Source: Antedon mediterranea (lineage: Eukaryota; Animalia; Echinodermata). Taken from it: 64,000 bases of DNA. The first letter of the stretch is position 1; every line of letters starts with the position of its first letter. The notes beneath the pieces are model-generated. The model was not told the origin of the DNA. It did no database searches and worked only from the letters and a program-made list of their open reading frames with translations. Below are positions 1-64,000 of this stretch, one piece after another. Where the stretch lies: positions 18,989,365 to 19,053,364 of the forward strand of contig NC_092678.1 of assembly GCF_964355755.1 (NCBI RefSeq), read 5' to 3'. Position numbers and translations under genes: made by a program.

Positions 1-691
1 CATATACAAAAAAATATACATCAGGGGTGCATGGGAACCCCATTTACTAACCTAGACTAAAAACTTAAATTAACGAGAGTAGAAATATGACGAGGTATCG
101 AGGGACATTTTCATTGGAAACAACTACTGATCAACCTGAAGGCAGCAGTGTTTTTCAATTTTATTTTTTGGTATACCATTTGATATATGCATAGATTGGC
201 TATTTAATAAGTCGGTACAGTATTTTGTAGGCCTCCTACAGCTTTTGGTTATAATATATGCTACACTGGAAAAACGCTTCCTGGTGCGTATGACGTTTAA
301 CATATTTTCGCTAACTGCCGTTATTTTAATACTTATCGACTCCGGTTAAATATTAAAGTGTACTACTATTATTGTTTGATATTAACACAGATGACTAGAA
401 GACTTAGATCTACGAAGGTTTTTTTACTTATGAACTATATTTTCTGCCACTTATGTTGTCTATAAGCGCTGTGTCTTTGTCGACCTGTCAATCGGTTAGA
501 AAGGTTAAAAAGATGACGACCCAGTGGCGTAAACCCAGAGGGGGAGGAAAAGGCGCCTCTGGTTTAATATACAATTTTATATATTTTAATTAAGTAATAC
601 GACATATGAGAATCTCACCTATTCTGATTGTAATGTCCACTAGTGTATGTATTTTTTTTAACAACACTAATAGTTTTTTTGTCTTCTGTAG

Positions 692-3600
692 GTTGCGATG
701 GTCTTGTTTACAATACGACTTGCATTAAGTTGAAAATTAATAATCCCATTATCGACTTTAGAGAATACAGATCTTGGGACCAATCAAATGAAGACGCCCA
801 CAATAGAAATGTTCAGCTAGTAAGCATACAGACATTGGACAAATTTATGGAAATTAAAAACTATATACAAAATACGACCAATCAAAAGACTTTTTATATA
901 GGATTATCTCGAGAGCCAGACTTAGATAGAACTGTAGTTGGTAACTGGAGATGGGCCTCGAACGATTCATTGACGCTGTGGGACAAGTGGAAATCGGGTG
1001 GTGGTGAACCAAATGTTCGAAACACATTATGTGCAGGAGTAATTTGGCAAGATGATACGTTTCTTGATCTTGAGTGTGATAATCTATCTGCTGCAGAAAT
1101 AGGACTTACGTATATTTACGAATACCCTATAGTTCCACAACGTAAGTTAACACGAAGGATATTATCGTTATCGTGTACTGTAAAGCCCTACATTTTCGCG
1201 ATTTTACATTTGCAACTATTTCGCGACCTTTTATTTTCGCGATTTGAGTTTCTTGTGTAATTTGTTGAACCAAATTGGCGAATGTATTTCGCCTCCGCGA
1301 TGAACGTCAAACAACTATTGAATAGCGTCAGTAAAATTACAGAACACGCGATTGTAAATTTAGGGATGTAAATAAATAAACGTTTTGGCTACACAGCGGG
1401 CGAGGCACGTGTTTAATAGGCTGTCAGATAGTGAACACCCCCATATTTAATGTACTCTACCAAATGATTGTTTCTACAACAACAACAGCAACTAATGAAC
1501 GTGACGCCGGCCGGGTGGATCTCTGGAGAGCATGCATCATGGCGATGGTATTTTTGCCGTTTGCTACCACAAACTACGCACGTAGAATACTTTGTGGTTA
1601 AGCTGGTTCCCACTAGGACGCAATGCAAGGACGTAAACGCAATGTAAACGTGTTGACCAATGACAAGCGACAGTTTAAATAATCCATCGCTTGTGATTGG
1701 TCAACTCACTTACTTTGCGTTACGCCCTTGTGTTGCGTCTCTAGTGGGAACGAAGCATTTTGTTAATTGTAATACATTCGTGAAACTCGTAGTTAGTGGG
1801 CAAGAAAAAGAAAATATAAAACGGAATTATTTCTAATGCATGTTTGAGAAATTAAATATAGAAACTCACGCCAAAGATTTATTAAACCTTTAATTATGAT
1901 GTTATTTTAATTACTATATTGTATTATAATTATACTATGTTTTTATATTAATTTATTATTAATTATGATTATTAATAATTATTAATTTTACCTTATTTAT
2001 TTGATATAAACTTAAAGAAATGTCATACCGTATTATTTGGGAAAGCTGAGCTCGATAGGCATGTAGTTACCTTTTCTCTACATCATTTGTATACCATTAT
2101 TTATTTTGTTTTCAGAATGTATATATTTTGAATGAATAAAAGAAATTAAATTGTAGCTTTTCGATGACCTAGGCTTAGTTATTTACTGGCATTTTATGGG
2201 CCGATTAAAGCTAACTCACCTGGGTAAATAACTAAGATAATGATATAATAAATTGATCGTAGTCGCCGCCTGGGGCCTAGATATGTGTAGAAAGTAAAGA
2301 AGCATCAACAATATCAGTTGTAACAAATTGAAAGCTTTCAATATATAAAAATTACGGTAGTCGAAATGGGGTTGGCCTAACAGATGTACCGTTTCAGTAG
2401 CCTCATCAAACTTCAATTCAGTAATAACAGAGTTTATTTTTGAATTCTGTTTTTTGTTCTCTTTCAGCAATCAATTTTTGTGAACGTATAAACTGTAACA
2501 ATGGCTCTTGTTTAGCTAATGGGTCATGTGACTGTTCAATTGGTTACACAGGTGAATTCTGTAATAAAACTGGTGAGTATTGTTTTGTTTTGTTAGAACA
2601 TCTTTTACACTAATCTTGTAGGCCTAGTAGATATGTTTCTGTACAACGTTCATTTTGTGTAAAAACATCGGCTTATAGATTGCCGGATTTTCGATTATAT
2701 TTTGATCGGTTTATCGGTTGAAGGGTCTTGAATTACAGTATATCAATTGTAGAGTTGTATTTATCGATTAATTTAAACTGCTCAGTAGCAGGTGTTTACA
2801 TGTAACCAATTGGTCACCTAACCTACTCAACGATTTGCAAAATAGTATCGTTGATGTTATCGTCTATATGTATATGTGTAAACAGTCCTTTATTCTTCGA
2901 TATTTCTTGAATTTTATAATTTTGTTTTAAATAGTAATAGTCCATAATGTAAAACCAACTGTTGCTATTGATGATTAATGGTTGATGCTGTCTTTGGTTT
3001 CAGAAAAATATTTGTGTGCTAATTTAAATTGTAACAATGGTTCTTGTCTGGCTAATGGTACATGCCAATGTACACCTGGGTTCAAAGGTCAATTCTGTAA
3101 CATTACTAGTGATGGTGAGTATTTTCAATTAGTTTGTCGATTTGCACTATTCAACATACATTAGAAGATCTCTGGTTAGTTTATAATGTTAATGTTTTAA
3201 TTCAGTACCCAATTGTAAACCATATTGGCATTTTTATAGTTGAATGTGATGTCCACAAATTGATCAACAATGCATTGAGAACCATTAGTAGGCCGATTGC
3301 AATAGAACCTTTTTTTGCAACACATCGTCCGTATATGTAAACAGGCATTTATTCATCGATATTTGTTGAATTTTATGATTTTTTTTTTAAATATAAGTCA
3401 TAGTCAATAATGTAAAACCAACTGTTGATATTGATGATTAATGGTTGATGCTGTCTTTGGTTTCAGAAAAAGATTTGTGTGCTAATTTAAATTGTAACAA
3501 TGGTTCTTGTCTGGCTAATGCTACATGCCAATGTACACCTGGGTTCAAAGGTCAATTCTGTAACATTACAAGTGATGGTGAGTATTTTCAACTTAAAATT

Positions 3601-6600
3601 GAATAAGGTCGATATGTTCAGGACATCCTTATTAAGGGAACACTTCGTTGGTATTTGAAGGTAGTGGTGTTTCTCTGTATTATTGATCAATTAAGGGCAT
3701 TTATCATGAAGTAAAGTACGATCATTTTTTAAACCCATGGCTCAATTGCTTATAACGATTTTAACAATTAATTGTTTTAGCATAACTTGATTGTTTTTAA
3801 TGCTTCTGTTTTTAGAAAATTATTGTGAAAATGTAAATTGTAACAACGGTTCTTGTCTGACTAATGGTACATGCGACTGTTCATTTGGGTTCGAAGGTGA
3901 ATTCTGTAATATTTCTATTGGTGAGTATTTTTCTGAAATGGTATTCATTTTGTTTTGTAATCTTCTGACATTATAATACATTTTTATTTGAATGTGTTGC
4001 ATTAAAAAAATGTTAGTTCCGATTAAAAAATAATCAATCGGGTTCTAATTTCATGGTATTAAAATCACACTACACTAATCATATATATGTAGTTTTGCTT
4101 TTCAAAATTACTGGTCCAAAATCTAAAATGAAAAGTTAAAACGTGCTATAGACAATTTTATTATATTGGCTTTTTGTATGTCAAGTTTGATTTTTGCTAC
4201 TTCTGCTTTCTCCGATTTCATAAATAGAAAATACTGTGCCAAAAGATAAAAGAAAAGTTAGAATGCGCTATTGAGAAGTCAATCATGCATGTTAATGGTT
4301 ATTGTTACTTGAAAAAATAGAATTTTTCCAAGTGTATATTATGTTTGTTTTTTAGCACGATAACGTCTACAATGTTTCAATGTTTAAGTTATCATTCTGA
4401 ATTTGTCGGTGTAGGTATATACCTACAGAACATGCCTATTTAAATTCAAGAAAATCGGTTCATTAATAACTTCACCAATAAAAAAAAGAGAAAAATATGT
4501 ATTCTTTAACATGGGCCGAAATATCAACATGCACCCTCTGTGGAAAAATGTTGCCAAGTACTTCACTCAGTTTCTGAGCGCTTTCATTTTACTATCGCTA
4601 TCTTCGATTCCAGAAATAAACGGTTGTAACAATGTAAGTTGTAACAATGGTTTCTGTCGTGACGATGGTATGTGTGAATGTTCTTCTGGTTTCACGGGTG
4701 AATTCTGTAATATTACTGCTATTGGTAAGTATTATTTTGTTTTAATTTTTAACTTCTCATTTGGCAAAATAGAATGGTGTCAAGTATAGAGTATTAATTA
4801 CTTTGTTTGTTGCACGATTAGCGCCTACAAGTTATCATTTTGAACTTGAATAAAATAGGTATACTTATAGGCCCCTACAGCAAGAAAAATTGAAATTTAA
4901 GAAAATCGGTTTAATAATAACTTTAAAAAAACAAAAAAAAAAGATTTGTATTCTTTTTTAACATGGTCCGAAATGCGCCCTTTTTGGCAATAGTCTGGCA
5001 AGTACTTCACTCGGTTTCTGAGTGCTTTCATTTAAATGCTATTTTGTAATGCATCTCAGTAAATATTGAAATTCTAACTGTGTTATGGTTATTAGTATAG
5101 ATTAACAAATGTTGTATTGAATAAGTAATGAAAACAATTTGTCATACTTATGTAGGCAAACCGATGATACCGATGTATGTGACGTATGTGAGATTACACT
5201 TCACTGCGATCAATAATAGTCCATGATTTATAGGTCTATGGTTATCCACCAGTCAATTCAATTTGTGTCTGAAAACACAAGATCATGTATTATGCGTATA
5301 AAACGCCATATATGCCAAAATATTTATATTTCTACTAATTTCGGTTTAGAAACGAGACTAAGACGGCACCCATACCATTATTCCATGTTTCTTTTTTCAG
5401 AAAACATTTGCGAAACTATAAATTGTGAAAACAACGGAACTTGTTATGAGTTAAGAAATGGATCGTATTGGTGTGACTGTACATCTGGATTTCAAGGAGA
5501 ATTGTGTGATGTTCGTAAGTAACCATTTGAATATGTTATATGTGGGGAATACACTACTTAAAATTGTTGTTTTGAGACCATTGGCCCCGAGTTCAAATGT
5601 TTTGACAATACAATAGTTTCAATAATCAGTTATAATTTACTTATGACGATTTATTATTTTGATTGGCGTTGTACTGTGTAGGACCATAGGCAAATATTCA
5701 TGGTAGGACTCGCTCTATTATTTCCGTTAGTCTGATAGACTTTATGATGTTTATGTTAAGTTTGCTTACAGAGTTTAATTGATTTATATGTTTACCATTT
5801 ATCTTAAATGTTTACTCTATTTGGGTTTCTGACTCAGACTATCATACAGAAACCCGAGTTTTCCCAGTTGTCTTAGCTGTAAATACCTTGTTTAAATACA
5901 AGGGAGGATAATGCGGCCTGGGAAGGACCTTGCCACCCTGCCACATAATACACAGGCGTCAGTATAAAGAGCGCCTAACAGTCCAGAATAAATACAGCAC
6001 TCCATTGCATTAACCTTTCTTTCTTTATTATTATAGAATTTTGTACTGCTGATTCGGTATCGGTGGAGGGCATCACCTACTCTTTTTCTGACACACAATC
6101 AGGAGCAGTAGCAACCTCAATACAACTCTGTCCAGTATACTCTCAAAAGGGTACGCTTATTTACCATAACGTTTTTTTTCTATTGCTCTGCTGAAACTAT
6201 GAAACAATGAAACGTAACATACATGTGTGTATATTTCGAACACAGTAGTTGCTACGACTTTCTAATTTCGACAATCATGGTATTGAAAATTGAAATTAGT
6301 AGCTATCGCAATGCCTAATCATAGTGCACTCTTGCGCAGATAATCGATAAAGCTTGGTTCCCACTAGGACGCAACCCAATGACGTGAGCGCAACTTAAGC
6401 GGAAACTGCGTAGCTTGTCCACATAATCTGCATCTATCCTGTGCGTGTTTCCGCTCAACCACCCGTCAGTTTTCTGTGTAAATGGTGGAAATAACTTAGG
6501 CCCGTATCAATGAAAGAGGACTAACTGTAGACTTTTTGTGTTATATGTTTTGTTTCCGTTTACCGTTTTACCACTCGTCTGTGTAAATTAGTCTTTAACC

Positions 6601-9600
6601 ATCATTATGTTTTTGTTTAGCGAATCTACCAATGGCTAATAGGTCCTGTACCAATTACACTGATGGCATACGTTGGGGAGAGCTCATTTTTAATTGTGAT
6701 ATAGAAAATACCACAGAAAATCTCATGCATCTATCACAAGTAAGAAAACAAAATGAAATAAATAATTTAATCAAATAATAATTGAATTAAGATAAAATTA
6801 TTCGAATGATAGAAGGTTCAGATTGACTAGTCCTTAGGCTATAGAAATCCATGTCAGACTTTCTTCGCTCAAACATAAATAAAAGTATAGTAAATATAAA
6901 TATAACAGACAATACGATATAGATACTAAGGATAAACAATATCAAAGAGTTGTAAAGTCAACAAACACAAATAAACAATATTCGTAAAATTCCTTTTTAT
7001 TTCATATGCATCTAACAGTAAACAACTTCCCACATAGAATGGATAAACTATAATTGATTGTGCTTAATATAGATGTCCCATGTCTTATGTCTAATTTCAT
7101 TTGAGGCTCAAAGAGTGGAGTTAAAAGAATCGTGAGTTCAACCCTGACACTAGGTCAGAATTGAACCCTGGACTTTGGGATGGGATTGGACTGCAAGTAC
7201 GTTAACCGCCAAGCAACAGCTCTACTGTTGCAGTGTACATATCAATTGCTACAAGCTAAATCTATATGTCTCCTTGCTTCTACTATTTACCCGGAGCAGC
7301 TCCAAAATGTGATTGTTCAGACCGACGTCTGAGCGAAATAATTATCGGTTAATCTATTTTTAAACTGCCCTTTTATATGGTAAAATAGTTTAAGACAAGA
7401 ATTGCCAATCAGACACAAATAGCACCACTAATGGTATTAACATTTAATACAGAAATTGACATTTGGCCACAACTAACAGAACCACTTCCTCTCAAAGTAA
7501 ATTTTCATTATGTGGTACTTTAGGTGGAGGTCACTGATGATAATATTGAGACTGTTGCAAATGCGCTCGAGACTTTGACGAGCAATGCCAGCAGTGATGG
7601 AGAGAACGTTGTTGTGCAGTCATCGCAAGTTCTTGAAAATATTGTCTCAATGAACTCTTCATCGAAATCAGTAAGAACTTTATATTTCTCTTTTAAAGTA
7701 TGTATTTCGTAGAAACATCTTTATCATCAACAATTAAAAACAATAATGTTTCACTTATAAAAAAAACCCAAAATAAATTGTAAAAAAAAAACCCATTAAC
7801 TTCCAGTAAATTTTACTATATTCTGCGTTAAATCACAGTGTTTTAGGTAAATAATTTTTTGTTCGATCCAATTTTCAATCAAAGTATATAACTATTACAT
7901 GACATTAAAGTGGCATATTATAAAATACTTATAATAAAATAGTGTAAAACATCATCATTTAAAATGAAATGGATAGAGGAGATACAACGGCGGTAAATGT
8001 GAAAAAATGACACCTTTACAAACAAACAAAAATAGAGAAGAAAAGAAACCTTTTGGTCGTTGAAGAGAACTATAATAACCTGATATTTCGATCAATTATT
8101 AAATCATTAATTAAAGTAAAGTCTTTAATTAATGTAGTGGCCTAATAATTGGACATGTGTTTTGCAGAGTTGAACAGAGTATTCCAAACATTTGGACCTG
8201 AAGAAAGAAAATAATTTCAATTTCTTCTTAGGTTACAATCGCAGTAGTAAACAGCGTGAACAATATTTTAGAGATTGCAGACGAGGTGGTAGATACAGAA
8301 GAAACCCGACGAGCATCATCCAATACCATCATTTCACTAGAACACCAGTTGGAAACCGTAGCATCTGCGAATCTAGACATTACCCTAAGCCGCAAGAACG
8401 TTGCTGTGACAGTTGCGAGGGTGGATAAGAAAGAGGTCGCATCCAACGGCCTGGTGTACGCCTTAAAGACATCCGACCATCCTTCACTGGTGAGTTCTGT
8501 GGACATTCATGAAGTAGATACATCTCTAGAGCTGCCTTCTGAAGTTGTTGATGACAGGTCGGGGGTGAACATTTCTGTTGTATTTACTATCTATCAGCAA
8601 CCGACGTTGTTCAAATCAAATCATGACCGAAAGGAACTCGCAACCAGAGTTATATCGGCTAAAATCCTTCATGAAGAGATACAAGACTTGGAAAATCCTG
8701 TCATTGGAATTTTTGAACCAACAGTAAGTTGCTTTATTTGTCGAAAGTTTCCATTTTATGTCATCAGAGAGATCAGGAGGTACACTTCCCGTAACTGTAC
8801 CACTGAGTCTGCTGATAGCTAATACAAAGGTCATTATTTCACTCTCTGTGTATTATAATGCAACTTTACCGATATTCTAAATCATGTTTAAAAAGCCACC
8901 TCACAAGCATCACCTACTAGTATTAACTAAGTAAGGTGTTTGAAGATATTTGTTTTCTGATTTGCATTGCTGCTGTAACGATAATATAAATGATACACCC
9001 GATTATTTGCAGGCCCTTCTAATAAATACAAGGTTTCATGCAATAAGCAATATTTTGTACCAAATATTTTAATATGAGAATTTTTACTTTTATGAATCCT
9101 CTATCTGTATCTTTATGTTTGTATGTCGTCTGTATATTTTTGTATTGTTTCAAGAGGGCATCTTTAAAGTCAGCTGTACTGCTGTAGTAGCAAATCGGCT
9201 GTCATTTAAAATATTCATCCAACCGATTTGCTGAAGTAAAAAACATATGCACCGTTTCAACAATTTGTAATGCTATCATTTGCAGAGGGTGAATGGCTCT
9301 GACGCAGAATGTGTTTTCTGGGATTTTGATCTTGAAGATGGCATTGGTAATTGGTCAAGCGAAGGTTGCAATTATCAGAAGATCGTAGATGGTCGGGTCA
9401 TATGTCATTGTAATCACCTGACTAATTTTGCTGTTTTGATGGTGAGCTTTGTACTTATATTCTTAAACATTACAGAACGCAAAAACATCATTACCAGCAG
9501 GCAGTTACATGTCATGCAATGCGTCATAACACCACGTGTGGTAGTTTATAGCAAATCAACAAGTACTGTATAATAACTTTTTGATATTATCAAAGAATTT

Positions 9601-12600
9601 ATAACACAAGAATCTCCTGTTCGTCCGAAGCGCGTAACAATTTCGAAAGGCATTGTGGGATAGAATAGAGCTATGGGTGGCGCCATTGTGAGCCATGGAG
9701 TAGGGCGCCCGCATCAAATTAGAAAGTCAAAATCATAGAGGGGATCTGCTAATGCTCTAGGGGGGATAGAGTAATTGACTGAGGAGTAGGGCGCCCGCAT
9801 CAAATTAGAAAGTCAAAATCATAGAGGGGATCTGCTAATACTCTAGGGGGGTAGAGTAATTGACTTCCTAGTTTGGAGGGGCGCTGCTCCATGCTGTGAA
9901 ATGGCGTCGCCCAGTTTGACATTTTAACCCTGTACTTCCGATACTGTGTTTTGAATGCAAATTGAAGAACAGGAGATTCTTGTGTTATAAGTTCTTTGAT
10001 ATTATTCAATGAATATAGCATATTTTATTTGTATTTAATTTATTATTTCTTGTTGTGTAAAAATGCACAGTACCAGACATGTAATTTGTAAACTCGTGTC
10101 TAATTACTATTTTTCTTTTAACTGAAAGGATTTTCACGGTCAGCATGAACTAAATGAGGATCCACGGTACAAACTTATAGACATCATTAGCTTAGTCGGT
10201 TGCTGTGTGTCTATTGTTGCTTTGTTGCTAACCATCATCGTACAACTTAACGCCAAACGTAAAATACCACATTCCAGGTAAGAGTTTTTTAAAAATTAGG
10301 ATGTTGTTAGTTTGTAGTTAGCCGAGTGACGGTGCACTTAATTTATGTTTATTCCTTGTTCTCTGACATTGTTGTGTGATGTCTTCCTAAATGATCATTG
10401 TTTACTCTTTTCTTCAAATAGTAATTATTAAACGGCTTCTCTTCTTTCTCTATTTAGAGAACAACACTTAATTCCTCCAAAGTTGGGCTTGATCAACTTA
10501 TCAGAGTTATTAAGAGTTGTTGTTAGTTAGCGGAGTGAGTGCGTTTGATTTATTCCTGGTTCTCGGACATTGCTGTGATTTGTCTTCCCAACTGATCATT
10601 GTTTACTCTATTTATCAAAATATTAAACGGCTTTTCTTTTTTGTTTGTTTAGAGAACAACACTTAATTCGTCCTAAGTTGGTCCTGATCAACTTATCAGT
10701 GTCGCTATGTTTCCTCTACGTGGTCTTCGCCTTCGGAATCGAACTAACAAATGCACCAAACATCTGCATACTGATCGCTGTTCTAATGCATTATTTCACG
10801 ATCTCCTCAATGTCCTGGATGACTGTTCAAGCTGTTAATATATACCTATCGTTGGTGAAGGTTTTCCCGACGTATATATCCAAGTTCAAACTAAAAGCTT
10901 ATGCATTCGGCTGGGGTAAGTTTATAAGATTAATGATTTTTCCATTCGAATGTCAATCAACGTAAGTTAGTTGACTAATCACAAACGATGGATTATTCAA
11001 AAAGTCGCTTGTCATTGGTTCTCTCGCTTGCGCTGCGCTATTGTGCTGCGTCTTAGCTTGGTTCCCACTAGCGACGCAACGCAAGGAGGTACCGCAATGA
11101 TTTGACCAACCACAAGCGATAGATTATTCGAACAGTGGCTTGTCATTGGTCAACTCGCTTGCGTTGCGTCTCTAGTGGGAACCACGCTTTAGTGAAAACC
11201 AAGCTTTTTGCAACACAAGAACGTAACGAAATGGAAGTGATGTTCTTCGATCACTTGCGTTGCATCTTTAGTGTGAACCAAGCTTTAGCAAATAGCCTAC
11301 AATAGTTGTAGCATATTTTCTGTCGGACATTTATGTATATTTCCGTGTGTCTGTGACCTACTGCATTTACCTCAGAATAATGTGTTAACTGTTGTTTATC
11401 CAATGGCGGAGAAATTGCGCAACTTATTTCTTAATAATGCGACTGGATGTATATACAACACGATCCAATTTATAGCGTTATAATGACCAGTAATTGTATA
11501 TAATATGTCTACTGTTTCACAGGGTTTCCAGTTGTTGCTATTGTGCTCTCTTTGTCCCTTGACACCGACAGTTATTATAATGAGAATTAGTAAGTAGGCC
11601 CTACTCTACATCACTGTTCTTTTTAGTACAAACTCTCCATTAACAGCAAACGAACCTGTTTTAGTTTTATCTGTGACATAAAACTAATAGAAGATGCATA
11701 AAAAAGGACTCACCAGTGTAGGCCTTTCAACATGGTTCCATAAGTTAGGCATAAAACAAAACTTGCGTTAGCTCCATATTCTGGTGGAGGAGTTGTTGGA
11801 GGCGTATGTTTAAATTAGAAAATTATGCGTATCATCTTTAGGGACCATGTCAAAAATGATTATACTGCAGTCTACAGTAACTACATTTTATGTAATATTT
11901 AACCTGATTATTCAATTATTTAAGCAATTCTTGCTTAGGTAATCATACACATAACAATGCTTATGTTCATTTAAATGTTCTGTTAGAAAAAAATTGCATA
12001 GTTACTGCAGTAACTGCAGTGGAAAACTTTTGACACAGTTCTTTCAGTATCAATCATCATTACCAACATCATTTTATAATAATTAAATATCATTAAATAA
12101 AGTCATTGATATATATATATATAGATAATTATATAGGCTATGCCAAGCATCTTTTAAAACAAAATACAATTCAGTTCACGTGTTAGGGAAACGTAGCAAT
12201 CATAGGCCTACATTAAATATATTTAGTTTTAATTATACTGTATTGATACAGGTGGTAATGCTTTATTTTTCTCATTTTAGTTGCTTTATCAAGCCAGGCC
12301 CTGCATTGTACTACGGTAACATATCCGTAATTGCTGTTCTATTCTGGATAAACGCGATCATCTTTGCAATCGTCTTATACCGCATAGTCCTGCGTTCCCG
12401 TTCACCGATACAGAAAATTACTGAGCCAAAAAGCAGAGTACAAGTTGCTAAAGACCAGCTGTCTACCGCCGTCGGACTGTCCATCCTGCTCGGCCTCACG
12501 TGGGTCTTTGGCTTCGGTGACATACACAAAGCGCCAAATTCAAATTTGAAATTTACCATGCAACTGCTATTCTGTATATTCAATACTCTCCAAGGCGTGT

Positions 12601-12845
12601 TTATTTTCTTGTTCTACGCTGTACGCACGGGCGATTTTAAGAAGTGTATTTGCTCATTTTGTCCCGCTGGAGCATGTTGTACGACCCCAACTCGTGACTG
12701 TTTTCATGTTAGTTTTAGTAGCGATAGAAAAAAATCTGGTGGAAGTACTTTGGTTGAACAGACGATGTTTATGGTTAATACAGACAGCTTCACGTGGAAA
12801 GCACCCGGTAAGGACAATCGTTTATGGGACAGCAGCGTGTACTAG
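692..12845 (+). CDS. Adhesion G-protein-coupled receptor (C-type lectin, 6 EGF, HRM, GAIN/GPS, 7TM); 5' signal-peptide exon not resolved
   Basis: Phase-consistent GT-AG exons: 692-1141 (CTLD: YIGL, WRW, EPN); EGF exons 2468-2572, 3004-3114, 3467-3577, 3816-3920, 4614-4724, 5401-5514; HRM-like 6037-6150 (FCTADS..LCPV) and 6621-6739 (ANRSC..RWG..NC); GAIN 7524-7670 and 8232-8723; GPS 9286-9441 (CVFWD..WSSEGC..CHCNHL/TNFAVLM); 7TM 10129-10277, 10653-10915, 11523-11589, 12281-12845 (LLGLTWVFG, FNTLQGVFIF). About 1058 aa, open throughout. Confidence 0.93.
1600..1757. mobile_element. Short MITE, family A (TIR AGCTTGGTTCCCACTAG), PIF/Harbinger-like
   Basis: Termini agctggttcccactag ... ctagtgggaacgaagc. 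The same family occurs at ~6350-6400, ~10950-11285 and 18329-18507. Confidence 0.7.
7038..7228 (-). mobile_element. tRNA-derived SINE
   Basis: B-box-like GGTTCAATTC on the minus strand. The body (catttgaggc..gagtggagttaaaaga..gtgagtt) is shared with 63030-63256. Confidence 0.6.
9588..10001. mobile_element. Non-autonomous DNA transposon (MITE) with ~35-bp TIRs
   Basis: tatcaaagaatttataacacaagaatctcctgttc (9588-9622) is inverted at 9967-10001 with 1 mismatch. There is an internal ~86-bp tandem duplication (about 9698-9780 and 9784-9866). Confidence 0.75.
10950..11285. mobile_element. Cluster of nested/fragmented family A MITEs
   Basis: agcttggttcccactag at ~11056, ctagtgggaaccacgct at ~11172, further TIR remnants at ~11190 and ~11270, and repeated internal tracts (caatcacaagcgat, gcttgtcattggt). 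Confidence 0.65.
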
Positions 12846-15800
12846 GCCTAGGCCGTAGGCTTAGCGCTAAAAATCACTTAATAGAATTGCATAGGTTACA
12901 AAGAGCGAATATACATGCGCAATTAAGTTGTATATAACGCCAAAGACGTGGCTCAGCGAATGGAGTAACAACACCATTGCCATTTCACACTCAAAGGTGT
13001 ACGCTACGCCATCTTTACGCCGTACGTGTGAACTTACCACATATGTTTTTAATATGTCCGTCTGACCATGCGATAGTACACTGGCAGTGGGGCGACATCT
13101 TGAAGTCGTTCTTCGTTTGTTTTGATTCTATCCGATCTTTCTTATTGCATGAAATATATATTACAGTTGGTACGTCAATACTACGGAAACAATTACGAGA
13201 CATTGCTGTTTGAAAACTGAAAGGATAATTTCAAACCAAAATTGTTGAAAAATGTTGAAAGAAGTCGAAATGACTTTTGAGAAGTTTCTCATTGCTGCTG
13301 AATACGGACTAAATGCTGAATATAAACAGATTTGCATAGATTCATTTGAAACATGAAATATTTCATATTTTAATATTGTAATATCAAACATCTTGTTTTA
13401 TACTAAATATCCTTATAGGATTATATTGTAAATAATATATTTAAAACATTTTTTTAAAAGATTTATTTAGGCCTAGTATTAATTCTTAATAGCACTGTAC
13501 CGAACTTGATCTGGCTGACTATCGCAAGTCATCTATCAGGAAGGAGTCTAGCTATATAAGTACTCAATATTGTAAATAATATATATAGCAATGAATTACA
13601 TTGTTTAATGCTTAATTGTTGTGTCTGCTTAAACGCAAAAAAAGTGCTAAATTCGCTTGTATTTCTTATATTTTTTATTGCAAAAAATGAATGGCCAATA
13701 TTGGGTATGTCACCATACCAACAAAATATAGCTAAAAGATGCATTGTATTACTTGAGATATATTATGCTAATACATATGCGTAATTTAAATGTGTATGAC
13801 TTATTTTTCAATCGTTATTATATTTAAAAAAAGAATTGATGGATAGATTGAGCATATTCAAATAAATTGAAATACCAACTCATCATTTTCTCTCTTTTGT
13901 TATTTATTGCTAATTGTTAGTTTGCATATATTAACATAAAAAAAAGTGATTAATTTCAATGAATTACTAACAGTTGTTAAGAATATTATAATTAACGTTG
14001 AGTTATTAAAGTAAAGGAGGAATGTGTATGCCAAATGAATATAGGCCTAGGCCCAACTCTTTCTTGGTTGTTTTCCGTAATTTGTCGATAATTCGGGTTT
14101 ATTCGGTGCGGTTAAAAATTCGCGTTATATGCGTCATTAAACATTGCAGATAACATACTGGTGAATTAATTAACACATACGGTATTCATCCGACCAATCA
14201 GAACATCAACATCGATACACGTGCTGAACTGAAGATTTTTAGTTAGATTCTTACTCAATAAATATTGTTTTATTTTAATTTAAAAAACAACATCTCAGCA
14301 ACTTGAGAATGTACGTTTAGCCGATGAACCGAATTGTGGAATGTCTGCACAGTAGCAATGCGTCCATATTGTTCTAATTTGCATAAGTTTGTACACACGT
14401 GTTCTTAACCATGTTGACGTTGTTGAGATTAACAACAAAGAGTGCTATAGGTTTGTTGAATGTTGGCCTATACCGTTATTCATCTAATCGTGTTGTTCTT
14501 GAAAATAGCGAACCACTAACATGCTTGGAATTATAATTGTCAGAATTGTTTTGTTTTTAATTAGTAATAGTATTGTTTATACTTGGGATGTTTCGCATCA
14601 CCAGGAGAATCAATGAGGTGCATACTATGAACTATTATTTTGAAAGCATTTTTGAAACACTTGGATTTACTTATTAACAGGATTTTATATTTTGTGTCAA
14701 GTGGAACACTCGTCAATGAAAGAGGACAAACAGGTAAGACGTGCAAGTTGTTTTCATTGTCTTTTTATTTGAATTAGGGCTCGTTACCCGGGTAAGTTAT
14801 AGTTTTTCCATGAGGTAAACCTTCCCGGGTAACAAATAATGAACCCCTTAAACTTATGGTAAGAGTTTTCCTTTTAAAAGGCGATGATTGAAGCGTTTAG
14901 TTAATTAATACTGTTTAATGTTGTCCCAGGCCTTATAACTTCTACACACACTTTAAACAATCGGAGTTAGTCGGTGATCGGACTACAGTTACCGGATACC
15001 ATGGTATGTTGCATTGTGTACGTTTGAGTATAGGCCTATGTTGAGAGTAGGCCTACTTAGATTTCTGAAAAAATAATATTGGTTGTACCACCATCCCGTT
15101 TGTATGTCATTTATAATGTAATCTGGTCTCGCCTAAGATGACGTCATAAAAAATGGTAACTCATTGTTAGTACCCGATTCTCAGTGCTGTATCTACCCAA
15201 ACTACCCAAAATACTATAATGGTCAGTATCAGGAATATTTTGGTAATACAGAATCTCATTGTATCACATGTAGGTTAGGTTACGATATTTGATATAGGAG
15301 GTAGGCCTACATGTGAAAGTACCAAATAGTTGACGTTTTTTTAGGGTAATTTGTAATCATGTCCCGCATTTTCATTCGTTTATTGTATAGAGCATTGTAT
15401 AATAAAATGTTCAATATTAGTGACTTTACATATTCAGGTTTGTCGGTTGGTCCATTAATCGTCGAAGAAGTTTCATTAAGAATCATAGGCCTAATAATTA
15501 TCAAAACATACCAAATACAATACAAAGTTGGCAACGCACAACCTGCTTTAAATGCATCATCTGTTGACCTTTGTGATGATACTGCTTTTTTGTTTACTTT
15601 GAGAGACATACCGTGTATTTGTATCTATTTTAAAGTTATCACACATTCAATTAATTAACGTATTTTCTTATTTCTAACTGTTAACCTCATGAACTATAAC
15701 CCCTATCCTCCATTGCCCAAACAACACTATATCGTAACGTAATGATTGACACAGATTTTAAAGTAAGCTTTATAACACTTTTATTTATTGTACAACTTAA

Positions 15801-16039
15801 ACTTTTTTCTTTTCTTCAATAGCGAACAGAAAATAATATATTAAAACAAACATACATAAAAATAAAAATACCGTTTCCCATTACTATGTATATTTCCCCC
15901 CGAAACTGGCCTTTGTAACGCATAACTATTTGGTTGAATTGTTTGCCTTTTTTTTAGAAACAATGTTTGTTGGAATTTATACATGAAAAATACGTAGGAT
16001 ATTTTTACGCAATGCATATAAATCGAACCTTAGTAAGAT

Positions 16040-16252
16040 CAAGACAATAACAACAGGACACTGAGCTCGTCTTGGCAGATAGGAACTCGTAACAGTCATT
16101 TGATCTTATGTCTGACTGCGACATATACCAACAGTGCAGTACTGTACAAATTATCTGGGGTGCGCGGTGTCTGTTAATAGCGTGATCGTATCGCAGCTAA
16201 ATATAAACCCTTTGATCTCCTGAGCTCAACATCCTGTTTGTTAGATTGCCTC
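16040..16252. mobile_element. Dispersed ~200-bp TIR element (other copies at ~22245-22430 and ~47470-47660)
   Basis: Shared core tttgatcttatgtctggctgcgaca.atacca. Inverted ends aacaacagga..gagctc / gagctc..tcctgt..ttagatt. Confidence 0.6.
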
Positions 16253-18225
16253 GATAGGTTCGTTGTTGTTTTGTTTTAATGTTAGCCTATTCGGCGTTTT
16301 AATTCTAGTGTATGTATAATTCCAGAACAAATACTATGTATGAAACGCCATGTGTGCAAAAATATCCTGTCCTTGAACCAAAGGTGAACATGTATGTTGT
16401 AACAAAACAAGGAAGTAAATGGTTACAAATAATGCTGTAAACAAACGAAAATGTCCTCATTATCTTGCCTATTAAGGATAACATGTTATTGTTTCGGTCG
16501 AGACAATTTTATGTAATTTTTTCTTTAACAAAACTACAGGTTCCAACAACTAAGTATTGCCAACTATACACTTTGCCACCTGCTATGTTCTCTGATTTGA
16601 CAGCAGACATAGCATGGAGGTGCACATGGGGTCTATATTAAACGCCACAATCACATGTTCACTAATAATTAGCCACACTGTATATCTTACTTGACCCTTT
16701 AAAACCTCTAATAAACTGTAGGCCTACCACTTGTATCAAACAATAAGGTAATGTAAGTTTGAAAATTAGTATGTACTTAAAGATATATTGTCCCCCTGAA
16801 AAGATTTTTTGTTGTTGTTGAATAAGCAATTTTAATATCAGATAGTAGTAATTGATTTTTTTTTTTTAATTAGATTGAAAATAAATTTATTTACCTGAAA
16901 AAAACTGTAATTTAAAGCCAAAAATACTCAAAATAGCTGTCAGTTTTTTGGTTGAATTTAATCAGAATTTGAATTAATTTGTCTTTATATAAGTGAGGTT
17001 GGGGTTTATTTGTTCAACGAAAGTGAACGTTATTAAAATAACCTAAATTACTTGAAATATAATTTCATTTTTTATGTCGTTGGGGGACAATACATCCTTA
17101 ATAAAGCAGGACAATATCTTCTTTTACATATGCACATCATACAATATTTTATCAAAATATAAAAATCATAATCATTAAAAAAATTCACTCTCTTAAAATG
17201 GATAACTAAGTATTTATATATACAAAATTTGTTTACAAAAATTATATTATTAATTATTGATTTGATTATTATCAAAAGGTTTATTTTTACACATAAAAAT
17301 AAAATATGGAATTTTAATATCATAATGATATTCCCTGTTTAGCCTTAAGCTTAAAGCCCTAATATTAAATTAATATTTATAAATGTATCTGTAATTTTTT
17401 TTAAACATGATTTTTGCATTATTATTTAATTATTTAACAGTGCTTTATCATTTAAAACATTATCAATATCAAACAACATTTCTTTCTAACTAGATACATA
17501 GCATTTGATTGAAAATACACGCACAATCATTTTCATACAGTTCTAAACTTAATAGGCCTACTCAATATCATTTAATATAATTAATTCCACAGTATACAAT
17601 TAATAATATTATCATACACTACAATAAAATTCACTCAAATAATATAAAATAATTGTTTTTGTTTTGCATATTATATTTGTACCAGCAACTATTTAAGGTT
17701 CTAACAAAGCAATTTTATTACATAAAGCCAGCTGGAAAATTACTAAAATGTCGATAATAAATTGTTATTACACTGCAGTACAGTATATAACAATTCTTAC
17801 AAATTCGTTAACATTGAAATAGTCAATCTTTGTACATGTAAAAATATCAACAATTGCCAAATGGATTATATAAGTATGGTTTCATGTTATGTGACACAGA
17901 TGACATAATGATTTTATTTTTATACACAAAAGAAAAAATTTCACATCATCACAATGTAATTTTAACTAATTTCTTTTCAATACAATAATTTGTTTCCTGT
18001 TAGTTGGAAGACTGTGTATGCATTCCTTTTAAACAGACTCCATGTTAAACAATAATTTAATAAACTATTATTATAGGACAACAGTACAAAAACAACGCAA
18101 ACAAATTTTACAAAAAAATAAATATATTTCTGGCCTTAATGTACAGAATTTATTGGAATTGTATATGATCAAAAGTTTTAAAAAAAAGTGCTATTTACTG
18201 TTTAGTATAATAGAATACCATTACA

Positions 18226-18917
18226 CAGTAAAACCTCTATTAAGGAGACACCTTAAGACCCACAAAGTGTCCACTTAAATTGGTGTTGCACAGAATATTT
18301 CCCCTTGTTTGGAACAAGTGTCCTCTTAAGCTTGGTTCCCACTAGAACGTAACGCAAGGATGTAAACGCAACGCAAGCGTTTTAACCAATGACAAGCGAA
18401 GTTATAAACAGTTAGCAATCACAAGCAAATAAGCCATCGCTTGTGATTGGTCAATTCATTTGCGTTGCGTTACGTCCTTGCGTTGCGTCGCTAGTGGGAA
18501 CCACGCTTTAATAGAGGTGTCTCCTAGAAGTTGGCCAAAGTATATATTTCCCCAAGTATATATTTCCCCTTTTTCAGGGAAAGTGTTCTCTGAATAGGGT
18601 ACAGTATATTGCCTCTTGTTTTGGGAATGTGTTTTCTGAATAGGGGTATATTGCCCTATTGCCCTTTTGCCCTTTTTTGGGAATGCATTTTCTGAATAAG
18701 GGTATATTGCCCTATATTGCCATTTGTTATGGGAAAGTGTTTTCTGAATAGGGGTATATTGCCCTATATTGCCATTTGTTATGGGAAAGTGTTTTCTGAA
18801 TAGGGGTATATTGCCCTATATTGCCCTTTGTTTTGGGAAAGTGTTTTCTAAATAGGGATATATTGCCCTTTGTTTTGTGTCCTAAATAGGGGTGTCTCAA
18901 ATGAGTGGTTTTACTAT
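18226..18917. mobile_element. Tc1/mariner-like MITE (CAGTAAAACC termini) carrying a nested family A MITE and a ~45-50 bp minisatellite
   Basis: cagtaaaacctctattaaggagacacc ... ggtgtctcaaatgagtggttttacta. The nested element at 18329-18507 is flanked by TTA/TTA. The tandem unit gggaaagtgttttctgaataggggtatattgccctatattgcc spans ~18575-18890. A related element lies at ~61937-62193. Confidence 0.65.
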
Positions 18918-20943
18918 ATTTTACATAATTCACCTAACTAATACTGATTAAAGATATTTTTAAATTTAAGGTTTAAGCATAATATTTCAGTTATCAAAGG
19001 ATAAAATATACAATTTAACAATACAATATCTACCTACATAATTAAAACTATTAAATATAGAAATTATTGTAACATTTAAGGTTTAAATTAAAATTATAAA
19101 AATATGCTATATTTAACATAAATTTAAAAATGGGAATGTAGTTTTTTTATAATAGTAAAGTAATGTCAATTTAGGCAGTAATAATATTTTAAGGAATTAA
19201 TTGTCAACAATTGTGCATTTTATGGCCTTTTAAGTTTTAAAATTCCAAGCTGTCCATTGAGAAATTAAAGACTGATAGTGCCAGTATAAATGATTCAAGA
19301 TTTTGACCCCAAAAAAACCAACATCTGAAACTTGAAAATATTATTTTTATCAAAGACTATATAGATGCTTTTGCTAATAGTTCTAGAATGAAAACTTTAG
19401 TATTCTTTTGTTTTTAGTACGACAAAATGTATATCTATCTATTTATCGTCGTTTAAGGTATACTATTAATTACGGTGGTACGTTGGTACGTTCCCACATG
19501 AGGGCGTGGTTGCGGACGGGTCCATTATAATACAGGGGTGTTCTAGGAACTTTTCACTTTCGTATCTAAGTCCTCCCTCTGGAGAGCACGGGCTATTGTC
19601 GGTTTATACAGGTAAGCTAGGCACGATATAGAAAATTAACTACAGTAATACAATAATGTACAATTTGAGGCAGATAAAGCTTTTTAAGGTATATAATAAA
19701 TATAAAGCTAGCTAATTTTGTATGATACTTTATTTTATATGAGGCAGATAGTAAAGCAGACATTAAAATGTAAGCATTTTTATTTACACGCTTAAAAACG
19801 GTGGGACAAGTGCATTATACCGACACATTTTTATGCTGTTGCATATTATTAAGGCTGCTTTCACATTGCGCCCGAAATAGGTTCAGTGATACAGCATTCG
19901 TTCACACCACACATTTGAATATTTACCCGATTTGGTGTATGTGGCTCACAAATCCATCTGTGTAATGATCTGAGCATGAATGACGTCGCTTGACAATGGA
20001 TAACTTACTAAATTCGTGCTCGATGTGAAACCATGCCGCTCCCGATGTTTTCCTCAGTACGCAGCGGACCGAATGTAGGCGCGATGTGAAAGATAGCTTT
20101 AACCCTGTTCTCTGTAATCTCCATATATGATATTGTACAATGTCCAGTATCAAGGGTAAATTCTGTAATATCTTATTATATGTAGTATCACTAGTGGCAC
20201 CTGTATTATGTTAATCAGTTAAAGACACTAGACCTGCAATTTTTGATGTTTTGTAAAAATAATGTATATAACTTTAAAAACATTAAACCAGGTCATTTTG
20301 TTGTGTGGTCTAACGTTAATTATGATAAAAAGAGAAAAACAATGAACTACCTAAAGTAGCTTACGTCAAAAGTTCCCACATAGACGTTTCTAGGCCTTGC
20401 TTATAGCCTTCGTTTTAAAGGCCTACTGTAGCTGGTAAAGAGCGGCAGTGTTGTACGAACATCTTAATGAGCTAACTATAGGCCTAGCCTGACGATGTCG
20501 CAACCTGAATTAATTTTCTTTCATTTTTTGGCAGAATCTGTTAATACAAATTGGGGAAGACATGGTATTTTAGCTTTTATTTGTTTACAGTTTCACGAAA
20601 TCGATCAAAGTTATGAAAAATATGAAAATATCAATCTGCACGCAATGCATTTTGGGATTTATAGTGAGCTGCTAAAATTATAAGATTATTGACTTATTTT
20701 TCACATTTTTAACTGTTTTAAGATGAAAAAAATGATCACAATAGGTTCATATAGTATTTATTTTTACATAAATGTAGTGTGTGACCTTAAATTAGGCCCA
20801 AAAAACGTAGGTCTAGTGTCTCTAAAGTTAGGCTTGACCTATGATACAGGTGTCATTTCTTACATGTGACACCGTATCACAGAATTGTCCTATGATACAT
20901 TATGTACAGATAATCAATGTTTTTGGAATGTTTTTTTTTTTTT

Positions 20944-23059
20944 TCAAACTGAAATATAACGCAGGAGGCTTATAGCAATTATAAGCAGAATTGATAAAGT
21001 ATGTTTGACTGTACCGTTAGTTGAGTGAGGTTTTTTATTTTCTGCAGTCGTAGTATTTCTATCGTGAATAACAGCCTTGACCGATATGTTAAAAGTTGTT
21101 GACCCATGACTGTTCTTAGCAGTACACGTATACACGCCAAAGTCGCTCTCGTGTTCAATGTAGATGACTACAAGTACTTCGTTGGTGTTAATATTGTACG
21201 TTCCAACTCGCAGCTCCCCGTCAGGTCCCATTATGGAAACAAACGGATGAGGGCTTCCTTGTATTTCCAGTTGAAGTAAAAAACTTTCTCCTTGTGGAAC
21301 TTGAAATTCTTGACTCGTGGATGCAATTTTTGGCGGTGAACATTTTTCAACTGGGTTATGACAAGCTGGATCCAAACCAATTATCTGTTGTTCGCTTCCT
21401 AATCTCTGTAGCAGATCAACCATGTTACAATCGCAAATTAAAGGGTTTTCGCGGATGTCAATATTAAAATTGGTGGAAGCAGTCTCTAGTATTAAACTTG
21501 GAAATGTTGTCAGTTCGTTTCCAAACAGATCAAGAAATTTTAAATGTTTTAAAGCGCCATCTGATGTGTTAGTCATAAAAACCATATGTGAAATAACATT
21601 ATTGGTTAGATACAACTTTTCCAATAAAGGGACACGTTTGAAGATTCGCTCGTCCAACTTTTCAATTGCGTTGCCGGCCAGTCCAATTTCTTTCATGTTA
21701 TCAAGTCCGTTGAAAATGTCTTCATTCATGTTTTTAATTTGGTTGAAACTAAGATCTAGGCTGGTCATAGACGGGTTGCTCAATGCGCCCCCTTCAATGG
21801 CGCGCAACCCTATTAGACCAGTCAAATGGGCTATATATTTGTCAACGTCTGTGGACCAGGACCTTTTGGATGCACTGATAGAAAAAGCATTGATACGCAA
21901 CATAAGAAGATTACTAAGTCCTTTAAAGGATTCTCTTTCAATGCCACCAACAGACCCTATGAAAAAAAAAAATGTTATGAGTATTTTTTATACCAGTTAA
22001 TTATACTTTTCTTGAGCTCTGTCTACACTATCCAACTAATTTAACAAAAAAGGTGTGGTGTTCTCAAATATGGTAGTGATATGACATCATCCTGTCCATA
22101 TATGGGCATAAAGTTTGATATACAGTAGTACAGACAGAGCTTTACATTGATTCATGATATTAAAGTGACTCAATATTGTCACAAAACATGAACAAGGTCG
22201 GACCTTATTTGTGTAGTTTTCAAAACAAATTTTCCTTTGGTAAAACCAAGGCAATCTAACAACAGGACATATTGAGCTCGCCTTTACTAAGATAGAAACT
22301 GTTAACAGTGCTTTGATCTTATGTCTGGCTGCGACAAATACCAACACTACTGTACTATGTACATATTCTCTGTGGCATACAGGCATGGAACTGATCGTAC
22401 TGTATGTCAGATAAATCCAAAGTAACCAGTCATTTGTATAATCGGTTATATTATAACCTTTGCCAAGAATGTTAAAAAATGACATCTTTTTTTGTATTTC
22501 TTTTTTTTTTATCTAGCAAGATTATTTCCAATCTAATGAGCGGATTTTCACCAAATGTTCACAGCAGGCCTTAGTTCAAAGAAGGTATGTAATTACAGTA
22601 TGTGACCTACGTGCAATTGTCTAAAATTATGCTTGGAGGAATACAAATGTGTTTATAATATAATAAACAATTTTTTTTCTTAACTTAAACAAAAATTAAA
22701 CAATATGATAGTGTATGGAATAGAGTCATTGAAGTTGAAGTCATTTAGAAATATCAAAATATACAAATTGATATAGGGAAATAAACATTATACTTACCGG
22801 AGATACCTAAGAATGTAATATCACCATAATCTGCAAATGTATCTTTTTGTATAGTATCAAACAAACTTCCTAAAAACACCATGTCGGTCGTGCTTGGATC
22901 ACATGGATTACGATTTGGAAAACAGTCAAGATCAGAGCATTCGCATCGTGTACCAAACGTCTTACAATTGGTTGTTTTTATGGTATTATTACACTGTTTC
23001 GCATGACTTAACGTTGCTATACCCAACAACAGTGACATCACGTAATAGTACATGATCAT
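20944..23059 (-). CDS. Secreted, probably GPI-anchored LRR + Ig (I-set) cell-surface protein, ~424 aa
   Basis: Exons 23059-22798 (signal peptide, Cys-rich N-cap) and 21956-20944 are joined in phase 1. LRRs: LDLSFNQI, IGLAGNAI, LYLTNNVI, LDLFGNEL. LRRCT: NPLICDC. Ig: DFGVYTCTAKNSHG. The C-terminus is hydrophobic with no cytoplasmic tail. Confidence 0.88.
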
Positions 23060-24282
23060 TTAAAATTTAATACCTGTTCCTGTAAATTAAATAAAAATTA
23101 CAACTAAAAATTCTCAGAACCACAAATATGCATAATTTATTGAGCTAATTCAGGTCAAAGGTTAAATTTAACCAAATGCCAGTTGACTTCCTGTCAACGG
23201 ACTTCCGTTCCGTTTAAAAAGGTACTGACAGTAACCAATTTTATTAAGGTTTGTGTTTTTGGTCAAATTAGTGAAAAACTAATTACTATGTGACATTAAA
23301 ATGGCTTATTTAGCAAAACATTATTTTTTAAAGATATTTTTCAGGGGGAGAATATACTCTTTAAGAAATACAGTTATTTCATTAGTTTGAGGTTTTTCAC
23401 GCTGCTGCTCTAGCCCGCTACGTCCCATTAGGACTACTCAATCAGAAGCTAAAGCAAGCAGCAGTTATATTTCTTAGGACGACAGTTTTGCGAAAATGGA
23501 AACTCCACTATAATTCATAATTTATTTATTTAACGTCTGCGAAAAGAGTCTATTAGGACATGTCATGTACAAATCCCAAAGCATTTCTGGTATATTCACT
23601 GTCAGATATTCATTGAATTATTATCAAAACAGGATACTTCACACTTGAAATATCTAGGGATATGAAGTGACCCCCTTAGAATAAAATTAACTAAAGTGAC
23701 AGAAATTGAGTATTCACTTCAGTAACAAAAAAATAATATTTATTCACATATAAAAAGAGAAAAGAAACCCAAAAACCATTGTCTGACAGACAATTTAAGT
23801 ATTTGTTGCTTTAAATTACATTTTTTTAGGTAAAATAACTATTATGTGACAATAAAATGACACATTCAAAAACATTTGAAATAAAAAACATTTTTCAATA
23901 AGCGAGCAGAGTTTTTTGTAAGAAATATTTCTTGTTTATATTATTTTCTGCGAATAATGACAAACATCCTATTGGTATTGTATTCCTTTTACTTTGTACT
24001 GTCCTTTCAGGAAGTAGGGCCTAAATAACAAATCTTAAATTTTAATATTATCCTGTCTTTAGTATTAACTTTCAGAGGGTATAAAAAGGCATTCAACTTT
24101 GCTTTATGTGACAAAAAATGTGATGTGCCCATATATAGACATGATGATGCAATATCACTACCATATTTGGGCATACTATTAAGTTATTTTTTAATATTTT
24201 TTTTTTTATGTTATCTTGTCTTATATGTATTTTCTTGTTTTTTTTCATTTTTACTGCGTCATACTTAATGATATTTTGTGCT

Positions 24283-24445
24283 AGGCCCAACCACTCACTT
24301 TTCAGTTATTACGGATTGAACCCCATTGGAAATAAGTTTAGTTTTTTGTCAACTTAATGGGTTATCCAGGTATTCTTTTTATACATTGTATATTTTAACT
24401 TTTATATATGAATATCGAATAAAATCAATCAAGCAATCAATCAAT
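24283..24445 (+). mobile_element. Probable LINE/SINE 3' tail ending aataaa(atca)n; second copy at 25879-26027
   Basis: Two near-identical ~150-bp segments (acttaatgggttatcc.ggtattcttttt...gaatatcgaataaaatcaatcaa). Confidence 0.55.
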
Positions 24446-26291
24446 ACTATATCACTACCATATTAGGTACATCACACTATTTTTGTCAAAATACTGATAG
24501 TTTATAGGTGTAGCTTTAAGTTACACTTTCTATGCTTGATTTAAATTGCGCAATGCAATAAAAAGTTAGTGCATGCACTGTATTTTTCTGTATAATAAAA
24601 CCAAATCTTAATAAGCCTTTTATGGATTCATTCAGTACTAATAAGTAACGGAACGTGCATAATTATTACACAAAGTTACAATATAGTCTATAGAGAAACA
24701 ACAATTTTTATTTTAGGCCTGGAAATGCCTGAAATATAGTGTATTATCAACATTTCACGATCTTGCTGAGTAAAGAAATTTTGACTAGACTTAATACTAG
24801 GCCTATCAGATCTAGGAAACTCTTCAGTTCAAGTACATTTATTTGAATAAAACATTTCCACCATTTAAAAAATACCTATTTAGTATATACAGTACTTAGT
24901 TTGATTTGATATAGATTCCCTCAACACCCCTATTTTAAAACGTATTGCACATTTTATTGATAACAGCTAGTGGGCTCCTGTCATAAAGTTAGGGTGATTA
25001 GCTAGGCCTATGATGAGCAATGATGCTCCAACAACCAGGGAGACGTCTACACACATCATTGCGTGACATGCGACTGACTTCAAGTCATCAAATCAGCTGT
25101 TGCGGCCTAGTAAGTGACTGAGTGAATTTTGCTACGCTTATTAGTTTAGAGAGAGACTATTATACACAATAAACTGCATATCATTGCACCATGCTTATTA
25201 GTAAGTCTACACCTACCTCTTTAGATCTACAAATAACGGTAAATTAAACTTCCGTTGATTTTACTGATGATGTTTCCTTCAAGGACAAGAAGTTATGATT
25301 AAACATTGGAATTTACCGTGTTGATATTTTGATTCTTGCTGAGGTGACGCTTCAGTCGTGACCATTATTGATTTAATATTATTTATACTTAATTTAAATG
25401 ACAATAGACATATCTTTTTGAATAACAAAAGGAACTTAAAAAAAAACATAAACATATTTTGCGAGTAAGAGTTTGGTTCATTTAGGTTAAGTTATGTTAA
25501 AAAATAATATTCTAAAAATGATCTACATGCAAAGGGTTTTATCTTTACCCTTATTACAGTGGAAGAATCCGGCGCGTGTACACAGGTGGACCAGTCATGT
25601 GAATTGTCATGTGGATAACGGGATTTTCCCGCGGTACTTAAAAAAATAAAAGGTGTTTTCCAATCAGAGTGTTCACCCACAGGACCAGTGGGAATGATAA
25701 CAAATCCTTTTAATATCGTTTTTTGTTGTTTTTTTGGCGCATTGTTTGAGTAACGTATATTAATTATTGTTAAAATGTTTTTGCTTATCTACCACGCCCA
25801 TAATTGTTTCGTGAACCATATGAGTTAAATTATATAACATTATTATGTAACATATAACTCAATCATATAAATTGTACTAGGCCCAAGAACCACTGATCAC
25901 TTTTTCAGTTGATACGGAAATAAGTTTACTTTTTATTTGTCGACTTAATGGGTTATCCTGGTATTCTTTTTAATATGTACATTGTATATTTTAACTATTT
26001 TTATGAATATCGAATAAAATCAATCAAACATTAGTCTTTAAAATAATATAATACAGTAAATTTGTGACGTCAGTGCAGGAGGAGCCTTGTTGTTCAGTCA
26101 ACCGTGACGACATCAACAAAAATTACGTGGCGCCAAAGTTTTCATTTTTCTCTCTCGCATGACATTGTCAAAATTTAAAAAGTGATGTATCCTGCTTTTA
26201 GTTAGCATACGAACGGCTTAAAGATAGTTTTCCTAATTAATACTCTCTGAAGGTATTTTAGAGTTAAGATTAATCGTTGTTGTTATTAGTA

Positions 26292-26735
26292 TGTAGGCCT
26301 AGCTAGGCCCTAGTCTAGTTAGGCTAGCTAGGCTATAAATGCCTACTACTCTAGGCCCTAGCTAGGCCTAGCTAGGCTAGCCTAAGGTCTAGGCTAGTAG
26401 TAGTACTAGTAGAGTAAAGAGGGCTAGCCTTGGCCTAAGCCTACTAAAACTATAGTATAGTATAAGCCTACCTCCTAGGGCCTACCTAGGCCCTATCCCT
26501 CTAGTAGGCCAGCTAGCTAGGGTTAGGAGGGCCAAAAGCTCAGACTAGTAGTATACGTAGTAGGACTAGGTAGGCTAGCTTCTGTTCTGGGCTTATTAGA
26601 GCGGCTAGGCCTGCTGCCAAGCTACAGTAGCCTAGCCTACTTTGGTGGTAGTTAGCTATGGCTATGCCTAGAAGTAGCCTAGATATATAGAGAGGCTACT
26701 ACTATATACTAGGCCTACTGCTTTAGCCTAGCCAG
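26292..26735. promoter_or_regulatory. TAGGCCTA/CTAG-dense tract upstream of the THNSL1 coding start (likely first intron)
   Basis: Dozens of AGGCCT, TAGGCTA and GCTAGC words. The tract follows a CpG-containing segment (26060-26250) and a candidate donor gaag/gtattt at ~26252. Confidence 0.5.
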
Positions 26736-27169
26736 GCATTCCATAAATCATTTGGCCAAATTGAAAGGCGATCAATATTCATTACTCATTGTGAACTTGA
26801 ACTGATTAGAAAGTTAAAAATATTATATTATAGTACTTGCACCGTCTGTTCTAGGCCTATAGGCATCAGTAGTGACAGTTCAGGTCTCCAATGTTCAAAG
26901 GAAGACTTCTTAAAAAGTTATCTTGGTAGGAAAAAGGACAATTTAAACCAAACCTTATTTATGTCAGAATGAAAATTAAGTTTAATAATATTAATAACGT
27001 TTTTATTTCTTCAATTTACATAATTTTTACTCATGCAAATGGTTCAACAGTTACAATTTAATGCTAATTTTATTTGCTTCTATTCAATAATTGTATTATC
27101 AGTTTCGTATAGATTTCCAGCTCTTATTACATAATTTTTCTTGAATGTTTAAGTAATCATCCGGTCAAA

Positions 27170-30100
27170 ATGTGGGTGTCCATACTGTCCATCCAACGTA
27201 CCTTGAGCATGAGGCCGCAGGCCCAATGGATGTCAAAAGTCCAGATGTCAAAATCATGGATAGCAAGGGCCAAATGCTTTTCAACCAGCACATTCTATTA
27301 CAAGGTAAGGCGATTGAAGACCTTGTCAGGCCTAGATGTGAACTATATTTAATACCAATAGAAAAATAGTTGATGTCTTGGATAGAAGTAGGCCTACTGT
27401 AGATGAATTTAACTCACACATTGCCATATTATATCAAATAAAGAAAGACTTACAAGGACAAGTAGACACTAACACAATAACAAACCATCCTGCCATAAAC
27501 AGAAAAAAATGGAAACAAATTGTGGAAAGCGTAATGTCGGAAGACGGAAAACGTTAACAACATTGCCATATTAGTTACCGTTGAATTGCTATAAAATGGT
27601 TTAAATTATTGATAGATGAATTTGCATAGGTGGTTTTAAGGGGGCCCCACAGCCAGTTGGTGACCCCTTAAATTACAATGATAAAGATAGGACATTAGGT
27701 TAAGTTTAGCACTTAATTTCACAAATTTCAAGGTTAGATTTGAACCCAGAAACTTCTTTATATAAAAGGCATACTACCATTAGACTGGTGCTTTCATGGT
27801 ATGGTTCAAATTCATGTATAAAATATAATGAATAATTGAGACTTTTTTTTAAATAATTTTTTTCACAATGTTTTACCTTTTCTTTGCTCAGAATGAAGGG
27901 AACATTATCCTGATGGGGAGTCCCGGATCAGGAAAGACCACTCATGGCAGAAAACTGTCTAAAAGACTTGGTATGCCTGTACTGGACGTTGATGATCATC
28001 ATCTGGAACCACTCTGGCAGATGAAAGTGTCCGAAAAGGTTAGTATTTAGAGTGTGTTGATAATTACATGTTACAATGTCATGTCAGTGCTGCTAATTCA
28101 GGTGCTCTCTCTCCTGTCCACGACAGTAGTTATATGTGAACTAGTCGACCAGGAAATCCCTGTTACACTCGTTTTGAAAGATGCTGTACGTAGGTTATCT
28201 GAGAAGAAAAAATGAATCGAGTGAGCCTCAAACCCTTGCCAATATTATGGCTATGGATTACAGCTCCACTGTCTTTGACATTCCATTCAAGATGGAAGCA
28301 GCTTAGTCATTCCATCAAATATTCTTGATTTTCATTATTGTCTTTAATAGTATTGTATATAAAAATAAAGTATTAAATGAATCTAAATAAAATTAAAATG
28401 TAATATAAAATATTCTTTTATTCCAGCTTAATGAAGTTGGGGCAGAAAAATTTCTAGAAGCTGAAGGAGAAGCTCTTTTGCAGCTAAAAGCTTCAAACAC
28501 AATCATTTCATTGACTGGTTCCAATCCACTGCATAACAAAGCAATGCAGTATATTTCGGAGTCTGGAGTCGTCGTCTTCATTGATGCAAATAGCGACGAC
28601 ATTATTTCACGCCTGGAAGCCATGAAGGTGGACAGAATTGTTGGACAAGGTTCTGGAATGACAATGAAAGAAATCTTAACATATCGACAGCAATTTTACG
28701 AGGACAACTACGATGTTAGAGTGACTTGTGAAAAAGAAGAGTCTTTTGAAAGCATCGGGGAGAAGATTTCTGAAGCAGTTAGAAGATTCCAGAATAAATC
28801 CGGATATGTATCGACAAGGTCACAGGTTCTTGGTGAGAGTTCAGCAGATTTTAATCAAGTTGTTTTACAGGGTCTTGCGCAGGATGGAGGGCTTTATGTT
28901 CCAGAACACCCATTGCCATCAATGACAATAAAACAGTGGGACAGACTAGTGGAGATGACATATGAGGAGAGAGCTCTTCGAATCTTAGAACTTCTTTTAC
29001 ATCCGTCCGATCTTCATCCAAGACTGCTGAAAAATATGATCAACACGGCATATTCCATTGAAAATTTCAACTGTAAGGTCGTTGCTCCAGTTGTTCCTCT
29101 GGAGAACAACCAGTATATTCTGGAGCTATTCCATGGGCCTTCAGCTTCCTTTAAAGATGGTGCTCTCCAGCTGATGCCTCAGTTCTTTTCAAATGCATCG
29201 GAAAGGGACTTTCCAAATACAAGGTGGGGAATGAGTCAGAGTATAATACAATCTTACATACACACAGCACTTTGAAAATGTAAAGCTCTGTCTACACCAT
29301 TAAACTATTTTGACAAAATAATTTTTTTGTCACATAAAGTTTGATAGTGTAGGCAGAGCTTTAAATAACTTACAATAATGCTTACCTATTGTAATCTTTA
29401 TTCACAGGCATCTAATACTGGTTGCAACATCAGGTGATACAGGTAGTGCCGTACTTGATGGATTCAGCAAATACGCAGGTATTCTTAACAGTATGCAAAT
29501 AAACCAATGCAAATTGATACTTCATTTGCATAATAGTTTCAAGAATATGTATACCATTATTAATTAAATCTAAATTTATTGTTTCAATATTTGAAGTAAT
29601 TAAACAAGTTTTCTATTTTTTAAGATAAAAATACATCTGTCGTTGTGTTGTATCCCGAGAGAGGTGTAAGCGCTGTACAAAAAGCACTCATGACATCCGC
29701 TACAGGAGAAAACATCAAAGTCATTGGTATGTGCACAACTAAAAATTAAACTTTATGTCAATTAATTATTAGTGGCCAAGCATTTATATATTATCAATGT
29801 ATTGAAACGTATCATATCTAAAGATGTTAGTTTTCACAAATTCCGAAGGCATGAACTAATGTATATTTCTATTGACTATAATCTAATCAGAAAAATGCAA
29901 ATTTATCAGGAAACAATTAAATGGAATGGTCCAAAAACACAATGCTGGTTTTATGTCATTGCTTTTTTCTCCAGGAATCAACAGTGATTTTGATTTCTGC
30001 CAGTCTGCCATAAAGAGAATCTTCAGTGACACTGCCCTCAAAGAGGAACTACTTTTAAATCACAACTTGAAGCTAAGTGCTGCAAACTCCATCAATTGGG

Positions 30101-33100
30101 GGCGCTTACTTCCGCAAGTTGTCTACCATGCCTCAGGATATCTGACAATGGTACAACAAGGAATTATTGGCATTGGAGATCCTGTTGATGTTTGTATTCC
30201 AACCGGAAATTTTGGGAACATTCTTGGAGCGATTTATTCAAAGGTAAATTAATAATTTTAGTTGTAGAACGCTAGTTTACAAAGTCAATTATCAGTACAG
30301 GTACTGTTTTACAATTTGCCTAGTACTGTATTGAGCAGTCTGTGATACAGAATACTATGTGCATCACATGTGATACATGTATTATTGGAACAATGTCACA
30401 TGTGATGCTGTATTTAACCTAACCTTAGAAACAGTTAATAATACATAATTTACTAGTTACGCTGTATCAAGACATTTGTCTATGATGATAGACAAAAAAT
30501 GTTGTCATTTGTTGAGAATGCATTACTGAGAATCGAGTGATGATCAATCGACAAGAACACTTTGTATTATGTGTCATTGGTATCTTCATACAGATATAAT
30601 ATCTTGTCATTCATACAATTTCCATGCTCTCTTTATTTTTAGCAAATGGGAATTCCTTTTCGGCGATTTGTTTGCACCTCTAACAAGAATAACGTGCTGA
30701 GTGAATTCTTCAACACAGGCATGTACGATTTAAGACAGAAGAAGCTTAGTGTGACAACCTCTCCAGCTATTGACATTCTGAAATCTTCAAATCTTGAAAG
30801 GTATTTAGCTTTAACTTATTAAACTGATTGATTTATTAATGAATGAATGAATTGATTCATCCTGCTAAACTGATTGATTCATGAATTGATTGATTTTTGG
30901 ATTGATTGATCGATGGAAGAATGAATTGTTTGGTGGATTGATTGATTAATGTATCCATTGACAAGGGCAAATCTAAAGCAGAGTCCACAGGGTCCCTTAA
31001 ATTTGACGGGTGCCCTTTTTTACACAGCGGCATAGACAAAAATATAAATTTCCCATAATGTGAGAGTCAATCCTCGGCGATACTTTCGGTTATAAATAGA
31101 AATTTTCGGTGGCCGATCAGGAGCAGCATAAAGGATAGTAGACATTGCGTCTCAAGATGCCTCATAAGAGGAGGGGCATAGAAAATATAAACAAAAAAGA
31201 TTTGGCACAAGCCAAACATGACTCGTGATCATCATCTATTACTGGCTTGTCGACGTCTTGGAGCTCGTGTTGGTCTAAACATTAAAAATAGAATGCAGTA
31301 TTTTCTTCAATTCCGAATAACGGGTCTCCATATTCTGACCAATATCGATCTGTACAAGTAGCAGTTGTGAGGTCTAGGGAGACTGGGAGAGGGGTAGAGC
31401 AAAAAAAAAATTGGCTTAGTGATATACTGTAATATAGATTTCAAATTGTTAACAGTATAGGAAATCGGTGGTAAGGTTTAAATGAAAATTCAAATGAATG
31501 AAAAGTTATATTGTACCTTTCCTCTGATCTTTCTCTACCGTATCCATGTAGGCTGATTCAGGTGGCTGCTGGGCTTCAGTTGTCAGGTTGTGAACGGTGA
31601 CAAGATTTTCTGCCACTAACTTGGATAAAACATCTCCAACTATACGCGTTGCCACCTCGTCAAGCTCCTCATCAGAGATGGAGGCTTCGGTTGGCTGCTG
31701 TGCTTTAGTTGTCAGGTTGTTATGAACGATGGCAAGATGTTCTGCCACTACCTTGGATAAAACATCTCCAAAAACATGTGTTGCCAGCTCGTCAAGCTCC
31801 TTATCCTCATCAGAGATGGAGGCTTCAGTTGGCTACTGTGCTGCAGTTGTCAGGTTGTTATGAATGATGGCAATATTTTCTACCAATACCTTGGATAAAA
31901 AATCTTCAACAACACTTGTTGCCAGATTGTCAAGCTCATCATCATCATCAAAGGTGGATGCTTCAGTTGTCTGCTGTGCCTCAGTTTCCTTGTCTATGGA
32001 GAAATTTTTTTGGATAATTTTTATAATTACTTTGATATATAACAAATTAATCCAAATATAAATGTGAACAAGAATCTTACTAAGTATAAAACAAAAGATG
32101 AACGATTTATTGGTGGGTGTTGGGGAGAGGTTGTCTTCAAGTACACACATTCCACCTTAAAACTATAGGTAGGCCTATAAATTGGCTTAGGCATGATGAT
32201 AGTGTATGTTCTTACGGTCATTGTTCATGACTTGATTTATTGCTTGACATTTTGCAACTGCGGTTGCTAGTATACCTTGAACGAAGTTAGCTGCAAACTG
32301 TTTTAATTGCACATCCTCATCATGGGTGCGGTTGACTGTAGCTGCTATGACACCTTAAACGAAGGTAGCTGCAAACTCATTTAGTTGCACATCCTCATCG
32401 GTGCTTTTGACTGCATTTGCTATGATACCTTGAACGAAAGAAGCTGCAAACTGTTTTAGTTGCACATCCTCATCATGGGTGCGCTTAACTGCAGTTGCTA
32501 TGACACCTTGAACGAAGGTAGCTGCAAACTGTTTTAGTTGCACATCCTCATCATGGCTGCGCTTGACTGCAGTTGCTCTGACACCTTGAAAGATGGTTGC
32601 TGCACGTTGTTTCAGTTGCACATCCTCATCATGGGTGCGCTTGACTGCAGTTGCTAGGAACTGTTTTAGTTGCACATCCTCATCGGTGCTTTTGACTGCA
32701 TTTGCTATGACACCTTGAACGAAAGAAGCTGCAAACTGTTTTAGTTGCACATCCTCATCATGGGTGCGCTTAACTGCAGTTGCTATGACACCTTGAACGA
32801 AAGTGGCTGCAAACTGTTTTAGTTGCACATCCTCATCATGGCTGCGCTTGACTGCAGTTGCTCTGACACCTTGAACGATGGTTGCTGCACGTTGTTTCAG
32901 TTGCACATCCTCATCATAGGTGCACTTGACTGCAGTTGCTAGGAACTGTTTTAGTTGCACATCCTCATCATTGGTGCTCTTGACTGCATTTGCTATAACA
33001 CCTTGAACGAAAGTAGCTGCAAACTGTTTTAGTTGCACATCCCCATCATGGGTGTGCTGGACTGCATTTGCTCTGACACCTTAAACGATGGTAGCTGCAC

Positions 33101-36100
33101 GTTGTTTCAGTTGCACATCCTCATCATGGCTGTGCTTGACTGCATTTGCTCTGACACCTTGAACGAAGTTAGCTGCAAACTGTTTTAGTTGCACATCCTC
33201 ATCACGGGTGCGGTTGACTGTAGTTGCTATGACACCTTAAACGAAGGTAGCTGCAAACTCATTTAGTTGCACATCCTCATCGGTGCTCTTGACAGCATTT
33301 GCTATGACACCTTGAACGAAAGAAGCTGCAAACTGTTTTAGTTGCACATCCCCATCATGGGTGTGCTTGAATGCATTTGCTCTGACACCTTGAACGATGG
33401 TAGCTGCACGTTGTTTCAGTTGCACATCCTCATCATGGGTGTGCTTGACTGCATTTGCTCTGACACCTTGAACGAAGTTAGCTGCAAACTGTTTTAGTTG
33501 CACATCCTCATCATGGGTGCGGTTGACTGTAGTTGCTATGACACCTTAAACGAAGGTAGCTGCAAACTCATTTAGTTGCACATCCTCATCGGTGCTCTTG
33601 TCTGCATTTGCTCGGACACCTTGAACGAAAGAAGCTGCAAACTGTTTTAGTTGCACATCCTCATCATGGGTGCGCTTTACTGCATTTGCTCTGACACTTT
33701 GAACGAAGTTAGCTGCAAACTGTTTTAGTTACACATCCTCATCATGGGTGCGGTTGACTGTAGTTGCTATGACACCTTAAACGAAGGTAGCTGCAAACTC
33801 ATTTAGTTGCACATCCTCATCGGTGCTCTTGACTGCATTTGCTATGACACCTTGAACGAAAGAAGCTGCAAATTGTTTTAGTTGCACATCCTCATCATGG
33901 GTGCGCTTTACTGCAGTTGCTATGACACCTTGAACGAAAGTAGCTGCAAACTGTTTTAGTTGCACACTGTTTTAGTTGCACATCCCCATCATGAGTTTGC
34001 TTGACTGAATTTGCTCTGACACCTTGAACGATGGTAGATGCACGTTGTTTCAGTTGCACATCCTCATCAAGGGTGCGCTTGACTGCAGTTGCTAGGACAC
34101 CTTGAACGAAGGTAGCTGCAAACTGTTTTAGTTGCACATCCCCATCATGGGTGTGCTTGACTGAATTTGCTCTGACACCTTGAACGATGGTAGATGCACG
34201 TTGTTTCAGTTGCACATCCTCATCAAGGGTGCGCTTGACTGCAGTTGCTAGGACACCTTGAACGAAGGTAGCTGCAAACTGTTTTAGTTGCACATCCCCA
34301 TCATGGGTGTGCTCGACTGCATTTGCTCTGACACCTTGAACGATGGTAGCTGCACGTTTCAGTTGCACATCCTCATCATGGGTGCGCTTGACTGCAGTTC
34401 CTAGTACACCTTGAACGATTGTAGCTGCACGTTGTTTCAGTTGCACATCCTCATCATGGGTGTGCTTGACTGCATTTGCTCTGACACCTTGAACGAAAGA
34501 AGCTGCAAACTGTTTTAGTTGCACATCCTCATCATGGGTGCGCTTTACTGCAGTTGCTATGACACCTTGAACGAAAGTAGCTGCAAACTGTTTTAGTTGC
34601 ACATCCCCATCATGGGTGTGCTTGACTGAATTTGCTCTGACACCTTGAACGATAGTAGATGCACGTTGTTTCAGTTGCACATCCTCATCATGGGTGCGCT
34701 TGACTGCAATTGCTAGGACACCTTGAACGAAGGTAGCTGCAAACTGTTTTAGTTGCACATCCCCATCATGGGTGTGCTCGACTGCATTTGCTCTGACACC
34801 TTGAACGATGGTAGCTGCACGTTGTTTCAGTTGCCCATCCTCATCATGGGTGCGCTTGACTGCAGTTCCTATTACACCTTGAACGATTGTAGCTGCACGT
34901 TGTTTCAGTTGCACATCCTCATCATGGGTGTGCTTGACTGCATTTGCTCTGACACCTTGGACGAAGTTAGCTGCAAACTGTTTTAGTTGCACATCCTCAT
35001 CATGGGTGCGCTTGACTGCAGTTGCTAGGACACCTTGAACGAAGGTAGCTGCACACTGTTCCAGTTGCACATCGTCAGCATGGGTGCTCTTGACTGCAAG
35101 TTGCAAGTTGTCTGGTAGGTGGACGTATCTGGTATTAGTGTCAATCGCAGATGTTTTGCGCTTGTTGGTTGTAATGAGTCATTCTGGGAGGACTTTATGC
35201 TATTCAATGATATATCATTCTTCCTGCCAGTTGAAGTGAGTGAGTTACCTACAACTGTTGTTGCTATGGAAGTTACGAACTGTTTTAAAGGGGGTTTTAG
35301 TTCCACATCATGCACATCCTCATCGCAGAACCTCTTTGCTGCAAGTTGCGATGTCTGATACTGATAGGTGGACATATCTGGTTTTAGTGTTGATCGTAGA
35401 TGTTTTTGCGGTTTTTGGATGTAGGCCTATAAGTCATTCAGACTTCAGAGAGGACTTTATGCTTTCATTCTTCCTGCCAGGAGTGAGTGAGTTGCCTGGT
35501 ATAAAATAAAAGTAGATTTCAAATTGTTTTATTTATATTTTTATGTGATGATATGCCAGTTTTTCAAAGAAAATTTCTGTTAATGTCAGTTTAATGGACA
35601 AATAAAGATACTATGACTATGAAATAAATAGCTTACCAATATACATACAAAAAAAAGTGTCAAAAAAAAATAGTAAATGATCAGCTATTATGCAATGCTT
35701 GCCTACCTGCAGCAGGTGAAGATGATTGAACTTCCAGCAGCTGGAAGTTCAAATATATCACGTGTATCACGACCACTTTTTTTATTGACGTAAATAAACG
35801 CCCAACTTTTAACCAACAGAAGAAAGATTAAAGGATTTTCCACCAATAGCATTGTGTGTGATTTAAAACAGGCCACGCCCAGTAATTCATTGTTTGCATA
35901 CGCCACCCGCCGTGACAGCTCTCTCCTACTGAGGAGGGTCATCCGCTTCGCGCGCCTTGTTGGTTACGCACATGCGCGCTCGATACCGAGTCATCGACAG
36001 TGATTTGTAATAGCCGCTGAACTAGCAATTTGATAAATGAATGATGGATATATTAATCATAATTAGATTGGTTGATGTATTGATAGATGTATTGATAGAT

Positions 36101-37244
36101 AGATATTGATTGAATGATTGATTGATTGATTTGGCTTATTGGCCAATATGCTGAGTGTCATTGAGTTGATGTTTATTTTATACTATTTATTTGCATACAA
36201 TGATATTGACAAGCTTAGCCCCATTTACTAGGGTAAATAACTGTATAGACACTGCCAGTCCTGTCCTCATAATTAGATCGTCCCCCACCCCACCCAACAA
36301 AAAACTATTAATTTTAGCCAAAAATGTAACTTTAATGCAAGTAATTTAATATTACTTTTTGTGTAAGGTATTTATATATGATAACCAATAAGGACAGTAA
36401 AGAGGTTAGACGTTGCTTTGATGAACTTTCGAACAATAAATTCTTCCAAGTTTCACAAGAGGTTGTAGAGCGGATGCAAAGAGACACCGTTGCTGATTGG
36501 TGTTCAGAGGAATTGTGCTCAAAGACGATCCATGCTGTCTTTAAGAGAACAGGTAAAGGTCAATTTACACAGCAGACGAGTGGTAACGGTAAGCAGAAAA
36601 CCACGTACCTTGTGTACCACGTGGAGTCTGCATCTATCCTGAGCGGAAACCGCCCGTCCACTCCCCCGTTGTGTGTAAATGGTCACACAGAATAATAACA
36701 TAGATTCTATATTTTGATTACCGTTACCGCTCGTCTGTGTAAATTTGCCTTAAAGAGAGATAAACAAAAATTGTATTTTTTATTATTACTATTACATATC
36801 AATATTAATTGTAATATTATTGTATAGATTCACTACTAGACTTGTTCAAACCTGTTATTATTAAGTATTGTTAATATTATTAGGCATATATTCATTTCTT
36901 ATTATTACCATTTATTTTTTTCTCTAGGTTATTTATTGGACCCGCACACAGCGGTGGCTAAGGCGGTTGCAGACAGGTTCCATGATGAATCTGTTCCTAT
37001 GGTAATTTGTTCAACTGCACATTATGGGAAATTCGCTTCAGATGTACTGACCGCGCTAGAGGGGTCAGTTGATGCAGATGACCCTGTGACACTCTTTCGA
37101 CAGTTGAAAGACTTCAACCCATATCCCATGATGCACCTTGAACTGGAAGAGTCCATTCGTAGACCAAAAATGCATACACAAGTTTTATCTGCTAATGTAA
37201 ACGAAATAATTTCTGAACTGAAACATTTTATTAAAATGATGTAA
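27170..37244 (+). CDS. THNSL1: Threonine synthase-like 1 (shikimate-kinase-like P-loop domain plus PLP-dependent threonine synthase fold), ~726 aa
   Basis: Exons 27170-27304 (basic, acid-free transit-peptide-like leader), 27892-28038 (GSPGSGKTT), 28427-29223 (ISLTGSNP, YVSTR, GLAQDGGLYVP, LELFHGPSASFKD with the PLP lysine), 29408-29478 (ATSGDTGSA), 29625-29726, 29975-30243 (SAANSINWGRLLPQVVYH, PTGNFGN), 30643-30800 (SPAIDILKSSNLER), 36368-36552 and 36928-37244 (DPHTAVA, STAHYGKF). Phases are consistent. Confidence 0.95.
29284..29360. mobile_element. Short MITE, family B (TIR AGCTCTGTCTACAC); other copies at ~22015-22121 and 56862-57003
   Basis: taa|agctctgtctacac ... gtgtaggcagagct|tta. TWA flanks are typical of PIF/Harbinger. 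Confidence 0.7.
31282..35790 (-). pseudogene. Nested antisense spliced gene (disabled, or of uncertain coding status) encoding tandem amphipathic-helix repeats, inside THNSL1 intron 7
   Basis: Candidate exons ~35790-35707, 35495-32216, 31993-31517 and 31373-31282 have canonical splice sites; the last two junctions are both phase 1 and keep the frame. In-frame stops (CAA>TAA, CAG>TAG) and frameshifts interrupt the ORF. Confidence 0.7.
32250..35097 (-). repeat. Coding-type tandem repeat, ~37 units of 78 bp (75-bp and 54-bp variants)
   Basis: The unit translates as THDEDVQLKQ(F/R)AA(T/S/N)(F/I)VQGV(I/L/R)A(T/N)AVK(R/H). Length variants are almost all multiples of 3. Confidence 0.95.
36557..36750. 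mobile_element. PIF/Harbinger-like MITE, family C, with TAA target duplication
   Basis: TAA|aggtcaatttacacag..acgagtggtaacggtaa ... ttaccgttaccgctcgtctgtgtaaatttgcct|TAA. A partial relative lies at ~6400-6595. Confidence 0.8.
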
Positions 37245-38358
37245 ATTATGTTTTCCATTCAATAGGCGAATCTCTTTATGCTAATCAAATATTACAGTGC
37301 TCTGATTGGTTGGCCTTTTTTGGCATTGCAAAACGTAGATGTAAATGTGAATGCATTTACCAATTTTTTGATTAGTGTAGCACGAATAAACTTGTGTAGT
37401 GGAAAACCTAGCTAAGATATGCTAAAAAAAGTGTACATGTTTTAATATTAAAGATGACGTAACTGAAACATGGGCTTACCTTATGGTTTAAAATGCTAGT
37501 GTAATAACTATTTTATTCTAAAACAGGGTATTTAGACATTGTCTTAGGCATATATAATATTATATATATAAAACAGCTTTATTTACTAAAAGTTCAACAC
37601 GTTACACCAGTTAGTTAGTTTATTAAAAACATTCCAATTTCTACATAAATTGTATTTGTAGCTACGTTAACACGGAGGTTGCATTACGTCATGCGTTATG
37701 TTTTTCGATAATACATAGGCCCTACGTCCGGAATGAGTTAATAGAGTTTGGAAAAAACACACGTATACGCTTTCTTAGGTTGTCCAAACTGCCTATTGTA
37801 AACGGTTCTTTTGTTAACAATACCTCACAGGTTTTTTTATCCGGCCACCGTACCCGAATCCAGGCTCGTTTAAAAGTAATTTATTAAGATAAGATATTAA
37901 ATATCTCTATGGTTTTATATACAAGGAAAGTGCTCCGGGCGTATGGTAGCGGTATAAAACAGATTCTATAAACAATACAATTCAAATATATAGTATCAAA
38001 TGACTAAAATAATTTGTTTTATTTGTTGTAATTATAAAAACGGTTATTTATGAATATATAAACATTTACATTAAATAATAATTCAATTATTGCCTATAAA
38101 AAGGTATTAAATTTTATTTTTCATTTTAAGCAAATCTGATTATATTATTTAAGTTCTCTAAATACACAACATAATTACATTTATAATTGGCTATGTGCTA
38201 GTCATGGCCTAATAATCATCTGAGTTAAAAATATGTGTGTACTCGGCACAAATTACAAACGTTTTTTTTTTTTTACGTTCTCTATGAGCTCGTAGCAATA
38301 ATATAACTTGAATAATAATAATAAGTTTCATATTTGAAATCTGATTTCTTGTAATTAT

Positions 38359-39918
38359 TCATTTATTATATTTTTCTGGTTCGTTATTTATTCCTGTTAA
38401 CTCGACGTCTGTTATTGTAAGCCTACTTGAGCGATTTTCGGCGTCTGGTATTGAAGGTCTACTTGAGCGATTTTCTCTGTATATTAAGAAGACTAGTGTT
38501 ACTATAAGTAAAAAAAAACCAAGAGACAATGCAATGGCCAAAGATGATTTCTTCTTAAATTCGATTGATTCAAGAATTATTTGATTCTTAGATGTGCTGG
38601 TGCTTTTTGTCAGAGCTTCTGGTGTTGGCTCATTTATGAAAGTACTTTCTAGACTAATAGCTCTTGTTGTCTTTGATTCTATGTACTCATCATTGTCTGT
38701 GGTTAATATTGAATAGTCCGAATGCATATTGGATAGATTCCTAGTAGTTTTACCGAATGTGGTCTCTGGTGCTGTATTTCCTAGAATCGATTCTGTTGTC
38801 AATGGTGCAGTAACTGATGGCACGGTCGAAAGACTTCCGGTAGTCGTCCGTTGTACAACATCGTCCGTGGTAAACTTTGACGAAGCTGAAGGCACGTTGG
38901 GTAAACCTCTGGTAGTTTCAGCGACTGTTTTCTCCGGTGTAGTCTGCTGTACCTCTGTGGACAAAATTGACGAAGTTGAAGGAACGTTGGATAAATCTCT
39001 TGTAGTTTCAGCGACTGTTGTCTCCGATGTAGTCTGATGTAACTCCGTGGTCAATATTGACGAAACTGAAGGCATAGCATCGTGCAGAAGCCTAGTAGGA
39101 CTATTTGCTTCAGCTATAAATGTAGTAATTGGTGAAAATGTTGATTCTGTTATTGTCGATTGCGTTGTTGTTTGAGACGTTATAGTACAAGTCTTTACAT
39201 CAAAATTTTTTCCCAAGTTGCTGTTGATTTTGCATTGGAAAGTTGCTTCTAAATCTTCTTGTTGAAGAACAAAATCATACACAATTGAAAATTCCTCAAA
39301 TCTCTTCTCTCTATTGTATTCTTCGACATGACTAGCAATAATATTATCATTTTTCAAAAATTTAATCCGTGTAGCCAATATAGAATTGCCCGTTGATGTA
39401 CAGGTAAGTCTAGTGGATTTTCCGATAGCGTCTTCATGGTAATTGGTTGAACTACAAAGTGGGTATGGAGGTGGCGGAGTATAGAAAACTTTTAGTTCGA
39501 TGTAATGGTTGGTTTCATATAACACCTCATGAGAAGATGCATTTATAACTTTACATTTATATCCATTCTCGTGGAGAAGTTGTCCAAACCCATTGGCAGT
39601 CGATAATCTCAGTTCAAATTTAAGCTTGTTAATTGAATATGCCAGTGCTTCTTGACCAAGGTCAGAGGTCAAAAGCGTTCCATTTCTGTAAATCTCTGTT
39701 ACATTTCCAGTAATTGCGCTTCTTCTGTACCAACTGACATAGCTATCGTTTCTGGGTGGAGAATTTGTACATGAAAAGTGTACAATATTACCTTCAATAG
39801 CCAATATATCAGTCGATTGATTTCCAATCAAAGGTATGATGGTAGATTGGATTGTAGTTGGCATAACTAGCAAAATAATCGACAGCAAGATTTGTATTTT
39901 AATTCCAAACATTGTCAT
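38359..39918 (-). CDS. Single-exon type I membrane protein: signal peptide, two Ig-like domains, Ser/Thr mucin stalk, TM, short tail (519 aa)
   Basis: Ig1: VHFSC..VSWYR..GYKCKV. Ig2: RLTCTS..ATFQCKI. The Thr-rich stalk has ~31-aa repeats. TM: LAIALSLGFFLLIVTLVFLIY. Confidence 0.88.
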   Translation of the reverse strand: MTMFGIKIQILLSIILLVMPTTIQSTIIPLIGNQSTDILAIEGNIVHFSCTNSPPRNDSYVSWYRRSAITGNVTEIYRNGTLLTSDLGQEALAYSINKLKFELRLSTANGFGQLLHENGYKCKVINASSHEVLYETNHYIELKVFYTPPPPYPLCSSTNYHEDAIGKSTRLTCTSTGNSILATRIKFLKNDNIIASHVEEYNREKRFEEFSIVYDFVLQQEDLEATFQCKINSNLGKNFDVKTCTITSQTTTQSTITESTFSPITTFIAEANSPTRLLHDAMPSVSSILTTELHQTTSETTVAETTRDLSNVPSTSSILSTEVQQTTPEKTVAETTRGLPNVPSASSKFTTDDVVQRTTTGSLSTVPSVTAPLTTESILGNTAPETTFGKTTRNLSNMHSDYSILTTDNDEYIESKTTRAISLESTFINEPTPEALTKSTSTSKNQIILESIEFKKKSSLAIALSLGFFLLIVTLVFLIYRENRSSRPSIPDAENRSSRLTITDVELTGINNEPEKYNK

Positions 39919-40859
39919 AATATTGTAGTTCTGAGTTTAACCTTACCCAAACAAACTTAACTGATAATAGTACTTACAAATCAGTCTTAGTTTGTCAAAG
40001 ATAACTTTTGCTTTTGATCAGTATTTTATGAAAGCGGCGAGTCTGTCAATTCTTTGTTGGTAAGAAATATCTGTGAGGTAAAGTATAAGAACAGAGGCCT
40101 ATTATTAAAACATTTTTTTTCTTCAGATTAATTGAATAACAAGTATAACGTTACTCTAAACAAAACAGGATTTCCCCGGAAAGGACCAGGTGAGAAATTG
40201 AGGGTTTCTAAAGCTTTCATTGCATCGTCAATAGATTGCTAAACAAAATTTTTAAAAATTAAAAGAAAAGAAAGAATCTATACCGTTACTTACTACTTTG
40301 TAATGCTTTTATAGTTTTGTATCCTCACTCGAAATTACATCAATATCTGACTACCTTCTGCTGTCTCTTGTATTTATACTGTCTCTCGTATATAACAGGT
40401 TGGTGAACTCTGGCGCCACACAGGAAGTTGTTTAGGTTTGACAAGTCATAAAACAAACTACAGTATATCATTCTGAGTAAACGCTGTGTTACGTAATGTA
40501 ACTGATGTAACGGTTTCAGCATTTTAGAAAACAGTATATTGTACAGTTCCTACCTATTCTATATGTTTATTTCTTGTAATTTTGTATTTTTAGGTGTCAG
40601 TTCAATGGTATTGTAGTTACTGTAGTTGAATTGTTTTGACATGTTGACCTACGTCGACTTTTTATTGTAATTGTTATTTTCTATATCATGTTTTTTTTTG
40701 TATATTTCTCTTGGATGGATGCACCTTCCATTTGGTCGAGTGCCACTGTTGTAAAAGTGTAATCTCCAAATAAATTATTATTATTATAGTGTCGAATTTC
40801 TGTTATGAGTATACAGTACTTGCCTTTACGACGCCTGAGGGAATAGACACTTGTGGAAC

Positions 40860-41330
40860 AGAGATTGGAATGTTCCATTCATTTCAAATCAATACATTTG
40901 CATAAACGTATATTAAATCTATCAAAATAATGTTTTTTAAAGAAAATCGGCCTGTCTTCAATATTATGATACTGTACTCGAGCTGTTCAACCGGTTTTCA
41001 TCTATTCAAAACAATTATCGTAGGAGGAGATAGGAAAATGCGAGGCCTCCTCGCATTTTTGTGGCAGGTATTTTTCAAGATGGACATCCATTAGACAGTG
41101 TATACCACGATCGGAAAACACCCTATTTGGGGCAAATCGTTGAACCTAAATTCGTTTTAATCGTCAATAACTAATTATCTAACTTAATTTAATTAGTAAA
41201 CAGGGTTACATCAGGTGGTTAAACCAGTACCGAAAGTACGAACCAACTTTATATACCATCGAGTAAAAATTCTAAAAGTAAGGCGCGATTTACCGAATTT
41301 TGCATGCCCTTACGTAAATTTATATATAGA
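40860..41330 (-). mobile_element. Second Helitron copy (5' ~470 bp), fused head-to-tail to the first
   Basis: Close direct repeat of 42180-42647. It starts TCTATATATA immediately after the CTAG of the first unit. Confidence 0.72.
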
Positions 41331-42647
41331 CTAGATGGTACGCTCGCTTCGCTCGCGTACCATCTAGGTCGTGCCCACAGATGGTTCTCGAATACACAGT
41401 AATTTCAGCGTAACAAAACTGGCGATTTCAAATGTACGTACCGCAGGACTATATTATACATTGTCGTTTACAGAAACGAATAAATAGACACGATGATTTA
41501 TGTAGTCAACTAAAATTAGCACCCTGGGAATTACTTCCGAAGGAGAAACTTATCACAAAATCAAGTTTTTGATTTGGACTCATTTAAAGAAACCCAATTT
41601 GTGTTTTGTATGTAACATTAGGGTTGAGGGATGGGAAAGCGGATAGGTACAAAGAGGAACAATTTTTAAATATTATTATTCTTTATCCACTCAGTAACGA
41701 AATATTTTTTTCATGTTTTATAGGCCTATAAATAATATACCTCTAAATACAGTAAAACATTTGCGATTTAATACTTTTTTTATTTTATTTATTTATTTAT
41801 TTCTTTTAAATATTCATTTTACACTAATTTTCCCCGTGTATGGCAAGAGATTCCTAATTATATTAGAAAACATTCTTTATTTAGTTTAGTTAAAACTGTC
41901 ACTGTCATAATCGATTGAAATATTAAAGTACCATGTCACGATACACAACTACGACGTTTATATTTGGTAATTATTAATTAATACAAACGTTGAGAAAGAA
42001 CTGTCAGTATAAAGTTTATTTGTATATAATAATGTGTTTATATATCTAACAGTAGAGCCTATCCACAATGTCGCAAGTTTATTCTCAAAGGGCCCATATA
42101 TTTACCTACCGTATGTGTTAAACCAAGGGCTCATAAATTTACCTACAGTACTTGTGTTAAACCAAACTCTGGCAGACTGAGAGATTGGGATGTTCCATTC
42201 ATCGCAAATCAATAGATTTGTATATCGTATATTAAATCTATCAAAATAGTATTTTTTAAAGAAAATCGGCCTGTCTTCAACATTATGATGGTGTACTCTA
42301 GCTGTTCAACCGGTTTTCAGCCATTAAAAACAATTATCGTAGGAGGAGATAGGAAAATGCGAAGCCTCCTCGCATTTTTGTGGCGGGTATTTTTCAAGAC
42401 GGACATCCATTAGACAGTGTATACCACGATCGGAAAACACCCCTATTTGGGGCAAATCGTTGAACCTAAATTCGTTTTAATCGTCAATAACTAATTATCT
42501 AACTTAATTTAATTAGTAAACAGGGTTACATCAGGTGGTTAAAATCAGTACCGAAAGTACGAACCAACTTTATATACCATCGAGTACAAATTCGAAAAGT
42601 AAGCCGCGATTTACCGAATTTTGCCCTTACGTAAATTTATATATAGA
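41331..42647 (-). mobile_element. Non-autonomous Helitron (complete unit)
   Basis: The minus strand begins A|TCTATATATAAATTTACG and ends in a GC-containing palindrome and CTAG. There is no TIR or TSD. Confidence 0.75.
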
Positions 42648-43030
42648 TAATAAGTTATAATTGAGAACAATTATGTTATCAATAGGCCTATAATTCGTGT
42701 TATACGATAAACAAAAAACACTAAAAACATTTTAAAAGGTTGTAGTTAAAATACTCTTTTTGTCATGCAGTCTAACACTTAGGCCTAGGAAGCTGTGGGT
42801 TCACGGCGACCTAGGGATTTAGGAAATAGACCTAGTAGCCTGCAGCTGAATAGTTGTATAAAACAGATTAAGTTTATAATATAGTTACTGCAGGAGAATA
42901 ATATGGTAGACACGATTTCTTTTTATTAGTAGTACAGCATAATTATAATCATTTTATATCATATTAAAACCGGTTGTATAGGCCTATTATTTATACTTTA
43001 ATTGATGTTCAGTTATTTTATTCATCTGGT

Positions 43031-43453
43031 TCATAATTCTACTGTTATTGATCTCTTTCTCTTGTACAGTAAGAATAGTATTGCGAGTACAAGTAAACCA
43101 AACACAACTGCACCAACTGACAATCCAATGACTAACGATGTATTCAAAGTTTCTTCTTCTGATTTGATAGTGACTGTGGAAGTGTCCAACGTGGTCATGC
43201 TGGTTGTAAGAATCTCTTGTGTTGGCTCTTTCCTGGCAGTAATCTCTCCACTAGTAGTAGCTATTGTTGTCTTTTGTACTGTAGTTCTTTCGTCTGTTGT
43301 CAATAATGAAGAGTCTAATTCGGTAACAACCACGGTAGTTACACCGGTTACGGTCAATGTCTCTAACGTTGTCTGGTGTTCAGGAAGTTGGCATTGAGAT
43401 GTAGCGATTAGCAAACCAAACAACATCAGGTTGGCAAGATTAATTCGCAACAT
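43031..43453 (-). CDS. Small mucin-like single-pass membrane glycoprotein (~140 aa)
   Basis: ATG at 43453 opens a signal peptide (MLRINLANLMLFGLLIATSQC), followed by a Thr-rich ectodomain, a TM (LVIGLSVGAVVFGLLVLAILFLLY) and the tail KRKRSITVEL. Candidate 5'UTR donor gtaagta at ~43917. Confidence 0.75.
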   Translation of the reverse strand: MLRINLANLMLFGLLIATSQCQLPEHQTTLETLTVTGVTTVVVTELDSSLLTTDERTTVQKTTIATTSGEITARKEPTQEILTTSMTTLDTSTVTIKSEEETLNTSLVIGLSVGAVVFGLLVLAILFLLYKRKRSITVEL

Positions 43454-46023
43454 AATTAAAGTTATTATTTTTTTTTGTATATGCCTTTCGTCCTTAAATC
43501 TTGTATCAAACGTCAAATTATTACACAAGTTTGATCTCTCTGTCTTTGAAGTAATTGATCCTGTTGACTATAAAATCTGTGTAGTAGAAAAAGTAATATT
43601 ACAATTTTCAAAAACAAAAACGAGTTTTTGTAATTCAGCCGTGTGGCTCAGTAGTATAGACTTCAGATTGTGGACTTGAAGACCCGCGTTCGAAACACAT
43701 AGAATATTTGTTGATACCGAGAGAGATTATTTAGATGGTTAGGTTCAATTATATTTATAAAATAGGTCGGCTAATTATTTTACGTAACGTAACGTTAGGC
43801 TAATGTATTACTCATGATTTCTACCTGAACCAGATAACAAAAATGGTGCCGTAACATCGTTATAGTTTAATATTCTTAGATGCTATTGATATTTAAAATA
43901 AATACAAACATACTTACTTTTCTATGACTTTGGATTTGTTTTACTTTTGACATCCAACTTTGTAATTTCCAAACACGGGAATGAAGTAAATTTTTCAACT
44001 GCATTCGATTTATACAATGCTGTGGTCAAATAAATCCTGGTAAACGTGCATGTTAAAAAATTAAAATGATATTATTTGTGATGTCATTGTCAGTGAAGTA
44101 GACAAACGCATCATCACACATTGCAATACGTCATGGACACCGGTGGTGTACCGTAATTTTTACCGGTGACTTTGTCGTATCTAACAACATCAATGTATTG
44201 TATTGTGTACAACTACGTTAACTTCTGATCTACAATGTTGTAATCCGGGTTGTTGGTTTTATAGAGGAAGTCTTCGAGATTAAATTAGGAAGTATAGCAA
44301 ACTAGTCGATTCTTTTTGGTAATCACTCCCCATGATTAAACAAAATAACATGATGACAATAATTGAAACCTATAAAATGCAAAAAAATAAACACAATATG
44401 TCACAATGTGTTGCTGAAAAGTTTGCGGTAGGCCTACACCACGATATGTATAAGTAGGCCTAGATCAGGCTGAATAGAACATTTGCCTTTCTTGACGTTT
44501 CGATCAGTAGAATTCAAACGTCTCAGGAATGAGAATTGAAAAATATAGATCGAAAGACGTCGAGAATCTCAATAGTTTATTTCAGAAATACATACGTAGT
44601 ATACCGCAAACAATAATACAAGATTTTTTTTTATTTCTTATTTGCATTCAGAGACATCTTTCATTTTTAGATTTTAATTAAAATCGTATCTAAAATTTTA
44701 AATGAAAACAAATATGGTTAATAGTGAATTCAAGTAGGCCTATCTTATTATGTAAATTTTAACTTACTATTTTAACTACTTTAAACACTTACTTTAATTG
44801 TCACAAATGTATTTATATGTTGGAAGAATTTCATCTGGTTGTGGAATAGGTATTACATACAATTTTTTATTTTTTTATTTATATGTATACAATAATATTC
44901 ATCACTGAGAATTTAAAATAAACGTGAGATGAACTCACACAAGACAAAAAAAAAAAGACACGTAGCACCACCTATTTAAGTAATGGTTCTGCTTTACCGC
45001 TGTCGAAAATAAGCGGGGTTATATTTTATAACATACAGTTAAAACCGGAGCTATACTCTTTAATGTTAAATTGTCTGCTATGTCTCGAGTGAAACATCCG
45101 ATATTTTTGGCAGTCATTTGGCTAGGACTATGTCTGCGTTTATTTGTCTTAATAGCCGTCAATTGTCTGAATTGATGTTCTTGATGAATACATTAAAAGT
45201 CGTTTGCATTCAATTGCTTCTATCAGAAACTGTAAGACACATGAGCTTAATAAGATAATTACCTAGATGACAAAATCTCTTTAGATTTAGCAATATTTAA
45301 TAACTTGTTTTTCAATTAGCATAACAAAAAATTATCCACAAAGGCCTAATTAGCAATCTGATTATTATTGCCTACGCCAAGGCAATCAAATGAAATAATT
45401 AAACTTAATTGAGTCCATTTACAAATCGCAAAATGTACAATACTGGACACACTCAATTAGCTTGATGATAAATAAATTTAGTTTTTTGGTCCTGGCATAA
45501 AATTGCTAATGCCTAAAAGATAGAAATTTTACTGACATAGGCCTAACTGTACTGTGTTATTCTAAAGGCCAGTGTCATTGCTGCAATGGCTTGCTTTTTA
45601 GTAAATTATAATATGAAGATAAAATAGTTGTTTATTTTTTGTCTTATGTGGGTTCATCCCACCTTTATTTCCATCATTTACATTTTCATATTAATATAGT
45701 AATTTATAAATACTTGTTCTAACATTGTCTTTTTGTTATCTGATTTTTGTTGTAATCTTGTCTCTATCTATTATCCTATTTACCATAATTTTCTCTTATA
45801 ATGTATACATATCATCTTTTAATGTATTTCTCATTAAAAACATATTAGTTCATATACATATTTTCTACTTATTTTCTTTTCTGTATACATAAATTATCAT
45901 TTAACATCATTGTTTAATAATATATTTATTAACTTAGACTATTTTTAAAAATCTTTTTAACAATTTCATATTTTTAAATATAAGAAAAAGAAGTAGAATG
46001 AGTTTTACTGTAGTTGTTTAGGT

Positions 46024-47080
46024 TCATTTGCAAATAATTTTTCTGAAAATCTTTTTACAAAAATTTCTGAAGTGTGTATTTGTTCTACAGTAAATGATAG
46101 GATTCATCAAACAATTCAGATACAGTGATATAGTTGCCAAAAAAGCTCCTGTATTGCATACTTTGTCGTCAATTTTTAATTCTAATGTAAGACGTTAAGG
46201 CATTTTTAACAGTATTTTTAACTTTTTATCTTGTATTTTTAATCTGTTATAATACTGCACGTTTTTAAATTGTTGCAATATTGTTGTTTTAATCTACCAA
46301 GCAAAGTGAATTTCCATTTTTATGGACAAATAAAATTTCTTGAATCTTGAATCTTGAATCTAACTGGTTCGTAGATTACCTGAAGAAAAGATGGTATCAT
46401 AAAAGTACAAAAAGCGCCAAGAATTATGGCGGTAGTTTTTGTCGCTTTGAAGTTTTGAATTCTTGTGTGTCGTTGGTGATCAGCTGAATTGGCATCCGTT
46501 GAGGCAATTTCAAAGAATACCTTTCTAGCTTCGATGTATACTCGAGTATGACAACCATATACCGGAACGCAAGTTAATATACTATAAATATCATAATAAT
46601 CGGAAAATATTCATCAATTGAATATTGTCGAATAAGTGTTACTACAAGTGATATCCAAAGAGTCCACGAGACAACTAATGCGATTATAACACGTTTGTTG
46701 TTTATCTTAGCCACGGAGAAGAAAGGATAGAAAATCGCTAAGTACCTTTCGAATACCAAAAAGATGTGATGAATGTAAGAGAATAAAATATGAAAGGTTG
46801 CCACGTTGAACGAAATATTGCCGAGGTAATCTTCAGTGTAGTAGAATTTTCCTGTGTGAGTCCATTTGGCAAGTCCCATTAGCATCCAGCAGGCCATATA
46901 AAAATCAACAATTGCTACGCTAGCAATGATGATAAAACTAGGTTTTTGTAGATCTTTTAGTGATAGCACTGCAACAACAGTCAAGGTATTCGAAAGTAAA
47001 ACTGTTACTGAAATTATGAAAAACGGCACAGCAAATACCGCTGGAAGATCGCAAAAGATCATTACAGTTCCGTTCACCAT
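46024..47080 (-). pseudogene. Intronless class A (rhodopsin-like) GPCR pseudogene
   Basis: TM1-4 lie in ORF 47080-46574 (SN, IAIVD-like TM2, FERYLAIFYPF). A frameshift occurs near 46580. The next frame gives TM5-6 (..HTRVYIEAR..KATKTTAIILGAFCTFMIP). After a ~165-bp insertion, TM7 reads LNCLMNPIIY, ending in TGA at 46024-46026. Confidence 0.82.
46195..46360 (+). mobile_element. Retroelement 3'-tail fragment inserted in the GPCR pseudogene
   Basis: AT-rich segment ending aataaaatttc(ttgaatc)x3. Short tandem-repeat tails of this kind are seen in several LINE clades. Confidence 0.55.
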
Positions 47081-48134
47081 CTTGAAAACTTTTAGTAAAA
47101 TGTCATCAATAAAATAAAACGTGTTCGTTTATTAAATCAATTGGAATCTATTATTATTAATTTCAATCGTTCCTAGTATGCCCAACAAGTACGAAGAAAA
47201 TAGAATATGAATTGAACATCATGTAGACCACCGATTTAGTTTTGCTTCTTTTTATATCGTCTTTTTTTTTTTTTATCAGCTCGGGAAATTATTATAAGTT
47301 TCAGAAGTACTACAAATGACATGAGATACGGTAAGGCTTTCATACTCATTTATTTTTTTAGTTGTCCAAAAAGCAAAAAATACCTACAATGCTTCTATCA
47401 TAGTTTTATTCGATGAAATTAATAAAATGCATATTTTCTGCAGAACTGCATCATGTATTTAACCAAATAATTCTAACAACAGGACAAGCTCGTCTCAATC
47501 CTTTTATCTTATGTCTGGCTGCAACAAATACCACAGTACTGTACTAATGTGCATATTCTCCGCGGTGAGCAGTGTCTGTTATGATGCGTGGAACGGATCG
47601 TGTTGCAGCCACAGATAAACACTTTGATCTCCTGAGCTCATCCTGTTAGATTTCCTTGATTGAACACACAAGCAGTAGTTTAAAATTACCACCACCTATT
47701 CCAAACAACATTGCTGAACTATAAATAAATTCATTCTGATTTAGTACATAAAATTAAAAAAGAAGTATCATTCTATACATTTATGTTGTTATTTTCCTGT
47801 GTTGATCTGTAAACAAACATATTCATATAAACTTAAAATTAACAACATTACTGACAGTAATTTCGTATATATTTGGTAAACATTAAAAAATCATAATTCG
47901 TACATAGTTTGTTTCTTTCACTGTTTCGATCAGTTAAAATTAAACATTCCTTTGTATCAATAATTTTTAAAAAACTTCCGACTAAAAGACATCTCTTTCT
48001 ACAGTACTTTTCGTATTCTGCTTTCTTTTTTTTTCTACCTACTAAAGATTATTAAAAAAGAAAATCTATTGAAAATGATTACAACCACCACCACCAAAAA
48101 TATCTTTATCACAAGAGTAATACTTCGTTGGCCT

Positions 48135-48197
48135 AATGGTCAACACAGCAACTGGTCAACACAGCCACTGGTCAACGCAGCCACTGGTCAACGCAGT
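48135..48197. repeat. 16-bp tandem repeat, ~4 copies
   Basis: (actggtcaac[a/g]cagcc)n. Confidence 0.8.
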
Positions 48198-49544
48198 GAT
48201 CATGTTTAACAAAAAAGTTAAATGTAACTTTGACACAAATTAATAATCATCATATCTGGTACTGTAAAATTATTAAAAAATCAAAATAATAATAAAATAT
48301 TAAGGGAACATTTTGGGTTGAATTAAGTGTCTCTTTAATAGGGGTGTCCTAAAAAAAGGGGGGAGGGGGGGACGGGAGAGGTTTGGTTTTTACTTACATA
48401 CAAGATTAAAATTAAATTCAAATTAACGTTTCTTTCCCATTATGGAAGAATTTTTTTTTAATGGAGTAAATATAAAATATATATATACATACATCAAAAT
48501 ATTACATACATCCAAAAAACAATCAACATTTTCAAAATATTCTGGAAATTAAACAAATGGTAAATTCCTTAACTATGAATTATTATATAATTAGTCAAGA
48601 CATTTGCAGACACACATACTACCAAATATTTACATACAAAATTATTTTTAACTTGAATTGAAAATAAAACATTATAATTCTAACATAAACAAATCATTAA
48701 TAATAATAATTTAGTATAGCATGATTTATGATTTTTATCATAGCAAAATTGAAATATATTATTTTCTTATTACTAGTACTGGTTTAGCTATATTGATGGC
48801 CCATTTATTATTTTAAAATGTTTTCAACTTTAATAAACTTACTTTAAACTTCTTTTTATTATGCATATTAGTTAAACTACATAATTTATTTGTTTTTGAT
48901 TCGTTGAATAAAATAAAATGTAAATTACTTTCATTAAACTTTATTTATTTAAATAAAAACACAATTTCTTTATTAAGGGTATTACACAAGTACATAATCA
49001 CTCATGTGGAACTAATTCAGGGACCATGTTAGAATGTTTCTACTGCAATAACTACTTCTGTTTGACATGATCCCTTAAATCAAAATTTAAAAATTTGTTC
49101 TCACAACAGTAAATTTTGATAACAAAGTTTTAGGAAAATTGATTTAACTTCTTTTTAAATGAAATTTAAAACAGAACTTTCAGAAATACTACAACAAATG
49201 GTAACTTAACTAGTGCAGAAAAATGAGTTGCAAAAAGTTGCTCCATGAGCTCCATGGTTGCTCATAATCATTTTTCATTGCAACAAGTAAAACGAGCTGC
49301 AGTTGAGTGAAAAAAATCAAAAGAAATGTTTTTCTATAGAATTGTTTTTTTCATCACATTTAACTTAATTAATTAATTTTAATTGGCAATCTAAATTCGG
49401 CCGAGTTGACAAACAGTAAGAAAAAACTTATTACTAAGCAATAGCGAAAACTTGTAATTAATTTGAGTAGATAAATGTCTTTAAGTAGGTTTTTTTATCG
49501 CTGTTGGTTTTGACTGAATAAAATAAAATAAAATAAAAATAAAA

Positions 49545-52500
49545 TCAATAACCAGCAGCATGTTGTTCTTTGTGTACTACCTTCCAGTCAGTAACTGCAA
49601 AAAAAATGTAAAAATTATAATCGAGATAAAAGGAGCTTTCAATTTTAAACAAATGGGTCGGTAATTAAAAAAACAAATTTGTGTGTGCGAAAAGTAGACT
49701 TGCACAAAGCTCTAGCATTTTTTTGTATTTGGATTCCATCTCCAGAATAGGTATGACACGCCAAGTGTGCCAAATATTTTGTCTTTATAAATATTAAGCC
49801 TAATCTTTTTCAAACAAATATACACCATTTCATGCTGGATTGCTACATTTAATCTTTTACTCGGAGTAGAACATATCATATTTTTCTAAATGAAAACAGT
49901 GCAATTGTATTTTTAGTTGTTGCTAATTAACCAAAAACATCATATACAGTATAGTACTGTATGTGTACGATCTGACTATATGTAATGTAATGACACTAAA
50001 TTGACAGAAAAGTGTAGTGTGCCAGAAAGAAGACATCAGAATGGGTAGGGTGGGAGTTGTATATTGTGCCACCCAAACCTTCGTAATTTAATTTCTTAAA
50101 AATTATCATACCTTGACATTCTTTTTTGCAGTAAAAGCGTACTTTCTCCGACTTCTTCTCAACACATCTGTACATAAAATAAAACAAATGTATTGATGAA
50201 AAGAAGGAAAGACTCCAACCTTCTTGTTTGGGTTATTTTTTATAAGAATCAAATTACTGTACTGCAAATATACCTTGTAACCCAAATGAACTTTTGAAAT
50301 CTTTTCCAGTACAATTCCCTTCATTTTAACCAATCAATTGTGCAACCCACTAGGGGTAGATAATATTCTAATTTAGTTGAAAACCTTCCCAGTACAAGTC
50401 CCATCATGTTGATAGTATTAACCAATCAATCGTCCAACCCACCATCACCACACCACTAGGGGTAGATAATTTTCAAATTTAGTTGAAAACCTTCCCAGTA
50501 CAAGTCCCATCATTTTGATACCCTATTAACCAATAAATCATCCAACCCACCATCATCACACCACTAATGGTAGATAAATTTCAAATTTAGTTGAAAACCT
50601 TCCCAGTACAAGTTCCATCATATTGATACGGTATTAACCAATCAATTGCCGAACTCACCATCACCACACCACTAGGGGTAGATAATTTTCAAATTTAGTT
50701 GGAAACCTTCCCAGTACAAGTCCCATCATTTTGATACCCTATTAACCAATAAATCATCCAACCCACCATCATCACACCACTAATGGTAGATAAATTTCAA
50801 ATTTAGTTGAAAACCTTCCCAGTACAAGTTCCATCATATTGATACGGTATTAACCAATCAATTGCCGAACTCACCATCACCACACCACTAGGGGTAGATA
50901 ATTTTCAAATTTAGTTGAAAACCTCTCCAGTACAAGTCCTATCATTTTGATACCCTATTAATCAATCAATTATCTAACCCACCATCACCACACCATTAGA
51001 GGTAGATAATATTCAAATGTCGTTGAAAACCTTCCCAGAGCAATTCCGGAAAATTATGTTACCCTATATAATTATATGCAGTAGGATAAATTTGTATTAA
51101 ATCAAATGTACAAACTCTAGCGATCAATATAATATAGATGAATGTTCTTTCAATTGGAGGGCAGAAATTAAATTAAAACCAGAGAACATCATCATAATCC
51201 AAATTGTAATGACATTGCATTTCAAAAAGACCATGGGTCTTATTATATTGAAAATATTCTTCTTTTTTTTCTGTTGGGTTATTAGAGAAAGAACTTCACT
51301 CGTCAATCACATAGAGAATCAAAAAATGAACTGAGCAAATCAGCTATAGCAGATCATGCCGTCAAGTTAAATCACATAATAGACTGGACACAACCTAAAA
51401 TCATTGACAGGGAACCAGATACAAACAACCGACGCATCAGAGAAGCCATCTGGATCCGCAGACGAGGAAACCAAATCATCAACAGAGACGAGGGCACCCA
51501 CCAACTCAGTCACGTGTATGACCCTGTCATTAAACAGAATAGGCCCTCTAGAGGTCAGTCTGTTTGATGATAGATCGTCATTATTTCTCAAGAAGCTGTC
51601 CGATCAGGACAGTGAAACTGTCAAGGTTAGTTTTTACTAATTATTGGTTTGGAAAAAAGAATATTTTCAATATACTTATACCTACAAACCAGATGAACAT
51701 TTTCAATCATGGGTCTAATTGTTATGTTTTTTTTTTTTTGCTGTTAGAAAATTGTCAATTAACTGACCTTTGACACTGTTTGAACTGCTTACGAACAGTT
51801 TCGACATTTCCACAAAAAGAGCATGTTTTAAAATCGTAAGGTTTCTTGTGTTTCTTTGAATCACCATTGGTCATCTTTTCTACTTCCTGACCATTGACTT
51901 CCTTAATCTTATCTGCTTCGTTTTCCTTCCGCTTTTTGATCTCATCCTTCTTTTTCTTTTCTGCATCTTTTCTAAGAATCTCTTGGATCCTCTCTTCTTC
52001 TTCCTTCTCTTTCATCTTCTGCAATTCTCTTTCCTCCTCTAACTTTCTTTCTTTCTCTAACTCTTTTTCTTTCTCTAATTCTTTTTCCTTCTCTTTCCTC
52101 CTATCTGCATCTTTTCTAAAAATCTCTCTGACCTTCTCATCTTCTCTTTCCTGCTCTAACTTTTCAGCTTCTTTCTTTTTTTCTGCTTCCTTCCTTGTTT
52201 CTACTTCCTTTCTGGTGTCTGCATCTTTTCTTTTCTCTGATTCTTTTAACTTCTCAGCTTCCATTTCTTTCATCTCCTGCTTCCTGATCATCTGTAAAGC
52301 ATATTCAATTTTGCCTTCCTCATATCGGCTCCTCTTTGGTGTTGAGTGAACCTCTGGGGTTGACCCATTTTGTACCTTTATATGCAGACGTTTCTTCAAA
52401 TCATCTTCGATCTTTGCCATCACCTGCTCAATCAAGAGCATTTCTTTATTGGTCCAATCAAACTTCTCTTCTGACCAATCACCAACGTCTTGATCTACAA

Positions 52501-55500
52501 AAAGAAAAATGGTCTTTTTTTATCATACTTATCATACTAGGGCAGGTCTGTACTGAGCATTTACTCAAGAGAGGCATTCATTTAAGGGGCGACTTGATTA
52601 AATATTCCTGAGATATGAAAAACTGCTATTCTACAGTACACAATATCAAAAAGTGATAAAATACAGTAGGCCTATTCAAACTGATATAACAAAAATGTGT
52701 TTATTCAGAATCTAAATGTTTGGTTTTTGATTAATCTTTTTATTGTAGTATGTATTCATACAGTATTTAGAAATAAAAATTGCATTAATTGTTTATAAAT
52801 ATTATGTCTCGTATTTAAAATACCTACCTCCTTTTTTCGACCTTCTTTTAACCTCTCTTCCACATTCACGATTCTTGTAACCCTCAAGTAGCTTGTCAAA
52901 GACCATATTCTCAAAATCTGGATGTTTTGTGTATTTCCTGCGGTCCTCACGTGTCACAGGAACTCCTTTGATCCTTCCCTCGATTTGCATCCTCACTTCC
53001 GCCTCTTGAATGATTTGCCATTCAAGGGTAGCTTTGTATCTGTCTTTACCATCAAAGTATTTCATTATTTTTTGTATGTTGTCATATTTAACCTCGTCTG
53101 CTAAGAGAGGAACCATCTGTGCAAATGTGTCAAGAATGATCGATCTTCCTGGAGATGTGTGTCCATCATCTTCATTGTATTGTTCCCTCAAAGATTCTCG
53201 TAGCATTTTAGCCATGATAACTGCATGGTAGATGTCAAGCACTTGGTCCATTCCTGGAGGAAAAGCAATAAATGGTTGGTCGTCTTTGTATTCTGCAATC
53301 TTCTTTACCACAATGCCAATAAGTTGGTTGTCATCTTCTATCTGCTGCCTCTCCTCTTTTGTGAGAGCAGTTACATTGATATCATGATTACATGTGTCGT
53401 TCAAGACAGTGATCATATTTCGCATTGCCCGTACATCTCCCCCAACCACATCCCATAGAAGACTCTTGTACATCATAAATGGACTTTCATCTGCAGAAGG
53501 ATTTTTCGCTGAATTGTATCGCCTTTCAACAACTGCTTTCTCTTCTTCCCATGTTTTTCGCATAACCTCTTGTTTCAATCTAATTGCTTTCATAAGCTCT
53601 TCCTTCTTCTGTCGAATTTTTTCATCGCGTAAAACTCTCTTCATATTTTTTGGCGCTTTCACACGTTGCTTCCGGCCTTTTGTTCGATCTGCCTTATGTA
53701 GCACCTTGCCATGTTTTCTATTTTTCACAAGCATTAACCCATCCAAACAGTCATCGGTCATAAAGATATCGCACTTCCAAGCATGGCAGGACAGCAGGTG
53801 ACCGTTGGCCAACTCTATTGCATCAATGCCATGACCTTTAAGTGCTTCAATACTCCTTCTGTACTGTCGACACCTAAGCTTTTCTTCCTCAGGATCAATA
53901 ATCTTGCGTAAAGCTGGAACATTCTTCAGTCGGGATTGATAACTCAGAACATGAAGATGTCGACTTGCATACTCCAAATCCGAGTCATTTTGGTAGTCAA
54001 CATCTTTCTTCTTTTTTAGTATCTTCCTTGACAACATCAAATGTGGATCTGTTTCATCTTCATCATCAACCTTTGCCAGGAGTACTTGCGCAAAACTTCC
54101 GTCTTTGAAGATTGGAGGATTCCAAACCATTCCAGCAACTTCTTTCTTTGGCTTCTCTTTATCGATTGTAAGGACAACCTTTCTTTGTGTTCCTCCCTCA
54201 CCAGATAGGTTGATTGTCACGTTGTGTACTTTCTTATCCCCAGCATTCTCACCCGACTTATTTTTATTCTTTCTAGCTCGTGCATTCTGGTTGGTAATTG
54301 AATCAATTTCAACTTTTATTGGTTTTTTCGATTTTGACTTATTTTTTCCTTGATTCTTGTGAATACCATTCTCAGATGATTTGATTGTTGAATCTTTCGG
54401 GATTGCACCTGTTAATTTTGCTTTAAACAAATCACGCGCCATCTCATCGTTTAAATGCGTTTCTCCAGCCTCCATCTCAAAATCATCACTTTCGATTAGT
54501 TTACGTATTTCATCAGCATCCATAACTAATTCTATTGGTGCTCTAGGTTTCTTCTCCTCTGTTTCTTTATCCTCCTCTATGTCATCCTCTTTCTGCGATT
54601 CTGTTTCCGAAAGTTTAGATTTCGGTATTTTAAGCTCCTCCATCTTCTTTTCAAGATTATTCTTCTCCGCTTCCTTTTTCAAAGCGAACTCAATAATTTT
54701 TATTTCCTCCTGTTTCTTAGCTTCTGCCTTTCTTTCCTGCTCTTTTTTGTGTTCTTCCAACTCCTTCTTATCCATGTATTCAGGAATATACAGATCTAAG
54801 TAGCGTGCAAGAATCTTTGGACCTTCTGGCGAAAGGAACATCATTGTGGACAGGCCACCATTGTCCCACCACATATTACTGTCTGGATCTGGATGAACCC
54901 ATGGAGGCTTAGTCTCTTTACCCATTAGCACAGAGTAGTCCAGCTCGTACGAATCTAAAACACGTTTAACCGGTAATTTCCAATAATTCCCTGTGTCTTC
55001 TTCTATAAACGTGGTTGCCTTGATCCATCTCTTCAACACCTTACACAGTGCTGCTGTATATTTGACATATAAAGGATACTGGTACCACACCTGGAACAAC
55101 ACACATTACAGTTAATTACAGTCACTGGTATGGGACAAAAATAAATTGCAAACTAGAGTGGGTATTGACAAACAACATTTTTAATTTTCAATTCACCATA
55201 TTATTATTATTTTTTTTCAATAATTTTTTTAATAGTTATTCACTTTTACCAAAAATTTGATTTAAAAAACCTTAAACTGTAATTTAAAGCTCTTTTTATA
55301 AGTGAGAACATAATTTTTTCCGGTTTTTAATATTCATTTTTCATGTTTTTGGGGAACAATGCATCTTTAAGCATGACGTGTGATATATTTATCTAAAACA
55401 GATGAGAAATAAGTTTGCAGCATACAAAACTGTTATTTGAGTAAAGGAAGGATGGGAACTTCTTATCACATTGAACATCTATAATGTATTTTTGTGGATT

Positions 55501-58500
55501 TTACTTTTATGTTCAAAAATATTATTTGGAGCCAGATGAATTTATTCAATATTATCTATAATATATATCCATAAATTATTATTTTGTATACAGAGCTATT
55601 AAATATAAAAACCATTTGTATTGGCAAACCAGATACTGACCTTTAACCGTAAACCATTTTTTCTTGGAGCTCCAAAAAACCTTCGGAACATTTTTTTAGT
55701 GGTTTCATTCAGGAAAGGGCATTTTTCTGCATAAAGAGTACAAGTCAGAAAGAAAAACATTCATAAATTCAAACAATATAATTAGTACCGGTATATTTCA
55801 AACACACCCGATTACATTCTTGTAAATTTATTGGGTAAATTACGCATCATGTGTCCATTTGGAATTATACATCCAACTCATAAACATTCTTTATTTGTAT
55901 ATTAAATGTTAAACAAAGGCAAAATACTGAAAAAAATTATAATGCTGTGGTATCAGTGGCTGGATCTCAATGGAGATACAAATAAAATAAGCACTGGAAA
56001 AATGAAAATGCTGTGGGTATCAGTGGCTGGATCTCAATGGAGATACAAATTAAATAAGCACTGGAAAAATGACAATGCTGTGGGTATCAGTGGCTGGATC
56101 TCAATGGAGATACAAATAAAATAAGCACTGGAAAAATGACAATGCTGTGGGTATCAGTGGCTGGATCTCAATGGAGATACAAATAAAATAAGCACTGGAA
56201 AAATGACAATGCTGTGGGTATCAGTGGCTGGATCTAAATGGAGATACAAATAAAATATGCACTGGAAAAATGACAATGCTGTGGGTATCAGTGGCTGGAT
56301 CTCAATGGAGAGAAACGTTTATTTACCTCTATCACGTACATCAACAAACGGTAGTTTGTCTCTTGATTTCATCAACACATAACCATCCTCAATAAGACGC
56401 ATAACAAGTTCAACATCATTTGCTGTAACATGAAATAAAATTGTCAAACTAGACCATAGTAATACATAAATAGTTAGCATTTGCAGAAAAGTAACAATTA
56501 CCAATAAGGCTGCGGCAATCGAACATTCGATATGCTATTCACGCCCCCTATGTAGTGACGCATTAATAAATGTTTAACTGGAAATTCTGATTCAGCCTTT
56601 TCTTGACCCACGGAAGCCAGAAGTGAAGCGCCTACCCAGATCAACAAGTCTGTAGTGTATTCTATGCGATCCTTGTAAAAATGCTAGACATTCATTCATA
56701 TTTATTACAATATGATTTTTTTATATGCATGTTGCTTAATACAAAAATGTATGTCCTGAGTTTACTGTTGTGTTTTTTCATAATATTATATACTAAATAA
56801 TATTTTGTAACACTTTGCTGTCTGTCACCTTCAACCCAATCTGTTAACCCTCTTAATTCTAAAGGTCTGTCTACGCTATCAAACTTTTTGTGACCAAAAA
56901 AATATGATGTGCCTAAATATGGACACGATAATGTCATATCACTACCATATTTGGGAACATCACACTTTTTTCGTCAAACTAGTTTGATAGTGTAGACAGA
57001 GCTTAACTTACACTTTGTAGTCTGTCTGTCCAGGTAGCCCCAACATTCCTTCAGTAGCATGTCCATCAAGGGTCCCTGTAATAAGCAATACAACTACTGT
57101 AATTGAAATATTATTATTTGTATCATCATGACTTCAGCTTCCATAGTTTATCCATAACATTCTTTGTTCTTGTTGTGTTGGGCCTTCTGTCTTTGTTTTT
57201 GAAAGCTGGTGCACATTTCACAGGCATCTCTTCCATCCCATAGGCCTATTATAGTTAACTTTTCAATTATCTATATAGGAGAAACACGCACTATAGTACA
57301 CAATTACTCCTTCACAACAACAAGATCAGAACAACGGCAATAATCTACTTAGATGTTATATAAAACAAATAATGAATATTTTTATTTTCGTGCGATGGTA
57401 CAGATAATTTCATTCGGTGAAATATGAAATTATATTTTCACTCAGGCTTCGCCTCATGGAAATAGAATTTCATGATTTGCCTCATGAAATTATTTGTACC
57501 ATTCCACTCATAAATATTCATTACTTGTATATTATCCTATGTAAATTAGTAACTTAGAAGAGTAAGTTGGACAAAAGAAAATATACATAAATTCTATTGT
57601 TCCCAAATAAAAAAAAAAAAATTTTACCGAAGCTCGTAGTTTGTAAACCGTGCCATAGTCAACGAGGAATGCTTTATAGTTGAGATTGAACCGCTTCCAG
57701 AAAAGTAAAGTCTGCGAAAAGTAATAATAAAACCAGTTCAATAAAACAATAAAGATACCAGACCATATCTAATATAACAATATAGAGTAGCTCAGTGGTT
57801 AAGATGCTTGGCTTTCACTCCTAGGGTTCTGGGTTCTAATCCCATCAGGTTCCAGGGTTTTTTTTTCAATACTAAAATGACTCCACTCCAAAAGACAATG
57901 TACGGTATGACTGTTTATAATAAGCATGTTGAGTTTATGTCTTTTTTAAAATTTATTTACCAATGAGAAATACATGATTTTAAAATGTAGATAGGTTTTT
58001 CATAAAATATAATTTGTTTTGGATCACACAAAATTCAATTTTTAAATAATTAATTGTTTACATGAATGTAAAGAAAAAGATATGTATTCGGATTTATTTA
58101 TTAGTATTTTATTTGTAAAAATTGAAATAGAATTATTTATTTATCAAGCCTTTTGTATTGTGTTGACGATTTTTTTTTAATGGATTCGTATATCGTCTGG
58201 TCATATTATAATATAAAATATGCCCTCGTGGATGGATGGTTCACACTTCAGCTCTTTTTTGGCTCTTTTACATTTTGATTGAGACGTTCCCCTACTCTTT
58301 CTAAATAGTGTAACAAGTTCTTTAACGTGCAATAACGAAAGCTTAGCATACTTGATCAAACCACATTTTGCGGAACTCATCTTTGTTTTTTGAGTAGAAG
58401 TTGTAATCTTCCACTGACATCTCATTGTCATAACTATCGAAATCCGGATGGTGGATGTCGACAAAACGTTGCTTAGAAGTGCTTGTCACTTCTTTAGCTG

Positions 58501-58504
58501 CCAT
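49545..58504 (-). CDS. Uncharacterised ~1164-aa charged/coiled-coil protein with a C-terminal MYND-type zinc finger
   Basis: Exons 58504-58352, 57075-57012, 56422-56327, 55726-55641, 55090-52828, 52494-51768, 50167-50112 and 49594-49545 total 3495 nt and are phase-consistent. The C-terminus reads CSFC..KQCQRC..FYCKKECQVTDWKVVHKEQH. Confidence 0.82.
50340..51040. repeat. Intronic 108-bp minisatellite, ~6.5 copies
   Basis: Unit starts at 50348, 50454, 50562, 50670, 50778, 50886 and 50994. Confidence 0.92.
51300..51672 (+). mobile_element. Penelope-like retroelement 3' fragment (C-terminus of the GIY-YIG endonuclease plus pLTR remnant)
   Basis: A + frame not shown in the ORF track reads KSAIADHAVKLNHIIDWTQPKIIDREPDTNNRRIREAIWIRRRGNQIINRDEGTHQLSHVYD, a typical PLE endonuclease end. 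Confidence 0.85.
55935..56310. repeat. Intronic 67-bp minisatellite, ~5.5 copies
   Basis: Unit aatgctgtgggtatcagtggctggatctcaatggagatacaaataaaataagcactggaaaaatgac starts at 55941, 56007, 56074, 56141, 56208 and 56275. Confidence 0.93.
56862..57003. mobile_element. Family B MITE with TAA duplication, next to a splice donor
   Basis: taa|aggtctgtctacgctatcaaact ... agtttgatagtgtagacagagct|taa. Confidence 0.75.
57358..57533. mobile_element. Fold-back (fully palindromic) MITE
   Basis: Imperfect ~85-bp arms (aataatgaatattt..tggtacagataatttcat / atgaaattatttgtacca..aaatattcatta) around the centre aggcttcgcct. Confidence 0.65.
57785..57860 (+). mobile_element. tRNA-like SINE head (similar head at ~43638-43698)
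   Basis: A-box-like gtagctcagtggttaaga and degenerate B-box gggttctaatccc. It does not fold as a full tRNA. Confidence 0.5.
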
Positions 58505-58969
58505 CTTGAAAAATGATTCAGCAACTTTTCTTGCAATTTGTTTATTAACTGAAATTAAAAGAAAAGATTATTTAATTATATAAATTATTTTGCCAATAAA
58601 TATTTAATAACAATAACATTATCAAATATTAATCTGACTGAACGTCATCATCACCCTGACCGTATATGACCAGGAGAGGCATTTTGGATTTTTATATTTA
58701 TATGTGAAAGGTAATCCGGTTGTGCAAGTACGGTAAGTAGACCTAACCTAAGCCCATTTCATAGCCAGGCCTATCTGTTGCATGGAAGGGGATTAACGTT
58801 TTGCCAACCCACCATGCAGCACGTCGACCCAGCAGGCAGTCCATCCACGAGTCTCTGTCTGTATTTATTGCATGGTATGCGCCTGGAATTCATTTTTAAA
58901 ACAATAAAAATATCCAGAACCATTTTATACACAATAAAAATAATAATAAACCAGAAAATTATGTAACCT

Positions 58970-59720
58970 ACGTGTCCATTTTATTGTATTTCCTCCTTTC
59001 CTTTTGTTAGCTTCCTAGTTTTTCTTTTATTTTTTTGCGTAATACTGACCTTTGGACAGTGACCTTTATCAATATCCATCTTTTTACATAAAACAAAGTA
59101 TTTGCTCAAGTGTTTTCATATACTATTAAAAAGTAACAATAAAGTATTATCCCTATACAAAGTATTAAAGGAAAAATAATAAATAAGTAAATTTACGATT
59201 TCAAATAATTTAATATAATATTTACAACAATTGTTGATAGCTTAACGTTAACGTTGGCGGCGCGCGATGAATAAATAGGAAAAACATGCACGAATTTTTG
59301 CCTGTGTTTCGGATGTTTTATTTTTCTTGTGAATTTGTTGTTTTTATTATACTTTTTGAAACTGTTTTACTTCTTTGTGTCGACATTGATTATTAAAAAT
59401 AAATTACAATTAATAACAAGTTAGTAATCTATTCCAATAATAATATTCTATTGCTAGTAGGCCTCTAGAGGCCAGCTAGGCTAGTAGGCTAGCCGCTAGC
59501 CTGGCCTGGTTGGTGTGGAGCGAGTAAAACACGCACGGTCGCGGCGGGAACGATGAGAGCAACACGGCCTAGAAGGTTAGGTTCAGTGTCTCACTGTCTT
59601 TAGTGCAGGCCGATCTAGCCTTGGCCAGTCAGTAGGCCTAGTTAGTAGTAGGTAGGCCTATACTAGGCTACTAGAGGCCCTAGCTAGCCTATTAGGCCTA
59701 GGGCCTAGGTAGATATACTA
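58970..59720. promoter_or_regulatory. Probable shared bidirectional promoter of the MYND gene and TMEM209
   Basis: The start codons diverge at 58504 (-) and 60667 (+), and each is preceded by an acceptor, which implies non-coding first exons. Candidate minus-strand donor gtaggt at ~58970, CpG cluster ggcggcgcgcg at 59256, and an AGGCCT/CTAG tract at 59455-59720. Confidence 0.5.
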
Positions 59721-60480
59721 TACGCCGTGGTTAGGATTCCGGCACCGGAACTCAACTGCCCAGCGTTAGGGAATCCGACACGCTATTACGCATGCCCAGA
59801 GCGAGGTAATCGGCGACTCTATGCTTAACAACAGCGATGGATCATTTCATAGCTGCGCCACACGGCGAACTAGCCTAGATGCCTACTAAATATGGGATCC
59901 ACTAATCTAGGCTAGGGCTACCAGTTAGACGTGACCAGTGGGCCTACAGTATTTATTTTGTAATTAAAAAGTGGTTGCTTCATTCATATATAAACTTCAT
60001 ATCATTATGAATTATATAATTACATGACTAGTTTTATGATTTTTCATAACGCATTATACTGTAGCCTACATAACAACATGCAATCACAAGTTGATTTGTT
60101 GACGGCAGCCACTGCGTGGATGTGAAAAAACTGTTCGGGAAGTCAGGGTCGCAACGCTAAAAACAGCATTACGATTCTTAGATAGATACTGATACTTATT
60201 AATATCATTATAATTATTTTAACGCGTGGCGTATTTTAATTATTAATTCATGTATGGCATAGGCCAAGTGTCATCCATCACTCTCTCGCTCGCGTAACGA
60301 CTATCTAGGCTTCAGTAAATCCCTATAACACTCCGACTCTCCGTGGTGGTGTGGTGGTGTGGCACTATTAGTGCAAGCTATAATTCACTTCCCAGAGCTC
60401 TGGCCATGCGCAATAGGGTGTCAGATTCCATAACGGTGGGCAGTTGAGTTCCGGTGCCGGAATCCTAACCACGGCGTATA
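59719..60480. mobile_element. Non-autonomous DNA transposon with long TIRs (44 bp perfect, ~85 bp imperfect), TA/TATA ends
   Basis: tatacgccgtggttaggattccggcaccggaactcaactgccca at 59719 is exactly inverted, ending at 60480. Similarity extends to ~59802 and ~60397. Confidence 0.9.
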
Positions 60481-60666
60481 CTATATTGTATAGCTGGCTC
60501 AGTCTATCTGCTGGATGGATGGCTGCTGGCATGATCTGACTACGTATTAGGCCTGGCCCTAGACATACTTTTATAGCCTACTTCTATATAACTACTACTA
60601 GCTAGGCCTATATAGTATACTAGAGAGCAGGGTTTCTGCTAACTGTAGGCTAATTACTTTTTCAGA

Positions 60667-63600
60667 ATGGGAGAAACTAAATTTGTTAACCGTAATGAAT
60701 CATCAAAGTTAAATTTATCAATCAGTCAACAGCGTAATTATCAACTTTCACAACGAGCACTCATCTATGGATTCTTCAATCTGCTGGCTGCCACTTTTTT
60801 CTACTTTGAAATGTAAGTAGAAAATGAATTTCGCTCCAAATGCAGTCAAGCACTAACAAATGTTAATTTAGTCAGTCAATTATACTTTAGATATAAATAA
60901 AAAGTAGTTCACACTTTTATAGCTGTCAAAACGGTGGAAAGAACTTCTGAAATGAATGTAAAAATATCTATAATCAAACATTCCAATAATTGTTGTTAAT
61001 AAATATAAAAGAGTAAATTGAGAAGATATTAATATTTTTATGAAATTTAAAAGAAAAGAGTAAATGATATGTTTTTTTTTCAAAATAAATTATTTTAAAT
61101 TCAATACCTTATTAATTTATATTGTAATAGTTTATGAAAGATAAATGTTTACGTTGAACGTTGAAATAATTATCATCAATTACGGTAGTTTCGTCTATGT
61201 ATTATGACTTTTATTTAAATTAGCAAATTTTCTTCTCGGTGAGGAAGGGATAATTCAAATTATAACAATATTTTTTATTTTTATGTCACAGAAAGTTGCA
61301 ATACATATCTCAACTTCTGAGTTGTCAGCATCCAGTAGTATGGTATGGAGAGTGCGCCCTCGCCACAGTATTCACAATCAACATGGCAGTAGACTTCAGT
61401 CGGTACTTTTTTTTCACAGTGAACGCCAGCCGTAACCCTGTTGAACTGACCAATGAGGAACGGGTAATATTTGGCATTAAAGAGAAGGGTAAGAATTGCT
61501 AAAATTGTAATTAAAAGATGGTATTGTACTGAAATATATTTAATATTATATATTAAGGGTAAATTTTTTTCCCTCATTGTTCTCAAAATTGTAGTGATAT
61601 ATTCTATTCTTCATCCTTATGATGATAAATTATAACACATTTTTATTTATATTTCATATTATTTTGTAGCATACGGATTTAAAACAACACCGACTCGTTC
61701 ACGTGTTCATTCAGACCCGACAAATACGTCGTCATCACTGCGACATTGTGCAAGTCCAAGTATGTCGTACATGAATGCCTCGAACAATGAGGGAGCAAGT
61801 TTTCACTCGACTCTTGATGGAAACAACTCTTTCATATCGCAAAATGTTTTTTCTAGTTCTCCGAACTTTGCGTCGGGATATTCACCGACCGTACCCACGT
61901 CGTATTCTACCTTCCCTAGGGTATGTATACAAAACACAGTAGAACACCTTCAAGACTCATAAAATATCCACTTAATAAGGTCATTCTCTGAATATGGGTT
62001 GACCACAGTGTTAACATAAATGTTCCCTTTTTTTTTTAGGAAAAATGTCTCATTAATAGTGTTGTCTCCTCAATAATGATTGACCATGATAGTGTTAACA
62101 TAATTTCTCCCTCTTCACATTTTTGACATGGGAAAATGTCCCCTTTACAGTTGTCTCCCTTAAAAAGGGATGTCCAAAGGAGTGCTTCTACTGTATCAAA
62201 AGTTCATAGCATTTAAACAAAAGTACTGCGGTATATAAGCAACATTTATTGTCTAGACAGTAATCTCATTATAGTCTCTACAGATACGGCATTATTTTGG
62301 CCGGTTTTGTAAACATAATGTTTGATAGATCTAGTACGTAACATGTGTCATCTGTATCAAGGAATTACTTTGTATGATACTCAGCAGACTAGATACAGTA
62401 GTGCTGGAATCAGCTAATTTAAATGTACAGTCCCAATGCATCATGCATATTTTTTTTTTGAATTTCGGAAATTGTTATCAATGGCAAACAAATTTTCCCA
62501 TCAGCTAGTTTTGTTCCATTGTATAGAGCTTACAAATTAAATTGCCAACATATTGGTAGAGCTGTTAATAGATATCTTGGAATTTATATTGAACATGTAC
62601 AAGTTTTTCGAGTACATTATTTCAGTTCTAGGCCTTTGTAAAATTCTAGTTTTGTTATTTTCAGCCTCCATCAAGCAGTCCTCACACCCCTGTGTCGGGT
62701 TACTCTCCCATCCACCGTGATGCTAGCTCTACTTACTTTAGGTCAAGGACCCATTCAACACCAGTCAATAGTTCACCAGGTAAGCCAGTATTGCTGTCTG
62801 CATTCCCACCTTTTGATACTTGCATTCACTCTTTCTAATCTCTGAAGCCCCTTCCTTCTCACAACAGTCCCAATTATTATTCTCATGTATCTTTCTATCT
62901 AATAGTAATTCATTATTAATATTAGCAATAAAATGTTATGTTAGCATCAATTAAAAAAACCGTCGGATATTTATTTAAAAAAAATGTTATTTCATGTTTA
63001 TCCAACAGCGAGTAACTCTCCAATTACATGATGGATAAACTATTTTATAATCTATCGTTCTTATAAACTCAGTCTCATTTGAGGCCTTAGGGAGTGGAGT
63101 TAAAAGAGTTGTGAGTTTACAACCCTTGCACTAGGCCAGCCAGGATTGAACCCTGGCACTAGGTTAGGATTGAACCCTGGCACTTGGTTAGGATTGAACC
63201 CTGGACCTTAGGATTAGAAGGCAAGCATATTAACCACCGATCTACAGCTCCACTACTGTTACTGTTCTTGTAGCCGTTTTCTTCTGAAGACAATTATTAT
63301 TCGTACTTGATTGGGCTAACAATTAAAGCATTATTCAAATAAAATTTAAATTTAAAAGTTAAATATTTACTACTTCAATAAACGTATGTGTTGTTTCATT
63401 TCAGTTACAATGGGTGGTGATGATGTCATAACGGACACAGCATCTTTGCAGTCTTACCTCAAGGCTTTTGAAGAGAAGGAGAAGAGAAATCAATTAAGTA
63501 TGTATTGGTCATGCTTGAGTGGAATTATGTAACCTTTGACATTTTTGTCAATTAAAAATAAAAACATTTTTTATTTAAATTTTACAACAGATGGTGCTGA

Positions 63601-63835
63601 TCTGTCCCCAAGCGGAAGCCCATCGTTCTGGACTTATAATCGCACAGCGGCAGAATTCACTCCGGTGCTGCGTAAATATCAGTACCAATTAGCTAGTCGA
63701 TCACCGCAGTCTTCGTCTTCTCGTAATGACGATGATGACCCCGATTTTCCTGCAACTTTGACTGCAGCCGAAGTGTGGTCGAAGTTCCATATTTCTAAGG
63801 ATACGGTTGAAGAATGGACAGCCAATTTAAGAAAG
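60667..63835 (+). CDS. TMEM209: Transmembrane protein 209 (nuclear envelope), 3' partial
   Basis: Exons 60667-60812, 61292-61488, 61670-61920, 62665-62779, 63405-63497 and 63591-63835. Recognised motifs: WYGECALATVFTINMAVDFSRYF, a Ser/Pro-rich middle, SFWTYNR..LRKYQYQLASRS..AAEVW..EEWTANLRK. Confidence 0.9.
63030..63256 (-). mobile_element. tRNA-derived SINE with triplicated B-box segment
   Basis: The minus-strand head reads gagctgtagatcggtggttaatatgcttgcc..ccagggttcaatcct. aggattgaaccctgg occurs three times at 63142-63204. The body matches 7038-7228. Confidence 0.7.
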
Positions 63836-64000
63836 GTTTTAACTTTGACCTTTTTTTCTTTTGAAATACACTATTATTATAATAGAGTAAGATATTTTCG
63901 TTCTTCCCAAATATAAAAGTGTCACAGCCTTTTTATTGCAAATAAAAACGATTGTTTGCCAGTGTGAACAAGGCTTTAGAGAGTAGAAATCAATTTTTAT

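What the first reader, a model, noticed from the sequence alone, without database searches (positions are those of the whole stretch)
31517..35097. Hidden antisense gene built from ~40 tandem AKAP-like docking helices
Seen: the 26-aa unit contains LKQFAATFVQGVIANAV, and a separate exon has three ~42-aa units such as EELDEVATRIVGDVLSKL. Two different repeat families therefore share one hydrophobic spacing, each preceded by an acidic patch. Established: PKA-RII-binding helices of AKAPs follow roughly [AVLISE]xx[AVLIF][AVLI]xx[AVLI][AVLIF]xx[AVLISE]. AATFVQGVIANA and ATRIVGDVLSKL fit this at every position. Many units carry R at position 9 (GVRANA), which should break the face, so intact and broken units are interspersed. 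Inference: a polyvalent scaffold or sponge for PKA-R or other D/D-domain dimers (ROPN1/SPA17/DPY30-type), possibly in sperm or cilia. I know no AKAP with this valency. The consensus is degenerate, so a generic amphipathic or lipid-binding helix is a real alternative.
Basis: partly seen in the sequence, partly recalled or inferred. Interest (0 to 1): 0.85.

Follow-up and report, generated by a model that had tools for sequence, protein, structure and literature searches.

The report
Dead gene copy with helix minisatellite
The repeats are real, but they lie in a broken copy of a feather-star gene inside another gene's intron, so a 40-site kinase anchor is likely never made; predicted sister genes carry 5-8 similar helices that may anchor protein kinase A, which is untested.

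Summary
Observation largely confirmed; interpretation mostly not. The minus strand of a threonine-synthase-like gene's intron holds 37 tandem 78-nt units and three 132-138-nt units with an AKAP-like hydrophobic spacing. The frame is broken: 6 of 37 units carry stops, one has a 16-nt frameshift, the second exon has a stop, two frameshifts lie upstream and a family exon is missing. Only 15 of 37 units are stop-free and fit the consensus. Selection among units is not significant (dN/dS 0.62, p 0.08). No spliced antisense contig was seen in one RNA-like run, a weak blank. The only relatives found are five Antedon mediterranea gene models, in which these units occur singly in disordered acidic modules (5-8 helices in the three long models). 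DNA contigs from the window's organism show such single-unit copies skipping the array. The two unit types align in register, so they are likely one family, not two independent matches. Best reading: a pseudogenic partial duplicate whose single helix unit expanded as a minisatellite.

The parts
27893..37244 (+). Host gene, threonine synthase-like 1 type (shikimate-kinase-like plus threonine synthase domains); start approximate; the finding lies in its intron ~30801-36364
   Evidence: Pfam SKI, Thr_synth_N and THR4_C; one contig of run X1 joins 28581-29221, 29974-30241, 36365-36550 and 36926-37548 across the introns
35707..35745 (-). Remnant of an upstream exon (SSSPAA) ending at a GT donor; likely spliced to 35495 in the ancestor
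   Evidence: SSSPAA and NSLTPG match P0004 residues 60-72 on either side of the gap; donor seen; weak, and the rest of P0004's N-terminus does not align
32216..35495 (-). Large exon X of the broken copy: linker modules plus the array, AG acceptor and GT donor, three frameshifts
   Evidence: splice sites; colinear with P0001/P0002; frames
35098..35495 (-). Two ~249-nt linker modules with one degenerate helix unit; frameshifts near 35420-35440 and 35100
   Evidence: repeat D9, spacing 249; tblastn; translations
32238..35097 (-). Minisatellite of 37 'A' units (78 nt; variants of 75, 54 and 94 nt). 15 are stop-free and consensus-matching (12 of them begin FA), 15 have R in the face (2 of these also have stops), 6 have stops in all, 1 is frameshifted and 2 are truncated
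31517..31993 (-). Exon Y: three 'B' units (46, 46, 44 aa) with an in-frame stop at 31833-31835
   Evidence: a DNA contig 31509-32303 has no difference from the window
31294..31373 (-). 5' part of exon Z (DLTT...YGDPLFG); the following family exon (the SDYDWIDMGP module) was not found in the window
   Evidence: tblastn to P0001/P0002; acceptor; no window hit for that module at E 0.01
31200..31274 (-). Remnant of the family's last exon (DQHELQDVD), after an AG acceptor; diverges from the paralogues soon after; lower end approximate
   Evidence: translation; acceptor; same motif near the C-termini of P0001, P0002, P0003 and P0005

Best explanation
The window holds a broken partial copy of a multi-copy Antedon-type gene, lying antisense in an intron of a threonine-synthase-like gene, in which one 78-nt helix-coding unit has expanded to 37 tandem copies and likely makes no protein. 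Shown: repeats, stops, frameshifts, a missing family exon, colinear single-unit relatives. Inferred: the array grew by unequal crossover or slippage, at least partly after the frame was lost, because one stop-bearing subtype was itself copied four times. Inferred and untested: the parent proteins are acidic, likely disordered chains with 5-8 short amphipathic helices, each of which would dock one PKA regulatory-subunit (or other D/D-domain) dimer, making a modestly polyvalent anchor. I put about 0.85 on the pseudogene reading and about 0.4 on D/D docking as the parent function.
For: Stops in 6 of 37 units, a frameshift, and a stop in exon Y. The exon-Y stop lies under a difference-free DNA contig, 31509-32303. 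A contig from a second study (X1, 33183-33334, 1 other letter in 152) spans the stop at 33237-39, and no difference is listed there, so assembly error is unlikely. Array variants are 16 synonymous and 31 non-synonymous (ratio 0.62, p 0.084); B units have pN about equal to or above pS in 3 of 3 pairs. The five related models have no tandem A array. A DNA contig joins 32225 to 35015, skipping 2789 nt, at depth 894 against 22-46 for the locus itself; its inserted letters read AKCQAIEQDEN, as in P0001 (translated by eye). A similar single-unit contig is present in X1. No array-like protein was found among 1.84 billion representatives. For the parent function: face positions 2, 5, 6, 9, 10, 13 and 14 are hydrophobic in 78-100% of 9 distinct helices, while positions 4, 7, 8 and 16 are polar in all 9. 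These are the face positions that PMC12083921 names for AKAP helices. D+E is 18%, and the single-sequence fold has no confident core.
Against: The point estimate of dN/dS is below 1. The first 14 units form a stop-free block, and 3 of the 4 kinds of length variant keep the frame, so part of the expansion may predate gene death. Expression was tested in one contig-only run. For the parent function: a profile of 10 window units retrieved no AKAP from 177,635 PDB sequences or from Pfam. Position 17, also listed as a face position in the paper, is not hydrophobic in the window's main A units. The loose consensus occurs 2.9 times per 1000 residues in other window ORFs. The paralogue proteins are automatic, fragmentary gene models with no peptide evidence seen.
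Confidence: 0.72

Rival explanations
1. One reading: the locus expresses a highly polyvalent D/D-docking scaffold or sponge, at least from the stop-free 14-unit block (7 intact helices alternating with 7 R-broken ones), through an unseen start or splice form or an intact allele.
For: 427-codon stop-free stretch; strict intact/R alternation in the first 14 units; 12 intact units begin with FA, the RI-selective motif of PMC12083921, whereas the paralogues have R, Q or L there; dN/dS point estimate 0.62.
Against: No Met in the open block, and a frameshift directly upstream. Stops recur in copied subtypes. Exon Y has a stop and a family exon is missing. No array protein was found in the databases. 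A 156-nt dimer period explains the alternation without function.
Confidence: 0.07
2. The window copy is dead as above, but the parent helices are generic amphipathic or short-linear-motif helices (lipid-surface binding, self-association, or another partner), not D/D ligands.
For: The consensus is degenerate. A and B units are likely homologous, so the AKAP-like match is one event. No AKAP was retrieved by profile. No [RK][RK]x[ST] PKA site occurs in any of the 5 models.
Against: Isolated ~18-residue helices in long acidic linkers with acidic flanks and paired hydrophobic positions at 5/6, 9/10 and 13/14 suit a docking motif. The 18-residue hydrophobic moments are modest (0.10-0.39), which is not typical of strong lipid-binding helices (general knowledge).
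Confidence: 0.4
3. The whole family is a decayed or mobile repeat (a segmental-duplication cluster or transposon cargo), and the RefSeq models are over-predictions with no functional protein.
For: Hits come only from one species, each on a contig of the same listed length, 26,055,566 nt. The models are fragmentary: P0004 reads into an intron-like tail, and P0001, P0002, P0003 and P0005 begin inside modules. There is no homologue elsewhere.
Against: 699-815-aa stop-free multi-exon models exist. The face pattern is kept across A and B units that are only 19-35% identical. Paralogue-type contigs occur in the RNA-like run. No viral relative was found.
Confidence: 0.15

Closest known systems
Dual-helix AKAPs SKIP/SPHKAP and AKAP220 (AKAP11)
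   Same: More than one amphipathic helix per chain with the 2/5/6/9/10/13/14 face; described as sequestering multiple PKA holoenzymes (PMC12083921, Results and Discussion read)
   Different: The paper describes these as vertebrate and dual-helix. The Antedon models carry up to 8 candidate helices, show no detectable sequence homology to them, and have no binding data. The window copy is broken.
AKAP18 alpha/beta (AKAP7) and smAKAP
   Same: Short helix in a small unstructured protein. AKAP18 alpha is membrane-targeted by N-terminal Gly/Cys lipidation (PMC2174236, passages); model P0004 begins with a Cys-Cys plus basic stretch. The unit resembles the AKAP18 helix from recall only.
   Different: No significant Pfam AKAP hit (SmAKAP E 0.37-0.44, far below its cut-off; none). 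P0004 has no Gly at position 2, and its N-terminus is not found in the window copy.
FSIP2 (fibrous sheath-interacting protein 2)
   Same: Repeat-rich protein tied to AKAP scaffolds (PMC11276731, passages); an unchecked scan note reports about 13 AKAP-like helices in an FSIP2-family gene
   Different: No FSIP2 Pfam hit for the window ORFs or paralogues. [quoted passage not shown]
Nested pseudogene with an exon-derived minisatellite (VNTR)
   Same: Antisense intronic partial duplicate that keeps its introns, with stops and frameshifts propagated by tandem copying and no significant selection; the class is general knowledge
   Different: The repeated unit happens to be a motif-sized helix exon segment

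Membership tests
AKAP (window copy) | Encodes an intact protein | tested here: not met
   6 stops in the array, 1 in exon Y, 3 frameshifts, no Met in the open block
AKAP (window copy and paralogues) | 14-18-residue amphipathic helix with hydrophobic face at 2, 5, 6, 9, 10, 13, 14 (and 17) | tested here: met
   15 of 37 array units; 78-100% of 9 distinct paralogue helices at positions 2-14 and 78% at 17. Position 17 is polar in the window's main A units. The pattern is not specific.
AKAP | High-affinity binding to the RI or RII D/D dimer | not testable with these tools
AKAP | Targeting domain that localises the complex | tested here: inconclusive
   Cys-Cys plus basic N-terminus in P0004 only; not alignable to the window beyond SSSPAA
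Type I (RI-selective) AKAP | F/Y-A at helix positions 1-2 | tested here: inconclusive
   12 of 15 intact array units begin FA, but 0 of 9 distinct paralogue helices do
Named AKAP families (AKAP7, smAKAP, AKAP11/SPHKAP) and FSIP2 | Sequence homology or Pfam domain above cut-off | tested here: not met
Pseudogene with minisatellite | Disabling lesions relative to stop-free paralogues | tested here: met
   lesions lie under matching contigs
Pseudogene with minisatellite | Neutral evolution | tested here: inconclusive
   ratio 0.62, p 0.084; pooled pS 0.164, pN 0.124; 34 of 37 units used, leaving out two 54-nt units and one with a 3-nt deletion in the core
Pseudogene with minisatellite | No translated product | tested here: inconclusive
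   No spliced antisense joint in one contig-only run; no array protein in the databases

The most novel reading that the evidence does not exclude
Antedon feather stars have evolved their own expanding family of disordered scaffolds with 5-8 genuine PKA/D-D docking helices per chain, well above the two of AKAP220 and SKIP, and the window records a runaway experiment in which one helix was amplified to dozens of copies, many with an RI-type FA start, before the gene died.
Probability: 0.3. Interest if true: 0.6.

Novelty: new member of a known kind. Interest (0 to 1): 0.3.

Why it matters
As it stands, the window feature is an ordinary broken gene copy with a minisatellite. It warns that long helix-repeat arrays read from raw DNA can be post-mortem expansions. 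If the sister genes' helices do bind D/D dimers, they would be a lineage-specific invertebrate AKAP of unusually high valency. That would give a natural system for testing how the number of anchoring sites shapes cAMP nanodomains or sequesters PKA, and a case of anchoring helices arising and multiplying outside vertebrates.

Tried and rejected
No whole genome is held for this window, so paralogue loci could not be read directly. Homologue searches gave only Antedon mediterranea models: 1 of 7997 candidates, 2 of 7998, 2 of 3508 and 2 among 1.84 billion. The array query was not run at near or shorter lengths. ESM Atlas gave no usable hit for P0003 and nothing above the bar for P0004. PDB sequence searches gave 0 hits for P0003, 1 unrelated hit for P0004 and 1 unrelated hit at E 0.053 for the unit profile. 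The many weak Pfam hits on the array are all below cut-off and were rejected as repeat-summed noise. Single-sequence AlphaFold2 models of P0003 and of the open block have mean pLDDT 40 and 38; they show helices at the units but are uninformative, so no fold search was run. No listed holder run is on record as RNA. Run X1 is a guess, though it splices the host gene. In X1 no joint matched an antisense splice among the 5 joints listed; one window-identical contig (31431-31763) runs unspliced across the 31517 boundary. Contigs give no strand, so this is a weak blank. Read depth over the exons is about 3.5-33 times the locus's own contig (table 3); this comes from one sample and is not a copy number. 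My strict helix pattern (0 hits in 3435 control residues) was written with these units in view, so it is circular and was not counted. Rfam gave 0 matches in 26000-42000; viral contigs gave no relative. Nine literature searches listed no paper whose title or abstract start points to a high-valency AKAP, and none on this family; the library is partial, so absence in print is not shown.
Full report
Setting. The finding lies on the minus strand inside an intron (~30801-36364) of a plus-strand threonine-synthase-like gene. Pfam gives SKI, Thr_synth_N and THR4_C, and one contig of run X1 joins its exons across this intron. No whole genome is held. The organism is inferred to be a feather star, Antedon or close kin, because the only protein relatives are A. 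mediterranea models and contigs from the window's own DNA holders carry letters matching them.

Observation. Tandem Repeats Finder gives a 78-nt array over 32257-35104, with 156-nt and longer higher-order periods, and a 138-nt array at 31557-31986. Splitting on the unit anchor gives 37 units (one search listed 36 because a stricter anchor missed the last one). The same stop-bearing subtype occurs four times, so it was copied after the stop arose (inference). Exon Y (31517-31993) has three units of 46, 46 and 44 aa and an in-frame stop at 31833; only the third unit fits the consensus in register. Two more frameshifts lie upstream, near 35100 and 35420-35440. The longest open stretch (427 codons, 14 units) has no Met. 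The lesions are unlikely to be assembly errors. A DNA contig covers 31509-32303 with no difference, although that sample may be the source of the assembly. A second study's run has 99-100%-identical pieces at 33183-33334 and 34577-34689.

What it is. The array query found one relative, XP_071959966. Cluster look-ups and further searches gave five A. mediterranea models in all, each on a contig of the same listed length, and nothing in any other species. These models are built from modules: linker, a single A unit, B units, a Z exon, a W (SDYDWIDMGP) module and a last exon. The window copy is colinear with them: upstream exon remnant, exon X (32216-35495), exon Y, the start of exon Z and a last-exon remnant, with AG/GT sites at the inner exon borders. 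It lacks the W module. None of the five models has tandem A units. In the organism's DNA, one contig joins 32225 to 35015, skipping the array, at depth 894 against 22-46 for the locus's own contigs, and its extra letters read AKCQAIEQDEN as in P0001 (translated by eye). X1 holds a similar single-unit contig. So the family is multi-copy, the usual state is one A unit per module, and the 37-mer appears to be a local expansion.

Selection and expression. Among 34 of 37 units (three with core indels left out) there are 16 synonymous and 31 non-synonymous variants over 16 and 50 sites: ratio 0.62, binomial p 0.084. B-unit pairs show pN about equal to or above pS. This fits neutrality without excluding earlier constraint; the stop-free 5' block and the mostly in-frame length variants point the same cautious way. 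In X1, none of the 5 listed joints corresponds to an antisense splice, and an identical contig crosses the 31517 boundary unspliced. Contigs carry no strand, so this is weak.

The AKAP question. PMC12083921 (abstract, Results to the FRAP section and most of the Discussion read) defines a 14-18-residue helix with a face at positions 2, 5, 6, 9, 10, 13, 14 and 17, an FA/YA start for RI selectivity, and names AKAP220 and SKIP as the multi-helix class. The three long paralogue models carry 6, 8 and 5 candidate helices. Across 9 distinct helices, positions 2, 5, 6, 9, 10, 13 and 14 are hydrophobic in 78-100%, and positions 4, 7, 8 and 16 in none. The helices were picked with a pattern that already fixes part of this face, so the agreement is partly built in. 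Twelve of the 15 intact array units begin FA, but no paralogue helix does. Against over-reading: the loose consensus hits 10 times in 3435 residues of 12 other window ORFs and in 5.6% of shuffled units. A and B units align in register at 35-43 of 78 nt (shuffles 23-25), so they are likely one ancestral unit and not two independent matches; the shared pattern itself inflates this similarity. A unit profile finds no AKAP in the PDB or Pfam, although such searches are weak for short degenerate motifs. Folds were uninformative. P0004's Cys-Cys/basic N-terminus recalls the lipid-anchored AKAP18 alpha (PMC2174236, passages); this is a lead only. Nothing here points to sperm or cilia. [quoted passage not shown] PMC11506864 and PMC4963476, passages only, added nothing. 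No supplements were opened. Two earlier scan notes describe multi-helix AKAP-like arrays in other genomes; they are unchecked and were not tested here.

Verdict. The ~40-valent scaffold is most likely not a gene product: the locus is a pseudogenic duplicate bearing a minisatellite (about 0.85). The parent family is real at the level of gene models and is a fair candidate for a 5-8-site D/D-docking scaffold (about 0.4), to be settled by peptide binding. Interest 0.3.

Noticed in passing
window 52802-55105 and 51755-52519 (minus): A 767-codon and a 254-codon stop-free, charged ORF with no Pfam hit; the second ends in a CxxC...CxxC-like stretch, possibly the start of a zinc finger (by eye)
   Followed up: partly
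window 634-12845 (plus): Exons with C-type lectin and secretin-family 7TM hits, plus EGF-like and GPS-like exons by eye: likely an adhesion GPCR gene
   Followed up: partly
window 20944-21987 (minus): LRR plus Ig-domain membrane-protein exon
   Followed up: partly
window 38359-39936 and 43031-43567 (minus): Long single-frame ORFs of type-I membrane-protein look: an Ig-like (weak V-set) protein with a Thr-rich 90-nt repeat stalk, and a small mucin-like one
   Followed up: partly
window 46574-47128 (minus): Rhodopsin-family GPCR exon
   Followed up: partly
window 36573-36737: 26-nt inverted arms 113 nt apart with very high contig depth in all four runs: likely a MITE-type element in a host intron
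   Followed up: no
window ~29304-29364: Short stretch with extreme depth and many loose ends in all four runs: a very high-copy interspersed repeat
   Followed up: no
window 50347-51038 and 55932-56311: Other minisatellites (108 nt x 6.4 and 67 nt x 5.7), showing that tandem expansion is not rare in this window
   Followed up: no
window ~35860-35990: GC-rich patch with CG repeats just upstream of the antisense exon remnant, covered in part by a window-identical X1 contig (35743-35922); possibly a remnant promoter
   Followed up: no
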